Assembly (NCBI GenBank): GCA_031547365.1
Contig: JAVBSB010000052.1
Coordinates: 1 to 24,475 of the forward strand
Source of the DNA: Oscillospiraceae bacterium
GTDB taxonomy: Bacteria; Bacillota; Clostridia; Oscillospirales; Acutalibacteraceae
DNA: 24,475 nucleotides
Direction of reading: 5' to 3'
Both the position numbers and the translations under genes were made by a program. The notes under the pieces were generated by a model, which was not told the DNA's origin, did no database searches, and saw only the letters and a list, made by a program, of their open reading frames with translations. How positions within the stretch are numbered: the stretch's first letter is position 1; the number at the start of each line of letters is the position of its first letter. Below are positions 1 through 24,475 of this stretch, piece after piece.

Positions 1-137
1 CCATATCCATGAATAACCTTCACCGCCTTGGCCCCCATGCGCCGGCCTGTATCTAAGGCAAAACCAACGCGCCGAACGGCCTGGTCGGCAGTCGGCATGT
101 CCGCTTTAATGTTGACGACATAAATGCTGTCCGGCAA
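1..137 (-). CDS. Smr/MutS2 C-terminal domain protein (partial, runs off the window start)
   Basis: Not in the ORF track. Manual translation from TTG at 137: MPDSIYVVNIKADMPTADQAVRRVGFALDTGRRMGAKAVKVIHGYG, ending in the Smr IHGxG motif. GGAGG RBS at 144-148 and a promoter at 169-197. Confidence 0.8.
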   Translation of the reverse strand, partial: MPDSIYVVNIKADMPTADQAVRRVGFALDTGRRMGAKAVKVIHGY

Positions 138-168
138 TTTACACCTCCGAATAAAAATCATTGACTGC

Positions 169-197
169 ATTCTACTCTTTTAAACGCAGATTGTCAA
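169..197 (-). promoter_or_regulatory. SigA-type promoter for the Smr gene
   Basis: TTGACA (197-192), 17 bp, TAGAAT (174-169). Confidence 0.75.
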
Positions 198-209
198 GCG
201 GGGAATGGA

Positions 210-238
210 TTGACTTTCCGCGAGTGACCTGCTATACT
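210..238 (+). promoter_or_regulatory. SigA-type promoter for the two-component operon
   Basis: TTGACT (210-215), 17 bp, TATACT (233-238) with extended -10 TG at 230-231. Back-to-back with the Smr promoter. Confidence 0.65.
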
Positions 239-358
239 TTTTTTAAGTTTTTCTGACTGGTACAAAAAAGGTATAATCATGTGATAAAATAAAACTATAA
301 GCGATATTCATGCACACGCTAAACGTTGCAAGCTCTTAAGAAATGTGAGGGAAGGTTT

Positions 359-1060
359 ATGCGCGATCATATCCTTATGGTGGAAGATGACGCACGTTTT
401 TGCGAACTGGTGAAGAATTATTTTGAGCAAAACGATATGGACGTTTGGTGCTGCGGCAGCATGGCGCAAGCGCGCGAACTGTACCAAAAAAGAAGATATG
501 ACCTGGTTTTGCTGGACGTGATGCTGGGCGCGGGCGCGAAGTATATGAACGACGGATTTGCGTTCTGCGATTGGCTGCGCCGCCGCGATTCGGATATTCC
601 CGTCATTTTTGTAACTGCGCGGGGAGACGAAAGCGATATTAAACGCGGATACCACTTCGGTTGCCACGATTACGTATGCAAACCTTATTCCGTGGAACTG
701 CTGATGCTGCGGGTGCGTACATTTATACAACTCACAAATGCGCAGCGCAAGCGAGGTAATTTATTAAAAAGCGGTGGTCTTGTTTTAAATTTGGACGCAG
801 TTACCTGTACGGCGGACGGACAGCCGCTGCGCCTGACGCCGAAGCAGTTCCGGCTGCTGCGGGTATTGATTGAAAACGAAAACCGGGTGCTTAGCCGCGA
901 GTTATTGCTGACCGAGGTTTGGAACTACGGCTACATAGAAGAAACGCGGGTGGTGGATAATCATATCTGCCGCCTGAAAAGGGCGTTGGGTAAACGCGCG
1001 GTTAACATCAAAACAAAGTCGGGCTACGGGTATTGGTATGAAGAGGAATATGCAGGGTAG
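359..1060 (+). CDS. OmpR/PhoB-family response regulator
   Basis: Receiver motifs MVEDD, LLDVML, FVTAR and KPY, plus winged-helix motifs LTPKQFRLL, SRELLLTEVW, VVDNHICRLK and GYGY. Start placed at ATG 359 (MRDHIL). Confidence 0.93.
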   Translation: MRDHILMVEDDARFCELVKNYFEQNDMDVWCCGSMAQARELYQKRRYDLVLLDVMLGAGAKYMNDGFAFCDWLRRRDSDIPVIFVTARGDESDIKRGYHFGCHDYVCKPYSVELLMLRVRTFIQLTNAQRKRGNLLKSGGLVLNLDAVTCTADGQPLRLTPKQFRLLRVLIENENRVLSRELLLTEVWNYGYIEETRVVDNHICRLKRALGKRAVNIKTKSGYGYWYEEEYAG

Positions 1061-1092
1061 CGATTGTTGCGTGCCTGCGGAGGGATGAAAAG

Positions 1093-2094
1093 ATGTTTGA
1101 TTCCACAAAAGTTGAGCTTGCTCTGGTTGCATTCATTGTGTTGTCAGCGGTCGCTTCGTTAATGGCGGTCATTTTTTTACAAGGCGCAGGAAAAAGCAAT
1201 CGCTTGAATAAGTCGCTCGGTAAAATTTTTCGCCTGCTTATTATGCAGCTGCTGGGCAGTCTTGTTTTTTACTGTATCCTTAGCGTCATAAGCTTTTTGG
1301 GAAATTATTCTCAAATATCCTACCAAACCTTTTTTTATGTGATCGCGGTTGTGGTCGCAATACTTTTTATTTTCGTTATTTTTTTGCTTGAAGTGATTGT
1401 ATCGCTGCATTATGACAGAAAAATATTCCGCAGGCAGCGCGATATGTTTCTACTTATAACGCATGAATTAAAAACACCGATGTCCATGCTGCGCATGCGC
1501 AGCGACCAGCTACTGCGCAACAGCAGCATGGCTTCAGCCGATTTGCAGAACGAAGTGAAATTGATGCAGGATGAGATCATTAAAATGAACCAGCGGCTGG
1601 CGGAGGTGCTGACTTATTCCCGGCTAAGCAACAGTAAGGTTCTGGAACGCACGGAATTCATGCTGGATGAAATGGTAGAAGACCTGGCAATGGATTACTT
1701 AGTACTGGCAGAGGATAAAAATGTGGCGCTGACGATTGATTTGCCCGAAGAATCGGCGGTTATATTTGCGGACCAGGTGCTGCTTCGTACAGCGGTCAGC
1801 AATTACCTCAGCAACGCTGTGAAATTCACTCCCGATGGCGGCGAAATCACCCTGCGCCTTTGCAAAGAAAAAGACATCAGAATTGAAGTGCGTAACACGG
1901 GCACCTTCATTTTCCCGCAGGATATCCAAAGGATCTGGGGTGAATTCATTCGCGTGGATCAACCGTATTCCTCTGTTAATGATACGGGGCTGGGTCTGCC
2001 CATTGTGCAGCGCATTGTTGATTTGCACAACGGCATTTGCGGTACGTTCAGCGACAGCCGCGGCACGGTGTTTTGGATCGAGCTGGGCGGTTAG
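1093..2094 (+). CDS. Membrane sensor histidine kinase (HisKA + HATPase_c)
   Basis: H-box THELKTPMS, N-box NYLSNAVKF, G2 TGLGLPIV, three N-terminal hydrophobic segments, RBS GGAGGG at 1079-1084. Confidence 0.92.
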   Translation: MFDSTKVELALVAFIVLSAVASLMAVIFLQGAGKSNRLNKSLGKIFRLLIMQLLGSLVFYCILSVISFLGNYSQISYQTFFYVIAVVVAILFIFVIFLLEVIVSLHYDRKIFRRQRDMFLLITHELKTPMSMLRMRSDQLLRNSSMASADLQNEVKLMQDEIIKMNQRLAEVLTYSRLSNSKVLERTEFMLDEMVEDLAMDYLVLAEDKNVALTIDLPEESAVIFADQVLLRTAVSNYLSNAVKFTPDGGEITLRLCKEKDIRIEVRNTGTFIFPQDIQRIWGEFIRVDQPYSSVNDTGLGLPIVQRIVDLHNGICGTFSDSRGTVFWIELGG

Positions 2095-2100
2095 CCGGAA

Positions 2101-2135
2101 TAAAAAAGGAAGCAGACCTTTCAAAAGCCTGCTTC
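2101..2135 (-). terminator. Intrinsic terminator between the convergent kinase and lipoprotein genes
   Basis: GAAGCAG (2109-2115) / CTGCTTC (2129-2135) inverted repeat with an A6 run on + (U-tract on -). Confidence 0.6.
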
Positions 2136-2153
2136 AAAACACAACGCCGCATT

Positions 2154-2798
2154 TCAGCCAACTTCTATATATTCAATTGATTCATATTGCGAGGTAACTT
2201 TTTTTGCTTCGTCCAACAGCTGCTTGTTAAAAGAAAGCTCCTTATAGTCCATTTCGCCCTTCTTTTCGTTGTAGGCATCGGACCAGAGCTGTTCGCTCTT
2301 AAATTCGCCGTCTTTAATCGTCCAATAATAGCAGGAAAACGTGCTCATCCGGCCGCCTTCTACAAATATGCCGGGGAACGCTGTATTTGTAGAACGCCAG
2401 CTTTCATAATAAAACATATCAATTTTATGCCCCGCAATCGTCACCTTGCCGTTATATAAATATACATTGGCAAAAATGGAGCCGCCCTGAACATCGTCAT
2501 AATAAACCAAAATTAATTCGGGGGTTTTGTCGCCGTTCAGATCAGCCAAAAAATAATTGCCCGCATGATAAGGTTTTTCTTCGGCGTAATTGCTTGGATT
2601 TTTTAAGAAAGCATCATATGCGGCTTGCCATGGTCCGTTTGTCCATTCTGCGTTCACCGTGAGCTTTGTCTCTGCGGCGGTTTCGCTTATATCGGTTGAA
2701 GCAAATGCGTTGGTTTGCTCTGTTGCCACGCGATTGCAGCCTAAAAACAGCAACGCGATGATCAGTGCGAGCAAGAAAGCTATAGCTTTGGCTTTCAT
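2154..2798 (-). CDS. Hypothetical lipoprotein
   Basis: Signal peptide II MKAKAIAFLLALIIALLFLG-C, RBS AGAGG, and a DLNGDKTPEL Dx[DN]xDG-like Ca-binding loop. Confidence 0.8.
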   Translation of the reverse strand: MKAKAIAFLLALIIALLFLGCNRVATEQTNAFASTDISETAAETKLTVNAEWTNGPWQAAYDAFLKNPSNYAEEKPYHAGNYFLADLNGDKTPELILVYYDDVQGGSIFANVYLYNGKVTIAGHKIDMFYYESWRSTNTAFPGIFVEGGRMSTFSCYYWTIKDGEFKSEQLWSDAYNEKKGEMDYKELSFNKQLLDEAKKVTSQYESIEYIEVG

Positions 2799-2830
2799 TT
2801 ATATTCCTCTTTTCTCATGATACTGATTTT

Positions 2831-2859
2831 AGTATATAATATTCTGCTTTCTTTGTCAA
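2831..2859 (-). promoter_or_regulatory. SigA-type promoter for the lipoprotein gene
   Basis: TTGACA (2859-2854), 17 bp, TATACT (2836-2831). Confidence 0.8.
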
Positions 2860-2920
2860 GGCACAATCCCGGAGGTATTAATTGTTAAAAAAGCTGGATA
2901 CAAACGTATGGCACAGAACC

Positions 2921-2957
2921 AAAAGCGGCAAAGCTTGTTTTAGCCCTGCCGCTTTTT
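2921..2957. terminator. Bidirectional intrinsic terminator ending the sipW-srtB operon
   Basis: AAAAGCGGCA (2921-2930) / TGCCGCTTTT (2947-2956), just past the srtB stop codon. Confidence 0.75.
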
Positions 2958-2971
2958 GTGTTGTTATTATT

Positions 2972-3679
2972 TTATAAATTTATAATGCGTGCTGCCAGCA
3001 CGGTGCGTGCGCCGTCGAACTGGTAGGAGCAAGTGGACAGTAAAACGATTTGATCAGTCTGTGTCACTCCAATATCGCGGAACTGCTTTGCCTGCCGTTC
3101 CAGCGATTGCAGCAGCGCGCGCTGTTGTTCACCGCTGCGGGGCAGGGAATAGGTGACAGAGTCGGCGGCCTTGACCACGGCGCAGGCAAAAAACTCCAGC
3201 TTAAGCTTGCGGCTTGCCAGATATATCTCACCGGTCGGGTGTTGGTTGAAAAACTCTTCATCTCCAAAGCTGACAATCGCATGAAACATGCTGCCGTTGC
3301 GCATATTGTGACCGTATAAAATGGTGTTTTTTCCGCTGAAGTCGGGTGCGCAGCGGTAGTCCATAAAGATGGTGCCTGCCGTTGCGCTTTTACCGTGCAG
3401 GTCGTGGCGCAGATACGTCTCATTGTCGTTTGTCTGCACAAACGGGTACTCCACCTGTGTGCCGGAAATGCTCAGCCAGCCCACTACGTCTCGGTTCATC
3501 TCCTGCAGCTTTGTGACTTGCGGGTTTTCGCCCTGCGCATCCGAAGGCTTATAGCGCAACGCTTCTTCGTACATCTCGCTTTGCTGCTTATACGTTTCAT
3601 TGATGCGCCATAATTGCCAGCCGCTAACCGCAAGCACCGCAGTCAAAATCAGGGCGGCAACAACGCGCCAGGGCTTCAT
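2972..3679 (-). CDS. srtB: Class B sortase
   Basis: GWLSISGTQVEYPFVQ, GTIFMDYR, ILYGHNMRNGSMF, catalytic LSTCSY and RTVL. Start refined to ATG 3679 (RBS AAGGAG, ATGA overlap with the upstream stop). Confidence 0.92.
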   Translation of the reverse strand: MKPWRVVAALILTAVLAVSGWQLWRINETYKQQSEMYEEALRYKPSDAQGENPQVTKLQEMNRDVVGWLSISGTQVEYPFVQTNDNETYLRHDLHGKSATAGTIFMDYRCAPDFSGKNTILYGHNMRNGSMFHAIVSFGDEEFFNQHPTGEIYLASRKLKLEFFACAVVKAADSVTYSLPRSGEQQRALLQSLERQAKQFRDIGVTQTDQIVLLSTCSYQFDGARTVLAARIINL

Positions 3680-4983
3680 GCTTTGCTCCTTTTCTTCGGA
3701 TGCCAGAACAGCAGCGCGCGAAGACCTATCGCGCTGCATATCATCGCGCAGAACCATGGCAGGTAATTGCTCGGGTCGCCTGTCTTTGGGCTGCCGCCAA
3801 CTCCATTTGAGCCGCCATTTGCCGCCGCGGTTGTGCTGCGGGTCATTGTGGTTGCCGGAGTTGTTTCGGGATTTAGGGTGGTTTTGGCTTCCGTAGCAGT
3901 CAACGATACCGATTCTCTGGTTGTAGAGGTTGCGGACCGTGTAGTGCTTGTAATCGGCAGAGTTGTAGGTACGGTTGTAGTTGTGGATCGCGCTGTGGTG
4001 GTAGTAGGCGGTTCTGTACTAGTGGGCGGTTCCGTTGTCGTTTCGATTGGCGCTGTGGTTGTCTCTCCGGGATCTGTAGAGCTTTCGCCGGGATCTGTAG
4101 AGCTTTCGCCGGGAATCGTGGTCGTTTCCCCTGGGTCTGTCGTCGTTGGTTCCGGTTCGCTTGTAGTCGGCTCCGGCGCGGTGGTCGGCTCCGGTTTTTG
4201 ATATAAAGTATTGGTTATATATGTATTGATCACGCCGCCTGTGCCGGTACCGAACCCATTGTCTACGCTGACCGCATATCCTTCCGGTACAGGATTGGCT
4301 TCGCGCACGTCGTACTGTACGCCGAAGGGCAGGTTATAGGTTCGCGTTTCACCGTGCTTCAGCGTTATGGTTTCGCTGGCACCGTCCAGAATGACAACGA
4401 TTGCGAACGGTTTATTCAGATTGCCTGCGCCTGCCACAACCTTTCTTATCACCAGCTGTGCGGCGCCGTGCTGGTCCGGATAACCAAAGGTGTTTGTAAA
4501 AGCGGCGACTGTTCCGCCGGCAGGTATGTTGGCGTGATGGTTTGTGCTGCTGACCGTATAGCCCAGGCTGTCGGTTTCCACTAAGGTATATATTGTACCC
4601 TCGGGTAAGTTTTCAATAAGAGCGGCCTCGCCATGCTTAAGTTGGAATGTGCCGCCGCTGCTGATGTTGCTCACGGCTTCGCCGATCCGCAGGGGATATG
4701 ACGCAGTTGTATCAAATTCAATCCTATAGGTAAATGCAAGCTGTTGCTGTAGGAGCGTGAGCGGGCTGCCGTCGTCATTGATGACCGTATTTGTGACAAT
4801 CAGACCCTCAAAATCCTGCGGCGCAGCGGGGCTGTGTATGCCGGAGGCTGCGTTTGTGCGGTGCTGCCGCAAATCTGACCAGGCCATGGTTCCTGTGATA
4901 ACGGCAGAAAGTACAAAAATTGACGCCAGAATCGCTGCGCAAAGCTTTACTTTTAGACTGCGCGCGTTATTGCCTGTTGGCAT
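3676..4983 (-). CDS. Cell-wall-anchored protein with a SipW-type N-terminus, two beta-rich domains, a Thr/Pro/Glu-rich stalk and an SPKTG sorting signal
   Basis: N-terminus ...VITGTMA/WSDLRQHRTNAASG. C-terminus SPKTGD + hydrophobic stretch + PKKRSKA. ATG 4983 with RBS AGGAGG at 4992-4997. Confidence 0.85.
   Translation of the reverse strand: MPTGNNARSLKVKLCAAILASIFVLSAVITGTMAWSDLRQHRTNAASGIHSPAAPQDFEGLIVTNTVINDDGSPLTLLQQQLAFTYRIEFDTTASYPLRIGEAVSNISSGGTFQLKHGEAALIENLPEGTIYTLVETDSLGYTVSSTNHHANIPAGGTVAAFTNTFGYPDQHGAAQLVIRKVVAGAGNLNKPFAIVVILDGASETITLKHGETRTYNLPFGVQYDVREANPVPEGYAVSVDNGFGTGTGGVINTYITNTLYQKPEPTTAPEPTTSEPEPTTTDPGETTTIPGESSTDPGESSTDPGETTTAPIETTTEPPTSTEPPTTTTARSTTTTVPTTLPITSTTRSATSTTRESVSLTATEAKTTLNPETTPATTMTRSTTAAANGGSNGVGGSPKTGDPSNYLPWFCAMICSAIGLRALLFWHPKKRSKA
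4067..4114. repeat. Coding 21-bp tandem repeat (2 exact copies + partial) inside a 7-aa-periodic stalk
   Basis: CCGGGATCTGTAGAGCTTTCG at 4067-4087 and 4088-4108, encoding PGESSTD x2. Degenerate neighbours include PGETTTI, PGETTTA and EPTT. Confidence 0.9.
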
Positions 4984-5011
4984 GGGAACCACCTCCTGTC
5001 ATTGAAATCCG

Positions 5012-5037
5012 CCTGCGGGACAACGATGCCCCGCAGG
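5012..5037 (-). other. GC-rich intra-operon stem-loop without U-tract
   Basis: CCTGCGGG (5012-5019) / CCCGCAGG (5030-5037), directly after the stop of 5049..6032. Confidence 0.6.
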
Positions 5038-5048
5038 TCTTATTAATA

Positions 5049-6032
5049 TTAAGGCTGCGCCGGTGTGATACCGTATGCGGTCAGTACTTTCGCGGGCGCG
5101 CCGGTAAATGCAGCCGTGACGTCGGTGCTGTCTGCGGCGTCCATGTCAACGTGAACGGCGTAATAAAACGCGCCTGCGGGCGACTGAATGAGTGTGATTG
5201 ATTCCAGCAGCTTTGCGGTGGCTTCGCCGGGATTTAGCTCCTGCCCCCAATACGCCCAGCCCTCCGTACTGCTGTCGTCCAAAATCCATTTGGCAGCGGC
5301 TGTGCCGTCCCAATTGCTTAACTTTACAACCTGTGTCCCCAGCGCCCACTCCACATACTGGTGGAATGGGTCTGCCGCGGCGCTGTTCCAGCGGTGCGGC
5401 GTGTAGAGGCATTCGCCGGCGGCGTGGGCTGCGCGGTCGGGGTTATATGCTGCGCGCGTTACGCCGGGAACCAGAGAGGTTTTCGCGCCGGCAGCGGCAT
5501 AGCTGAGAATCATTTTTTTGCCATAGAGCCCGTTGTACCTTGTGTTTTCGTCGGTTGCATAATAGTAACGCGCCGCCGTATCATTGTAGGCTTTATATTG
5601 CTTGATCTGTGCGTCATTTATGATTAGCCGGGGGTAGTTTGCGGTCAGCCAGACCTTTAGGTTTGCTGCTGTATCCGCGGCTGCAAAGCTGCCGTCGCTG
5701 TGCACAAGCAGATACTCGCTCGTATAAGTGTAGTCCACCTGCGCGACATCCATAAACTCTTTCAGCTGCATACGGATAAACACTTTACCTTCGCCGCTGT
5801 TTTTGACCCAAACTTTTTTTGTCAGGGTTTCGTCGGTATTCCACTCGTCAGGCTGTTCATAATCTTCAATCAGCACAACATCCTGTAAGGCGGTGCTGCC
5901 GTCGCCCGTAGCAATATTGGTTTTGTGCTGGCTGTGGTCCTTCCATGCCCAGGTTCCGCCGAGGATGCTCAGCAGCGTGAAAAGCGCCGCAAAAAGAGCC
6001 AACGCTTTACGATGGGATGATATAAAACGCAT
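5049..6032 (-). CDS. BsaA/TasA-like SipW-dependent biofilm matrix/fibre subunit 2
   Basis: SipW-type signal ...ILGGTWA/WKDHSQHKTNIATG. KKVWVKNSG..VFIRMQLKE and GWAYWGQELNPGEATAKLLESITL blocks. Clear paralogue of 8505..10082. Confidence 0.8.
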   Translation of the reverse strand: MRFISSHRKALALFAALFTLLSILGGTWAWKDHSQHKTNIATGDGSTALQDVVLIEDYEQPDEWNTDETLTKKVWVKNSGEGKVFIRMQLKEFMDVAQVDYTYTSEYLLVHSDGSFAAADTAANLKVWLTANYPRLIINDAQIKQYKAYNDTAARYYYATDENTRYNGLYGKKMILSYAAAGAKTSLVPGVTRAAYNPDRAAHAAGECLYTPHRWNSAAADPFHQYVEWALGTQVVKLSNWDGTAAAKWILDDSSTEGWAYWGQELNPGEATAKLLESITLIQSPAGAFYYAVHVDMDAADSTDVTAAFTGAPAKVLTAYGITPAQP

Positions 6033-6068
6033 AATAAACTTCCTTCTTTCGCCAAAGGTAAAGAGCTT

Positions 6069-8432
6069 TTACGAGGCTATCTGCGTGCCGAGCAATTCGC
6101 TTTTTACCCATACGGCAACGCGGTAGGGTTTGCTCAGCGCGGGTGCGGCTGAACTGAGCGTACCGGCAGGCGTAGCTGAGCCGTCAACAAAAGCGACCTG
6201 TGTGTTGTTGTCCGTACGCAGCCAATAATTCTGTTTGGTTCCCAGCTTGCCGTAGTTCGCCAATGCTTTCGGGTTGGAGCTGGTCGTATTATACTTCGCG
6301 CTGCAAAAACGCGCCGCTTCGCCGTAACTGAGCGCAAAGCCGATGTCGTTCGTCGTTAAGCCGTTATTCAATACGCTGTTGGGTATGCTCAAATTAGCAG
6401 CAGAGCCATATGTGCCCATTTTGCTCATTGCGTTGTGGGTGACCAAATAACTGCGAATAGGGGAGTTTGAGGGCAAGGTGCTCTTCATAAAGGTATTGAC
6501 CGCTGTGCGCATTGCGCCGGAGGTATACCCGGTTGCCGTTGCGCCGGCATCGATTTGAGCTACGCGCAGCATCAAGCTGTAGCGCTGTTCGAAAATATCG
6601 GAGTAGGACGCGATTTCGATCCAGGCGGAGCTGTCCTTCGCTTCGGACGCGCTCAAAGTGCGGCCGGTACGGGGCGCGGGCGTGCCGAGGTTGTCCGGTT
6701 CCGGGTCCAGCGGCCAGGGGTTGAATACCGTTTTCACGCCGTTAACCAGCGGGATTTCGACTGTCATATTGTTAATGATATGCTTTGCATACGCGACCGT
6801 ATCAGTGGCTGCGATTGGATTTGGGGTAAATACCAGTTCGGTGGTCCCTACTGCTTCCCAAGTGCCGTCGCTCATCACGAACCAAAAATATAAGCCTTCC
6901 GGGTCAAATGGGGTGCCGTTAATTTGCTGAATCGCCTCGCCCGAAATTGCCAGTCTCACTGCGGTGGCAGGCGGCGGAGGCGCTACGCCGTTAGTCAGCG
7001 GAACGATTGTATACATACTGTTATAGAATACATAAACTTCCGTTGTATCCGCTGCAATTTTTGAGGGGAAAAAGCTGCAATCCGCAAGGTCCACCGGAAC
7101 CCGGCTGGAATCGCTCATTTCAAGGAAAAATTCAATGTTGGTGCCGATAAAGGACTTTCCGATGATTTGCTCTACAGCCGTACCCCAATGGTTAAAGCCG
7201 GTGACCGTCGGGGTTGGCGGGACGACAATGGGCGTGGTGCCTTCGATTTGCAGCTTGTATGCTACGGCGGCATAGACTGTATGGCTTATGCCCCATTTAT
7301 CGGTCACTTGACCGACAACACCGGTAAAGCCGGGTTGTGCGCCCTCCTTCGGCGTAATGCGGTTGCCCGATACGGTGATGAAGTCATCCTCTCCGCCGAC
7401 CGGAGCCCAGGCAATGGCACCTGTTCCGTTTAAGGCTGCGGAAATATCCGAGCCCTCTTCGTCCAGCAGCAGCATACCAAGATGCGGCAGACCAACGGTA
7501 TTGATGCCGTCCGGCTTCGCGACCTGATAGTTTGCGCGTCTTCCGTATTTACCTGTCAGTGTAGTGGAAATAATCTGCGTAATTCCGGGTGCGTTCCCGG
7601 TTACGTCAGCAGAGCCTGATGTTATCTTCAGGACGCTCGCGTGCTCGTTGTATGAGCTGATCCATCGAGCCTGTCCCGGCATTTTTTCCGTTACGGTGCT
7701 GCCCACGTCCAGCTGCTTATAGCTGGGGTTTGGATTTGTAAAGCTGTAGCACGTATTCCCTGCGGACAGGGAAAGCTCCGTGCCGCCGTCGTCTGCTTCA
7801 ACTCCATAGGCGACGGTAAAATAAATTGATTGTGTTATACCGTATTTATCCATAAATGTGCCGCGCGCGGCTGTTATGCCGGGCGTGGCATTTGTTTTCA
7901 CAGTAATTTGCTTTCCGGATACAGTGATAATATCATTGTCCCCGGCTTGTGGCTCCCATGTAATGCTTGACTCCAGCCCCGAAGGAACCGTTGTAACCGG
8001 AATTTCGGCTTCGGTGTCACTGAGTCCGATCGTTGTTGAGGCGCTGCTTAAAACGACAGACGATATTCCGTCTGCATTGTATATCTGATAGTTTGCGCGC
8101 CTGCCAATTTTTCCTGTCAAAGATGTGGAGATGATCTGTGCTACACCGGGGGAAATACCTGCAACCTCGGCAGTGCCGGAGGTCAGCTTCGTAGCTTGGG
8201 CAATTGCGGCGTTGGTACTGGTCCAATATCCCTGCCCGGGCATTTTTTCTGTTTCGGTGTCGCCAACGGCAAGTTGCTTATAGCTTGGGTTTGGATTGGC
8301 ACAATCGACTCGTACCGCAGGCGCAAGTTGAACAGCCAGGGTTGCGCTAACCAAAGCAATCACTGCCGAAACAGCGATTGCCGCAGCCACAACGATTGCA
8401 ATCAATCGTTTGTTCCGCTTATGCGTTTTCAT
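6069..8432 (-). CDS. Large exported repeat protein, putative adhesin (Ig-like repeats + DUF6273-like C-terminus)
   Basis: Basic + hydrophobic N-terminus ending VSATLA. Two ~187-aa repeats starting NPNPSYKQL (codons at 8297 and 7736), two ~70-aa repeats ending VPLTNGV / IPLVNGV, and C-terminal FALSYGEA...YWLRT...RVAVWV. Confidence 0.7.
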   Translation of the reverse strand: MKTHKRNKRLIAIVVAAAIAVSAVIALVSATLAVQLAPAVRVDCANPNPSYKQLAVGDTETEKMPGQGYWTSTNAAIAQATKLTSGTAEVAGISPGVAQIISTSLTGKIGRRANYQIYNADGISSVVLSSASTTIGLSDTEAEIPVTTVPSGLESSITWEPQAGDNDIITVSGKQITVKTNATPGITAARGTFMDKYGITQSIYFTVAYGVEADDGGTELSLSAGNTCYSFTNPNPSYKQLDVGSTVTEKMPGQARWISSYNEHASVLKITSGSADVTGNAPGITQIISTTLTGKYGRRANYQVAKPDGINTVGLPHLGMLLLDEEGSDISAALNGTGAIAWAPVGGEDDFITVSGNRITPKEGAQPGFTGVVGQVTDKWGISHTVYAAVAYKLQIEGTTPIVVPPTPTVTGFNHWGTAVEQIIGKSFIGTNIEFFLEMSDSSRVPVDLADCSFFPSKIAADTTEVYVFYNSMYTIVPLTNGVAPPPPATAVRLAISGEAIQQINGTPFDPEGLYFWFVMSDGTWEAVGTTELVFTPNPIAATDTVAYAKHIINNMTVEIPLVNGVKTVFNPWPLDPEPDNLGTPAPRTGRTLSASEAKDSSAWIEIASYSDIFEQRYSLMLRVAQIDAGATATGYTSGAMRTAVNTFMKSTLPSNSPIRSYLVTHNAMSKMGTYGSAANLSIPNSVLNNGLTTNDIGFALSYGEAARFCSAKYNTTSSNPKALANYGKLGTKQNYWLRTDNNTQVAFVDGSATPAGTLSSAAPALSKPYRVAVWVKSELLGTQIAS

Positions 8433-8467
8433 CAGGTTACCCCCTATAAAAAGTGAACAACCAGCCG

Positions 8468-8485
8468 GGGCGGCTTGCGCCGCCC
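8468..8485 (-). other. GC-rich intra-operon stem-loop with GNRA loop, no U-tract
   Basis: On the - strand: GGGCGGC-GCAA-GCCGCCC, 19 nt after the stop of 8505..10082. Confidence 0.6.
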
Positions 8486-8504
8486 GCAGCAGATTTTTCA
8501 GTTG

Positions 8505-10082
8505 TTATTTATACATGTTGATGACGGTGAAGTCAGCGGTTTTGCCGGAAACGGAATCGGTGAGCGTAATCACGACGGGGACCTCCAGTATCCAGCCTGT
8601 GCCGTCGACAAAGTTATCTTCATTTAAGAAATCAACCCAGCTCATTAAGCATTTGGAGATAATCTTGCCATTGCTGATATAAATATCCGAGCTGGTGTAG
8701 GCATAACCGCTGGGGCTCTGGATATTGGTAATTTGAATGTCTGTAAGATTGACGCCCTGTCCGGAGACGATGATGTTGCCAAGCGGGATTTCGATGTGTC
8801 CTATTGCGCTGAACAAAGCGGCTTCCTCGTAGTCCAGGGTCATTTCCCAGTCTTCTTCGTCCCAAGGCTCGAACGTATCGGGATCCTGTGTCTGTGCATT
8901 GAAGAAAATGCGATCGTTTGAAGTAGCAGGTCTGTAAGAGGTTGAAAGTAGGTTGAGCGCAAGGTCGCCTGTGCCGCCTGTGCTGGTGGCGGCTTTCAAT
9001 GCTGCCACAACTGTGGCGTTGTCTGTCGCCCAGCCATCCAGACCCGCAAAGTCAACCGCTTCCATATCCGCGTGTACTGCATAGTAGAAGTTGCCGTCGG
9101 GCTGTTTATCGAGCTTCATCGTCTTAAGTAAATTTTTTGTGCTTGCGCCCGGCAGAACCGCTGCGCCCCAATATGCCCAGGCGTCGGTTGTTGTTCTGTC
9201 GTCAAGAATCCACTTGTTAACGCTTTCGCCGCCGCCTGTAATCCAATCGGAATAAAGAATCACATCAGCGCCGAGCTGCCACGAAATATATTCGCGGAAC
9301 GCATCGGATACCCCGCCGGTTTTCCAAGTGTGGGCGGTGAACCCGCATTCGATGTCGGAGCCATTTTCGTGACCGTAATCTTTGTCGTTGATCAACGCGT
9401 GGTCAACTGCGGTTGTGCCGTCTACAGTGACAGCGGTTGCGCCGGCAGAACCGCCTGCGACGGGGAGTTTGCGGCCGTACTGACCGTTGGGATCGCCTGC
9501 TTTTGTGCGGACATAGTAGTACTCAACCGTGTCATTGATTCCCTGCGCCAAAACGAAGTCCGCAGCCGTTAATGCCTGGACATAATCGCTTGCGCTGCCG
9601 CCGTTAACAACGTTTGCCCACTGCGCGTCGTTTTTGATGGTGGTCAGGTTTGCGGGGACAGAGGGATCAAGCGTTGCCGCAAAGCGTACGAATAAGCCGT
9701 CTGTACGTTGAATCAAAAACAGAGAAGGCTTCGTTTGGCTGTTTTCAATAAAATAGTCATAGGAGACCGCAGTGATATCCATGTATTCTTTCAGCGAAAT
9801 GCGCGTATAGATGCTGACGTACTCGTCGTCGTCAAACTGTGAGGTTCCGCCGATATTTTCAACGCGGATCTCTTTGGTGACGGGCGGATCGGATGTTTTC
9901 CAGTTCTTCGAGTTCTCAAAGTTTTCTACCAGATTGGCCATTGCCAGGGTACCCTTGCCTTCGTTGTGACCGGTTGCCTGGTCAAATTTTACGAAAGCCG
10001 CGTATGTGCCGCTGACCAATATGGCCAGCACGATCAGGGCGGCCGCCGCTGCAGCCAGACGTTTCTTGGTTTTGCTTTGCAT
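8505..10082 (-). CDS. BsaA/TasA-like SipW-dependent biofilm matrix/fibre subunit 1 (with C-terminal extension)
   Basis: SipW-type signal ...ILVSGTYA/AFVKF. KEIRVENIG, YTRISLKEYMD, WAYWGAAVLPGASTKNLL and FYYAVHADMEAVD blocks. RBS AAGGAG. Lies immediately downstream of sipW. Confidence 0.82.
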   Translation of the reverse strand: MQSKTKKRLAAAAAALIVLAILVSGTYAAFVKFDQATGHNEGKGTLAMANLVENFENSKNWKTSDPPVTKEIRVENIGGTSQFDDDEYVSIYTRISLKEYMDITAVSYDYFIENSQTKPSLFLIQRTDGLFVRFAATLDPSVPANLTTIKNDAQWANVVNGGSASDYVQALTAADFVLAQGINDTVEYYYVRTKAGDPNGQYGRKLPVAGGSAGATAVTVDGTTAVDHALINDKDYGHENGSDIECGFTAHTWKTGGVSDAFREYISWQLGADVILYSDWITGGGESVNKWILDDRTTTDAWAYWGAAVLPGASTKNLLKTMKLDKQPDGNFYYAVHADMEAVDFAGLDGWATDNATVVAALKAATSTGGTGDLALNLLSTSYRPATSNDRIFFNAQTQDPDTFEPWDEEDWEMTLDYEEAALFSAIGHIEIPLGNIIVSGQGVNLTDIQITNIQSPSGYAYTSSDIYISNGKIISKCLMSWVDFLNEDNFVDGTGWILEVPVVITLTDSVSGKTADFTVINMYK

Positions 10083-10154
10083 GGTTTAACGCTCCTTTTT
10101 CTTTAAACATTGTTTCATTGTGTTATTTGTCTGTATTTAAACGGATTTACCCGG

Positions 10155-10892
10155 TTAAACGTTTTTGGTTCGTCTTGTTTTTTTCTCTTTCTTTTTTCTT
10201 GGCTTCCTTTCGCCTTCCTGCTTTTTTTCTTCCTTGCTTTTTCGCGGCTTACCTAAAGCAATGCGCAGGAAGAAAGACAGCGCCAGCAATCCGCCGAACC
10301 ACAGCAGTATCAGCAAGAGATGATCCTTTACGAACTGCAAAATGCTCCCAAGCAGGGGGATGGATAAAATGACTACGCCCAGCACATTGTCCGCGTGCGT
10401 GATATCCAGGTCCGGAGAAATGTTTTCGACGCCCTTTGTTTCAAAGCCGCGCTTGCCGTTTTCATCAAAGTTGCCCAGAATGCCGACTACCTTATGGGTT
10501 GTGGTTTTATTGCCGTTATTTGAAAAGAAGGTGATGTTTTGACCAAGCTTTATCAGGTTGGGGTCGGTTTTTTTGACCAGTACAAGCGAGCCCTTCGGGA
10601 TTTCGCGCTGCATACTGCCGGAAAGGACGTTAAAGACATAAAAACCGGCGATATCCCGTGCGCCTCTGTCCCCCGCGTTGGTAGCGCATATGACCGCGAC
10701 AAAGCAGGCAAGGACCAGCGCGACACAAAAGATGATGTTTGACACAGCCTTCCAAACGACCTTGCTCTTGCCTGTGCCTTTCGGTTCCGGCGGCGCGCTG
10801 TGGCATGCGCCGGACTCAAGCATAGTCAGCAGCTCGTCAACAAAAGCTTCATCTTCAAGGTATTCATCAATATATACCTCTGGCACCATCAT
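10155..10892 (-). CDS. sipW: Signal peptidase I, SipW (ER/archaeal type)
   Basis: NVLSGSM (catalytic Ser codon 10614-10616), TTTHKV (His codon 10494-10496), ETKG..N..D, two TM segments and a Lys-rich tail. Start moved to 10892 because the promoter at 10942-10970 lies inside the longer ORF call. Confidence 0.9.
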   Translation of the reverse strand: MMVPEVYIDEYLEDEAFVDELLTMLESGACHSAPPEPKGTGKSKVVWKAVSNIIFCVALVLACFVAVICATNAGDRGARDIAGFYVFNVLSGSMQREIPKGSLVLVKKTDPNLIKLGQNITFFSNNGNKTTTHKVVGILGNFDENGKRGFETKGVENISPDLDITHADNVLGVVILSIPLLGSILQFVKDHLLLILLWFGGLLALSFFLRIALGKPRKSKEEKKQEGERKPRKKKEKKTRRTKNV

Positions 10893-10941
10893 AACTTTTT
10901 TACATTCCTGTGTTTTTATTTTCCGGCTTTCACACGCTATC

Positions 10942-10970
10942 ATTGTAACGTGTGAATGTATAAATGTCAA
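10942..10970 (-). promoter_or_regulatory. SigA-type promoter of the sipW operon
   Basis: TTGACA (10970-10965), 17 bp, TACAAT (10947-10942). Confidence 0.8.
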
Positions 10971-11105
10971 CAAAGTCAGTGTGCTAATAGGTGAAGAATG
11001 CGGATATAAAAACACATAGCACAAAATATGGAAACGTCTTTGTAATTCGATGCCAGTTTCTGAAACGCGCCTGCTAACATATTCCAGAGATAAATCGCTA
11101 AGCTT

Positions 11106-11148
11106 AAAAACAACCTCGCTGTCTTAACATGACACAGCGAGGCTGTTT
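11106..11148 (-). terminator. Intrinsic terminator after the GRE fusion gene
   Basis: CCTCGCTGT (11114-11122) / ACAGCGAGG (11134-11142), with an A5 run on + giving a U-tract on -. Confidence 0.75.
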
Positions 11149-11166
11149 ATTCTTTTAAATGATGCC

Positions 11167-14100
11167 TTATCCGTAGCAGGTACGATTGATAATAACTTTC
11201 TTTAAGTCGTCCGAAAGCTCGTTAAAATAGGCGCAGTAGCCCGCCACGCGCACCATCAGGTATTTATATTTTTCGGGGTGGTTATAGGCGTCGAGCAGCA
11301 GGTCGCGGCTGATGATATTGGGCTGGAATTGCATCCCGCCGGTGGTCAGAAAAGTCTTGAAGATTCCGCCGAGGTTCTTAACGCCCTGTTCGCCGGGGAA
11401 CAGCGCTGCGTCGATGGTGAACGTTGCGGTGGTACCGTTTACGGCGTAGTCGGTAAAGTTCACCTGCGCCAGCGCGTTAAGGGAGCTGAGCAGATCCGCC
11501 TTTTCCATGCCGTAGTGCGGCGCGACGCTGTTGGCCAAAGGCACGCCCTTACGCCTGCCGGAGGGCAGCGCCTGCGTCTTAATACCATATCGATCGCTGA
11601 CGTTGAGCGCGTAATAGCCTGCGGTGTATTGTCCGTTGCGCAGCGCATAGGGACACGCCTCAAGCGCTTCGTTATATATCTGCATCACGCGGCTGACCCA
11701 GCTTGCGGCGTCAATTGAGCTGTCATCGCCAAACTTGGGAACCGCCAATAAATCCTTGCGCAGCGATTGATGCGCTTCACCCTCAAAGTTCGCGTCGATC
11801 GCCTGTATCACCTGCAACAGACTGTATTTTTTCTGCTTGAACACCAGCTCGTCAATGGCATACAGCGAATCCGCAACGTCTGTCACGCCGACTGCCTGAA
11901 TGCCCGCGGTGTTGTATTTTGTGCCGCCCTCATATGCGTCCTTGCCGCTTTCCATGCAGCCCCGATACAGCGACGAAGCCAGCGGCGTTGTGTAGTATTC
12001 GCGCAGCGCCCTTTCGATGGTCTGCTGGTCGTCAAGAATGGATTTCGCAAGGGCGTTCAGCCGCGCCTTAAAGCGCGAGAGCAGCTCGGTCATGTCCTTC
12101 GGCGGGTTGTATTCATATAGCCCGCGCTTTCTGTTTCGTTTAACAATAGCTTTTTCGCGCCGTTCGGCAAGGTCGGGCTTCGCGAATTCGATTACGCGCG
12201 TGACCATTTTTTCTACCTGCAAGCCAAACCCGAAATTCCACAGGTCATGCTCATGCCCCTTCAGCGCCTGCAGCAGCGGCAGGGCAAGGTTCATATTGGC
12301 GCTGTCGGTGTTGCCAAAGTGGTCGTCGCTGGCAACAGGCTCCACGCAGCCAACGATGGAATAATTGCGCGCGTTTTCGATCGTAGTGTCATAGTGCTTT
12401 GTTAGGGTGTCAAAGTAGATGTTGTCGCTGAACAGCTCCGGCATTGGGCAGCCGTTGATGTATATTTCCGCAAGTCTGTCAAGGTAACGCGCGGGATTTT
12501 TTTCGTGGATGCGGGCGCACATATTGATGGCTAAGGGCTGCAGCTCGCAGGCGTCAATGCACATGTAGGTCACGTCGTTGACGGCGTCGTTGCCGTCTTT
12601 GTCTACGCCGCCGAAGGTCAGAGCCTGGTCGACGGAAAGCGTCTCAAACAGCTTACTGACGTTCAGCAGACCGTCGCCGTCGTTGACAAGTATTACTTCA
12701 TCCATCTTCAGCACAAACAGGCACAGCAGCTCTTTTGCTTCTTCATAGGTAATGCGCCCGGCCTCCAGGTCCCGCCTGAAGTATGGAAATAATATCTGGT
12801 CAATTCGGCCGAACGACACCGCGTTTTCATAAGCTTCGATGCACAGCGCAATCTGAAGAAACAGCATGCTCTGCAGCGCCTCGTGAAAGGTGCGCGCGGG
12901 GTGCTTTGGCACGCGGCGACAGATTGCTTCCATTTTTTCAAGCTCAGCCCTTCGCGTACGGTCGCTCTCGTTGACCGCCAGCGTGCGCAGCGCCTGCGCA
13001 TATCGCTCTGCCCAGATTTCCAGGGCGTCCAGCGCAATCAAAACGCCTCTGTAGAAATCCTGGTTATTTTCAGGGTGCGCCTTTGCCATGGCGCGGGCTT
13101 CTGCCTTCAGTCCCGTTGTACCCAGCTCCAATATGCGTTCAAAGTTAACGACATAGTGGGCAATGGCGGCAAAGTTATTGTTAAAGCCGGTGGAGGTTTC
13201 CGCAATGCGCGCCAGATTCAAAAAAAGCTTGCCGAAGCTGGTGTGTCCGCGCATGACGGTGCTTTTGTTGAGCCAGTAGGGAAAAATATGCTTGTAAAAA
13301 TAGCTGCGCTCCTCCTTCGTGGAGCTAAAGGCAACGGGTGTTTGCTTTGCTGCCTTGTAGAGAAAGGTGACATACAGCGTACCATATTGCTCCTCCCAGA
13401 TTTGCCCCGCAACACGCTTGCTTGTGAAGTTGCCGACCAGCAGCTCGCCGGGATAGACGATGGTTTTTTTTCGCCCCAGCACATAGTGCAGGCGCTGTGC
13501 GCGGTGAATTGCGACAGGCTTTTTGAAGCCGTCATATTTTTTATAGTACTCTGTCTTGAGCCTGGAAACTTCAAAGCAAATGGAGCGTTCGCTTTCGCGT
13601 ATGGCGCTCTGAATGTCCAGTACACGCTGCGTGAATTGTGCCTGCGGCGGATTTTCAGCAAGGTCGTCGTTGCGGGCGGAAACGCCGTATTGCCGGAACA
13701 GGTCAATTCCTTTTTTCAGCGAAAACAGGCTTTGCTCCGGCGTAATGTTCAGCTGCGGTATTTCCAGGTCCAGCCGCGCCGCTTTGCCCTCGTACATGTT
13801 GTGGTACTTCATCAGCTCAATTTGGTCAAAACCGAACGATTTGATATACTCTGCCGCAGCCTTAATCTGCGCTTCGCTGTCATTTAAGCCCGGCACCATC
13901 AGCATGCGTATCCTTAGATTCGCGCCCCGCGCAACGAGCTTTTCAAAATTGCCGTGTATGAGCTTGTCGTCCTTACCTGTCAAGTCCTTATGTACCTGCG
14001 CGCTGCCGACGAGCTTCAGGTCAACGAGAAAAAGATCAATATATGGCAGCAGCGCCTCTATGGTTTTCCACGGCGCACAAAGAGCGGTCTCTGCCGCTAT

Positions 14101-14430
14101 ATGGATGCCCTTGTCTTTTAGCAGAACCAACAATTCTTTCAGGCTGTCTTTGTCCTGCAAAAACGGTTCGCCGCCCGAGAGCGTAACGCCGCCCTGCGAT
14201 TGCGTATAGTATTTTTCATCTCGAAGCACCAATTCCGCAATCTCTTGCGCGGAGAGAATTTCATCACCCTCCTGCGGCAGGCGAGAAAGAATTTCGGGGT
14301 TTTGGCACCACTGACAACGCAGCGCACAACCTCTAAAAAATAGAGTCGTGCGCAGCCCGGGACCGTCGTGTACGCAGCTGCGTTGCACGCGGACGACATT
14401 AAGCCTTGTTTTTGTCTGAACCATTGGCAT
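11167..14430 (-). CDS. Fusion of glycyl-radical activating enzyme (radical SAM) and glycyl radical enzyme (PFL-like family, non-PFL)
   Basis: aa 1-~260: HDGPGLRT, CALRCQWC, GGVTLSGGEP. aa ~267-1087: GELLVGN, IVGCVEP (Cys695), RVAGY (Gly1064). One uninterrupted ORF with RBS AGGAGG at 14438-14443. Confidence 0.93.
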   Translation of the reverse strand: MPMVQTKTRLNVVRVQRSCVHDGPGLRTTLFFRGCALRCQWCQNPEILSRLPQEGDEILSAQEIAELVLRDEKYYTQSQGGVTLSGGEPFLQDKDSLKELLVLLKDKGIHIAAETALCAPWKTIEALLPYIDLFLVDLKLVGSAQVHKDLTGKDDKLIHGNFEKLVARGANLRIRMLMVPGLNDSEAQIKAAAEYIKSFGFDQIELMKYHNMYEGKAARLDLEIPQLNITPEQSLFSLKKGIDLFRQYGVSARNDDLAENPPQAQFTQRVLDIQSAIRESERSICFEVSRLKTEYYKKYDGFKKPVAIHRAQRLHYVLGRKKTIVYPGELLVGNFTSKRVAGQIWEEQYGTLYVTFLYKAAKQTPVAFSSTKEERSYFYKHIFPYWLNKSTVMRGHTSFGKLFLNLARIAETSTGFNNNFAAIAHYVVNFERILELGTTGLKAEARAMAKAHPENNQDFYRGVLIALDALEIWAERYAQALRTLAVNESDRTRRAELEKMEAICRRVPKHPARTFHEALQSMLFLQIALCIEAYENAVSFGRIDQILFPYFRRDLEAGRITYEEAKELLCLFVLKMDEVILVNDGDGLLNVSKLFETLSVDQALTFGGVDKDGNDAVNDVTYMCIDACELQPLAINMCARIHEKNPARYLDRLAEIYINGCPMPELFSDNIYFDTLTKHYDTTIENARNYSIVGCVEPVASDDHFGNTDSANMNLALPLLQALKGHEHDLWNFGFGLQVEKMVTRVIEFAKPDLAERREKAIVKRNRKRGLYEYNPPKDMTELLSRFKARLNALAKSILDDQQTIERALREYYTTPLASSLYRGCMESGKDAYEGGTKYNTAGIQAVGVTDVADSLYAIDELVFKQKKYSLLQVIQAIDANFEGEAHQSLRKDLLAVPKFGDDSSIDAASWVSRVMQIYNEALEACPYALRNGQYTAGYYALNVSDRYGIKTQALPSGRRKGVPLANSVAPHYGMEKADLLSSLNALAQVNFTDYAVNGTTATFTIDAALFPGEQGVKNLGGIFKTFLTTGGMQFQPNIISRDLLLDAYNHPEKYKYLMVRVAGYCAYFNELSDDLKKVIINRTCYG

Positions 14431-14462
14431 ATGCTCGCCTCCTGTTGTGATTGATTATCCTC

Positions 14463-14491
14463 ATTATAGCATAACACCAATAAAATATCCA
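14463..14491 (-). promoter_or_regulatory. Extended -10 promoter of the GRE fusion gene
   Basis: TGCTATAAT (14471-14463) with TGGATA at 17-bp spacing (14491-14486). Confidence 0.6.
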
Positions 14492-14521
14492 GCTCTTAAT
14501 AGGATAATGTTAAAAAAAATC

Positions 14522-14550
14522 TTGCTTTCCGGCACAAGATATAGTATAAT
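14522..14550 (+). promoter_or_regulatory. SigA-type promoter of the DivIVA-like operon
   Basis: TTGCTT (14522-14527), 17 bp, TATAAT (14545-14550). Confidence 0.6.
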
Positions 14551-14608
14551 ATATAATGTATAGGACTATATTCATTCGCAAGTCGATGAAAAAAGAAAGG
14601 TATGGATT

Positions 14609-15295
14609 GTGTCAATGAAGGATGACTATCTGCCAAATGAAAAATATCGCAATATGTTCGGAGTAGAGCGCAACGGTTATGGTTGTGAGCGTGTAGACCT
14701 TTATCTTGCGCAGCTGGAAGTTGCGTTTAAAAAAATTCGCGAGGATAACCGCAACCTCAAGCGTGAGCTGACAGAGCAAAGCCCTGCGTATACAGGGGCA
14801 GCCTCCCCGCGCGAGGGCGAGTTGATTGCGCAATTGGAGCAGCAGGGGCAGTACATAATGCAGCTGCAGGCGCAGCTGGCGGAACAGCAGGAGTATAGCC
14901 GCCAGATGACAGGGACGCTCGATATTAACGCAGATAATCCTAACGACGCGCTGCTTGTGCAAATAGAGGCCTTGCGCGGCGAGGCAGACGCATTGCGGCA
15001 GCAATTGCGCCGCCAGGCAACCGGCGCGCCGGCGGTAAACGAAGAGGAACAACAAAATATGATCGGCAAAGTGCTGGTCGAAGCGCGCTCGCAAGCGGAA
15101 GAAACCTTGCGCAACGCAAGGCAGGAGTCCGACGCTATGATGCGCAAAGCCCGCCAAAAGGTGGAGGAGCTGCGCAGCGAACAAGAACGCGTCCAGAGCC
15201 AGCTGCAGGCAATATCTTACGGTTTGCGCAACGTTTTGCGTGGTACTGCGGGTGCGGAATATCAACAGCGGGGTGAAGATTTTGCGGCATCTTGA
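14609..15295 (+). CDS. DivIVA-domain coiled-coil protein
   Basis: N-terminal FGVERNGYGCERVDLYLAQL matches the DivIVA F..RGY..EVD.FL motif. C-terminal LVEARSQAEETLRNARQESDAMMRKARQ resembles the DivIVA C-terminal coil. GTG start with RBS AGAAAGG (ATG 14615 is an alternative). Confidence 0.75.
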   Translation: MSMKDDYLPNEKYRNMFGVERNGYGCERVDLYLAQLEVAFKKIREDNRNLKRELTEQSPAYTGAASPREGELIAQLEQQGQYIMQLQAQLAEQQEYSRQMTGTLDINADNPNDALLVQIEALRGEADALRQQLRRQATGAPAVNEEEQQNMIGKVLVEARSQAEETLRNARQESDAMMRKARQKVEELRSEQERVQSQLQAISYGLRNVLRGTAGAEYQQRGEDFAAS

Positions 15296-15989
15296 AAAGA
15301 AAACAACCGAGCTGTCTCCTGAAGCCAGAGCCTTTATAGACGAGGTCGATCAGCTGGCGGGCGAAGTGCTTGTCGCAGACAAAGAATTGGCTATGCCCAT
15401 CAGCCGAGAGCACGCAAAAAGAATGAAAACGCTGGCTAATGTTTTTTATGTTGTTGTAGTTGTGCTGGGCTTGCTGGTCGGGTTTGTACTGCTGCTCAAC
15501 CGTTACGCAAGCAACGGTATACTTGGTATGCGCTTTTTTGTGGAGCAGACCAACGCCATGAATACAACGGTGCCGCGCGGTTCACTGCTGGTCACCGTAA
15601 CGCGCTCGAGCGAAAAAATCAAGAAAAACGACATTATAACCTACTATGCCGTTCAGACGGATCCTGACACCCGCCTGACCCGTATCGTAGACGAGTGCTT
15701 AAAAACCAACGGCATTCCTTTCTTTCGCACAAGGCGCGCAGGCAGCGCGCAGCCGGACAGCATGCTGATCAATATGACGAACATTCTCGGCGTAAAGCTG
15801 GCAATCATACCTTATGCCGGTTATGTCATATCGTTTATACAGACCTATGCATACGGATTTGCGGTGCTGGCGGCCGCGATGTGCGTTGCTGCGATTGCGC
15901 TGCGCCGCTGGTCGTTTAAGGAACATCCCGAAATGAAAAAGAAGCGGAAAAAGAAGAACAAAGGAAAGGTGCGTCATGCGGACGTATAA
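15282..15989 (+). CDS. SipW-like (peptidase S26) protein, probably catalytically inactive
   Basis: Co-linear with SipW: VPRGSLL, IKKNDIITY, NILGV, IPYAGYVISF, two TMs and a Lys-rich tail. SGSM is TNAM and THK/RV is LTRIV. TTG start at 15282 with RBS GGGGTG. Confidence 0.75.
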   Translation: MRHLEKKTTELSPEARAFIDEVDQLAGEVLVADKELAMPISREHAKRMKTLANVFYVVVVVLGLLVGFVLLLNRYASNGILGMRFFVEQTNAMNTTVPRGSLLVTVTRSSEKIKKNDIITYYAVQTDPDTRLTRIVDECLKTNGIPFFRTRRAGSAQPDSMLINMTNILGVKLAIIPYAGYVISFIQTYAYGFAVLAAAMCVAAIALRRWSFKEHPEMKKKRKKKNKGKVRHADV

Positions 15990-17259
15990 CTCGGAAGAAT
16001 CGCTGCCCAAGCAGGCGATCGCTCTGCGCGTTCGCATTCTTCGGTTGCGCATCAGCACTTTTTTTGCAGGCAGACGGATTCGTTCGCTACGCAGTAAAGA
16101 GCAATCGAATATCATTCCGCGCCGCTGGCCTTTTGTAGGGTGCCTGCTGCTTTGTCTTGGCGCGGTTGTGTCCGCGATTGTGCTGTCGGTTTTAGCGAAC
16201 ACGCAGCCGCAGCTGCATAATCTTGACGGCAGCTTTGCGAGCGTGGATAAAGTGGTTATCCTGGACCCGAACAGCAAAGACGAAACGATGCTTTCTGCGG
16301 GCTATTTGTACGACAGACCGATTGCGGTTGTGCAGACCGGTACTGACCCGGTTCTGCTGCGCATCCGTCTGGAAGAAACGCTGCTTACTGCCGCGCACGA
16401 TGAAAACGGTCGCGTTGTGTCAGTCAAGCCTATGATTGACCCGGGCGAAAACTGGGAGCCGCGCATGATTGAACAGGATGCGGCTTTGGAAATTCTGCGT
16501 AAAAATGGGTACTGCAAGGCGACCGACACATGGGACGATGCGCTGGAACTGAAATTGCCCGAAGCGCGGATGCCGGGCGGCAACGACGGCGGCCGTCTAA
16601 TGGTGTTTGAGAAAAAAACTGTGATCGCCGACCCCGATTCACCCATCCCTGACATCAGCGTGATGCGTCCGGAGGACATTGAAGCCTATGATTTAGGCAA
16701 GACTTCTTATGATTATATTGGATTTTATTATATCAACGTTGGCGGCAAGCAATATTATCAACCGCTGCATATTGCTGTAGATGATGATGCGCCGCGCAAT
16801 CCGACGCAAAGCCCTCCGAATATTACGAACATATCCTATGAGTTTTACCAGTGGGATATAAAGGAATCGCAGGTACATCAGTTCGGCGCGGAGCAAAACG
16901 GACCGGTCAATTTGCAGCTGGGTCATCTGCGCCCGATTGCTGAATGGACAAAGCCGGAGGATGCATGGTTTTATGACATAGACGGCTGGGTATACTACGG
17001 GCAGGCGCTGTCGTCCGGTTTGATGACCCCTCTGCTGCTGCAAAGCTTTTCTGTTGAGCCCGAAAGCCCGCTGGTACAAAACGAAACGCGCTACCGCCTT
17101 GGGGAACGCGCACAAAGCGTTTCGCTTGATTTGAACTCGGTCATATCCATTTGGAATAGCAACACACCGCTTGGCACGCTCGGCACGAGCAACATGAGCA
17201 ACGAATCGCTGCGGCTGGTGCAGGGTATTTTAAGCGCGGCAGGAATAAAAGAAGAATAA
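15976..17259 (+). CDS. BsaA-like paralogue with an Arg-rich cytoplasmic N-terminus and a TM anchor
   Basis: VVQTGTDPVLLRIRLEE and DGWVYYGQALSSGLMTPLLLQSFSV align to blocks in 5049..6032 and 8505..10082. Hydrophobic segment at about aa 52-73. RBS AAAGG. Confidence 0.7.
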   Translation: MRTYNSEESLPKQAIALRVRILRLRISTFFAGRRIRSLRSKEQSNIIPRRWPFVGCLLLCLGAVVSAIVLSVLANTQPQLHNLDGSFASVDKVVILDPNSKDETMLSAGYLYDRPIAVVQTGTDPVLLRIRLEETLLTAAHDENGRVVSVKPMIDPGENWEPRMIEQDAALEILRKNGYCKATDTWDDALELKLPEARMPGGNDGGRLMVFEKKTVIADPDSPIPDISVMRPEDIEAYDLGKTSYDYIGFYYINVGGKQYYQPLHIAVDDDAPRNPTQSPPNITNISYEFYQWDIKESQVHQFGAEQNGPVNLQLGHLRPIAEWTKPEDAWFYDIDGWVYYGQALSSGLMTPLLLQSFSVEPESPLVQNETRYRLGERAQSVSLDLNSVISIWNSNTPLGTLGTSNMSNESLRLVQGILSAAGIKEE

Positions 17260-17267
17260 AGTCTTCC

Positions 17268-18122
17268 ATGTTATATTATAGTGCCGGGAGGGGCAATCAT
17301 ATCAAACGCGTTGCCGTAATACAGGATATCTCCGGGCTGGGACGCTGTTCGCTTGCGGCGGCGTTGCCGGTGCTTTCTGTGATGGGTATGCATTGCTGTC
17401 CCGTACCGACGGCAGTGTTGACGAATCAGACTGGCTTTCCGCGCTATGCGTCGCTTGACTGCGGCGCTATGCTGCGCGAATTGCCTGCGCTTTGGAAAGA
17501 AAATAAAGTTGCGTTGGATGGCATTTATGCGGGGTTTATGTCCTCGCAGCAACAGTTTGACGCCGCGCAGGCTGTGATTGATGCCTTCCGCAGACCCGAT
17601 ACCCTGCTGTTGATTGACCCGGTAATGGGAGACAACGGTAGCCGCTATCCGTGCTTTGATGCGGCGTTTTGTGATAAGATACGTACATTTTCCGCGCAGG
17701 CGGATATTCTTACCCCGAATGTAACAGAGGCTTGCCTGTTGGCGCAGGCGGATTATGAAGCTTTTATTAAAGGAACGGTACAGCAGCAGGAACGAGCCTT
17801 GCGTGAAATCTGCGAAGCCTTGCCCGCAAGGGCTGTGGTTGTCACAGGCTGGCGCAAAAACGGTATGATCTGTAACGCGGCGTGGCAGGACGGCGCTTTT
17901 AAATGCTACGAAAGCCCTGCGGAAAAAGGCTCTTACTCCGGAACAGGGGATTTGTTTGCGTCTGTGCTCTGCGGCGGCTTGTTGCGCGGCGAAGGCTTGG
18001 AGCAATCAATTTTGCTGGGCATGCGCTTTTTAGAGGCTGCGCTGCGCGACGCTGTGCATGAAGGTCTGCCGGAGGCGGAGGGGGTTCCGTTTGAACGTCA
18101 CTTAAAGGAGTTGCTGGCTTGA
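17268..18122 (+). CDS. pdxK: Pyridoxal/pyridoxamine kinase (start may be ATC at 17301)
   Basis: RVAVIQDISGLGRCSL, PVPTAVLTNQTGF, IDPVMGDNG, LTPNVTEACLL and the ribokinase-family anion hole GTGDLFAS. Confidence 0.88.
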   Translation: MLYYSAGRGNHIKRVAVIQDISGLGRCSLAAALPVLSVMGMHCCPVPTAVLTNQTGFPRYASLDCGAMLRELPALWKENKVALDGIYAGFMSSQQQFDAAQAVIDAFRRPDTLLLIDPVMGDNGSRYPCFDAAFCDKIRTFSAQADILTPNVTEACLLAQADYEAFIKGTVQQQERALREICEALPARAVVVTGWRKNGMICNAAWQDGAFKCYESPAEKGSYSGTGDLFASVLCGGLLRGEGLEQSILLGMRFLEAALRDAVHEGLPEAEGVPFERHLKELLA

Positions 18123-18637
18123 AGCGTGCTTCGCTTTTTCATTTAATTTTGACCGCGCTGTTTGCGGCTTTGATTTTGGTTTTTACCGCCTACATCGGGC
18201 ACATTCCCCTGCCGGGTACAAACGGGTTTATTCATTTTGGAGACGCGCTGATTTTTTTGGCTGCCAGCCTTTTGCCAAAGCCCTACGCCGCGGCGGCGGG
18301 ACTGTTGGGCGGCGGGCTGGCAGATCTGCTCACTTTTCCGTCTACGACTGTCCCGACGATCGTTATCAAGGGCTGTGTTGCGCTTTGTTTCAGCGCGAAA
18401 CCGGAAAAAATCCTTTGCCCGCGCAACACGCTGGCGCTGCTGCCCGCAGGGTTGGTTACGCTGGGCGGCTATTATGCGGCAGGCGGTATCCTTTTCGGAT
18501 GGACTGCGGCATTGGCGCAGGGTCTGACAGCGAACGCAGTGCAGGTGCTTGGGAGCTCGGCGATTTACATCCTGCTGGGCTTAGCGACGGATAAGATACA
18601 GCTGAAGCATAAAATGAAGCAATGGAGCAAGCCATGA
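18119..18637 (+). CDS. ECF transporter S component (TIGR04002-like; vitamin B6 substrate inferred from context)
   Basis: Multi-TM protein with GFIHFGDALIFLAA and GGGLADLL. Overlaps the pdxK stop. Confidence 0.8.
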   Translation: MKRASLFHLILTALFAALILVFTAYIGHIPLPGTNGFIHFGDALIFLAASLLPKPYAAAAGLLGGGLADLLTFPSTTVPTIVIKGCVALCFSAKPEKILCPRNTLALLPAGLVTLGGYYAAGGILFGWTAALAQGLTANAVQVLGSSAIYILLGLATDKIQLKHKMKQWSKP

Positions 18638-19191
18638 ATTATATATTAGCGTCCGCCTCGCCGCGCCGAAAAGAGCTGCTTGCAATCGCAGTGCCGTCAT
18701 TTACGGTCTGTGTGCCGAACACGGAGGAATCCATCGACCCTGCGTGGAGCGCTGCTGAAGCGACCGTTGCGTTGGCAAGACAAAAAGCAGCCGCGGTTGC
18801 CGCGCAACACCCGCATGACTGTGTTATTGCGGCGGACACGATTGTCGAACTCGACGGCGTGCTGTTGGGCAAGCCTGTTGATGCTGCGGATGCTGCCCGT
18901 ATGCTGCGCCTGTTGTCGGGCAGAGAGCACAGAGTTGTCACAGGCGTGTGTGTTGTTCAGAATCAAGAAGCGCATGCGTTTTCGCAGGAGACGCGCGTGC
19001 GCTTTTATTCGCTAAGCGACAAAGAAATTGCGGACTATGTTGCCACCGGCGAACCGATGGACAAGGCCGGCGCGTATGGAATACAGGACCTCGGCGCGTT
19101 GCTCGTTGAAGGAATTACAGGGGACTACCTTAACGTTGTAGGGCTGCCTCTGGCGAAGCTTGCGCGGTTGTTACGAGAGTTAGGAGATTGA
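18634..19191 (+). CDS. maf: Maf nucleotide pyrophosphatase (YhdE-like)
   Basis: ILASASPRRKELL, IAADTIV, LGKP, DKAGAYGIQ and NVVGLP. ATG 18634 overlaps the upstream TGA. Confidence 0.95.
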   Translation: MNYILASASPRRKELLAIAVPSFTVCVPNTEESIDPAWSAAEATVALARQKAAAVAAQHPHDCVIAADTIVELDGVLLGKPVDAADAARMLRLLSGREHRVVTGVCVVQNQEAHAFSQETRVRFYSLSDKEIADYVATGEPMDKAGAYGIQDLGALLVEGITGDYLNVVGLPLAKLARLLRELGD

Positions 19192-19195
19192 CTAA

Positions 19196-19453
19196 ATGCA
19201 ACGAATGCTTATACTAGGGGACAGCATGATTGCCCGCGATGAAATCGTGGGTATTTTTGATTTGGACACAACAACCGTTTCAAAGCATAGCCGCGATTTT
19301 CTGCGCGCCGCGCAAAACAGCGGAGTCATTACGCCGGTTGGGGATGATTTGCCGCAGAGTTTTATCGTGACAGGCGATGTGAGTGGTCAGAAGGTGTATC
19401 TTTCCCCGCAAAGCACCCCGATTTTGGCAAAAAAGCTCTTGACAACGCCGTGA
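19196..19453 (+). CDS. remB: RemB/DUF370-family extracellular matrix regulator
   Basis: IVGIFDLDTTTVSKHSRDFL, DLPQSFIVT and VYLSPQST match the RemB (YaaB) family. RBS AGGAG. Confidence 0.8.
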   Translation: MQRMLILGDSMIARDEIVGIFDLDTTTVSKHSRDFLRAAQNSGVITPVGDDLPQSFIVTGDVSGQKVYLSPQSTPILAKKLLTTP

Positions 19454-19467
19454 TTCTATGGTATAAT
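19439..19467 (+). promoter_or_regulatory. Consensus SigA promoter of the symporter gene
   Basis: TTGACA (19439-19444), 17 bp, TATAAT (19462-19467) with extended -10 TG. Overlaps the remB 3' end. Confidence 0.85.
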
Positions 19468-19477
19468 ACATGTATGG

Positions 19478-19523
19478 AGCGCTTTAACGCTTTCAATCGC
19501 TAAAGTGCTTTATATTTTTTATT
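19478..19523 (+). terminator. Terminator-like hairpin + U-rich tract between the promoter and the symporter RBS
   Basis: AGCGCTTTA (19478-19486) / TAAAGTGCT (19501-19509), 9 bp with one G-U, followed by TTATATTTTTTATTT. Confidence 0.45.
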
Positions 19524-19542
19524 TCAAAGAGGAGTGGTAGTT

Positions 19543-21051
19543 ATGGCGGTCATGTGGGTCACCATTGGGATTTACATTGCAGCGCTGGTGGCCGTAGGTA
19601 TCTTTATGGGGCGCAGCAGCAAAAGCGTTGCTGATCTCACCGTTGGCGGAAGAAACGCGGGAGCATGGCTTTCTGCGCTTAGTTATGGAACCGCATATTT
19701 TTCGGCAGTAATGTTCGTAGGCTATGCCGGTTCTACAGGCTTCGGATTCGGTCTGTGGGGCATTGCGGTGGGCATTGCGAACACGGTGTTCGGTTCGTTG
19801 TTGGCGTGGCTGCTGCTGGCGCAGCGCACGCGTGAGGTCGCCGCGCGCTGGAATCTGCATACGATGCCTGAGTTTTTAGAGAAGCGATATGGCAGCAAGA
19901 ATATGAAATTGTTTTCTTGTATCGTAATATTTGTATTTTTAATTCCCTATTCAGCCAGCGTGTACAAGGGCTTGGGTTCCATTGCGCAGGTCCTGCTTGG
20001 TATAGAAGACACTGTGTTTATGATTATTATTGCGGTTTTGGCGGCGCTGCTATTGCTGTTCGGCGGTTATCTTGTGCAAGCCCGCGCAGACTTTGTTCAG
20101 GGCATCATTATGGCTGTCGGCATCGTTTTGCTGATTGTTTTCGTCGTACGCAGCAGTGCGGTCGGCGGTGTGCAGGGCATAATGGAATACGCGAAGACCC
20201 CTGAAGGTTTACCGAAGCTGGACGGTCAGAAGGCTTGGGCTTTGATTTCGTTGGTTGTTATGACGAGCTTCGGCACATGGGGCTTGCCGCATATGATACA
20301 GAAGTTCTTTGGTATAAAGAACAAGCAAGCGGCAAAGCGCGGCATTACAATCTCAACCGTTTTTGCGTTGCTGGTGGCGGGCGGCGGCTATTTTATCGGG
20401 TCCTTGTGCCATATGTTTATTAAAGCCGGGCAGATCAACCTCGCCGTGCTGCAGGATACATATCCACAGACGTTTAAGGATTACATTGTCCCGAATATGC
20501 TTAAGGCGGCAGAGCTTCCGAATGTGCTGCTGGGGGTCGTATTCGTGCTGTTATTGGCAGCTTCCGTGTCTACGCTCTGCTCTGTGACGCTCACAGCAGG
20601 CAGCACGCTGATTAAGGATTTCGTTGACACGGTGCAGAAGAAGAAAAGCTCCGAAAAACGCACATCGTGGGGAATAAAAATCGTATGTCTGCTGTTTGTT
20701 GCCATGTCCTATTTCGTCGCAACCAGCAATACCCCCATCCTTGAAATGATGAGCTATTCCTGGGGCATTATTTCAGGGTCGTTCCTGGCGCCCTATGTGA
20801 TTTCGCTCTACTACAAAAAGACAAATAAAGTAGGGGCTTGGGGGAGCATTGCGGTCGGGTTTACCGTTGCGATTATCCCGGCGGTCTGCAAAATTATAAC
20901 CATGATCCTTCCGGACAACGCGCCGGAGCTGGTTACAAAGCTTTCGCTTCAAGGACCGCAGTTTGCTGTGGTAGCGATGCTTGCCTCTGTGGTCATATGC
21001 TTTTTGCTCAGTGCCGCAACAAACAAAAAAGTCAAGCCAATCACAGCATAA
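19543..21051 (+). CDS. Sodium:solute symporter (SSS, PutP/PanF-like), substrate unknown
   Basis: About 13 TM segments, TVGGRNAG, TMPEFLEKRY, TWGLPHMIQKFF and LLAASVST. ATG 19543 with RBS AGAGGAG. Confidence 0.9.
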   Translation: MAVMWVTIGIYIAALVAVGIFMGRSSKSVADLTVGGRNAGAWLSALSYGTAYFSAVMFVGYAGSTGFGFGLWGIAVGIANTVFGSLLAWLLLAQRTREVAARWNLHTMPEFLEKRYGSKNMKLFSCIVIFVFLIPYSASVYKGLGSIAQVLLGIEDTVFMIIIAVLAALLLLFGGYLVQARADFVQGIIMAVGIVLLIVFVVRSSAVGGVQGIMEYAKTPEGLPKLDGQKAWALISLVVMTSFGTWGLPHMIQKFFGIKNKQAAKRGITISTVFALLVAGGGYFIGSLCHMFIKAGQINLAVLQDTYPQTFKDYIVPNMLKAAELPNVLLGVVFVLLLAASVSTLCSVTLTAGSTLIKDFVDTVQKKKSSEKRTSWGIKIVCLLFVAMSYFVATSNTPILEMMSYSWGIISGSFLAPYVISLYYKKTNKVGAWGSIAVGFTVAIIPAVCKIITMILPDNAPELVTKLSLQGPQFAVVAMLASVVICFLLSAATNKKVKPITA

Positions 21052-21061
21052 CAAATCAAAA

Positions 21062-21095
21062 ATACAGCCTTCCAATGAAATGCGGAAGGCTGTAT
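21062..21095 (+). terminator. Intrinsic terminator after the symporter
   Basis: ATACAGCCTTCC (21062-21073) / GGAAGGCTGTAT (21084-21095), perfect 12-bp stem. Confidence 0.75.
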
Positions 21096-21188
21096 GATTG
21101 TTTTACATAGCAAAATATGGAAATTAATGTTGCGTAAGGTTAACACAAACAAAAAATCTGCAAAAAAACGAAAAAAATAAAATAACTA

Positions 21189-21217
21189 TTGACAAACCGT
21201 GTTATATCAGTTAAGAT
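21189..21217 (+). promoter_or_regulatory. SigA-type promoter of the sigma factor gene with an upstream A-tract (UP-like)
   Basis: TTGACA (21189-21194), 17 bp, TAAGAT (21212-21217). A-rich tract at about 21161-21183. Confidence 0.75.
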
Positions 21218-21251
21218 ATGTCTGTACCGTTTGAAAGGCGTAAGGTTTGCG

Positions 21252-21821
21252 ATGGATTTGTCGGCATGCAGTGATGAAGCCCTGGTTGGGGTGATCCAGC
21301 GCGGCGACAACAGCGCCGAAGCGTTCGGTCTGCTGCTTGAGCGCACGCTGCCGGTGATTCATGCCCGGGTGGATTATGCGCTGCGGCGCACAAAAAGTGG
21401 CGTTCTTTGCTCGCGCGAGGATTTATTTCAAGAGGGTATGCTCGCATTTCTCAGCGCTGTTTCGTCTTTTCAGTCAAATCGCGGCGCAAGCTTTCGCACG
21501 TATGTCGGCGTCTGCGTAAACCATCGTGTCATATCCGCATTGCGGCGCAACCTTAAGGCATGGGAAGAATCGCTGCCCGACGATTGCCTGATTCCCGGCG
21601 CGCGGGGGATGGATCCGCAGGATATTTTTTCCGCTATGGAGGAAACCCGCCGTATTATGGAGGTTATGCAGTCGCAGCTGAGTAAATTGGAACGCAACGT
21701 AATCGAGAGCTACCTGGCGGGCGAACGGTATGATGCGATTGCGCAAAGGCTGGGCGTGCAGCCAAAAACAGTGGACAACGCCTTGCAGCGGGTACGGAAA
21801 AAGCTGCGTAAATATTTATAA
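21252..21821 (+). CDS. sigH: SigH-like sigma-70 family RNA polymerase sigma factor
   Basis: EDLFQEGMLAF, ASFRTY, LSKLERNV and the SigH-type KTVDNALQRVRKKL. Start ATG 21252. Confidence 0.8.
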   Translation: MDLSACSDEALVGVIQRGDNSAEAFGLLLERTLPVIHARVDYALRRTKSGVLCSREDLFQEGMLAFLSAVSSFQSNRGASFRTYVGVCVNHRVISALRRNLKAWEESLPDDCLIPGARGMDPQDIFSAMEETRRIMEVMQSQLSKLERNVIESYLAGERYDAIAQRLGVQPKTVDNALQRVRKKLRKYL

Positions 21822-21824
21822 TTT

Positions 21825-21884
21825 GCCCCACTAGCTTAAAGAAAGCGGTGAAACCACAGAGACGGTGCGATTCCGTCGGGGGTG
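21825..21884 (+). ncRNA. tRNA-like structured element with a truncated anticodon arm (putative)
   Basis: GCCCCAC-TA-GCTT(AAAGA)AAGC-GG(TGAAA)CC-ACAGA-GACGG(TGCGATT)CCGTC-GGGGGTG. Perfect 4-bp D-like stem and 5-bp/7-nt T-arm, imperfect acceptor-like stem. Confidence 0.5.
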
Positions 21885-21918
21885 TAAAAAATTTTTTTCA
21901 AGCGAGGTAGATCAGCAC

Positions 21919-22206
21919 ATGTACGAAGACAAAAATCTCATCTGCAAGGAATGCGGAAACGAATTCATTTTCACCGCCGGTGAACAGGAATTCTATGCGG
22001 AAAAAGGCTTCGAGAACGAACCCGGTCGCTGCAAAGACTGCCGGGAAGCACGCAAGCGCGGCGGAAACCGCGGCGGCGAGCGCGAAATGTTCGAGGCAAC
22101 TTGCGCATCCTGCGGCGGAATCGCCCGCCTTCCTTTCCGTCCGCGTGAAGATGGACGGCCCGTGTATTGCAGCGATTGCTATGCGCGGCAGAAGGAGAAT
22201 GGATAA
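21919..22206 (+). CDS. Zinc-ribbon protein (zf-trcl-like + CxxC-x17-CxxC-like domain)
   Basis: MYEDKNLICKECGNEFIFTAGEQEFYAEKGFENEPGRCKDC and MFEATCASCG...PVYCSDC give four CxxC pairs. RBS GAGGT. Confidence 0.9.
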   Translation: MYEDKNLICKECGNEFIFTAGEQEFYAEKGFENEPGRCKDCREARKRGGNRGGEREMFEATCASCGGIARLPFRPREDGRPVYCSDCYARQKENG

Positions 22207-22259
22207 TTTTCTCACTAAGTGGTGATCTCACCTCTTTCCTGTGGAATGCGTCCAAACCC

Positions 22260-22293
22260 ACAACCCTTCGATGAAAATCGGGGGGTTGTTTTT
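22260..22293 (+). terminator. Intrinsic terminator after the zinc-ribbon gene
   Basis: ACAACCCTTCGA (22260-22271) / TCGGGGGGTTGT (22278-22289) followed by TTTT. Confidence 0.7.
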
Positions 22294-22294
22294 C

Positions 22295-22323
22295 TTGACA
22301 TGGCGGCGAAAAAGCGCTATAAT
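22295..22323 (+). promoter_or_regulatory. Consensus SigA promoter of scfAB
   Basis: TTGACA (22295-22300), 17 bp, TATAAT (22318-22323). Confidence 0.88.
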
Positions 22324-22358
22324 GTTGAGGATCATTATACGAAAGAGAGCGTGCTATT

Positions 22359-22508
22359 ATGCAACGTATCCAAACTGTCGAAACCCGCGACCTGCGCGAG
22401 AGCCTTTGCGGCGGCGGCTGCGGCGAATGCCAGACCTCCTGCCAATCGGCGAGCAAGACTTCCTGCGGCGTGGCGAATCAACCCTGCGAAAACAAAGACG
22501 CGGAATGA
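22359..22508 (+). CDS. scfA: SCIFF ranthipeptide precursor (variant)
   Basis: Not in the ORF track. Manual translation: MQRIQTVETRDLRESLCGGGCGECQTSCQSASKTSCGVANQPCENKDAE. The stop overlaps the scfB start (ATGA). Confidence 0.93.
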   Translation: MQRIQTVETRDLRESLCGGGCGECQTSCQSASKTSCGVANQPCENKDAE

Positions 22509-23836
22509 TTCACGCCTACCAGCTCCACGGCAGCCGCATCATACTGGATGTGAACAGCGGGTCGGTGCATATCACCGACCCGGTGGCTTTCTATGCGATC
22601 ACGCATTGGGGGCTGACGCAGGCAGATCTGCAGGCGCAATTTCCCGGGGAAGATTTGCAGGGCTTGTTCAAGGATATTCAGGCGCTGATCGACGCGGGAA
22701 AGCTGTTTGCGCCCGAAATAGAATTTACCGAGAGCACCGCGAGGCGAGGAACCCCGCCACAGGTGATAAAGGCGCTGTGCCTGCACGTGTCGCATACCTG
22801 CAACCTTACATGTGATTATTGCTTTGCGCAAGCGGGGCGTTATCACGGTGCGCAGGCGCTGATGTCCTATGAAGTTGGCAGGCGTGCGCTGGATTTTTTG
22901 ATTGCGCATTCCGGCACACACAAAAACCTGGAGGTTGATTTTTTTGGCGGCGAGCCGTTGATGAACTGGCAGGTTGTGAAGGATTTAGTTGCCTATGCGC
23001 GCGAAATCGAGGGCAAGGCAGATAAGAATTTCCGCTTTACACTCACCACCAACGGCTTGTTGCTCGACGACGACGTGATTGCCTTTGCCAACGAAGAGAT
23101 GTCCAACGTGGTGCTGAGCCTGGACGGCCGCAAAGAAATCCACGACAGCCTGCGCCGTACGGTCAACGGCAAAGGCAGCTATGATTTAATACTGCCGAAG
23201 TTTCAGCAGTTTGTGCAGGCGCGCAAGGGCAAAAATTATTATATGCGTGGTACTTTTACGCACAACAACCCCGATTTTACGCAGGATTTATATCACATGG
23301 CGCAGCAGGGCTTCCGCTCGCTCTCAATGGAGCCTGTGGTCTGTGCGCCCGGCAGCGCATACGCCCTGACGCAAGAGGACATCGCCGTTGTGCTGCGGGA
23401 ATATGAAGCGCTTGCCCTGGAAATGTCGAAACGCAAGGGGACAAAAGAAGAATTTAGTTTTTATCACTACAATTTGGATTTAAAGCACGGACCGTGCATC
23501 TACAAGCGCATCGCGGGCTGCGGCAGCGGCACGAACTATCTTGCCGTTACGCCCGCAGGCGAATTATATCCCTGCCATCAGTTTGTCGGCGAAACAGAAG
23601 CATGCATGGGCGACGTTTGGCAGGGCATTACCCGTCCGCAACTCTATGAGGCTTTTGCCGCGAATACCCTGCAATCGAAGCCGGAATGTCGGGACTGTTG
23701 GGCAAAATATTACTGCGCCGGCGGCTGTGCCGCAAACGCTTATCATGCCTGCGGCTCAATTCAGGGCATTTACGCCGATGGCTGTACGCTCTTTAAAAAG
23801 CGTATGGAGTGCGCAATCTGGCTTGCCAGCCAATAA
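22505..23836 (+). CDS. scfB: Thioether cross-link-forming SCIFF peptide maturase (radical SAM/SPASM)
   Basis: MIHAYQLHGSRIILDVNSGSVH, KALCLHVSHTCNLTCDYCFA, VDFFGGEP, and SPASM cysteines CGSG..YPC..CRDC..CAGGC. True start is 22505, not 22241. Confidence 0.95.
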   Translation: MIHAYQLHGSRIILDVNSGSVHITDPVAFYAITHWGLTQADLQAQFPGEDLQGLFKDIQALIDAGKLFAPEIEFTESTARRGTPPQVIKALCLHVSHTCNLTCDYCFAQAGRYHGAQALMSYEVGRRALDFLIAHSGTHKNLEVDFFGGEPLMNWQVVKDLVAYAREIEGKADKNFRFTLTTNGLLLDDDVIAFANEEMSNVVLSLDGRKEIHDSLRRTVNGKGSYDLILPKFQQFVQARKGKNYYMRGTFTHNNPDFTQDLYHMAQQGFRSLSMEPVVCAPGSAYALTQEDIAVVLREYEALALEMSKRKGTKEEFSFYHYNLDLKHGPCIYKRIAGCGSGTNYLAVTPAGELYPCHQFVGETEACMGDVWQGITRPQLYEAFAANTLQSKPECRDCWAKYYCAGGCAANAYHACGSIQGIYADGCTLFKKRMECAIWLASQ

Positions 23837-23850
23837 GCGTAATAAAAGAC

Positions 23851-23884
23851 AAAACCCTGCGGGTTAACGCAGGGTTGATTTTTT
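23851..23884. terminator. Bidirectional intrinsic terminator
   Basis: AACCCTGCG (23853-23861) / CGCAGGGTT (23868-23876), with A- and T-rich flanks, between convergent genes. Confidence 0.75.
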
Positions 23885-23894
23885 ATACAAGTAA

Positions 23895-24475
23895 TTATTT
23901 CATGATCAGATATTCGGCGGGGATGGTTTTGCGCAGCAACGTTTCGATGTAGCTATAATTGAATCGGCTGTCGCGTCCGCGCACGCCGTGGCTGCCTGCC
24001 ATAGCAGAGGTGTAATTTTTCCACTGCACCAGGTGTACGTTGCTGAACCGCGCGCCATATTGCGTGACGATGGGATAAAAGCGCGGGACCGTGACTGTGA
24101 TATCTTGCCCGGTCATTGTTACAGTGAGCTCCAGCACACCGCTGATCAGGTTGGGCGCCTGCGCCTGCCCTGAGACAAAATTCCCAAGCGAATAAGCAAC
24201 AAAGGCTTGCCCGCCGCCGGGCTTTTGCAAAAACTCCATCGTTTGAAGCACATGCGGGTGCGTGCCTAAAATAAGGTCTACGCCCCAATCCACAAGCTTT
24301 TGCGCCAGAACGCGCTGTGCGTCCGATACAATCTGAGAATCCTCGTTACCCCAGTGCATCATAGCGACGACAACGTCAGAATTATTTTTTGCGATTTCCA
24401 CTGCGCGTTGCAGGCGTTCTTCTTCCGCCAGCAGCGGCAGAACCAGCTCGCTGCTCTGCGGCAGCCGAAGCCCGT
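23895..24475 (-). CDS. CapA-family (PGA_cap) metallophosphoesterase, C-terminal part (partial)
   Basis: MHWGNE, GVDLILGTHPHVLQ and YSLGNF. The frame stays open to the window end. Confidence 0.9.
   Translation of the reverse strand, partial: GLRLPQSSELVLPLLAEEERLQRAVEIAKNNSDVVVAMMHWGNEDSQIVSDAQRVLAQKLVDWGVDLILGTHPHVLQTMEFLQKPGGGQAFVAYSLGNFVSGQAQAPNLISGVLELTVTMTGQDITVTVPRFYPIVTQYGARFSNVHLVQWKNYTSAMAGSHGVRGRDSRFNYSYIETLLRKTIPAEYLIMK

Follow-up and report, generated by a model that had tools for sequence, protein, structure and literature searches.

The locus and its control signals

The window, that is, the whole stretch of 24,475 nucleotides that was analysed, comes from an uncultured Oscillospiraceae MAG with a genome that is 69% complete. 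The names of its relatives suggest a gut habitat, namely termite gut. An operon of six minus-strand genes lies here, in the order sipW, P2, P3, P4, P5 and srtB:

Positions 10942..10970, minus strand: promoter-like site TTGACA-17-TACAAT, 11/12 consensus matches, some 50 nt before the start ATG of sipW (10892)
Positions 10155..10892, minus strand: sipW, archaeal/ER-type signal peptidase I (TIGR02228, 2.2e-23, 82.9 bits, cut-off 51.85)
Positions 8505..10082, minus strand: P2, BsaA-like subunit, 525 aa (TIGR04090, 1.6e-8; 33% identity to P4, E = 4e-42)
Positions 6069..8432, minus strand: P3, exported modular protein and putative adhesin, 787 aa, with Ig/Big_2-like repeats and a DUF6273-type C-terminal module
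Positions 5049..6032, minus strand: P4, BsaA-like subunit and likely shaft, 327 aa (TIGR04090, 3.5e-13; full N39-E56-K72 triad)
Positions 3676..4992, minus strand: P5, anchor/tether, 438 aa (PF24547 (DUF7601), 4e-23; SPKTG sorting signal)
Positions 2972..3679, minus strand: srtB, class B sortase (TIGR03064, 2.1e-56, 190.9 bits, cut-off 153.75)
Positions about 2917..2956, minus strand: intrinsic terminator, a 15-bp hairpin with a U-tract, directly 3' of the srtB stop

The intergenic gaps within the operon are 36–72 nt. The start ATG of srtB, preceded by the ribosome-binding site AAGGAG, shares bases with the TGA of P5 (ATGA), and by this arrangement srtB is translationally coupled to P5. Across the scan as a whole, promoter-like sites were no commoner than in shuffled sequence, so the promoter call stands on its position and match quality. 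The terminator hairpin has a dG of -26.5 kcal/mol (z = -5.46), and 0 of 200 shuffles folded as well. The sequence-only reading had described one promoter, six co-oriented genes and one terminator, and this layout is borne out, the promoter as a consensus match only.

One explanation of the locus is that the six genes are merely co-located and make no common appendage, comprising an adhesin, two unrelated secreted matrix proteins, and a sortase of the housekeeping kind together with one of its substrates. This would fit a sortase that probably serves the cell in general and whose adjacency to the operon varies, as explained below. It is nevertheless highly improbable, in view of the tight spacing between one promoter-like site and one terminator, the natural fusion of P2-type and P3-type modules, and the order sipW, BsaA-like gene, P3-like gene and anchor, which is repeated in many loci from several genera.

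The signal peptidase and its predicted substrates

The catalytic Ser (in SGSM) and His (in TTHK) of SipW are common to its orthologues, and with these residues intact the protein is predicted to be an active peptidase. It is not an equivalog of Bacillus SipW, as it scored 75.6 against the NF046067 cut-off of 190. Direct reading of the four exported proteins confirmed leaders that end in VSGTYA, VSATLA, GGTWA and TGTMA. These G-T-x-A leaders, together with sipW as the first gene of the operon, are features of membership in the BsaA family. The profile of the SipW-cognate signal, TIGR04088, was absent from the NCBIfam matches of the operon proteins at E ≤ 0.1.

P4 and P2 are BsaA-like subunits

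By profile match, and for P4 also by fold comparison, P2 and P4 are assigned to the BsaA/TasA superfamily. Of the families that the earlier reading had named for a profile search, BsaA was matched by both proteins below its cut-off (49.9 bits for P4 and 34.6 for P2, against 60 for TIGR04090), TIGR04088 gave no match, and PF12389 was found in relatives only (13 of 74 aligned P4 relatives; P4 itself has no match). TIGR04090 was matched by 70 of the same 74 relatives (E ≤ 1e-3; best 1.3e-18). On these scores the P4 group, which has 891 representatives, is a divergent BsaA subfamily and not an equivalog. It is concentrated in the host genus (10/15), the host family and metagenomes; in 400 genomes sampled evenly from the class, with at most five candidates scored per genome, no further P4-type match appeared at E ≤ 1e-15. 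P2 differs in size, having a C-terminal extension of approximately 175 aa.

The AlphaFold2 monomer of P4 has a pLDDT of 89.4, with disorder limited to residues 27–41. When compared to AFDB clusters, the model matched clusters named camelysin or “alternate signal-mediated exported protein” (E = 3e-10 to 5e-4, at a probability of 1.0 or just under), the two camelysin matches having E values of 3e-5 and 5e-4 and probabilities of 1.0 and 0.96. The best Atlas row for P4 is likewise a protein of this kind (TM 0.49/0.54). The link of its fold to TasA/camelysin is drawn solely from the AFDB clusters and the Atlas. Foldseek of P4 against the PDB and Swiss-Prot models gave no significant match, VIA-align gave generic Ig-fold matches only, and a profile search of PDB sequences gave no meaningful match. 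The TasA/camelysin fold is that of PDB 8aur and 5OF1. The solved TasA fibre, 8aur, is weakly and not distinctively similar to P4 (Foldseek E = 0.06, VIA Z = 5.2, 14% identity).

The predicted donor strand and its probable isopeptide lock

The N-terminus of P4 includes a segment that, together with its Asn, can be aligned to the donor strand of true TIGR04090 members:

Positions 5904..5945, minus strand: P4 donor-strand segment, residues 30–43, WKDHSQHKTNIATG, containing the lock residue Asn39

In C. perfringens BsaA, the donor strand is locked via an isopeptide bond that involves the triad N35/K74/E56 (PMC11580942). Residues 28–38 are reported to be disordered in BsaA monomers, and the disorder at residues 27–41 of the P4 model resembles this. 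In alignments, the Asn and Lys columns of the P4 family coincide with the corresponding columns of true TIGR04090 members. Each of the columns N39, E56 and K72 is at least 90% conserved across 74 sequences, and the Asn-Glu-Lys triad is complete in 65 of these, P4 included. P4 thus has the sequence hallmark of the BsaA “exchange-and-lock” subgroup, a donor Asn combined with a Glu and a Lys on core strands one and two. A fibre that is polymerised non-covalently, as originally proposed, is unlikely because the triad is retained so widely; the fibre is probably covalent instead.

In P2, the same columns read G-E-K: the acceptor Glu and Lys are present and the donor Asn is replaced by Gly. P2-type subunits generally keep the acceptor Glu and have Gly at the donor position. 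A further arrangement is seen in P0014, a natural concatemer in which each of three BsaA-like domains is followed by a QH[KI]TN strand. When residues 421–980 of P0014 were modelled as a monomer with AlphaFold, both of the domains in this part, which lack the Glu and Lys of the triad, were folded. The strands had pLDDT <50 and were not inserted, the alignment being sparse over them.

P3 and the role of P2

P3 itself has no significant Pfam or PDB match. Its assignment comes from orthologues in relatives, in which DUF6273 and Big_2 are above cut-off and FIVAR is just below, and from Atlas leads to Big_2 and DUF6273. The C-terminal 300 aa of P3 share 46% identity with the C-terminal part of a fusion protein in a related locus (L006), in which a P2-type domain is joined to the P3-like module. 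Taken together, this fusion and the G-E-K columns of P2 cast doubt on the view that P2 and P4 are two shaft paralogues. P2 is probably a tip-side adaptor or distal subunit and not a second shaft subunit.

The probable anchor carries a copy of the predicted donor strand

In P5, a SipW-type leader and a donor-type strand are followed by two Ig domains of the DUF7601 family, a stalk of approximately 135 aa that is rich in Pro and Thr, and an SPKTG signal. The sorting signal is limited to P5, as had been claimed:

Positions 4840..4881, minus strand: P5 donor-type segment, residues 38–51, WSDLRQHRTNAASG, containing Asn47
Positions 3679..3792, minus strand: P5 cell-wall sorting signal, consisting of SPKTG, a hydrophobic segment and KKRSKA

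BLASTP aligned residues 20–51 of P5 with residues 12–43 of P4 at 47% identity, and no other region is shared. Thus P5 repeats the post-cleavage strand of P4, including the lock Asn, and lacks the acceptor domain.

Donor-strand anchors that have no BsaA body were found in 12 complete loci (the window, L006, L007, L045, L049, L050, L051, L052, L054, L055, L056 and L061) and in three that are cut by contig ends. The anchors of all 15 have the donor strand, and the sorting signal as well wherever the C-terminal end is present. The lock Asn is kept in 14 of them, the L006 anchor having Gly. Five anchors, of 193–283 aa, consist of a leader, the strand, a P/T stalk and an xPxTG signal and nothing more; the two of these that were scanned have no Pfam domain. 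At its variable positions the anchor strand scored 0.51 against the local subunit strand, compared with 0.45 ± 0.02 when the pairings were shuffled (p about 0.003, kinship being ignored). Judged by these alignments, the N-terminus of the anchor is a copy of the subunit donor strand, conserved in the 12 complete loci.

Could this motif have arisen for another reason? P5 may be an independent protein, processed by SipW and anchored by SrtB, with the matrix fibre released or bound to the membrane; the shared motif would then reflect SipW recognition or a duplicated leader. SipW substrates do share an extended signal region, which is the concept behind TIGR04088. In addition, the BsaA oligomers of C. 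perfringens strain 13/HN13 are not linked to the wall and behave as membrane-anchored, and srtB is dispensable for them. We consider this explanation unlikely. P3-type and P2-type leaders lack the QHKTN block, which is therefore unnecessary for processing, and SipW recognition as the only reason for the motif was down-weighted accordingly. After the cleavage site, P3-type proteins read A-K-P-D-V-x-V-T-L, which is unlike the P4/P5 strand, so that the shared motif is not just a requirement of SipW. Moreover, the block lines up with the donor strand and lock Asn that experiments have defined in BsaA, the strands co-vary within loci, and the minimal tethers, made up of block, stalk and sorting signal, leave no room for another function.

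The DUF7601 domains raise a different explanation, as they are weakly similar to the pilin domains of FctA, Cpa, T-antigen and PitB (E = 4e-4 to 0.035). Here, the locus would encode a classical FCT/PI-2 sortase-polymerised pilus in which P5 is the pilin and the peptidase a SipA-like factor, with the BsaA-like proteins forming a separate matrix component. FCT and PI-2 pilus islands carry the signal-peptidase-like SipA with class B-like sortases. Like these streptococcal loci, the operon combines a signal-peptidase homologue, a class B-type sortase, which adjoins P5, and an FctA-like Ig-domain sortase substrate. However, the operon does not qualify as a sortase-polymerised (FCT/SpaA-type) pilus, the mark of which is an Ig-domain pilin with a pilin Lys that a dedicated sortase polymerises. 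SipA is LepB-type and non-catalytic, whereas SipW is of the ER/archaeal type with its catalytic Ser and His intact. The polymerising subunits here lack sorting signals, one sortase was detected in the genome and one substrate in the operon, and most orthologous loci have no sortase. A low-complexity stalk before the sorting signal, as in P5, is a usual feature of anchored proteins that span the wall but not of pilins. Finally, the orthologous anchors of 193–283 aa have no Ig domain and cannot be pilins. As these tethers have no folded domain, the FCT-type pilus was rejected and has very little probability.

The sortase is probably not dedicated to the operon

The translation of srtB contains the motifs YGHNM, LSTC and GAR, with the catalytic His, Cys and Arg of a class B sortase, and the SrtB of C. 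difficile is known to use SPKTG as a substrate motif (PMC4155245). The sequence-only reading had given the operon its own sortase, and this was overstated. SrtB is the sole sortase detected in the genome (69% complete), and two further xPKTG substrates are encoded outside the operon. Among the 12 complete anchor-bearing loci, srtB was adjacent in only 4. The idea of a dedicated sortase was rejected on these grounds, and srtB is probably the general sortase of the cell.

Proposed assembly of the fibre

The operon most likely builds a BsaA/TasA-type surface fibre that is tethered to the cell wall, a reading to which we assign a probability of roughly 0.6 from sequence and by analogy with known systems. 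A SipW-type BsaA/TasA fibre operon with a sortase substrate as its likely wall anchor was the part of the earlier proposal that stood; its non-covalent, two-shaft and own-sortase parts are unlikely, doubtful and overstated, respectively.

In the tethered-fibre model, SipW would cleave the G-T-x-A leaders of P2, P3, P4 and P5. Cleavage would expose the disordered N-terminal strand of P4 (WKDHSQHKTN...), which would insert into the beta-sandwich of a neighbour by donor-strand exchange. The strand would then be locked by a spontaneous isopeptide bond from Asn39 to the acceptor Lys72, with Glu56 catalysing, as in C. perfringens BsaA. P5 has the same strand and Asn but no acceptor domain and so could occupy just one place in the chain, the end with an open groove. 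SrtB would join the C-terminus of P5 to peptidoglycan via SPKTG, with the Pro/Thr stalk crossing the wall. P5 would then be a basal tether, acting either as an initiator, like TapA, or as a terminator, like ElrB or PapH. P2 could accept and lock a strand while its own lacks the Asn, making it the probable distal subunit, and P3 would be the associated adhesin module.

Relation to known systems

Attachment of this general kind has been outlined before. BsaA/TasA genes adjoin genes for LPxTG proteins, SpaA-domain proteins, signal peptidases and sortases, and SrtB-mediated anchoring has been discussed for them; in most C. perfringens strains, an LPXTG-bearing operon protein was speculatively proposed as the fibre anchor (PMC11580942). 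The C. perfringens bsa locus (sipW-bsaA-bsaB-bsaC with adjacent srtB; PMC7395162, PMC11580942) likewise combines a SipW-type peptidase with BsaA/TasA subunits, uses N-E-K locked donor-strand exchange and has a class B sortase gene as its neighbour. It differs in that the anchor described here is not a paralogue with the BsaA/BsaB fold but a donor-strand-only tether that keeps the lock Asn and has DUF7601 domains and a stalk, or in some relatives the stalk alone. In addition, the subunits here are bigger, at about 300 aa with insertions, and do not reach the TIGR04090 cut-off. A vWA protein such as BsaC is absent, and srtB is co-oriented with, and translationally coupled to, its substrate.

The tapA-sipW-tasA operon of B. 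subtilis (8aur; PMC9674648) also has SipW-processed subunits that form fibres via N-terminal donor strands, as proposed here. TapA donates its N-terminus to the first TasA subunit and associates with the cell envelope (PMC10151520). In contrast to the present proteins, TasA has no isopeptide lock, and TapA lacks a sortase signal and has an entire Ig fold of its own; the similarity to TasA is weak in both sequence and structure.

A parallel to the proposed tether is found in the Elr pilus of E. faecalis, a fibre built by donor-strand exchange. In it, ElrB is a small, donor-only LPXTG base subunit with no acceptor, retention of the fibre at the wall is sortase-dependent and the tip adhesin is acceptor-only (Sleutel 2026, bioRxiv 10.64898/2026.10.17.759780). 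The logic of the base tether is the same, although the subunit families are unrelated (WxL vs BsaA/TasA). Elr also needs a DUF916/DUF3324 membrane chaperone but no SipW, and no isopeptide lock is reported for it. Pfam scans of the six operon proteins gave no match to WxL or DUF916/DUF3324, the marks of a WxL/Elr system.

As BsaA/TasA loci with LPxTG and sortase genes and the donor-only base of Elr are already described, novelty is lower than was assumed at first, and the operon adds detail to a design that recent preprints had already sketched (Kivimaki 2024/25; Sleutel 2026). It is possible, and we suggest it tentatively, that these loci form a distinct class of Gram-positive appendage. In this class, a housekeeping class B sortase would fix a minimal donor-strand-only tether to the wall, and once the donor strands are inserted, a spontaneous intermolecular Asn-Lys isopeptide would seal each junction, the one between tether and first subunit among them. 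Covalent bonds would thus run from peptidoglycan up to the distal BsaA-type subunit with no polymerising sortase. The order of tether, shaft, adaptor and adhesin would be set by the presence of the donor Asn versus the acceptor Glu/Lys.

Implications

If the proposed assembly is true, covalent bonds would hold the whole chain together, starting at the wall and reaching the distal BsaA-type subunit, with no pilin-polymerising sortase involved. The minimal tethers of 190–230 aa would be practical tools for in vitro work on donor-strand capture and on locking by isopeptide bonds, and the strand-plus-lock pair might serve as a self-ligating tag.

How TasA/BsaA-type fibres attach to the cell is a wider question: TapA has no defined mode of attachment, and the LPXTG component seems to have been lost from C. 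perfringens strain 13. The loci described here suggest a simple answer for one branch of the family, in which the tether is the insertion strand of the fibre, with its lock residue, joined to a sortase signal. Should the tether reading be true, the same solution to anchoring the base would be present in two unrelated families of Gram-positive fibres, WxL/Elr and BsaA/TasA.

Operon architecture and gene identities

The sequence-only reading described one promoter, six co-oriented genes and a terminator, and this is borne out by the ORF listing of the window, a promoter-like site and a stable hairpin. The genes run on the minus strand from 10892 to 2972, and the features are as follows.

Features of the operon, in order of transcription
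10970-10942, minus strand: promoter-like site, 11/12 matches
10155-10892, minus strand: sipW, archaeal/ER-type signal peptidase I (TIGR02228 2e-23, above cut-off)
8505-10082, minus strand: P2, 525 aa (BsaA model TIGR04090 1.6e-8, below cut-off)
6069-8432, minus strand: P3, 787 aa, no significant family in profile scans
5049-6032, minus strand: P4, 327 aa (BsaA model TIGR04090 3.5e-13, below cut-off)
3676-4992, minus strand: P5, 438 aa, two DUF7601 domains (4e-23) and an SPKTG sorting signal
2972-3679, minus strand: srtB, class B sortase (TIGR03064 2e-56, above cut-off)
3' of the srtB stop codon, minus strand: 15-bp hairpin with U-tract (dG -26.5 kcal/mol, z = -5.5)

The best start for srtB is the ATG at 3679, which forms an ATGA overlap with the stop codon of P5 and is preceded by an AAGGAG site. 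The leader ends quoted earlier for the four exported proteins are correct as read from the sequence. Of these four, only P5 has a sorting signal, as had been claimed, and here SPKTG is followed by a hydrophobic segment and KKRSKA.

The subunits belong to the BsaA/TasA superfamily

P2 and P4 are paralogues (33% identity, E = 4e-42). The expected match to the BsaA model was found for both, but as each lies under the cut-off, membership in the TIGR04090 family proper is not well supported. Membership in the wider BsaA/TasA superfamily is well supported, because 70 of 74 aligned relatives match TIGR04090 and 13 of 74 match PF12389 (camelysin/TasA family), and because structural clusters agree. Here, AlphaFold DB searches with P4 returned clusters of "alternate signal-mediated exported protein" (E = 3e-10) and camelysin (E = 3e-5 and 5e-4), and a protein of this kind also heads the Atlas rows (TM 0.49/0.54). 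P4 itself was modelled confidently by AlphaFold2 (pLDDT 89.4) as a beta-sandwich with insertions, in which disorder is limited to residues 27-41. Searches of PDB structures gave generic Ig-fold similarity only; for the TasA fibre 8aur, the Foldseek E was 0.06 and the VIA Z was 5.2 over 125 residues.

The P4 fibre is probably covalently locked

In the BsaA monomer of C. perfringens, residues 28-38 are disordered; they enter the next subunit, after which an isopeptide bond forms between N35 and K74 with E56 as the catalyst; mutants of N35, K74 or E56 do not form heat-stable oligomers (Kivimaki et al., PMC11580942). The corresponding triad of P4 is N39, E56 and K72. Each residue is at least 90% conserved in alignment A1, where the complete triad is present in 65 of 74 sequences, and the Asn and Lys share columns with those of true TIGR04090 members from other genomes. 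In addition, the disordered segment and the spacing agree with BsaA. From these features we infer that the P4 fibre is locked by an isopeptide bond, in place of the non-covalent polymerisation proposed originally.

P5-type anchors carry a putative donor strand without a subunit body

The mature N-terminus of P5 (WSDLRQHRTNAASG) repeats that of P4 (WKDHSQHKTNIATG). The N-terminal regions are 47% identical, and no other part is shared (BLASTP). This region contains the QHKTN block, the putative donor-strand motif with the lock Asn. Loci were collected from encoding-contig, genome and related-locus searches, with an anchor defined as a protein having a QHKTN-type strand and an xPxTG sorting signal without a BsaA body. 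Twelve complete anchor loci were found (the window, L006, L007, L045, L049, L050, L051, L052, L054, L055, L056 and L061), and three more such anchors are cut off by a contig end (L046, L057 and L060). The lock Asn is kept in 14 of the 15.

Anchor bodies range from 193 to 1085 aa. Five are minimal (L045, L050, L051, L054 and L055; 193-283 aa), consisting only of leader, strand, Pro/Thr-rich stalk and sorting signal, and no Pfam domain was found in the two that were scanned. Proteins built like this can be neither pilins nor adhesins, and the strand and the wall anchor are their sole conserved functional parts. At its variable positions, the anchor strand resembles that of the local subunit more than expected from shuffled pairings (0.51 vs 0.45 +/- 0.02; p about 0.003, uncorrected for shared ancestry). 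The strand of such an anchor would insert into a fibre subunit, and its sorting signal would link it to the wall.

The QHKTN block could instead be a mere requirement for SipW processing. This is argued against by P3-type proteins, in which the sequence after cleavage is A-K-P-D-V-x-V-T-L, and by P2-type subunits, which have DQATG in place of the block.

The position of the anchor gene within the operon is not fixed, since in three loci a minimal tether gene directly follows sipW, ahead of the subunit genes (L050:8320-8934, L051:9423-10004 and L054:9812-10486).

Order of parts along the fibre

A donor-only protein could be placed only at a chain end having a free groove. P5 would thus be the basal tether, because it is donor-only and also carries a stalk and a sorting signal. 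It might act as an initiator like TapA, which donates its N-terminus to TasA (PMC10151520), or as a terminator like ElrB/PapH, and the present data fit both.

In P2-type subunits the acceptor Glu is kept, but the donor Asn is replaced by Gly. The acceptor Lys is also kept in P2 and in a natural fusion (L006:7958-9988, 676 aa), in which a P2-type BsaA-like domain, with 61% identity to P2, is joined to a P3-type C-terminal module (46% identity to the C-terminal 300 aa of P3, E = 1e-65). P2 and P3 are therefore functionally linked. In orthologues of P3, DUF6273 and Big_2 score above cut-off and FIVAR falls just short of it, and the Atlas leads for P3 agree with these domains. The most economical order would be wall, P5, repeated P4, P2 and then P3 as the adhesin module, which is the gene order reversed.

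This proposed tip-to-base order is mirrored by the layout of P0014, a protein encoded by a related locus (L071:522-4745, JGI 3300042601). Here, three BsaA-like domains lie in one natural chain with a QH[KI]TN strand after each and none before the first, and the last strand is followed by Flg_new surface repeats, a P/T stalk and TM segments. Its domains have lost the acceptor Glu and Lys. When part of P0014 was modelled as an AlphaFold2 monomer, the two domains included, which are without acceptor Glu/Lys, were folded, and the strands were of low confidence and uninserted.

SrtB is probably the general sortase of the cell

The operon had been credited with its own class B sortase. The gene is indeed in the operon and translationally coupled to P5, but SrtB is probably the general sortase of the cell rather than a dedicated enzyme. 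It is the sole sortase detected in the recovered genome, a 1.18 Mb MAG that is 69% complete and includes the window as contig C144. Beyond P5, two tandem surface proteins with YPKTG signals and ordinary Sec leaders are the only sortase substrates detected in this MAG, and both are presumably also processed by SrtB:

C167:2640-3458, minus strand: first YPKTG surface protein
C167:3647-4930, minus strand: second YPKTG surface protein

Consistent with a general role, only 4 of the 12 complete anchor-bearing loci have an adjacent srtB. A parallel is C. difficile, in which a single SrtB recognises SPKTG, the motif of P5, and PPKTG (PMC4155245).

Neighbouring genes and distribution

Just past the terminator and one gene for a lipoprotein-like product (2154-2798) are an OmpR-type response regulator and histidine kinase (326-2094, plus strand). 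Related loci have LytTR regulators nearby instead, so no conserved regulator is evident. On the other side is a single ORF of 1087 aa (11167-14430, minus strand; ORF listing), in which an N-terminus resembling a radical-SAM activase (CxxxCxxC) seems to be joined to a glycyl-radical-enzyme-like body that ends in RVAGYCAYF. A second, divergently placed module (14609-17259, plus strand) encodes a DivIVA-domain protein (PF05103, 7e-8), a SipW paralogue without both catalytic residues (TNAM for SGSM, DTRL for TTHK) and a protein of 427 aa, which has a TM segment at its N-terminus and resembles P4 only distantly (E = 3e-4, C-terminal block). This last protein might be related to the fibre subunits as an acceptor-only form fixed in the membrane. 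Another contig of the MAG (C184:430-1176) encodes a third SipW-type peptidase, in which Ser and His are intact (TIGR02228 2e-18), and 3' of it is a 597-aa exported protein without a G-T-x-A/QHKTN leader.

The P4 subfamily comprises 891 representatives (50% identity) at E <= 1e-3, mostly metagenomic, and 103 at E <= 1e-30. Among reference genomes, relatives occur in 10 of the 15 species in this genus (the window's own genome counted), in 3 of the family's 21 other genera and in none of 25 other families of the order. None was found at E <= 1e-15 in 400 evenly sampled genomes of the class, with up to five candidates scored per genome. Nearly all named relatives are MAGs of uncultured Oscillospiraceae, whose isolate and sample names point to termite-gut metagenomes.

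Relation to known systems

In general terms, this design has been described before. Most C. perfringens strains have an LPXTG-bearing bsaB-like gene, with srtB adjoining the bsa operon, and anchoring of the fibre by SrtB was proposed speculatively; BsaA/TasA genes also often share putative operons with genes for LPxTG proteins, SpaA-domain proteins, signal peptidases and sortases (PMC11580942). Separately, in the WxL/Elr pilus, which is a donor-strand fibre, the base subunit is donor-only and carries LPXTG (bioRxiv 10.64898/2026.10.17.759780). The likeness to P5 is in the donor-only, anchored base, whereas the subunit family is unrelated. What is specific here is a proposed class of donor-strand-only tethers for the BsaA/TasA family, in which the lock Asn is kept and minimal forms are included. 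This class predicts that the wall and the BsaA-type subunits are joined in a single covalent chain, made with no polymerising sortase.

Follow-up and report, generated by a model that had tools for sequence, protein, structure and literature searches.

How are fibres of the TasA/BsaA type, which are major biofilm scaffolds in the Firmicutes, fixed to the cell? Their fixation is poorly understood: attachment through TapA is non-covalent and unclear, and in the C. perfringens strain studied, BsaA fibres are bound to the membrane. The question is posed by an operon in a 24,475-nt stretch of DNA from an Oscillospiraceae bacterium, an uncultured member of the Clostridia from an invertebrate gut (contig JAVBSB010000052.1, hereafter the window), in which one protein resembles a fibre subunit at its N-terminus and carries a sorting signal at its C-terminus. 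A first-pass annotation had read this protein as a base anchor that donates its strand into the terminal shaft subunit, ends polymerisation and anchors the fibre. Based on the results of this study, the protein is probably the end piece by which a donor-strand fibre of the TasA/BsaA type is attached to the wall.

The operon and its products

The operon runs on the minus strand from a SipW-type signal peptidase gene to a class B sortase gene, srtB (Table 1), and a promoter-like TTGACA-17-TACAAT is present at its sipW end (10942-10970). In public reads, the region was found in one DNA run from an invertebrate gut. RNA-library contigs of the same study fell on the srtB, 327-aa, 787-aa and 525-aa genes with zero differing letters and none fell on the anchor gene, these contigs being uninformative on transcription either way.

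Table 1. Positions in the window of the genes and features discussed, with the evidence for each assignment
Feature	Position	Strand	Evidence or remark
Class B sortase gene, 235 aa	2972..3679	-	TIGR03064 190.9 bits (cut-off 153.75)
Putative anchor-stalk gene, 435 aa + stop	3676..4983	-	ORF, RBS, PF24547 (DUF7601) twice, ortholog P0002
Cell-wall sorting signal: SPKTG, D, hydrophobic helix, HPKKRSKA tail	3679..3795	-	By sequence
Thr/Pro-rich low-complexity stalk, residues 263-396	3796..4197	-	Composition
Ig domain 2, residues 173-262	4198..4467	-	AF2 model; second PF24547 stretch
Ig domain 1, residues 58-172, DUF7601/CnaB-pilin type	4468..4812	-	AF2 pLDDT >90; Foldseek
N-terminal extension, residues 35-57, motif W-x-D-x-x-Q-H-R-T-N-x-x-x-G (N44)	4813..4881	-	Conservation; monomer and complex models
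SipW-type leader, residues 1-34, ending T-G-T-M-A	4882..4983	-	Hydrophobic leader, by sequence; weak TIGR04088
GC-rich hairpin between subunit and anchor genes	5012..5037	-	11-bp stem
BsaA/TasA-like subunit, 327 aa, predicted acceptor	5049..6032	-	TIGR04090 E 3.5e-13, below cut-off; complex model
Exported protein, 787 aa	6069..8432	-	No donor-strand-like motif, no family match; no match to profile A2
BsaA-like subunit, 525 aa, different strand (AFVKFDQATGHNEG)	8505..10082	-	Profile A2 E 3.8e-57; TIGR04090 E 1.6e-8
SipW-type signal peptidase	10155..10892	-	TIGR02228 82.9 bits (cut-off 51.85); SGSM, THK and TKG motifs

The putative anchor gene starts with the ATG at 4983, 7 nt after an AGGAGG, and its TGA stop (3676-3678) overlaps the ATG of the sortase gene (3677-3679) as ATGA, in agreement with the coupling described in the first-pass annotation. 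The two beta-rich domains, Thr-rich stalk and SPKTGD-hydrophobic stretch-basic tail reported there are likewise all present. The body of the protein consists of two DUF7601 domains (PF24547, E 4e-23), both of which are complete in the AF2 monomer model (pLDDT 90.1), and Foldseek matched their Ig fold to the PitA, PitB and Spy0128/T-antigen pilins, the Cna B repeats and Cpa. The 134-aa stalk (35% T, 14% P, 10% E, 10% S) is a probable wall-spanning spacer. Searches of the protein against the TasA/BsaA/camelysin models TIGR04090 and PF12389 gave zero matches, and the TapA/YqxM model was absent among its NCBIfam matches, the resemblance to TapA being one of layout only. An ortholog (P0002, 58% identity) belongs to an operon of identical order.

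By analogy with TasA and BsaA, the leader would be cleaved after A34. The match to TIGR04088 (residues 18-35; 12.8 bits, E 0.1) lies below the cut-off of 19 and covers only the hydrophobic part and G-T-x-A; none of the seven N-termini on which this model was run scored above the cut-off. At the other end of the protein, SPKTG (residues 398-402, nucleotides 3778-3792) is a published substrate motif of the C. difficile SrtB, included in the (S/P)PxTG list (PMC4155245), and relatives of the protein carry the C-terminal signal x-P-[KQ]-T-G-D. The catalytic set of the sortase is present (the His of YGHNM, the Cys of LSTCS and the following Arg), and the TIGR03064 alignment begins at the methionine of the ATGA overlap. 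The sequence supports the view that the protein ends in a complete SrtB-type sorting signal, with an intact class B sortase encoded next to it.

The 327-aa protein belongs to a family in which D32, Q35, H36, N39, E56, E59 and K72 are invariant, and two of its orthologs have weak PF12389 matches. Its AF2 monomer model was too poor for a fold search (pLDDT 49), and because of this its TasA-like fold rests on weak family matches only. In a sequence search of the PDB with the subunit profile, no TasA or other fibre protein was found; the matches obtained fell on the C-terminal Ig-like extension and were ascribed to chance. The match of profile A2 to the 525-aa subunit spans positions 4-322.

The hairpin between the subunit and anchor genes lies in an 81-nt stretch with a folding energy of -30.7 kcal/mol (z -3.2), and none of 200 shuffled sequences folded as well. 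A similar hairpin pair is present in locus L056 and absent from L003.

The subunit-like strand and its predicted docking

When TasA-like cleavage after A34 is assumed, the mature N-terminus of the putative anchor (WSDLRQHRTNAASG) and that of the 327-aa subunit (WKDHSQHKTNIATG) are identical at 8 of 14 positions, as close as the first-pass annotation had indicated. Its statement that the rest of the two proteins is unrelated also held: BLASTP of the whole proteins aligned residues 20-51 with 12-43 (47% identity, E 1e-7) and gave nothing significant beyond leader and strand, the body of the putative anchor being the DUF7601 pair. Similarly, the match of subunit profile A2 to this protein was confined to residues ~13-50.

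Conservation of the segment among homologues and its docking into the subunits were the points on which the earlier interpretation depended. Among 26 relatives with ~35% overall identity, the segment is the best-conserved part of the family, with W35, Q40, H41 and T43 invariant and N44 kept in at least 90% of the sequences. The strand is a separate module, because some relatives have an extra CnaB domain inserted directly after it. The 525-aa and 787-aa proteins of the operon have the leader and not the motif; therefore, the motif is not simply a requirement of SipW. In the ortholog P0008 and in P0034, Gly replaces the Asn of the strand, so a covalent lock through this residue cannot be universal.

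The strand type also co-varies with the subunit across three separate clades, with strands of the QH[KR]TN, QQA.NE and DHKTN types. In these clades the top score of the anchor strand was to a subunit of its own locus, and 0 of 23-28 foreign strands scored as high. Locus L012 is an exception, in which subunits from other loci fit the anchor strand better than do the BsaA-like genes encoded beside it.

A homology search with the full-length protein was swamped by the Thr-rich stalk and returned three matches; it was rerun with residues 1-265, and the Ig-region family proved to be large (1667 matches). Genome searches with the N-terminal half gave matches to the Ig domain only and zero orthologs. 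A BsaA-like gene is present in nine loci with informative flanks that were read at the DNA level (the window, L003, L056, L116, L117, L119, L044, L050 and L012), and it lies directly upstream of the stalk gene in all but L012. On three further contigs, for which the DNA was not read, a Cna_B/DUF7601 gene directly follows an ortholog of the subunit. The gene pair recurs across uncultured gut Clostridia. However, genome G243 (97% complete) encodes a SipW-SrtB pair and two stalk proteins that carry the strand, and no BsaA/TasA-like gene was found in it with three profiles; some members of the family may therefore have a role other than fibre anchoring.

In the AF2 monomer model, mature residues 1-24 of the putative anchor have no secondary structure (pLDDT ~50). 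The first-pass annotation had proposed to model the N-terminal peptide against the subunits, and in complex predictions with residues 44-327 of the 327-aa subunit and residues 35-172 of the putative anchor the segment docked with a score of 0.61, compared with 0.02 for the best of three controls; one of the three runs reached only 0.27, and part of the score may stem from similarity to solved TasA filaments (8AUR). Contact agreement between the runs was at least 58% and the pLDDT of the partners at least 73. The benchmark of the mark used comprised 80 solved complexes, 58 of which reached it, and 110 mismatched pairs, of which 2 did; these counts are rough here because own alignments were used. 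Mature residues 3-17 of the putative anchor form antiparallel pairs with residues 288-299 and 63-72 of the subunit; N44 touches K72 (expected error 1.9 A), and E56 lies in the interface. The conservation of the segment, its disorder in the monomer model and its predicted docking into the 327-aa subunit, well above the controls, together support the view that it behaves like a donor strand.

It was reported that an intermolecular isopeptide in BsaA joins N35 of the donor strand to the acceptor with E56 and K74, as confirmed by mutants (PMC11580942). The predicted pairing of N44 with K72 of the subunit may resemble this Asn-Lys lock; N39, E56 and K72 are the invariant residues of the 327-aa family that would correspond.

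Proposed assembly and wall attachment, and other readings

A covalent tie between fibre and wall is the most likely function, because the linking strand of the subunit is present at one end of the protein and a sortase signal at the other. The protein would be exported by the Sec route and its leader removed after Ala34 by the SipW of the operon. Cleavage would free a flexible N-terminal segment that mimics the strand of the 327-aa subunit and, as the modelling suggests, could enter the open groove of a 327-type subunit as a beta-strand. Asn44 would then lie beside the invariant Lys72 and Glu56, and a spontaneous Asn-Lys isopeptide could lock the pair. The protein would sit only at the groove end of the fibre: since both Ig domains are complete and would accept no strand, it could only cap this end. 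The translationally coupled class B sortase would, as known for its family, cut SPKTG and join the protein to peptidoglycan, with the Thr/Pro stalk spanning the wall. Covalent linkage of the anchor at either end would thus hold the fibre on the wall. Self-polymerisation by strand exchange was also considered and rejected, both Ig domains being complete in the model.

As for the earlier base-anchor interpretation, strand donation and anchoring are supported by comparison and modelling, and the ending of polymerisation is not, as a donor-only protein lies at the open-groove end whether it arrives first or last, and the sequence does not decide between the two. A role as a TapA-like nucleator fits equally well as one as a terminator. 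A terminator, as PapH or ElrB is, would join last and next to the membrane, so that growth stops and the finished fibre is then sorted. The complex model gives the same final geometry for it as for the wall-attached end piece, ElrB of the E. faecalis WxL pilus follows the same logic (bioRxiv 10.64898/2026.10.17.759780), and the anchor gene is the last before srtB, after a hairpin that could lower its dose. However, in the BsaA model the strand of the older subunit enters the newest subunit, which is still membrane-tethered (PMC11580942); the open groove would therefore be at the oldest end, and a donor-only protein would come first, not last. Moreover, the closest functional relative, TapA, acts as a nucleator (PMC10151520). 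Late addition as a terminator seems rather unlikely.

The protein could also be an independent SrtB-anchored adhesin with an MSCRAMM-like Ig stalk, merely sharing the SipW route and not docking to a fibre; the conserved N-terminal segment would then be an extended element for SipW recognition or processing, or have some other role. Dozens of family members of 400-1300 aa that combine a SipW-type leader with x-P-[KQ]-T-G-D signals indeed resemble ordinary adhesin arrays, and the pair in G243 stands alone beside mobile elements in a genome where no BsaA-like gene was detected. Nevertheless, signal peptidases seldom impose constraints on as many as 10 residues past the cut, and the two leader-bearing operon proteins that lack the motif would be hard to reconcile with such an element. 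An adhesin of this kind would also not be expected to match the strand of the co-encoded subunit in three strand types, to have its gene directly downstream of the subunit gene in eight loci, or to carry a disordered segment whose predicted docking is well above controls. We regard it as an unlikely explanation for the protein in the window. That the protein is a sortase-polymerised pilin of the FCT/PI-2 kind, with SipW as a helper like SipA/LepA and the BsaA-like proteins forming a separate structure, is very improbable: its Ig domains do resemble those of the Spy0128/T-antigen, PitA and PitB pilins, the likeness to shaft pilins being confined to this fold, and FCT/PI-2 loci likewise pair a signal-peptidase homologue with a sortase, but the YPKN-type pilin motif (YPK) was looked for in the protein and not found, the 134-aa disordered Thr/Pro spacer before the sorting signal is typical of wall-anchored proteins and not of shaft pilins, SipW retains its catalytic motifs unlike SipA, the sortase is a class B enzyme of the C. 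difficile kind, which serves in anchoring (PMC4155245), and the conserved strand would be left unexplained.

If the protein is the wall-attached end piece, its N44 and the K72 and E56 of the subunit would be the key residues, and its strand could represent a natural tag/catcher pair for protein engineering. More tentatively, and with considerable doubt on our part, the QH[KR]TN segment could act as a portable docking tag that, after SipW cleavage, inserts into a TasA-like 'catcher' and locks itself there by a spontaneous Asn-Lys isopeptide. If this were true, and with sortase linkage at the other end, there would be an unbroken covalent chain from peptidoglycan to fibre tip without a pilin-polymerising sortase. 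With such a tag present on stalk adhesins by the hundreds and on giant subunits that carry adhesins, this would be a general plug-in system by which different proteins are mounted on one fibre.

Comparison with known systems

Its closest known counterparts are TapA, ElrB and, in C. perfringens, a BsaB speculated to be sorted. TapA (YqxM) of the B. subtilis tapA-sipW-tasA operon (PMC10151520, PMC9674648) is, like the putative anchor, a minor component whose gene accompanies those of SipW and the subunit. As predicted for the putative anchor, TapA has a SipW-cleaved leader, a short N-terminal segment that resembles and complements the subunit strand, and a complete Ig-fold domain that would accept no strand, and it is tied to fibre anchoring and assembly. 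However, TapA has neither a sorting signal nor a sortase, its V-set Ig fold is unrelated to DUF7601/CnaB, and, in contrast to BsaA, TasA is not known to have an isopeptide triad.

ElrB of the E. faecalis Elr (WxL) pilus (bioRxiv 10.64898/2026.10.17.759780) likewise has a donor strand that fits the pilin consensus, lacks an acceptor domain and ends in LPxTG, a helix and a basic tail. It is the predicted pilus base, and Elr pili are shed without sortase (bioRxiv 10.64898/2026.10.17.759780). It differs in its WxL fibre fold, its need for the membrane chaperone ElrE, its SrtA sortase and its small size (13 kDa, no folded domains); its role likewise rests on AlphaFold models. The C. difficile SrtB substrates CD2831 and CD3246 (PMC4155245, PMC4591827) share the (S/P)PxTG motif and, as predicted here, class B anchoring to peptidoglycan, but these adhesins stand alone, have ordinary signal peptides and lack a fibre-type N-terminus. 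The basal pilins GBS52, FctB and SpaB also combine CnaB-type Ig domains, a spacer and a sorting signal; they lie at the fibre base and are joined to the wall by a non-polymerising sortase. In contrast to what is proposed for the putative anchor, a Lys-Thr bond made by a sortase links them to the shaft, with no donated strand and no SipW leader.

In the C. perfringens bsa locus (PMC7395162, PMC11580942), srtB lies beside sipW-bsaA-bsaB-bsaC, and most strains have an LPXTG-bearing BsaB homologue. That locus shares with the present one SipW, BsaA-like donor-strand subunits and the neighbouring class B sortase, and its Asn-Glu-Lys lock may have a counterpart here. Its authors speculated that a sorted protein ties the fibre to peptidoglycan, and genes for LPxTG proteins, SpaA domains and sortases lie near many BsaA/TasA genes (PMC7395162, PMC11580942). 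The anchoring of fibres through a sorted protein is thus an idea already present in recent papers, of which the protein described here is a variant. In C. perfringens the sorted protein is a paralogue of the TasA-like BsaB, whereas the protein described here is a stalk with pilin-type Ig domains and retains only the strand, anchoring being putative in both. The design of this locus, with a strand-only cap, a pilin-type stalk, an intact sorting signal and a sortase of its own, would join two Gram-positive principles that are usually kept apart, the exchange of donor strands locked by an isopeptide and anchoring by a sortase.

Architecture and conserved N-terminal segment of the candidate anchor

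The gene of the candidate fibre anchor belongs to a minus-strand operon (see the table), and its stop codon overlaps the start codon of the downstream sortase gene (ATGA). The sortase was assigned to class B (TIGR03064, 190.9 bits; cut-off 153.75), with the His, Cys and Arg motifs present. The body of the anchor consists of two DUF7601 domains with no relation to the 327-aa subunit, followed by a 134-aa stalk (35% Thr and 14% Pro), SPKTG, an Asp, a hydrophobic helix and the tail HPKKRSKA. A hairpin pair similar to that preceding the anchor gene was found at the same place in the related locus L056 and was absent from L003. The hairpin may reduce the amounts of anchor and sortase made and, as in other pilus operons, set a high subunit-to-anchor ratio.

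The source genome assembly is 1.18 Mb and 69% complete, and an invertebrate-gut metagenome was the only public run holding most of the region. RNA-library contigs of an invertebrate-gut study matched parts of the srtB, 327-aa, 787-aa and 525-aa genes (window 2700-11200) with 0 letters differing; no metatranscriptome contig matched the anchor gene, an absence that speaks neither for nor against its transcription.

Features of the operon, in order of transcription, and of the stalk genes in genome G243
Feature	Coordinates	Strand	Remarks
Promoter-like element		minus	TTGACA-17-TACAAT; heads operon
SipW-type signal peptidase gene	10155-10892	minus	TIGR02228, 82.9 bits; catalytic motifs present
525-aa protein gene	8505-10082	minus	BsaA-like
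787-aa protein gene	6069-8432	minus	exported; no family match
327-aa subunit gene	5049-6032	minus	BsaA-like; TIGR04090 E 3.5e-13, under cut-off
GC-rich hairpin	5012-5037	minus	11-bp stem; z -3.2; between 327-aa subunit and anchor genes
Anchor gene (435 aa)	3676-4983	minus	ATG at 4983, TGA at 3676-3678; AGGAGG 7 nt before ATG
srtB	2972-3679	minus
G243 stalk genes	L048:3201-5885; L052:1218-4772
G243 SipW and SrtB-like gene pair	L110:9697-11450

The first-pass annotation had described a fibre-type strand at the N-terminus of an otherwise unrelated protein, and this was borne out by BLASTP. The anchor and the 327-aa subunit had a single significant match (47% identity over 32 residues, E 1e-7), which spans the leader and the 14 residues immediately past the presumed site of SipW cleavage, with 8 of 14 positions identical between WSDLRQHRTNAASG in the anchor and WKDHSQHKTNIATG in the subunit. 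Conservation of the segment in homologues, on which the proposed anchor role depended, was found as well. An exhaustive search with anchor residues 1-265 returned 1667 relatives, most of them matched by way of the Ig repeats; among the best 150 of these, 29 carried QH.T[NG] just past the G-T-x-A end of the leader, and most of the 29 had a C-terminal x-P-[KQ]-T-G-D. In an alignment of 26 of these 29, with an overall identity of only ~35%, W35, Q40, H41 and T43 were invariant and N44 was present in at least 90%; Gly occupied the Asn44 position in two relatives. Judged from these sequences, the segment is both conserved and a module in its own right: many aligned relatives had an extra CnaB domain inserted straight past it. 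The leader is also present in the operon's 525-aa and 787-aa proteins, which lack the motif, and therefore the motif is not simply a SipW requirement.

Predicted docking into the 327-aa subunit

In the AF2 model of the anchor (pLDDT 90.1, pTM 0.83) both Ig domains were complete, and the first 24 mature residues were unstructured (pLDDT ~50). In fold comparison the Ig domains resembled those of sortase-pilus proteins (PitA, PitB, Spy0128, Cna B repeats and GBS52). The first strand of Ig domain 1 (window 4468-4812) reads IVTNTV and that of most relatives ITKTV, and a small clade of anchor-family proteins (P0001, P0002 and P0008) lacks in this domain the Lys for the usual CnaB-type internal isopeptide; Ig domain 2 of the anchor retains IRKV...ITNT.

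The complex was modelled from subunit residues 44-327, with the leader and own strand removed, and residues 35-172 of the anchor; alignments were supplied for each chain. The complex scored 0.61, whereas the best of three controls reached 0.02; the score may partly reflect likeness to known complexes, since TasA filaments have already been solved. In the calibration of the tool, 58 of 80 solved complexes attained the mark for this score, as did 2 of 110 mismatched pairs; these counts apply only roughly because custom alignments were used. Runs shared at least 58% of contacts, with a partner pLDDT of at least 73, and one run scored just 0.27. Anchor mature residues 3-17 were paired antiparallel to subunit residues 288-299 and flanked 63-72. 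The model thus supports docking of the anchor N-terminus into the BsaA-like subunit.

In the same model K72 of the subunit contacted N44 of the anchor, with E56 within the interface; N39, E56, E59 and K72 were invariant in 11 subunit orthologs. For C. perfringens BsaA, mutants have confirmed an isopeptide lock in the fibre, which joins donor-strand N35 to acceptor K74 with the assistance of E56 (PMC11580942). Based on the modelled contact, this precedent and the invariance of N39, E56 and K72, a covalent Asn-Lys lock between anchor and fibre is plausible, though unproven.

Gene neighbourhood in relatives

The ortholog P0002 (58% identity) lies in an identical operon. The stalk gene is immediately preceded by a BsaA-like gene in the window and in L003, L056, L116, L117, L119, L044 and L050; in L012 the BsaA-like gene is elsewhere in the locus. 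On three further contigs, outside the set whose DNA was read, the gene that immediately follows the subunit ortholog is of the Cna_B/DUF7601 type. Strand types differ by clade (QH[KR]TN, QQA.NE and DHKTN), and in three separate clades the anchor strand scored best against a subunit of its own locus, with L012 as an exception.

Several other arrangements were observed. Giant proteins (701-1358 aa) adjoining anchor-like genes (L116:5115-13443, L117:1730-5602 and L119:56-2161) have an N-terminal full BsaA-like subunit domain with a QHKTN strand (profile E ~1e-73) and run on into Big_2, FIVAR or DUF6273 modules, and hence resemble fibre subunits that carry adhesins. DivIVA-like genes and a sortase stand beside anchor-like genes at L012:5731-11541, which also has a SipW-like peptidase, and L117:8960-10309; this layout recalls the second window module (14609-17259), with its DivIVA-like protein, inactive SipW and membrane-fixed BsaA paralogue. 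Genome G308 has four SipW genes, a SipW gene followed by three tandem paralogues of the 327-aa subunit, all with WVDYDQHK[ST]NEFNG strands (L090:5484-8481), and an anchor-like gene with srtB on another contig (L047).

Genome G243 (97% complete) calls for caution. It has two strand-bearing, sorted stalk proteins, each standing alone: recombinase genes lie near one, and the other adjoins a group II intron reverse transcriptase. The SipW and SrtB-like gene pair is away from both, and no BsaA/TasA-like gene was detected in the genome with three profiles. Either its acceptor has diverged beyond detection, or the tag is put to another use there.

Proposed anchoring, order of assembly and known systems

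The most likely mechanism is a strand-docked, SrtB-sorted wall anchor for the fibre. SipW would release the anchor strand, which would insert into a 327-type subunit at its open groove and may become covalently locked there; SrtB would link the SPKTG threonine to peptidoglycan, with the Thr/Pro stretch crossing the wall. Having no groove of its own, the anchor would fit only at that end of the fibre where a groove is exposed. The first-pass annotation had also assigned it the ending of polymerisation; docking and anchoring are supported, but this part is unproven, because precedents point both ways on the order of events. PapH is a precedent for a terminating role. ElrB is another (bioRxiv 10.64898/2026.10.17.759780), whereas a nucleator, or starting, role is favoured by the published BsaA assembly model (PMC11580942) and by the behaviour of TapA (PMC10151520).

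TapA has the same layout of SipW leader, strand mimic and complete Ig domain, but is without the sortase signal found here as SPKTG (PMC10151520). ElrB, described in an October 2026 preprint, likewise combines a strand with LPxTG, but belongs to an unrelated fibre family (bioRxiv 10.64898/2026.10.17.759780). According to the BsaA preprint, LPxTG, SpaA-domain and sortase genes are often near BsaA/TasA genes, and its authors speculate that BsaA is anchored by a BsaB paralogue that is itself sorted (PMC11580942). The distinctive point of the present case is that a strand-only pilin-type stalk, an intact SPKTG with a translationally coupled SrtB, and a predicted Asn-Lys contact occur together.

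Follow-up and report, generated by a model that had tools for sequence, protein, structure and literature searches.

A gene on the minus strand of the window analyzed here (the whole stretch of DNA, 24,475 nt) raises the question of whether an oxygen-sensitive glycyl radical enzyme (GRE) and the radical-SAM activase that installs its radical can be encoded as one polypeptide, and what such a protein might do. The source organism is a termite-gut-type Clostridia bacterium, represented by a metagenome bin that is 69% complete. The gene, P0001, starts with the ATG at 14430 and is preceded by a ribosome-binding site and a promoter-like site:

11167..14430, minus strand: activase–linker–GRE fusion ORF P0001, 1087 residues plus stop (ORF calling, Pfam and NCBIfam profiles)
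14438..14443, minus strand: ribosome-binding site AGGAGG, 7 nt 5' of the ATG
14463..14491, minus strand: promoter-like site TGGATA-17-(TG)CTATAAT, 10/12 matches with an extended -10 (consensus match only)

Pfam partitions the chain into Radical_SAM (residues 31–186) with Fer4_12, a PFL-like region from residue 269 (PF02901, 446 bits) and Gly_radical (residues 967–1070; PF01228, 70.6 bits against a cut-off of 22.2). P0001 is a genuine single-chain activase–GRE fusion. The first-pass annotation had described a single ORF of this length joining an activase to a GRE, with an intact CxxxCxxC motif, Cys695 and Gly1064; the ORF, Pfam and motif positions bear out the former, and a motif search places the latter exactly as claimed.

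The N-terminal part of the chain is delimited as follows:

13672..14430, minus strand: radical-SAM activase domain, residues 1–253, with DGPGxR (22–27), SGGEP (85–89) and D137/K139/H147
14305..14328, minus strand: CxxxCxxC [4Fe–4S]/SAM cluster motif, C35/C39/C42 (CALRCQWC from residue 35; motif search)

Among 36 members spanning several phyla, DGPGxR, CxxxCxxC, SGG(E/D)P, D137, K139 and H147 do not vary, apart from position 88, which is E or D; residues 18–249 align to the PFL-AE structures 3C8F and 8FO0. P0001 scores 208 bits against TIGR02494 (PFLE_PFLC), above the cut-off of 174, and 141 bits against the PflA model TIGR02493, below the cut-off of 232. The TIGR02494 match falls into two stretches that leave profile positions 40–103 unmatched, and a motif search of P0001 returned zero ferredoxin-type CxxCxxCxxxC motifs, in keeping with the short, insert-free activase type recognized in the first-pass annotation. 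The ferredoxin-like insert, with its two auxiliary [4Fe–4S] motifs, is typical of the TIGR02494 subfamily and is dispensable for activase chemistry. The activase tree recovers the short-fused family to which P0001 belongs as monophyletic (99/99*). We considered descent of the short activase from the PflA type and rejected it, since TIGR02494 outscores the PflA model and the PflA-type activases of the same genome branch apart in the activase tree. Judged from these profiles and trees, the short activase likely arose from the long TIGR02494 type by loss of the insert.

The remainder of the chain, beyond a short linker, is a GRE with several landmarks:

11170..13632, minus strand: GRE domain, PFL-like barrel plus glycine radical domain, residues 267–1087 (Pfam, alignments, fold search)
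12625..12648, minus strand: pocket loop F595-E596-T597-x-S599-x-D601-Q602, specific to the short-fused family and aligned to F333–Q340 (FGGYPMYQ) of glycerol dehydratase (GDH); pLDDT 59, that is, low confidence
12337..12351, minus strand: Cys loop G694-C695-V696-E697-P698 (alignment)
12121..12249, minus strand: helical insert of ~40 residues (~728–770), two helices in the AF2 model, short-fused family only
11233..11250, minus strand: glycyl radical motif R1061-V-A-G1064-Y-C1066 (Pfam, alignment)

In an alignment of 36 members of the short-fused family that span several phyla, R1061-V-A-G1064 is invariant, and C695, E697, H425 and D709 are fully or almost fully conserved. The GCVEP sequence aligns with the Cys loops of GDH, propanediol (PD) dehydratase and CutC, the loop that in GREs lies within a 10-stranded barrel, and H425 and D709 align to GDH His164 and Asp447. 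From what is known of GDH and PD dehydratase, we take C695 to be the thiyl radical Cys and E697 the general-base Glu of 1,2-eliminases. The adjacent Cys-Cys pair of the PFL type is absent, GCVEP of P0001 containing a single Cys, and the pyruvate formate-lyase model TIGR01255 scores 117 bits, below its cut-off of 994. TIGR01774 (PFL2/glycerol dehydratase) is the top GRE model for P0001, yet its 492 bits fall short of the 678-bit cut-off, and none of the curated enzyme-family GRE cut-offs among the NCBIfam profiles is attained; because of this, and because GDH Ser282 is an Ala in P0001, the chemistry may differ from diol dehydration. The nearest folds to the AF2 model of P0001 (pLDDT 86.8, pTM 0.86) are diol, glycerol and choline eliminases and Archaeoglobus fulgidus PFL2, with TM scores of 0.90–0.92.

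Comparison with known systems places P0001 closest to A. fulgidus PFL2/PflD (PDB 2F3O), a protein of unproven function that, of those with a solved structure, matches P0001 best in sequence (E 9e-102) and superimposes on the P0001 model with a TM score of 0.92 and an rmsd of 2.9. In both proteins GCVE contains only one Cys, the His and Asp counterparts are present, and YE(N/Q)A(V/I)S stands where GDH has H281-S282. PFL2 differs in its sequence (about 30% identity), its separate activase gene, its lack of the 40-residue insert and its pocket loop, FSGQATNQ versus FETLSVDQ in P0001. The B12-independent dehydratases for glycerol (1R8W) and 1,2-propanediol (5I2A/5I2G, 9RCO–9RCR) share the fold (TM 0.90–0.91), the Cys-x-Glu arrangement and the equivalents of GDH His164/Asp447, and their activases, like that of P0001, are of the TIGR02494 type. 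In contrast, they are only 26–28% identical to P0001, their long-type activases are separate whereas that of P0001 is fused and lacks the ferredoxin insert, GDH His281 and Ser282 are replaced by Asn536 and Ala537, and the P0001 pocket loop (F-E-T-L-S-V-D-Q) is polar and acidic relative to FGGYPMYQ of GDH. The eliminase-type superfamily with a Cys-x-Glu loop like that of P0001 further includes the choline TMA-lyase CutC, the hydroxyproline dehydratase HypD, the sulfonate GREs IslA/IseG, HpsG and HpfG, and the anhydro-sugar-phosphate dehydratases PflD/YbiW (E 1e-63 to 1e-93), all of which, unlike P0001, rely on separate activases. Against the equivalog models for this group, P0001 scores 217–353 bits, with cut-offs of 1000–1100; when the indoleacetate/HPA decarboxylases are taken together with CutC, HypD, HpfG and HpsG, the scores are 199–353 bits and the cut-offs 1000–1150.

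As to how widely this domain architecture is distributed, a point raised in the first-pass annotation, it is not rare: it is common among uncultured anaerobes, occurring in hundreds of database clusters and in at least two fused lineages. The activase part is matched by 507 clusters at 90% identity, comprising proteins of 598–1900 residues, and all of the best 120 of these 507 clusters are fused. Members of the short-fused family are 55–76% identical over their full length, and their hosts include Bacillota, deltaproteobacterial lineages, Spirochaetota, Hydrogenedentota and Asgard archaea. Every locus with at least 55% identity that was checked in species genomes is a single ORF; three candidates for unfused members, which might have pointed to fission (P0122, P0125, the G002 hit), were set aside because each is truncated at a contig edge. 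The GRE tree likewise recovers the short-fused family as monophyletic (100*), on a long stem, and its closest GRE relatives, at 34–38% identity, include some that are also fused. Among these nearest relatives (36–38% identity), within a common larger clade of the GRE tree, are long-type fusions (P0124, P0130, P0236; L076, L078, L089) that have the domain order of P0001 and a homologous junction. Unlike P0001, they retain two CxxCxxCxxxC ferredoxin motifs in the activase, and they lack the helical insert and form a separate clade of their own. The junctions of the short and long types align, but the two types occupy separate GRE-tree clades with unfused enzymes between them, so that they may trace back to one fusion or to more than one. 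As judged from the alignments and trees, the fused architecture defines a tight, phylogenetically coherent family. The first-pass annotation had held that characterized GREs use a separate activase, and in agreement with this, we found no description of a PFL-type activase–GRE architecture, and no biochemical or structural study of such a fusion, in the open-access literature searched. Sequence and fold searches of the PDB revealed no single chain covering both activase and GRE.

Short-fused genes are usually lone genes in varied contexts. Neighbor clustering of 60 loci detected no conserved neighborhood or consistent pathway, and such recurrences as exist are lineage-specific: a FadR/GntR-type regulator recurs in 10 Smithella-type loci, and a GPH:cation sugar symporter in eight Bacillota loci. 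Among hand-picked neighbors analyzed with Pfam, a sulfatase lies upstream of the fusion gene in three spirochaete loci and Metallophos phosphoesterases lie nearby in three loci, with one case each of GH31, GDPD, PI-PLC-X, PLD and a sugar-isomerase TIM barrel. The 24,475-nt window contains no such neighbor, and we therefore make no substrate assignment from context.

Several alternative explanations bear on whether the fused protein exists and acts as such, and the evidence for these centers on the junction:

13633..13671, minus strand: linker, residues 254–266, 13 residues, DDLAENPPQAQFT (ORF and family alignment)

Within the chain the linker reads ...LAENPPQAQFTQRV.... The fusion could be an artefact of misassembly, a frameshift or a missed stop that joined adjacent activase and GRE genes, as might be suspected of a window drawn from an incomplete metagenome bin and of a protein many of whose relatives at about 30% identity are encoded by two genes, that for the activase lying immediately 5' of that for the GRE. 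We give this explanation practically no credence. Two contigs span the junction, a DNA contig (11261–15076) and one assembled from the metatranscriptome of a different sample (12869–13784), and neither shows a single difference or gap; the comparison was made with assembler contigs rather than raw reads, and the DNA run is perhaps the window's own source sample. Both alternative frames at the junction are closed by stops, no homopolymers of at least 5 bases occur there, and linkers of equal length are found in hundreds of fused homologues from separate assemblies. The first-pass annotation had reported a junction free of stops, internal ribosome-binding sites and obvious slippery sites; the sequence scan confirms this, and neither contig contains a stop or frameshift there. 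The metatranscriptome contig is also consistent with transcription of P0001. Alternatively, the fused chain might be a precursor cleaved in the linker, or the GRE might also be translated alone, so that separate enzymes do the work as in classical systems. The linker is the least conserved segment of the short-fused family, with a mean identity of 39%, which speaks for this view; however, its length is constant across phyla, it is modeled as ordered (pLDDT 78–88), no protease gene consistently adjoins the fusion genes, and the scan of residues 213–316 found neither an in-frame ATG, GTG or TTG nor a Shine–Dalgarno-like site. We therefore regard separate products as quite improbable.

Marginally less improbable, although still unlikely in our estimation, is that the activase domain does not act on its own GRE, being either a vestigial scaffold or the activase of other GREs, with the fused GRE activated by another enzyme. 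The genome offers candidates for such an exchange, as it encodes two other GREs (contigs C163 and C40) and further activase-like genes, including a stand-alone 244-residue protein on contig C109 with no adjoining GRE in the stretch seen; furthermore, classical activases are catalytic, so a 1:1 stoichiometry is unnecessary. Against this, each of the two other GREs has its own adjoining activase gene, and the radical-SAM and GRE-recognition motifs are invariant across phyla save for the E/D exchange at E88, which argues that the domain is not vestigial. The usual occurrence of the fusion as a lone gene in varied contexts is sensible only if it is self-sufficient.

We consider it likely that P0001 is instead a genuine, expressed one-gene GRE system with its own activase domain, a radical on Gly1064 and a dehydratase-like eliminase activity on a polar, hydroxylated substrate. 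The N-terminal domain would be a functional GRE-activating radical-SAM enzyme, nearest the TIGR02494 type minus its di-cluster ferredoxin insert, that uses one [4Fe–4S] cluster and SAM to abstract a hydrogen from Gly1064 in its own chain or in that of its dimer partner. The activated GRE would then hand the radical on to Cys695, which together with Glu697, His425 and Asp709 would catalyze a 1,2-elimination of the dehydratase kind; the substrate would be small, polar and hydroxylated. With both functions in one gene and under its own promoter, the system would be self-sufficient and independent of any partner gene, which fits its scattered, cross-domain distribution. We infer self-activation, eliminase chemistry and a polar substrate for P0001, and activation in cis or across the dimer can reasonably be inferred as well. 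A more elaborate picture, which we hold to be doubtful, is that activase and GRE form a rigid stoichiometric complex within a single chain, activated in cis or across the dimer, that this enzyme catalyzes an undescribed radical dehydration of a sugar-, inositol- or phospholipid-headgroup-derived polyol, and that, as it requires only one gene, transfer has carried it from one bacterial phylum to another and to Asgard archaea; the rigid one-chain complex is suggested by the constant length of the linker, its ordered conformation in the model and the overall pTM.

P0001 and its homologues apparently represent an unstudied, unassigned family of putative eliminase-type GREs with a distinctive polar pocket, as predicted from the aligned pocket residues. 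Since the family is found in such varied anaerobes as termite-gut Clostridia, syntrophic deltaproteobacteria, spirochaetes and Asgard archaea, the substrate is probably a metabolite of wide occurrence under anaerobic conditions, one whose breakdown by radical chemistry has not yet been described. To our knowledge, an activase drawing out the buried glycine loop and installing the radical has never been seen for a full-length enzyme pair, and the only solved activase–substrate complex we know of is that of PFL-AE with a peptide. A natural, conserved single-chain activase–GRE could hold this complex together for cryo-EM or crystallography and would fix the stoichiometry for kinetics; in biocatalysis, a one-gene GRE system would be easier to transfer into new hosts.

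A GRE and a radical-SAM activase are also joined in one ORF in the eukaryotic class III ribonucleotide reductase (RNR) NrdD–NrdG fusion, which has been described from sequence only and was taken to help in the expression of a transferred operon (PMC3019208). That fusion belongs to a different GRE class (RNR), is eukaryotic and, to judge from the name NrdDG, has the order opposite to that of P0001, with the GRE first.

The activase-glycyl radical enzyme (GRE) fusion is encoded by one uninterrupted reading frame with the following features:

11167-14430, minus strand: single ORF of 1087 codons, the activase-GRE fusion
14491-14463, minus strand: promoter-like site with an extended -10
7 nt ahead of the fusion-gene ATG: AGGAGG site
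aa 22-186: Radical_SAM/Fer4_12 domain (Pfam)
aa 35-42: cluster motif CALRCQWC
aa 254-266, nt 13633-13671: junction and linker, ...DDLAENPPQAQFTQRV...
from aa 269: PFL-like domain (Pfam)
aa 694-698: Cys loop GCVEP, with Cys695 and Glu697
aa 967-1070: Gly_radical domain (Pfam)
aa 1061-1066: glycyl radical motif RVAGYC, with Gly1064

The three motifs lie where the first-pass annotation had placed them, and its description of a junction lacking a stop, slippery site or internal RBS holds: the junction contains no homopolymer runs, stops shut both alternative frames, and no in-frame ATG, GTG or TTG occurs from aa 213 to 316. The upstream neighbor is divergent, and the next downstream gene lies at 143 nt. 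The window corresponds to a contig of a 1.18-Mb bin, 69% complete, from an invertebrate gut metagenome. A DNA contig (covering 11261-15076) and a metatranscriptomic-library contig from a different sample (12869-13784) each span the junction with zero differences and zero gaps; this contig comparison reveals no stop or frameshift in DNA or RNA-library sequence. The RNA library covers the fusion gene piecewise and has no contigs over 9704-11123, with DNA depth even, a pattern that fits transcription of the fusion gene apart from the downstream genes, although holes between contigs prove little. Those genes form a co-oriented run (2972-11024, minus strand) encoding four large proteins without a Pfam match (289, 525, 787, and 327 aa), then a DUF7601 protein and a sortase. 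Only part of this surface-fiber operon is covered by RNA-library contigs; the operon and a DivIVA module are the neighbors of the fusion in the window, and both are unrelated to the GRE.

Databases support the fusion independently: a search with only the activase part, among proteins of fusion-capable length, returned 507 clusters at 90% identity. All of the best 120 of these harbor Radical_SAM and PFL-like domains, with Gly_radical present wherever the sequence is not cut short, and each locus checked at ≥55% identity on one-genome-per-species contigs is a single ORF of ≈1090 to 1130 codons. The fusion is confirmed as real and widespread, and the original reading of a fused activase-GRE is supported. 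When the GRE part is searched exhaustively, a sharp gap separates members of this short-fused family (>1000 bits, 59-61% identity) from all other matches (≤505 bits, ≤38% identity). Thirty-six members share 55 to 76% full-length identity with the window protein and span Bacillota, Thermodesulfobacteriota, Spirochaetota, and Asgard archaea; the family linker is constant in length and gap-free but variable in sequence. Three candidate unfused members (P0122, P0125, and, from a congeneric genome, a frame of 233 codons) were rejected, as all three run off contig ends, with first residues that match the last part of the activase domain.

Fused homologues are found in 8 of 15 same-genus genomes, one of which, a termite-gut bin, carries two copies; 21 other genera of the same taxonomic family yielded none. 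One congeneric homologue (G015 contig C35, 44761-48123) has an extra ≈35 in-frame codons near aa 932 and an open frame of 1175 codons. The Bacillota copies group as one clade (support 100) in a rooted tree of the fused family, sister to an Asgard plus Hydrogenedentota clade (99), with both nested within a deltaproteobacterial grade; the archaeal copies therefore look to have been acquired from bacteria. The only member among 80 loci not marked as a MAG (JBBCAX010000168.1, "Deltaproteobacteria bacterium TL4") may derive from a cultured or enriched strain.

The nearest GREs outside the family (36-38% identity) include a second, separate fused lineage, in which the activase carries two ferredoxin-type cluster motifs (CxxCxxCxxxC) and the GRE is 34 to 38% identical to that of the window. 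These long-type fusions comprise P0124, P0130, and P0236 as well as loci L076 (5587-9267), L078 (5971-9258), and L089 (4786-9255), in bins labeled Rickettsiales, Enterobacterales, and Thermoanaerobaculia. P0125, sister of the short-fused family, is a fragment of a fused gene, and other members of the larger GRE clade encode the long-type activase separately, in a gene immediately 5′ of the GRE gene. The window activase domain scores 208 bits against the long-type model TIGR02494, above its cut-off, with the insert region unmatched, in keeping with the short type assigned at first pass; against the PflA model it scores 141 bits, below the cut-off, and in an activase tree the fused domain groups apart from the PflA-type activases of the same genome. 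The simplest reading is a candidate history of fusion in a lineage ordered activase then GRE, followed by loss of the ferredoxin insert in the short family. An ESM Atlas cluster of ≈1133-aa proteins that combine PFL-like, Gly_radical, and Fer4_12 domains has few labeled members, mostly eukaryotic (Bacillariophyta), and diatoms too may have fused activase-GRE proteins.

We found no description of a PFL-type activase-GRE fusion in the open-access literature, and a mention may exist elsewhere; for class III RNRs of eukaryotes, a fusion of NrdD and NrdG has been described on sequence grounds (PMC3019208). The window protein represents a known system in a new, fused form.

Within the family the activase motifs (DGPGxR, three cluster cysteines, SGG(E/D)P, D137, K139, and H147) are invariant save E88, which is E or D, and this invariance argues that the domain is under selection as an enzyme; DGPGxR is the glycine-loop-binding motif. 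The GRE resembles 1,2-eliminases in its single active-site Cys followed by Glu (C695-V-E697), in contrast to the Cys-Cys pair of PFL. Relative to glycerol dehydratase, the His164 and Asp447 equivalents are kept (H425 and D709), whereas His281-Ser282 is replaced by Asn536-Ala537, as in Archaeoglobus fulgidus PFL2, and the FGGYPMYQ pocket loop by F-E-T-x-S-x-D-Q, the six named positions of which are invariant in the family. Only the short-fused family has an insert of ≈40 residues (aa ≈728-770), predicted to form two helices. A confident AF2 model (pLDDT 86.8, pTM 0.86; linker 78-88) superimposes on propanediol and glycerol dehydratases, CutC, and A. fulgidus PFL2 with TM scores of 0.90 to 0.92, and no NCBIfam enzyme model matches the GRE at or above its own cut-off. 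We conclude that this GRE is a predicted dehydratase-like radical eliminase of a polar substrate, which is probably polyhydroxylated.

The neighborhood of the fused gene is not conserved, and neighbor clustering over 60 loci returned lineage-specific partners only. These are a FadR/GntR-type regulator immediately upstream in 10 Smithella-type loci and a glycoside-pentoside-hexuronide symporter nearby in eight Bacillota loci; in the closest relative (76% identity) the symporter gene lies immediately upstream. Pfam scans of chosen neighbors identified an upstream sulfatase in three spirochete loci, Metallophos phosphoesterases at three loci, and one case each of GDPD, PI-PLC-X, PLD, GH31, a sugar-isomerase TIM barrel, and a GlpA-like flavoprotein. 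These neighbors hint at sugar or phospholipid-headgroup polyols, short of evidence. Elsewhere in the window genome, a stand-alone PflA-like activase gene (contig C109, 2804-3454, loci L005/L011; 244 aa) has no GRE detected beside it within the examined stretch, and the two other GREs (contigs C163 and C40) each have an adjoining activase. The window also encodes, after a sigma-70-family gene, a 531-aa radical SAM protein with a SPASM domain (22241-23836, plus strand).

Follow-up and report, generated by a model that had tools for sequence, protein, structure and literature searches.

A conserved and transcribed trio with a dead SipW-type peptidase

The window, by which we mean the whole 24,475-nt stretch analyzed, comes from a termite-gut bacterium (Oscillospiraceae) and carries on its forward strand three overlapping genes, hereafter the trio, located where the initial annotation had placed them (Table 1). 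The reverse strand holds a fiber operon downstream of an active SipW gene, whose product scores 82.9 bits against TIGR02228 (cut-off 51.85) with its SGSM and THK motifs intact.

Table 1 Features of the window discussed in the text
Feature	Position	Strand	Basis or remark
Promoter-like site	14522..14550	+	TTGCTT, 17-nt spacer, TATAAT; read from sequence
Gene 1, divergent DivIVA-domain coiled-coil protein	14609/14615..15295	+	Pfam DivIVA, hhalign
Gene 2, catalytically dead SipW-type (ER/archaeal-type S26) signal-peptidase homolog, 235 aa	15282..15989	+	homology, fold model
Gene 3, membrane-anchored BsaA/TasA-family protein, 427 aa	15976..17259	+	profiles, AF2, AFDB clusters
Gene 4, PdxK/ThiD-type kinase	17268..18122	+	Pfam Phos_pyr_kin; syntenic in genus
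Gene 5, ECF-transporter S component	18119..18637	+	Pfam ECF-ribofla_trS; syntenic in genus
Active SipW of neighboring fiber operon	10155..11024	-	TIGR02228; likely start ATG 10892
Fiber operon downstream of sipW	2972..10082	-	family matches, ORFs
BsaA-like protein, 525 aa	8505-10082	-	fiber operon
787-aa protein	6069-8432	-	fiber operon
BsaA-like protein, 327 aa	5049-6032	-	fiber operon
SPKTG-anchored DUF7601 protein	3676-4992	-	fiber operon
Class B sortase	2972-3757	-	fiber operon

The trio is transcribed in situ as a unit. In a gut metatranscriptome, a single RNA contig (14599-16563) covers gene 1, gene 2 and part of gene 3, and RNA word depth climbs from 1.4 to 10.4 across position 14597. 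The promoter-like site pairs a perfect -10 element (TATAAT, 14545-14550) with a -35 element (TTGCTT, 14522-14527) that matches at only three of six positions, for which reason the promoter scan omitted it; even so, RNA contigs begin at 14599. A second RNA contig (16613-17316) spans the junction of genes 3 and 4, and depth beyond it falls to 0.4; gene 4 is probably co-transcribed with the trio at a lower level, and the operon probably extends through genes 4 and 5. In the same sample, the two BsaA-like genes of the window reach word depths of 3-6, trio RNA is deeper than that of the neighboring fiber genes, and the sipW bin is close to zero.

Gene 2 has its longest frame from 15240, with a likely start at TTG 15282, preceded by GGGGTG, which gives an overlap of 14 nt with gene 1. 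Its product is a paralog of the window's SipW (24% identity, E 5e-12) and scores under the SipW family cut-offs (TIGR02228, 36.0 bits against 51.85; NF046067, 42.7 against 190). Both catalytic residues that the initial annotation had reported missing are replaced: the serine (SGSM, here T-x-A-M) by Ala in 11 and by Val in one of 12 aligned orthologs, and the histidine (T-H-R/K, here L-T-R) by Arg in all 14 orthologs read. The gene 2 copies of genomes G013 and G015 likewise have Ala for Ser and Arg for His. The catalytic Asp is retained in gene 2, and active paralogs retain Ser. Its predicted layout, with the topology taken from hydropathy, runs from an acidic cytoplasmic N-terminal tail and a first transmembrane (TM) helix through a beta core to TM helices near the C-terminus and a final basic stretch; the tail motif EDEAFVDELL of the window's active SipW aligns with EARAFIDEVDQL of gene 2, and a similar acidic N-terminal tail is found in both active SipWs of this genome. 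The AF2 model (pLDDT 78.5) adopts a predicted signal-peptidase fold flanked by TM helices at both termini, for which Foldseek returned human SEC11 first (7p2q and 7p2p; probability 1.0, target TM 0.57-0.61), followed in third place by S. pyogenes SipA (4n31). The blocks GLRFFVE-T-AM and SRLTR are conserved across species that are 35-60% identical, and together with the intact frames of the trio and the recurrence of the same two substitutions they point to purifying selection. Related genomes hold other SipW-family proteins in which catalytic Ser, His or both are missing, with loci in G017, G010 and G018; one of these dead copies adjoins an active copy on contig 17 of G017.

Gene 1 encodes 228 aa from GTG 14609 or 226 aa from ATG 14615, the latter start being more likely because orthologs begin MKEDY likewise. 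As judged from its sequence, the protein does contain the DivIVA N-terminal domain ascribed to it: it matches Pfam DivIVA (PF05103) at 33 bits (cut-off 28, E 6.7e-8; best single segment 24.8 bits in the six-frame genome search), and hhalign of 12 orthologs against 10 canonical DivIVAs gave a probability of 90.3% (E 1.5e-6) over 40 columns, with the N-terminal signature F-x5-GY-x3-VD-x-[FY]L and the coiled-coil start in register. Residues 7-51 (about 46 aa) are near-invariant across the genus, where full-length identity is 48-69%, and hydropathy found no TM segment. Searched against the PDB, the gene 1 ortholog profile retrieved coiled-coil noise and no DivIVA, GpsB or Wag31 chain, whereas the canonical DivIVA profile does retrieve such chains; N-domain entries there include 2WUJ, 4UG3, 6GP7 and others, and the F17A entry 2WUK. 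Gene 1 does not have the F17/R18 pair with which B. subtilis DivIVA inserts into the membrane; its aligned positions hold an invariant Arg21 and Asn or Gln at 22. A separate canonical DivIVA is encoded elsewhere in each genome, on which ground we rejected gene 1 as the housekeeping DivIVA.

Gene 3 starts at ATG 15976, preceded by GGAAAGGTG, and overlaps gene 2 by 14 nt. Residues 1-50 hold 13 R/K against 3 D/E, hydropathy gives one hydrophobic helix (50-77), and the AF2 model (pLDDT 87) places a helix at 12-43, a TM helix at 51-75 and a beta domain at 93-421, suggesting an Arg-rich cytoplasmic helix, a single TM helix and a beta-sandwich ectodomain. The Arg-rich tail is short or divergent in two of 13 orthologs. 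Relationship to the fiber subunits is weak in pairwise comparison (E 3e-4 to the 327-aa protein of the window), and the BsaA family model TIGR04090 matches only the C-terminal block, at 16 bits (cut-off 60). The ortholog profile reaches the secreted proteins P0054-P0065 (E 4.5e-33 to 6.5e-13), of which eight of nine tested score some 60-85 bits against TIGR04090; the nearest non-orthologs of gene 3 are secreted proteins passing the family cut-off. Secreted subunits of the P0054 type, candidate partners of gene 3, were not found in the genus, the best match in each genome being gene 3 itself; P0059 is a gene 3 relative without the AWF leader and sits at the start of its contig. In AFDB, the gene 3 model matches best, at probability 1.0, clusters of exported proteins of the camelysin/TasA type or cognate to SipW. 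Against the PDB, Foldseek found nothing below E 0.03 (a TasA fiber at rank 30), and an independent structure search returned generic Ig-like folds only (Z 5-6), TasA (8AUR) scoring Z 5.0; because these matches are weak, the fold assignment rests on sequence profiles and AFDB clusters.

A cleavable leader is missing from gene 3, as had been claimed. It matches no SipW-cognate leader (TIGR04088; ...G-T-[YWF]-A-[WAY]-[FW]), its orthologs share no conserved A-x-A site, with variable -3/-1 positions, and a 50-aa basic tail plus one TM helix stand where the leader would be expected. The ectodomain keeps those BsaA-family blocks that are most conserved (LLR-R-EE, WFYD-DGW-YYG-L-PG), and a conserved juxtamembrane motif, P-x-L-R-x-L-x-G, lies exactly at the would-be cleavage site. 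Candidate Asn/Glu/Lys isopeptide positions are variable, their mapping to BsaA N35/E56/K74 being by spacing only.

Distribution and genomic context

The trio is contiguous in 13 of the 15 species of one uncultured Oscillospiraceae genus from termite and other invertebrate guts, and a search of 184 further genera in that family did not turn it up; a narrow search with a single peptide pattern gave 11 loci, all in MAGs labeled Oscillospiraceae bacterium, several of them contigs of the genus genomes. Genome G015 keeps only the dead peptidase, ahead of genes 4-5, and has no gene 3 match, and in G013 gene 3 is unlinked from genes 1-2. The trio forms a single-copy core block, syntenic with the vitamin-salvage genes 4-5, and its left flank varies, the left neighbor of gene 1 being different in every genome checked; a Maf gene lies near it in this window. 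The fiber operons of the genus are multi-copy, variable and located away from the trio. Upstream of gene 1 (up to about 13 kb, contigs permitting), 12 other genomes have no sipW, subunit or glycyl-radical gene, and an active sipW operon adjoins the trio only in this window. We therefore rejected a conserved linkage of the trio to the neighboring sipW operon.

Conservation of the trio as a unit, which the initial annotation had proposed, is supported by these data, while its description as a divergent second module belonging to the sipW operon reflects an accident of this genome. The proposed tie to active sipW survives at the level of the genome, where every trio-bearing genome has 3-14 SipW-type matches, several of them over the family cut-off, and one trio, but not at the level of adjacency.

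Elsewhere, a DivIVA-domain ORF lies directly upstream of a Ser/His-intact SipW gene that is followed by BsaA-like genes, an arrangement that the initial annotation had overlooked. It occurs at seven loci of the genus, and the same order recurs in G048, G159 and G109; small DivIVA-domain genes precede active sipW in the trio genus and in three to four other genera. Given these live counterparts, the trio seems to be derived, a copy of a design made up of DivIVA, SipW and subunit that occurs repeatedly. Our literature search found no paper connecting DivIVA with SipW, in agreement with the original remark that the trio is unrecognized from described systems.

A candidate membrane base for fibers and competing readings

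We tentatively favor reading the trio as a membrane base for TasA/BsaA-type fibers, whether as their anchor, terminator or nucleator; from the features above we infer all contacts among the three proteins as well as their link to fibers. The trio would be a copy of the fiber-operon design (cytoplasmic DivIVA-domain protein, SipW and BsaA-like subunit) in which enzyme and substrate were both frozen into a permanent membrane complex. Gene 3 would be a subunit relative that kept its ectodomain and is held by an uncleavable signal anchor. Gene 2, which would keep the fold and topology of a signal peptidase but not cut, might clamp gene 3 at its juxtamembrane motif, or else clamp incoming subunits by their leaders, a role modeled on that presumed for S. 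pyogenes SipA in sortase pili. Gene 1, a soluble coiled-coil protein with a GpsB/DivIVA-type N-domain, could bind the acidic tail of gene 2 and the Arg-rich tail of gene 3, clustering or placing the complex. Since, in the current model of BsaA, the newest, uncleaved subunit tethers the fiber until SipW cuts it, an uncleavable gene 3 would take a free N-terminal donor strand and stay, as basal anchor and terminator or, alternatively, as nucleator; nucleation, the role chosen by the initial annotation, is no better supported than anchoring or termination.

Several observations argue for such a base: the homologies, the lost catalytic residues and the signs of purifying selection; a gene 2 model that retrieves SEC11 and then SipA; the same three-part design with live enzymes (the seven genus loci, G048, G159 and G109); RNA from the trio and from both BsaA-like genes of the window in one sample; several SipW-type genes in all trio genomes, with acidic tails on both active SipWs of this one; and, from known systems, the membrane anchoring of BsaA oligomers and the action of the accessory protein TapA on TasA by strand complementation. 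Others argue against it. The trio is a single-copy core block kept with vitamin-salvage genes and adjoins sipW in this window only, G015 has no gene 3 match and G013 has its gene 3 unlinked, and in structure gene 3 matches the solved TasA fiber weakly (Z 5.0), no better than it matches generic Ig-like folds. In addition, candidate isopeptide positions (mapped by spacing only) are not conserved, two of 13 orthologs have a short or different Arg-rich tail, and one conserved anchor would have to accept donor strands from many subunit families.

It is possible, if rather unlikely, that the trio descends from a fiber operon but now forms a non-fiber membrane complex that serves, for instance, the envelope, cell shape or surface sensing. 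The ectodomain of gene 3 would then be buried in the wall and held by gene 2, dedicated to that task, and gene 1 would connect the complex to the cell-wall machinery as an adaptor resembling GpsB. The core-block position beside housekeeping neighbors (genes 4-5, and Maf in this window), the variable left flank, the missing linkage to sipW operons in other genomes, the retention of gene 2 without gene 3 in G015, and trio RNA deeper than that of the neighboring fiber genes with sipW near zero would all fit such a neofunctionalized relic, and the N-domains of GpsB and DivIVA are established adaptors for the cytoplasmic tails that bitopic proteins of the envelope carry, with GpsB docking those of bitopic enzymes. 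However, the three-part architecture mirrors live fiber operons in the same genomes, the gene 3 ectodomain retains those BsaA-family blocks that are most conserved, and the sole characterized dead signal peptidase of this kind acts in pilus assembly.

We consider it unlikely that gene 2, with gene 1, is a regulator that pairs or competes with active SipWs or their substrates, timing or placing subunit cleavage, with gene 3 as a decoy. SipW enzymes are not known to oligomerize, a decoy needs no conserved 350-aa ectodomain, and genes 2 and 3 are tightly coupled in translation, which suggests that their products pair stoichiometrically. Regulation would nonetheless suit the shared topology and similar acidic N-terminal tails of gene 2 and the active SipWs, the ratio of 3-14 SipW-type matches to one trio per genome, and the other Ser- and/or His-less SipW-family proteins of related genomes, including the one beside an active copy in G017; B. 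subtilis SipW is also said to be bifunctional, going by the title of Terra et al. 2012 as cited in PMC4292775.

The initial annotation had proposed that gene 1 fixes fiber nucleation at the pole or septum by sensing negative curvature, which we now find improbable. Gene 1 does have a DivIVA domain by sequence, and DivIVA of B. subtilis senses negative membrane curvature, but the F17/R18 tip has become Arg and Asn/Gln in every gene 1 ortholog, the gene 1 profile misses the PDB chains that the canonical profile finds, and each genome has its canonical DivIVA elsewhere. Polar targeting of gene 1 is unsupported because the protein is not the housekeeping DivIVA and is without the membrane-inserting Phe, and the proposed positioning was an extrapolation. 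Finally, the lost catalytic residues and sub-threshold family scores would suit decaying pseudogenes or a functionless chance arrangement, but intact frames, the same substitutions in 14 species, confident predicted folds and transcription as a unit led us to reject decay as a very remote prospect.

If the trio is indeed a membrane base, it would address how TasA/BsaA-type fibers start, stop and are fastened to the cell; a 2025 BsaA study had to assume an uncleaved leader as membrane tether. Such a tether would call for an uncuttable subunit together with a non-cutting peptidase, and the question could be tested with three small genes. With considerable doubt, we also entertain a wider possibility, that TasA/BsaA donor-strand fibers have an undescribed membrane base made of a strand-capturing uncleavable paralog, a holding pseudo-SipW and a DivIVA/GpsB-like adaptor to the cell interior. 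DivIVA-domain proteins would then be regular partners of live or dead SipW in Oscillospiraceae, a link in no paper that our search retrieved, and the SipW secretion-and-assembly route would gain a cytoplasmic organizer; the trio itself is restricted to a single uncultured genus living in invertebrate guts.

Relation to known systems

Like the GpsB/DivIVA adaptors, gene 1 opens with a short domain bearing the F-x5-GY-x3-VD-x-[FY]L signature and continues as a coiled coil; unlike them it is far diverged (33 bits to Pfam, no PDB match from its own profile), and it differs from canonical DivIVA by lacking the F17/R18 tip. CoCoPALM systems also link signal-peptidase-family pilus-assembly genes to a cell-division-type coiled-coil protein, in their case FtsB-like (Bell et al. 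2024, PMC11090510), but they center on McrB/McrC GTPase homologs, none of which occurs here, and are named but uncharacterized in that work.

In B. subtilis tapA-sipW-tasA, as in the trio, an operon is organized around sipW with an accessory protein at the membrane. TapA is a low-abundance, membrane-located nucleator or chaperone (PMC10151520; Boehning 2022, PMC9674648) that acts on TasA by strand complementation (Roske 2023, PMC10151520). By the same account, however, TapA undergoes processing and its mature form has a complete V-set Ig fold; it is not a TasA paralog with a signal anchor, and the operon has neither a pseudo-peptidase nor a cytoplasmic partner. The C. perfringens sipW-bsaA-bsaB-bsaC operon shares with the trio a SipW-type gene adjoining BsaA-family genes (Obana 2020, PMC7395162). 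BsaA fibers form by donor-strand exchange, their oligomers being held at the membrane, in the published model through the uncleaved leader of the newest subunit (Kivimaki 2025, PMC11580942). The C. perfringens peptidase is active, its subunits are released after cleavage, and no gene for a DivIVA-domain protein has been described with them, whereas in the trio the peptidase is dead and the subunit is predicted to be permanently anchored with a 50-aa cytoplasmic tail.

The closest precedent for gene 2 is S. pyogenes SipA (LepA; PDB 4N31), a catalytically dead signal peptidase essential for pilus polymerization (Young et al. 2014, PMC4049620), which the initial annotation had overlooked. Both are membrane-tethered signal-peptidase homologs that lost both catalytic residues and kept the fold and peptide cleft, and both are encoded with surface-fiber genes, gene 2 adjoining a BsaA-family paralog. 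Whereas SipA is of the bacterial P-type (Ser/Lys) lineage and works for pili that sortases build, gene 2 comes from the Ser/His ER/archaeal SipW lineage, keeps a C-terminal TM helix and an acidic cytoplasmic tail, and is paired with TasA/BsaA-type and DivIVA-domain proteins. Gene 2, whose best matches are SipW/archaeal models and SEC11, is an analog of SipA and not a member of its family. Should it act in fiber assembly, the dead signal peptidase as assembly chaperone, known only from streptococcal sortase pili, would extend to the unrelated SipW lineage.

Organization and transcription of the three-gene block

Contig 144 of a 1.18 Mb, 69% complete metagenome-assembled genome makes up the window; homologues and related loci come from metagenome-assembled genomes of Oscillospiraceae whose isolate names are of termite-gut style, and the runs containing the window's DNA are labelled invertebrate gut metagenome. 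The initial annotation had described a DivIVA-domain protein (gene 1), a dead SipW-type signal peptidase (gene 2) and a membrane-tethered relative of the BsaA/TasA fibre subunits (gene 3), and our analysis confirms this three-gene observation. Genes 1 and 2, and likewise genes 2 and 3, overlap by 14 nt, with Shine-Dalgarno-like sequences ahead of genes 2 and 3. A PdxK/ThiD-type kinase gene (gene 4) begins 8 nt past the end of gene 3 and overlaps the following ECF-transporter S-component gene (gene 5) by 4 nt.

Coordinates of the trio, its relatives and other features of the window (L, locus read; G, genome; C, contig; locations without a prefix refer to the window)
Feature	Location	Strand	Remark
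Spacer upstream of trio	14431-14608		three + strand genes come after
Gene 1	14609-15295	+	ATG 14615 agrees with start of orthologues
Gene 2	end 15989	+	longest frame from 15240; likely start TTG 15282
Gene 3	15976-17259	+	ATG at 15976
Gene 4	17268-18122	+	PdxK/ThiD-type kinase
Gene 5	18119-18637	+	ECF-transporter S component
Active SipW, window	10155-11024	-	
Active SipW, contig 184	L003:466-1173		same genome as window
DivIVA-SipW loci, group 1	L119:883-2009, L120:1055-3472, L122:4792-5865, L123:1763-2915, L124:5713-6649, L125:1271-3637		
DivIVA-SipW loci, group 2	L087:1027-2052, L088:746-1980, L134 (G109:C216)		
Other SipW domain without Ser and/or His	L157 (G017:C17:54500-57500)		
Other SipW domain without Ser and/or His	L166 (G010:C22)		891-aa protein
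Other SipW domain without Ser and/or His	L158 (G018:C5)		401 aa
Other SipW domain without Ser and/or His	L161 (G004:C35)		
Radical-SAM activase/glycyl-radical enzyme fusion	11167-14430	-	single 1087-aa frame
Class B sortase and DUF7601 protein	2972-4992	-	adjoining
Radical SAM protein with SPASM domain	22241-23836	+	after sigma-70-family gene 21189-21821

Transcription was assessed in a single metatranscriptomic run from the same study, which contains 73% of the sampled words of 14400-18700. An assembled RNA contig (14599-16563) spans both gene junctions of the trio and starts 10 nt 5' of the first start codon and 49 nt 3' of the -10 element, and a second contig covers 16613-17316. As assembled contigs, the RNA data speak to presence and a likely 5' boundary rather than to a single transcript or a quantitative level. 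Word depth climbs from 1.4 directly upstream to 10-13 in genes 1-2, then drops to 5-8 in the remainder of gene 3 and to 0.4 in gene 4; across the same region DNA depth is almost flat (~6.5). In the neighbouring sipW operon, two BsaA-like genes reach an RNA depth of 3-6 and the sipW bins 0-0.3. Directly past gene 3 the RNA depth falls from ~5 to 0.4 (regions 17209-17223 and 17382-17938), a weak hairpin and T-run lie at 17209-17232 within the end of the gene, and some transcripts may terminate here, ahead of the vitamin-salvage genes.

Elsewhere in the window, the frame left of the trio consists of a radical-SAM activase domain (Radical_SAM, Fer4_12) fused with a complete glycyl-radical enzyme (PFL-like and Gly_radical domains), and it is transcribed in the gut metatranscriptome (RNA contigs 11255-11687, 11987-12736 and 12869-13784). 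The class B sortase (TIGR03064, 191 bits) adjoins a DUF7601 protein with a Thr/Pro-rich stalk, an SPKTG sorting signal and a leader like that of the BsaA-like subunits, in a region of near-zero RNA depth.

Sequence and predicted structure of the three proteins

Gene 2 shares 24% identity (E 5e-12) with the window's active SipW, and it matches the SipW and archaeal signal-peptidase models, but under their cut-offs. In an alignment of 12 orthologues and six active enzymes, the orthologues have Ala (once Val) in place of the nucleophile Ser of S-x-S-M and all have Arg in place of the His of T-H-R/K, with the catalytic Asp invariant; the copies in G013 and G015, two genomes in which the trio is not seen intact, carry the same catalytic substitutions. 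The strong conservation of two new blocks, GLRFFVE-T-AM and SRLTR, argues for selection on gene 2 rather than decay. In its AlphaFold model (pLDDT 78.5) a cytoplasmic helix and a TM helix precede a beta core, and further helices lie at the C-terminus. Among PDB entries the model is matched best by the SEC11 subunits of the signal peptidase complex from human, with Streptococcus pyogenes SipA next.

The gene 3 model (pLDDT 87) consists of a helix (12-43), a TM helix (51-75) and an ectodomain rich in beta structure, with 13 Arg/Lys versus 3 Asp/Glu in residues 1-50. Solved structures gave only generic Ig-like matches, the TasA fibre scoring Z 5.0, and AlphaFold DB clusters named camelysin, alternate-signal exported protein and SipW-cognate signal peptide matched at probability 1.0. 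Searching 1.84 billion representative proteins with a profile of gene 3 orthologues returned 14 clusters under 1e-30, and the full-length proteins read among them are built with a signal anchor, as gene 3 is. Below these come secreted proteins carrying the classic ...GTYAWF leader, of which nine were tested and eight reach, or fall no more than 0.5 bit short of, the BsaA family cut-off; they share the LLR-R-EE and WFYD-DGW-YYG-L-PG blocks with gene 3. In gene 3 itself, the leader model and the orthologue alignment revealed no SipW-type leader motif and no conserved A-x-A site, and the position where the cleavage region would lie, directly outside the TM helix in a low-confidence linker, holds a conserved P-x-L-R-x-L-x-G.

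Gene 1 passes the Pfam DivIVA model (33 bits, gathering score 28), and hhalign placed the N-terminal domains of 12 orthologues in register with those of 10 canonical DivIVAs (90%, E 1.5e-6). Residues 7-51 are almost invariant within the genus, at an overall identity of only 48-69%. Against the PDB, the gene 1 profile found none of DivIVA 2WUJ, GpsB and Wag31, whereas a canonical DivIVA profile finds all three. Since the tip residues F17/R18 of Bacillus subtilis DivIVA (PDB 2WUK is its F17A protein) are replaced at the matching positions by an invariant Arg and by Asn/Gln, gene 1 has a DivIVA domain but lacks the tip on which lipid binding depends. Nor is gene 1 the housekeeping DivIVA: a longer, canonical one is encoded elsewhere in every genome (on contig 135 in the window's own).

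Conservation of the block and recurrence of DivIVA-SipW pairs

Of the 15 other genomes in this genus of invertebrate-gut Oscillospiraceae, 14 yielded gene 3, and 25 genomes representing other genera in the family and order yielded none. Genes 1 to 5 are collinear in the genus wherever contigs permit, while the left neighbour of gene 1 varies (LigD, a ferredoxin-like protein, a GH38 mannosidase or an activase-like protein, and the glycyl-radical enzyme fusion in the window); the block is therefore real, with gene 1 as its left boundary. G013 has genes 1-2 together on one contig and gene 3 by itself on another, and G015 has only gene 2, immediately ahead of genes 4-5, with genes 1 and 3 not found there by the queries used. 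This solitary copy (L108:3689-5258, G015:C51), from the species that diverges most within the genus, reads TDAM and SRLTR. The dead-peptidase profile scores 317-361 bits within the genus versus no more than 86 bits across 298 genomes from 184 other genera, where the hits, most of which were read, all keep the Ser, and the His wherever its motif was located. In the other 12 loci, sipW, its subunits and the glycyl-radical enzyme are absent upstream of the trio (up to ~13 kb, contig permitting). Placement opposite a sipW operon is thus peculiar to the window's genome, and the proposed second, divergently oriented module of that operon is an accident of this one genome.

Genomes of the genus hold 3-14 SipW-type hits each. 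Short DivIVA-domain ORFs (F-x4-GY-x2-QV-x2-YI) lie directly 5' of SipW genes with intact Ser and His, and in several loci BsaA-like genes follow the pair. Five species of the genus show such pairing, at seven loci in all, as do three further genera of Oscillospiraceae (G048, G159 and G109), a fourth being doubtful; none of the papers searched describes a pair of this kind. Both active SipWs of the window's genome carry acidic cytoplasmic N-tails that align with that of gene 2. The trio therefore resembles a three-part design that recurs in these genomes, here in a frozen copy. In the active SipWs the extension ahead of the first TM helix is ~45 aa long. Its motif (EDEAFVDELL; NLFDVEDILDSV) is acidic and amphipathic, aligns with the tail of gene 2 and may be a docking site common to both. 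Related genomes encode further SipW-family proteins without the catalytic Ser and/or His, in architectures unlike the trio; one has QSDAMQ with F-GRI, and the G017 copy lies ~2 kb from an active SipW.

A putative membrane base and its closest precedents

In the published BsaA model, the leader keeps the newest subunit in the membrane, and this subunit takes up the fibre's free N-terminal strand before being cut by SipW (PMC11580942), and the accessory protein TapA can drive TasA assembly through strand complementation (PMC10151520). Given these models, the simplest reading of an uncuttable subunit translationally coupled to a non-cutting peptidase would be a permanent base in the membrane. In it, gene 2 would clamp the part of gene 3 next to the membrane, or the leaders of incoming subunits, as proposed for SipA, and gene 1, acting like GpsB, would contact the cytoplasmic tails of genes 2 and 3, which are opposite in charge. 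The gene 3 ectodomain, at ~350 residues, would remain under the Gram-positive wall, a position that would suit a base better than an adhesin, and the base could act as anchor and terminator or as nucleator. The main rival holds that the module is no longer part of fibre biology at all, in line with a trio that is core, single-copy and linked to housekeeping genes, and with the one genome that retains gene 2 alone. The positioning and nucleation platform suggested initially is partly supported: gene 1 does have a DivIVA domain, its lipid-binding tip is replaced, and the linkage to a sipW operon is confined to the window's genome. The nearer precedent is SipA, the signal peptidase homologue that is essential for pilus polymerisation in S. 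pyogenes and structurally matches the gene 2 model, and the DivIVA-SipW pairs give the trio a broader context than the initial annotation had drawn.

Follow-up and report, generated by a model that had tools for sequence, protein, structure and literature searches.

The open reading frame at 15282-15989 on the forward strand of the window (the whole 24,475-nt stretch of DNA analysed here) encodes a diverged signal peptidase I homologue of the ER/archaeal (SipW/Sec11) type in which both catalytic residues have been replaced. The loss of these residues is old and does not represent recent decay, and the protein, hereafter dead SipW, is a pseudo-enzyme under selection. It occupies the middle of a conserved three-gene unit, preceded by a DivIVA-like gene and followed by the gene for a 427-aa fibre-subunit-like membrane protein. 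Because the cutting residues were lost long ago and the position between these two genes is conserved, we consider holding rather than cleaving to be the most likely function, and we give about an even chance to a role in which dead SipW would be a non-cleaving holder of the membrane anchor of the 427-aa protein.

Results

Dead SipW is a diverged member of the SipW/Sec11 family

The features of the unit, together with the active paralogue that served as comparator, are listed here with the evidence for each.

10155-11024, reverse strand: active SipW paralogue (SGSM, THKV), part of the neighbouring fibre operon (TIGR02228, motifs)
14609-15295, forward strand: cytoplasmic coiled-coil protein of 228 aa resembling DivIVA/GpsB; its gene opens the module (Pfam PF05103 DivIVA)
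15282-15989, forward strand: dead signal peptidase I homologue of the SipW type, 235 aa, beginning with TTG
15318-15371, forward strand: acidic cytoplasmic N-terminal helix, residues 13-30, EARAFIDEVDQLAGEVL (AF2 helix 13-30)
15423-15506, forward strand: first membrane helix, approximately residues 48-75 (AF2 helix 42-75; alignment to the NCBIfam SipW model begins at residue 48)
15555-15557, forward strand: GCC codon of Ala92, aligned with the nucleophile Ser of box B (hhalign, HMMER against SEC11A Ser56, MAFFT)
15678-15680, forward strand: ACC codon of Thr133, aligned with the general-base His of box D (hhalign, HMMER against SEC11A His96/Arg97)
15729-15761, forward strand: box E remnant TRRAGSAQPDS (hhalign, HMMER against SEC11A, orthologue columns)
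15816-15923, forward strand: second membrane helix, approximately residues 179-214 (AF2 helices 179-188 and 190-214)
15924-15986, forward strand: basic, Lys-rich cytoplasmic tail (sequence)
15976-17259, forward strand: 427-aa type-II membrane protein, kin of TasA/BsaA-type SipW substrates (TIGR04090, hhalign, tblastn, Atlas leads)

The kinship of dead SipW to SipW is real, and weak by curated models. NCBIfam SipW NF046067 matches with E 4e-11 and 42.8 bits (cut-off 190) and TIGR02228 with 36.2 bits (cut-off 51.85), both below threshold, while the P-type model TIGR02227 reaches only E 0.13 and Pfam returns no family match. The active paralogue, which TIGR02228 recognises above its cut-off (82.9 bits), aligns with dead SipW by BLASTP over almost the full length at 24% identity (E 4e-12). 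Profile-profile comparison by hhalign of 29 orthologues with 13 active SipWs gives a probability of 99.7% (E 1e-26), and the orthologue profile matches human SEC11A (9rjb, 7p2p) with E 3e-4; a single-sequence phmmer search of the PDB with dead SipW returned only chance matches to Wzc (E 0.3).

The AF2 model of dead SipW has a pLDDT of 78.9. Foldseek matched it to SEC11C (7p2q, E 6.6e-5) and SEC11A (E 5e-4), and VIA placed residues 48-190 closest to Streptococcus pyogenes SipA (4n31, Z 11.1), followed by SEC11C (Z 10.3) and Escherichia coli LepB (Z 10.2). By AF2, Foldseek and VIA, the extracytoplasmic domain has the LexA/signal-peptidase (S24/S26) fold. By sequence profile and by Foldseek, the closest solved relatives are SEC11A and SEC11C (7p2p, 7p2q), which share the layout of boxes B to E and the equivalent of Asp122, but which differ in being active enzymes within the four-subunit human signal peptidase complex.

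Both catalytic residues are replaced throughout the family

The frame runs from TTG at 15282 to TAA at 15987-15989. A sequence-only reading of this DNA had already given the coordinates and the two codons, in the contexts TNAM (residue 92) and LTRIV (residue 133), and all of these are as claimed. It had also proposed that the nucleophile Ser is replaced by Ala and the general-base His by Thr, which is borne out by three alignments and by the structure model: hhalign, HMMER against SEC11A and MAFFT agree in pairing Ala92 with Ser, Met93 with Met, Thr133 with His and Arg134 with Arg, and the model places Ala92 and Thr133 at the same two sites. Realignment by these three methods revealed no alternative catalytic residues.

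In box E, TKGDAN faces TK/RRAGx in all three alignments of the family and has become TRRAGS in dead SipW, as the earlier reading had also said, with Ala153 in place of the structural Asp. That reading missed a retained member of the triad. SEC11A uses Ser56, His96 and Asp122, and the roles of Asp116 and Asp122 have been described (bioRxiv 10.1101/2020.11.11.378711); the equivalent of Asp122 is kept in dead SipW as Asp159, which is invariant among orthologues along with Ser160.

Among 41 orthologous coding sequences, 38 encode Ala and three encode Val at the Ser position, none encodes Ser there, and all encode Thr at the His position, followed by Arg134. None of the 41 retains Ser/His, so the objection that the gene has only recently decayed fails, and the proposal of a retained pseudo-enzyme holds. 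Aligning 29 dead SipW orthologues yields 31 invariant columns, and the invariant residues gather in boxes B to E (F85-E88, M93, G100, L102, R131, T133-V136, T150, D159 and S160). In a tree of SipW forms calculated with the catalytic columns excluded, the 15 rows of the dead family group together in a single clade with a long stem (SH-aLRT 99).

The family is conserved in termite-gut-type Oscillospiraceae; more than 40 lineages, with 42-63% identity at the protein level and dS of about 1.1, have kept the frame open. Pairwise dN/dS is 0.46 for dead SipW against 0.27 for a housekeeping neighbour. The value for dead SipW is only moderately below 1, with estimates inflated by saturation, and its dN (0.51) equals that of the 427-aa partner (0.52). 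Region-wise values were 0.47 to 0.63 throughout, with no distinction between the ectodomain and the remainder of the protein (NG86 near saturation).

Dead SipW lies in a conserved three-gene unit

The order DivIVA-like gene, dead SipW gene, 427-aa gene was found at all of the approximately 25 loci with enough flank, and is also present in a sister species. In the window, dead SipW overlaps each of its neighbours by 14 nt. At two loci the dead SipW and 427-aa genes are separated by two additional genes, so tight coupling of this pair is not universal. The first gene product matches PF05103 DivIVA with 33 bits (E 6.7e-8); across 22 orthologues its N-terminal region of approximately 55 aa is near-invariant, and the remainder falls to 49% identity. 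Neither Pfam nor the locus context revealed a sortase in the module.

The three genes are probably co-transcribed. One contig from an RNA library is identical to the window over 14599-16563 and bridges all three, and the module flanks have DNA cover but no RNA-library cover; such contigs cannot prove a single transcript, and DNA carry-over is not fully excludable. A further RNA run, X3, gave no cover at the locus, which is no evidence of absence. A promoter scan upstream of 14609 returned no forward-strand sites. Two TATAAT hexamers at 14545-14557 were spotted by eye only.

The partner resembles a SipW substrate without a cleavage site

Three comparisons tie the 427-aa protein to the TasA/BsaA-type substrates of SipW: TIGR04090 (E 0.0076), hhalign to the BsaA-like subunit of the window (probability 86.9%, E 4e-6) and tblastn of that subunit against the sister-species orthologue (E 3.7e-8). 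This kinship rests on one C-terminal block and on Atlas leads, the latter obtained with a homologue as query. Pfam gave no family match for the protein and its profile found nothing in the PDB; its AF2 model is poor (pLDDT 52), with confidence only at residues ~163-288.

The cytoplasmic leader of the protein is Arg-rich, with a net charge of +8 to +19. Within the family, the GTxA↓A/W site is absent and no other cleavage site is conserved, and the would-be -1 and -3 positions are H, Y, N, D or E in several lineages. To judge from sequence, the 427-aa protein appears to have swapped a cleavable SipW-type signal peptide for a long Arg-rich leader and an uncleavable-looking membrane anchor. The sequence-only reading had suggested that dead SipW might be a substrate-binding chaperone, a scaffold or a dominant-negative regulator; of these putative roles, binding or scaffolding of the 427-aa protein fits the gene context best.

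The acidic N-terminal helix suggests a partner more general than the DivIVA-like protein

The acidic helix of dead SipW is aligned by BLASTP to EDEAFVDELL of the active paralogue. Its residues E21 and L25 are invariant among orthologues, and 28 of 29 carry a net negative charge over residues 10-32, the median being -4. The opposing charges of this helix and of the 427-aa leader are conserved.

The sequence-only reading had described the helix as common to "both" SipW copies. Its alignment and modelling support the shared helix, but the count was understated, as a third, active-looking SipW paralogue on another contig also has an acidic N-terminus. Since the active paralogues carry it too, the helix is not specific to the three-gene module. 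Nor is an acidic-hydrophobic N-terminal motif a general feature of SipW: a regular expression for it matched 6 of 64 representatives with long N-termini, compared with 3% in shuffles. The suggestion that the helix docks the DivIVA-like protein gains no direct support. Two of the three acidic paralogues have no DivIVA-like neighbour, a distribution that points to some partner of wider occurrence, such as each paralogue's own substrate with its basic leader.

Alternative roles for dead SipW

Dead SipW might instead partner the active SipW paralogues, forming hetero-oligomers in which substrates are held, passed on or withheld, and so act as an assistant or a dominant-negative regulator in the processing of fibre subunits. 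Such pairing has natural precedents in single-chain fusions of dead and active SipW, which occur in at least eight representative clusters, in the order dead to active in P0054, 55, 56, 58, 73 and 129 and active to dead in P0076 and 86. Potential partners are also plentiful, with 3-9 SipW paralogues above the family cut-off in each of five related module-carrying genomes checked, and the acidic N-terminus shared by all three paralogues of this genome fits the same idea. However, the fused dead domains fall in clades separate from the module's dead family, so the link is by analogy only; apart from this family, dead SipW domains arose several more times in Clostridia, some of them fused to active ones. 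Close relatives of a further short dead form, P0050, were absent from 400 genomes of the order. Other loci of the module also lack an active SipW or fibre gene within 7 kb, whereas the 427-aa gene is always there. We regard a hetero-oligomeric role as unlikely.

A signalling or regulatory role at the membrane, exerted through the basic cytoplasmic tail, would follow the model of Bacillus subtilis SipW. That enzyme is bifunctional according to Terra et al. 2012, as cited in PMC4238804, with a reported peptidase-independent second role in surface-adhered biofilm formation. The earlier reading had the topology and the Lys-rich tail of dead SipW as kept, and indeed AF2 models two membrane helices and the tail has a net charge of +9. 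From residue 209 on, every one of the 29 orthologues carries a net positive charge, which lies between +7 and +12 in 23 of them, and R208 and W210 at the base of the tail are invariant. Signalling of this kind would nevertheless leave unexplained both the high conservation of the extracellular groove segments and the strict pairing with the 427-aa gene, and we consider it improbable.

Lower still we place the idea that dead SipW remains a hydrolase with relocated catalytic residues, for instance the invariant Ser160/Asp159/Glu88 or Thr90/Thr133. Several invariant polar residues do lie in the former active-site segments, and migration of catalytic residues in pseudoenzymes is known as a general phenomenon (PMC10211241). 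Against this, the ectodomain holds no invariant His or Lys: inspection of the whole sequence found no His between the two membrane helices of the window's protein, and Lys172 is replaced by Arg or Ala in 9 of 41 orthologues. The likely substrate, the 427-aa protein, also has no conserved cleavage site. We know of no S24/S26 enzyme that acts without Ser plus Lys or His.

A decaying pseudogene that is still open by chance would account for the two lost residues and the sub-threshold family scores, but it is highly implausible given intact frames in more than 40 lineages, dN/dS below 1, the same substitutions in every member and presence in the RNA library.

Discussion

These data allow us to propose how a dead signal peptidase could serve as a holder of the 427-aa protein. 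Dead SipW keeps the peptidase fold, both membrane helices and the segments lining the substrate groove. We suggest that it engages its partner's anchor region in the way that signal peptidases engage signal peptides, without cutting, and that the partner would thereby be kept and presented at the membrane. Charge pairing probably links the acidic N-terminal helix to the partner's basic leader, and the DivIVA-like protein probably positions the complex.

The nearest precedent is S. pyogenes SipA (LepA) of the FCT pilus islands (PMC4049620). Although Ser and Lys are missing from SipA, its peptide-binding cleft is preserved, and pili cannot polymerise without the protein. Like dead SipW, SipA combines the signal-peptidase fold and replacement of both catalytic residues with a place beside surface-fibre subunit genes, and dead SipW is always followed by a TasA/BsaA-related gene. 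Binding of a component by SipA at the surface of the membrane has been proposed to permit assembly, and SipA is the best structural match to dead SipW by VIA. The two differ in lineage and setting. SipA is P-type (Ser/Lys lineage), has Asp and Gly at the catalytic sites and serves sortase-polymerised pili, whereas dead SipW is of the SipW/Sec11 type, has Ala and Thr at these sites and two membrane helices, and is paired with TasA/BsaA-related and DivIVA-like proteins with no sortase.

The SipW enzymes of B. subtilis (tapA-sipW-tasA) and Clostridium perfringens (sipW-bsaA-bsaB-bsaC) share with dead SipW their lineage, topology, basic tail and adjoining TasA/BsaA-family gene (PMC4238804, PMC7395162). 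In contrast to dead SipW, whose orthologues all lack Ser/His, these enzymes are active and release their substrates, and the TasA/BsaA relative that neighbours dead SipW has no SipW-type cleavage site. Staphylococcus aureus SpsA is likewise a chromosomal paralogue of an active type I peptidase, missing both catalytic residues and showing no peptidase activity in assays (PMC12414704), but it is P-type, adjoins SpsB, which is essential, and lacks a fibre-subunit partner of its own. The known dead signal peptidases, SipA and SpsA, are P-type. We found no description of a dead SipW-type peptidase in a limited library of literature.

The context of dead SipW is unusually informative. Its likely ligand, kin of SipW substrates without a cleavage site, is encoded next door, and a cytoskeletal positioning protein is encoded alongside, so that the idea of an enzyme turned receptor becomes directly testable with three genes. 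A bolder and doubtful extension of the holder role is that dead SipW clamps an uncleaved TasA/BsaA-type signal anchor and the DivIVA-like protein places the pair at a defined site on the membrane, so that donor-strand fibres would have a base or nucleator fixed there. More broadly, the pairing of dead and active SipW, known from the natural fusions, would be a general device in Clostridia that have many fibre systems. The module hints that TasA/BsaA-type fibres may have a base at the membrane and, if this is true, such a base would represent a third way to fix fibres to the Gram-positive cell, besides sortase tethering and TapA-type accessory proteins.

A SipW homologue with an intact fold and a substituted active site

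The dead SipW is the middle gene of a three-gene module, and was compared with an active SipW paralogue from the neighbouring fibre operon. The features concerned are:

14609-15295, + strand: DivIVA-like gene
15282 (TTG start)-15989, + strand: dead SipW ORF, 235 residues
15555-15557, + strand: GCC codon of Ala92, within TNAM
15678-15680, + strand: ACC codon of Thr133, within LTRIV
15976-17259, + strand: gene of the 427-aa protein
10155-11024, - strand: active SipW paralogue

No Pfam family was found for the dead SipW protein, and its NCBIfam matches to NF046067 (SipW, E 4e-11) and TIGR02228 (archaeal/ER-type signal peptidase, E 5e-9) lie below the curated cut-offs. The active paralogue, which carries SGSM and THKV, passes TIGR02228 with 82.9 bits, and the dead SipW aligns with it over almost its full length at 24% identity (E 4e-12). 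Using hhalign, a profile of 29 orthologues matched one of 13 active SipWs taken from related genomes (probability 99.7%, E 1e-26); with HMMER against the PDB it matched human SEC11A and SEC11C (E 3e-4 to 5e-3). The AF2 model (pLDDT 78.9) places a beta domain between two long helices. Foldseek aligned this model with SEC11C (E 6.6e-5) and SEC11A (E 5e-4), and VIA-align with S. pyogenes SipA (Z 11.1), SEC11C (Z 10.3, residues 48-190) and E. coli LepB (Z 10.2), with LexA/UmuD also matched. Both the homology to SipW and the peptidase fold are thus secure.

Equivalences at the catalytic positions were agreed by MAFFT, hhalign and HMMER against SEC11A, for which the triad and the role of Asp116 have been described (bioRxiv 10.1101/2020.11.11.378711).

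Table. Dead SipW residues and their equivalents
Ala92: nucleophile Ser of active SipW, SEC11A Ser56
Met93: Met right after the nucleophile Ser in active SipW
Thr133: general-base His of active SipW, SEC11A His96
Arg134: Arg right after the general-base His, SEC11A Arg97
Ala153: first Asp of TKGDAN, SEC11A Asp116, structural partner of Arg97
Asp159: SEC11A Asp122, third triad member

Since all three methods agree and His is absent between the two membrane helices of the window protein, the sequence-only reading was correct that the nucleophile Ser has become Ala, the general-base His Thr, and TKG..N TRRAGS. In addition, the triad Asp is kept (Asp159).

The alternative GTG start at 15240 would add 14 residues; orthologues begin MPRL opposite LRHL of the window protein in the MAFFT alignment, which favours 15282 as the likely true start.

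An old and constrained family

A protein search returned 42 relatives (43-63% identity), none of them named beyond 'hypothetical', and contig scans found 43 metagenome and 8 genome loci. Records of the genome loci carry Oscillospiraceae or Bacillota MAG titles, and isolate names among them (such as Lab288P3bin30, Co191P4bin15, Th196P3bin85 and Emb289P1bin98) are in what we take to be the naming style of termite-gut MAG sets; sequencing runs containing the window are labelled invertebrate gut metagenome.

Of 41 complete orthologous coding sequences, 38 have Ala and 3 have Val at the Ser position, and all have Thr at the His position. The invariant residues (E88, T90, M93, R131, R134, V136, D159 and S160) concentrate in four segments that line the active-site groove of active enzymes. 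A search across 1.84 billion representatives yielded 11 clusters with E < 1e-30; Ser and His are absent from all of them, including four shorter, more distant forms (P0050-53). In a tree built with the catalytic columns left out, the dead family forms one clade of 15 rows on a long stem (SH-aLRT 99), which fits a single old inactivation followed by diversification.

Pairwise Nei-Gojobori dN/dS, over the same 22 loci for each gene, was 0.46 for the dead SipW, 0.45 for the 427-aa partner, 0.33 for the DivIVA-like gene and 0.27 for the adjoining kinase gene, all ratios being inflated by saturation (dS ~1.1-1.3). By this comparison the dead SipW is fast-evolving with purifying selection acting on it, and its non-synonymous rate is the same as that of the 427-aa gene (dN 0.51 versus 0.52). 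We infer that a 705-nt frame free of constraint would not have remained intact across 40 lineages this far apart. The gene had been proposed to be retained rather than recently decayed, and this held when the orthologues were checked, none of the 41 having the Ser or His. Pseudogene decay is excluded by the old Ser/His-less clade and the frame open in 40 lineages.

A conserved and probably co-transcribed module

Every locus with enough flank (about 25), together with a sister species of the same genus, has the order DivIVA-like gene, dead SipW, 427-aa protein, PfkB-type kinase and ECF S-component. The window's upstream glycyl-radical enzyme gene and active fibre operon lie outside this neighbourhood. 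With the DivIVA-like ORF ending at 15295 and the 427-aa ORF starting at 15976, the dead SipW overlaps its neighbours by 14 nt at each junction. In two related loci (L046:7700-8870 and L047:7885-9101) a pair of additional genes separates the dead SipW from the 427-aa gene, one encoding a multi-pass membrane protein (about 210-235 aa) and the other a membrane-anchored XRE-type helix-turn-helix protein.

A metatranscriptomic run from the same study as the probable source sample contained 91% of sampled words. One RNA contig covers 14599-16563 with zero differences: it begins 10 nt ahead of the DivIVA-like start, crosses the whole dead SipW and ends within the 427-aa gene. Another covers 16613-17316. 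RNA cover is absent at 14314-14470 and 17454-17767, both evenly covered by the DNA run. This pattern is consistent with the three genes being transcribed together, although such contigs cannot prove a single transcript and RNA libraries may carry DNA. About 50-60 nt ahead of the DivIVA-like start are two overlapping perfect TATAAT hexamers (14545-14550 and 14552-14557, within 14521-14557), the first of which is preceded at 17 nt by TTGCTT; the pair is absent from the consensus promoter scan because its -35 matches at only three of six positions.

In the DivIVA-like protein, which matches the Pfam DivIVA family, the first ~55 residues (14609-14780, MKEDYVPNEKYRNMFGVERNGYG.ERVDLYLAQLEVAFKKIREDNR) hardly vary and are conserved far above the rest of the module, whereas the remainder of the protein falls to 49% identity. 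Such a pattern suggests a binding surface under strong constraint. N-terminal domains of this type bind membranes and, in GpsB, also the Arg-rich cytoplasmic tails of partners.

The acidic N-terminal helix of the dead SipW is real and conserved; as had been noted, it is common to both window copies, which align there. A third paralogue likewise has an acidic segment (DVEDILDSV; L095, G000:C184:424-1173); it looks active (TGSM, THRV, TKGDHN), with extra sequence inserted behind box B. The segment thus occurs in each of the source genome's three SipW paralogues, and a DivIVA-like gene lies next to just one of them. Among 64 other SipWs with a long N-terminus, a simple motif search detected it in only 6. 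The helix is a trait of certain SipW lineages, so the proposal that it docks specifically to the DivIVA-like protein finds no support.

The 427-aa protein as probable ligand

Relatives of the 427-aa protein (46 matches, all hypothetical) are as narrowly distributed as the dead SipW. Four lines of comparison tie it to SipW substrates: a weak match to TIGR04090 (BsaA family, SipW-dependent); a C-terminal block, W..D..GW.YYGq.L.PG..T.LL, in common with the window's BsaA-like subunit 5049-6032 (hhalign 86.9%, E 4e-6); a direct tblastn match of that subunit to the sister-species orthologue (E 3.7e-8); and, as leads only, resemblance of a stored homologue to the Atlas clusters 'alternate signal-mediated exported protein', 'BsaA family SipW-dependent biofilm matrix protein' and 'SipW-cognate class signal peptide family'. 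The structure model is poor.

In the substrates of the active operon the signal peptide is short, with GTYA|A, GTWA|W or GTMA|W at its end. Members of the 427-aa family instead have an Arg-rich leader of 44-64 residues (net +8 to +19) and a single membrane helix carrying an invariant Cys; no conserved small residues were found at the would-be -1/-3 positions, where H, Y, N, D and E occur. With Ser and His gone from one partner and small -1/-3 residues from the other, peptidase and probable ligand have thus each lost what cleavage requires.

A proposed non-cleaving holder

These data lead us to a model in which the dead SipW is a non-cleaving receptor or holder of the 427-aa protein. Its retained groove would bind the region after the partner's anchor, and the partner would remain membrane bound. 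On the cytoplasmic side, the conserved negative N-terminal helix (median -4) would face the partner's strongly basic leader, and the DivIVA-like protein would provide membrane-site positioning.

Cooperation with active SipWs is also suggested, by analogy with natural dead and active domain fusions in at least 8 representative clusters and by the presence of 3-9 active paralogues apiece in the five related genomes that were checked; however, the fused dead domains form clades separate from the window's family, and proximity to an active SipW is not kept across loci. The basic tail might instead signal, as reported for B. subtilis SipW (Terra 2012, as cited in PMC4238804), but this would leave the conserved groove and strict gene pairing unexplained. 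Catalysis may have been relocated, but no His or Lys is invariant among the 41 orthologues.

Other altered SipWs were also observed. Single chains with one dead and one active domain (P0054, P0055, P0056, P0058, P0073, P0129, P0076, P0086) run dead then active in six cases and active then dead in two (Arg at the His column); their dead and active halves fall into distinct clades, which implies that two or more old fusions or duplications diversified. Locus L019 (G119:C9:147810-151370) has three SipW-like genes in tandem; in the middle one the Ser is kept (DDSM) and the His has become Thr (FTRVV), just as in the window family. In locus L018 (G154:C90:8113-11592), a 576-aa stop-to-stop frame, whose start codon is unassigned, has a SipW domain at its C-terminal end in which the motif SDSA is present and Cys replaces the His (VICRV). 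P0115, of SipW lineage, keeps Ser with Lys at the His column (LATKRIT), and may have moved to a Ser/Lys dyad on an ER-type scaffold. The related Oscillospiraceae MAGs G201-G205 (loci L065-L069) each have 5-11 SipW-model matches, 3-9 over cut-off, a marked paralogue expansion presumably shared by TasA/BsaA-type fibre systems.

The closest precedent for the holder model is S. pyogenes SipA, an inactive signal-peptidase homologue with a preserved peptide-binding cleft that is essential for pilus polymerisation (PMC4049620). SipA and the likewise inactive SpsA (PMC12414704) are both P-type, whereas the window's homologue is of SipW type; no dead SipW was found in the searchable paper library. With its likely ligand and a positioning protein encoded alongside, the module is unusually easy to test.

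Follow-up and report, generated by a model that had tools for sequence, protein, structure and literature searches.

A predicted tRNA-like leader element without an anticodon arm is conserved upstream of a zinc-finger gene in gut Clostridia

The DNA analysed here, to which we refer as the window, is a stretch of 24,475 nucleotides from an Oscillospiraceae bacterium (assembly GCA_031547365.1, contig JAVBSB010000052.1, positions 1 to 24,475 of the forward strand). Within it, a SigH-like gene of the sigma-70 family, of the sporulation type, is followed on the same strand by a gene for a small zinc-finger protein, and the interval between the two contains a 61-base element, at 21825-21885 of the + strand, that can be drawn as a tRNA-like cloverleaf (Table 1). 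The reading frame of the sigma gene is open from 21189, and the best NCBIfam matches of its product are SigH models, which it matches below their cut-off (98.8 vs 208 bits). A consensus scan placed a promoter-like site upstream of the sigma gene and detected no further one until 22295; the upstream site is likely the start of a transcript that carries the sigma gene, the tRNA-like element and the zinc-finger gene. The same scan revealed no promoter or terminator signal separating the two genes, and no promoter-like site between the sigma gene and the element, as an earlier reading made from the sequence only had claimed. The sigma gene, the element and the zinc-finger gene read as a single operon. 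A TATAAT sequence resembling a -10 box at 21817-21822 was considered as a promoter and rejected, as it has no -35 box and transcription from it would start within the acceptor stem of the element. Downstream of the hairpin that ends the operon, the next gene has a perfect promoter of its own.

Table 1. Coordinates of the features of the sigma factor, tRNA-like element and zinc-finger gene region in the window.
Feature	Position	Strand	Basis
Promoter-like site TTGACA-17-TAAGAT upstream of the sigma gene	21189-21217	+	Consensus scan, 10/12 matches
SigH-like sigma-70 family gene, 189 aa from ATG 21252	21252-21821	+	Pfam Sigma70_r2, Sigma70_r4_2
Leader bases -2/-1 (UU)	21823-21824	+	Sequence; U at -1 in 54/66 aligned elements
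Acceptor stem, 5' strand, GCCCCAC	21825-21831	+	MFE fold; model alignment; acceptor pairs covary at 6/7 positions in the family
U8-A9 (21832-21833), D arm GCUU/AAAGA/AAGC (stem 21834-37 with 21843-46), G26	21832-21847	+	Sequence, MFE fold, model alignment
Stub hairpin GUG-AAAC-CAC, no anticodon loop	21848-21857	+	MFE fold, model alignment
Variable region AGA	21858-21860	+	cmsearch alignment; family consensus AGGU, window copy one base shorter
T arm: stem GACGG/CCGUC (21861-65 with 21873-77), 7-nt T-loop UGCGAUU (21866-72; U54, G55, C56, G57, A58)	21861-21877	+	
Acceptor stem, 3' strand, GGGGGUG (21878-84), and discriminator-equivalent U21885, no CCA after it	21878-21885	+	
A/U-rich 33-nt spacer with conserved AAGCGAGGU Shine-Dalgarno block at 21900-21908	21886-21918	+	
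Zinc-finger gene, 95 aa, two CxxC...CxxC domains	21919-22206	+	Pfam zf_Tbcl PF13451 (1.9e-25), zf_Tbcl_2 PF23477 (6.7e-17)
Intrinsic-terminator-like hairpin, 13 pairs then TTTTCTT, operon end	22260-22289	+	Consensus scan

The sigma gene stops with TAA (21819-21821), three T residues follow, and G21825 is the first base of the element. From this base the cloverleaf runs through an acceptor stem, a 4-bp D stem, a 3-bp stub that replaces the anticodon arm and a perfect T arm. The stub has a 3-bp stem and a 4-nt loop in the window copy, compared with the 5-bp stem and the 7-nt anticodon-bearing loop of a tRNA; the D loop, AAAGA, has no GG, and the acceptor stem is followed by UAAAAAA without a CCA. 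The sequence-only reading had described an element that begins 3 nt past the sigma stop codon, with U8-A9, a 4-bp D stem, a minimal hairpin and a T arm, and without the D-loop GG and the CCA, all of which we confirmed from the sequence; its variable region, given there as 5 nt, is 3 nt long. When the window copy was aligned to a covariance model built from elements outside its genus, the pairs 1:72, 2:71 and 6:67 were non-standard in the register of the family, and its MFE fold slips by one base in the acceptor stem, which leaves 5 pairs. The window copy is a somewhat eroded member of the family described below. The MFE fold of the 60-mer is exactly the cloverleaf (-19.8 kcal/mol), with an energy no better than chance (z = -1.61; 15 of 200 shuffles were equally stable), and with longer flanks the predicted fold differs (z = -0.07). 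Taken alone, the window copy could be a product of chance, and the case for a real element rests on comparison.

The zinc-finger protein was found in 36 of 41 genomes in a protein search of relatives, and 80 named loci were gathered from isolates and metagenome-assembled genomes of Oscillospirales. Within the 260 nt that precede the zinc-finger gene, one block is conserved, approximately GCCCnnGUAGCUUAA..AGAGCGUUG..CAAAGGUGKCGGUGCRAWUCCGYCCnnGGGCA, which is followed by the ribosome-binding block AAGCGAGG, and the remaining intergenic DNA around the conserved block varies freely in length and sequence. From a plain MAFFT alignment of 18 copies, RNAalifold recovered the same four helices unaided, with double changes in 11 of 15 pairs. 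With 66 copies from orthologous loci aligned on a covariance model (R1), 89.7% of cells were in standard pairs, versus 27-54.5% with slid partners, and both sides had changed in 14 of 19 pairs; none of 500 shuffles matched these values. Compensatory changes were present in all four helices. To avoid circularity, a second model (R2) was built from 55 elements, all of them outside the genus of the window. With filters off, R2 matched 21823-21887 on the + strand at 47.4 bits (E = 7.9e-15), against 8.7 bits for the next best match in the window, and this was the top score of the whole assembly, in which real tRNAs reached 33 bits. A covariation analysis upstream of PF13451-type genes was among the checks that the sequence-only reading had proposed, and it yielded a conserved structure with covariation. 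These results indicate a real element whose conservation, with compensatory base changes, extends over many gut Clostridia.

The individual arms are constrained to different degrees. The D stem is paired in 99.6% of cases over 65 distinct sequences and carries a U13-G22 wobble in 54 of them; since this wobble is frequent, the + strand is taken to be the RNA strand. All three pairs of the stub covary (UUG/CAA, GUG/CAC, GCG/CGC), and inserts of up to ~70 nt are tolerated there. In the T arm, U54 of the loop is retained in 64, G55 in 56, R57 in 66 and A58 in 65 of the 66 copies, pair 50:64 covaries between G-C and A-U, and G53-C61 is retained in the family, while pairs 5:68, 6:67 and 50:64 are frequently mismatched. 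Since position 55 is a G and the D loop is without GG in 63 of 66 copies, the elbow of the element may differ from that of a real tRNA. At the acceptor end, G1-C72 is found in 51 of 65 sequences and pair 3:70 is C-G in 56 of 65, U-G in 5, U-A in 4 and never G-U; the discriminator base is not fixed (A 31, C 17, G 11, U 7), and none of the 66 copies has a CCA. No conserved identity element, G3-U70 or other, was found in the aligned family.

We then compared the element with known RNA families. A search of the window against Rfam gave nothing at the gathering threshold and nothing tRNA-like at E <= 10, with only a chance snoRNA match (E = 4), and ARAGORN called neither a tRNA nor a tmRNA in the window. 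ARAGORN likewise found no tRNA at the element in 28 relatives; at one locus (L164) it made a single 'tRNA-???' call with a 4-base anticodon. When the Rfam tRNA model RF00005 was applied to 20 orthologous loci, 7 scored 35-47 bits, above the threshold of 29 bits. As RF00005 matches orthologues, we consider the element to be tRNA-derived, yet no tRNA: it shares the acceptor, D and T arms with RF00005, but is without the anticodon stem-loop, G18G19 and CCA, and has a G at 55. The tRNA-likeness claimed from the sequence is supported. A match to a known Rfam family and a simple decayed tRNA had been named beforehand as findings that would speak against a new element. The former was obtained for orthologues only, with the tRNA model, and the latter was not borne out, because the compensatory changes indicate selection on the fold.

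To trace its origin, the 66 elements were compared with all 59 tRNAs of one complete genome of the same order. tRNA-Phe(GAA) was the best match for 43 of the 66 elements, with a mean score of 13.2, compared with 9.2 for Arg(CCT) and 8.2 for Thr(UGU), so that tRNA-Thr is not favoured as an ancestor. By covariance-model score, the nearest real tRNAs were Gly(CCC), Arg(CCT) and Phe. tRNA-Phe is the closest match of the tRNA comparison, and only modestly so.

The element occurs in one copy per genome, and the other R1 and R2 matches in the genome of the window are real tRNAs. In a class-wide sample of whole genomes, all 11 matches of at least 48 bits lay directly upstream of the zinc-finger gene, as did all nine checkable strong matches of an order-wide scan, which were just upstream of it. 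Two complete genomes of the same order (G026 and G037) have neither the zinc-finger gene nor the element. Position 73 and the ATG are separated by a median of 30 nt, and by 24-40 nt in 63 of 66 loci; the first 20 nt of this spacer are 76% A+U, and the AAGCGAGG block is found in 49 of 66 loci. The sigma gene lies just upstream, with no good promoter in between, in 53 of the 66 loci. The sigma gene is missing from the other 13, and in 10 of these a sigma-70 promoter with at least 10/12 matches, perfect in five cases, is placed 12-70 nt before G1; in these 10 loci G1 has a 5' leader in front of it, and a tRNA-like end would require its trimming. Since the element stays with the zinc-finger gene whichever promoter is upstream, it belongs to the leader of that gene, and the tie to the zinc-finger gene that had been suggested from the sequence holds with either the sigma gene or a separate promoter upstream. 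Taken together, the matches place the element in a large proportion of the gut Oscillospirales (Ruminococcaceae, Acutalibacteraceae, Oscillospiraceae) and in other Clostridia; cultured strains that carry it include Ruminococcus flavefaciens YL228 (L100) and Ruminococcus sp. JL13D9 (L112).

In other orders, the positional orthologue of the sigma gene qualifies as a bona fide SigH, with 396 bits vs the cut-off of 208, and homologues of yacO and yacP precede it. The element recurs there, at times at full tRNA size and with an A/U-rich 'anticodon' loop (L135, L146, L164). Four loci in other orders have a real tRNA-Gly(CCC) between sigH and the zinc-finger gene. At L148, L157 and L164 this tRNA lies 5-50 nt upstream of the element, in an arrangement resembling a tRNA operon, and at L143 it is accompanied by a mere short hairpin at the place of the element. 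Where zinc-finger orthologues in other families are without the element, its place is taken by a raiA RNA, by a tRNA-Gly on its own or by a plain promoter leader.

The N-terminal domain of the zinc-finger protein is almost invariant across Clostridia, and a basic linker and two zinc knuckles are present in the protein. Its AlphaFold model is confident (pLDDT 84.5) but had no match in the PDB below E = 1e-3 with Foldseek, a sequence search of the PDB returned nothing informative, and neither fold nor sequence gave a match suggestive of RNA binding. A weak Methanosarcina ribosome entry was followed and rejected, as it leads to CBS-domain proteins, the Sri hibernation factors, that are unrelated to the zinc-finger protein. 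Small proteins of the archaeon M. mazei with a related domain bind zinc (PMC12704099), and we found no paper on the function of PF13451 beyond this. In other families, a raiA RNA motif was located 37-117 nt upstream of the zinc-finger gene in 8 of 19 raiA-bearing genomes sampled; raiA RNA (RF03072) had no match in the window, and the papers on raiA make no mention of an association with this gene (PMC10861870, PMC11706538). The zinc-finger gene is recurrently found behind abundant structured RNAs, namely the tRNA-like element, tRNA-Gly(CCC) and raiA RNA.

Most likely, the element serves the zinc-finger message as a signal for its processing and stabilisation. In the specific model that we favour, and to which we give a little less than an even chance, RNase P would cut at G1 and part the sigma and zinc-finger messages, and the element would stay on the zinc-finger mRNA as a base-paired stabilising cap. 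RNase P would read the element as a pre-tRNA and cut just 5' of G21825, severing the sigma message from the zinc-finger message. The element would then remain attached to the downstream message, because it is without a CCA and no RNase Z was found in three complete genomes of the order. The zinc-finger mRNA would begin, ~30 nt before its start codon, with a paired, flush end that bears a 5' monophosphate, and this paired end would shield it from 5'-end-dependent decay, so that the level of the zinc-finger protein would be uncoupled from that of the sigma factor. We infer these three steps, cleavage by RNase P, retention on the mRNA and stabilisation.

The anatomy of the element is consistent with the first of these steps. 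The determinants read by RNase P are kept, including the stack of ~12 bp formed by the 7-nt acceptor and the 5-bp T stem, both supported by covariation, the T-loop bases U54, R57 and A58, the pair G1-C72 (51 of 65 sequences), and a U at -1, which bacterial RNase P prefers in this position. In loci with tRNA-Gly(CCC), the element also occupies the place of a second tRNA. Of the RNase P/Z processing proposed in the sequence-only reading, the RNase P half fits this anatomy, with its stack, its T-loop and, in 54 of 66 copies, its U at -1, whereas the RNase Z half is unlikely in this order. A search with TIGR02651 (E <= 1e-10) did not find RNase Z in the complete genomes G033, G063 and G103, nor in the 69%-complete assembly of the window, while in the control the same model was detected in 13 of 14 reference genomes. 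In addition, 58 of the 59 real tRNA genes of genome G033 encode their CCA. As RNase Z was not found and nearly all of these tRNA genes encode CCA, no clean cut would be expected at the 3' side of the element.

Several observations count against the RNase P model. The non-standard pairs 1:72 and 2:71 of the window copy flank the putative cleavage site, pairs 5:68, 6:67 and 50:64 are frequently mismatched in the family, and with a G at 55 and no GG in the D loop the elbow may not be that of a real tRNA. The exclusive linkage to the zinc-finger gene and the 24-40 nt spacing fit a translational operator equally well. Zinc-finger genes with a strong promoter of their own have nothing to uncouple, and the element persists there, where it would be explained by the stabilising half of the model only. 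Lastly, orthologous zinc-finger genes in other families do without the element.

Message-marking and message-protecting tRNA mimics have been described in plant mitochondria, in viruses and in mammalian long non-coding RNAs, and we regard the element as a bacterial variant of the tRNA mimics that are used as mRNA processing or stability elements. In the t-elements of plant mitochondria and the tRNA punctuation model, a tRNA-shaped, non-decoding structure in an mRNA precursor is read by tRNA-processing nucleases and sets message ends. The element resembles t-elements in its non-decoding tRNA shape within an mRNA precursor, where cleavage is putative; t-elements are organellar and use both RNase P and RNase Z, whereas the element belongs to a free-living bacterium in which RNase Z was not found, and accompanies a single gene family, with a fixed distance to the start codon. 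mascRNA and MEN-beta, of MALAT1 and NEAT1, are likewise non-decoding tRNA mimics that are cut by RNase P and set the end of a longer transcript. They are eukaryotic, form the 3' end of long non-coding RNAs and are released as small RNAs to which CCA is added, while the element lies on the 5' side of a coding region. In the thrU-tyrU-glyT-thrT-tufB operon of Escherichia coli, and with RNase P cuts in polycistronic mRNAs, tRNA units are co-transcribed with a protein gene, RNase P separates them, and the resulting parts differ in stability. A tRNA-shaped unit co-transcribed with a protein gene is shared with the element, but the units of that operon are functional tRNAs, whereas the element has no anticodon arm and is apparently kept for its shape alone. 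The tRNA-like domain of tmRNA, which is bound by SmpB and recognised by alanyl-tRNA synthetase via G3-U70, and the tRNA-like module of the bacterial Y RNA YrlA, which is bound by Rsr, are parts of free-standing RNAs with dedicated partners. Both have in common with the element an elbow of acceptor and T arm and no normal anticodon arm; the element, in contrast, lies in cis in an mRNA leader, its pair 3:70 is never G-U, and it received no tmRNA call. In Firmicutes, the 5'-terminal stem-loops of the ermC and aprE leaders stabilise their mRNAs. The idea of a 5'-end structure that protects an mRNA from 5'-end-dependent decay, which we propose for the element, is the same; these leaders are simple hairpins at a primary transcription start, whereas the element has a full tRNA-like fold and an end putatively made by RNase P.

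Rfam release 15 holds no dedicated family for the element, and in the searchable literature we found no paper linking a tRNA-like element to sigH or to the zinc-finger gene. A conserved, gene-specific, anticodon-less tRNA-like leader of this kind therefore appears to be undescribed, as none was found for free-living bacteria in Rfam or in the literature. If the RNase P model is true, the element would be an example from nature in which RNase P shapes how a protein operon is expressed, would show a route by which a dead tRNA gene can be recycled into an mRNA element, and would open a way to study a small zinc protein, uncharacterised and very conserved, that is encoded beside sigH. It would also be a warning to annotators, as the Rfam tRNA model scores some copies of the element that are not tRNAs.

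The features that fit a translational operator also make up the strongest case for an alternative to the RNase P model. Under this explanation, the element, lying 10-15 nt before the Shine-Dalgarno block, would be bound by the zinc-finger protein itself, in autoregulation, or by a tRNA-binding protein, and the bound protein would hinder or help the binding of the 30S subunit; the action of ThrRS on the thrS leader is a model for control of this type. Linkage to the zinc-finger gene is exclusive in every context, the ATG is kept at a narrow range of distances (median 30 nt), the neighbouring AAGCGAGG block is unusually conserved, and the protein, with its basic linker and two zinc knuckles, could be a ligand. 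Against this, the protein is nearly invariant across Clostridia, yet many lineages swap the element for a raiA RNA, a promoter leader or a bare tRNA-Gly; no match in fold or sequence indicates RNA binding by the protein; and no conserved alternative pairing that would hide the Shine-Dalgarno block, as in a riboswitch, was seen. The sole candidate for such a pairing, 4 bp between GCUU of the D stem and AAGC of the Shine-Dalgarno block, is not backed by covariation, and the D-stem variants of three loci (L005, L006 and L020) are unmatched in AAGC. We consider an operator unlikely, if far from negligible.

A related explanation starts from the protein. Stable structured RNAs may have a dedicated partner in the zinc-finger protein, with the element as the RNA half of a new ribonucleoprotein or autoregulatory pair, whether in cis or released. 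This would explain why a nearly invariant gene lies directly behind a tRNA mimic, a tRNA-Gly(CCC) or a raiA RNA, and raiA RNA is, to our knowledge, an orphan with no protein partner. We give this explanation a fairly small chance.

Since the same processing determinants would serve both, cleavage by RNase P could also lead to a released small RNA rather than to a capped message. In this case, the 5' cut by RNase P would be followed by an endonuclease cut in the A/U-rich spacer, whose composition makes it a plausible target, and by exonuclease trimming, to yield a trans-acting RNA of ~60-70 nt, possibly in complex with the zinc-finger protein in the manner of tmRNA with SmpB or YrlA with Rsr; the repeated position of the zinc-finger gene just behind stable RNAs (the element, tRNA-Gly(CCC), and raiA RNA in 8 of 19 genomes) agrees with such a pairing. 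The prospects of this reading are slim, as the element has no CCA and a variable discriminator base, carries neither G3-U70 nor any other conserved identity element, and is never found away from the zinc-finger gene, although trans-acting RNAs are usually free to move; a fixed distance to the start codon would also be needless for action in trans.

A neutral relic, that is, a decaying tRNA pseudogene without function between two genes, would account for the Rfam tRNA matches of the orthologues and for the degraded state of the window copy, with its acceptor-end mismatches and no RF00005 match at E = 10. It would not account for the retention of the element across many families of the order and in other orders of the class, nor for compensatory changes in four helices while the flanking intergenic DNA varies freely. 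With no comparable pairing in the slid-partner controls, covariation brings the neutral relic close to refuted, and we hold it to be very improbable.

It is equally hard to credit that the acceptor stem and the A6U7 run behind it form a terminator or attenuator of the sigma gene that stops or modulates transcription before the zinc-finger gene: a UUUUUUU tract does follow the structure in the window (21892-21898), and 22 of 66 loci have a run of at least 5 T within 25 nt, but the tract begins 8 nt after the stem in the window and is directly adjacent to it in only 9 of 66 loci, for which reason we do not regard the element as a terminator, and the consensus scan called no + strand terminator at the element, placing a terminator-like hairpin behind the zinc-finger gene instead, at 22260-22289.

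The tRNA-like element located 5' of the zinc-finger gene (zf_Tbcl, PF13451) varies in size and architecture. In one family it has the full size of a tRNA (75–78 nt), with an anticodon-like stem of 5–6 bp and an A/U-rich loop of 7–10 nt that, in the copies at loci L164, L135 and L146, carries no conserved anticodon; ARAGORN reported the L164 copy as 'tRNA-???' with a 4-base anticodon. Three species of the window's genus possess a minihelix-like version consisting only of the acceptor stem and T arm, lacking the D arm and stub hairpin and scoring 20–22 bits with the covariance model of the element (R1). In L016, a complete element is preceded by two partial copies in tandem (~62 nt), which correspond to its 5' half, namely the 5' acceptor strand and the D-arm-like hairpin. 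Four loci of other orders contain a genuine tRNA-Gly(CCC) flanked by sigH and the zinc-finger gene. The tRNA-like element lies 5–50 nt downstream of this tRNA in L148, L157 and L164, and its position in L143 is occupied by a short hairpin only.

Coordinates of features in the window and in loci around the zinc-finger gene of relatives (L) or sampled genomes (G)
Feature	Location	Strand
tRNA-Gly(CCC)	L143:325-398	-
tRNA-Gly(CCC)	L148:387-460	-
tRNA-Gly(CCC)	L157:888-961	+
tRNA-Gly(CCC)	L164:383-456	-
Full-size element	L164:299-376	-
Full-size element	L135:152-228	+
Full-size element	L146:304-378	-
Minihelix-like version	L012:1126-1168	+
Minihelix-like version	L013:1424-1469	+
Minihelix-like version	L014:1810-1867	-
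Tandem partial copies and complete element	L016, about 1270-1403	+
raiA motif and zinc-finger gene	L132, L133, L136, L144, L162	
raiA motif and zinc-finger gene	G182, G212, G222, G245, G254, G281, G283, G308	
Ribosome-binding block	window 21900-21908	
Perfect sigma-70 consensus promoter, TTGACA-17-TATAAT	window 22295-22323	+
Radical SAM / SPASM gene	window about 22508-23836	

Within the alignment of element copies (A3), mismatches were found at pairs 5:68 (38/65 sequences), 6:67 (24/65) and 50:64 (27/65), and the adjacent pairs show clean covariation; these three pairs may form a conserved internal loop or recognition feature. Most aligned copies also spell a three-codon frame, AUG-CCC-NNG-UAG, from A(-2), U(-1) and G1 together with U8, A9 and G10. 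The frame probably arises incidentally from bases conserved in tRNAs and from the leader preference of RNase P. The window copy (21823–21834) has UU before G1 and lacks the frame. The ribosome-binding block AAGCGAGG(U), present in 49 of 66 loci, is conserved across the order well past the plain GAGG core and reads AAAGYGAGGGGA in other orders. No pairing partner was identified for AAGCGAGG(U).

No match to RNase Z (TIGR02651) was detected in the complete same-order genomes G033, G063 and G103. As CCA is also encoded in 58 of the 59 tRNA genes of G033, these sequence data suggest that tRNA 3' maturation in these Oscillospirales is purely exonucleolytic.

Three further families of Clostridia carry the raiA RNA motif (RF03072, 162–186 bits) 5' of the zinc-finger gene on the same strand, its 3' end 37–117 nt from the gene; this arrangement occurs in 8 of the 19 sampled genomes with raiA. 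The publications PMC10861870 and PMC11706538 on this RNA give comFC and raiA as its neighbours and name no protein partner. In the window, the sigma-70 promoter lies directly 3' of the operon's terminator, with the radical SAM / SPASM gene downstream of it.
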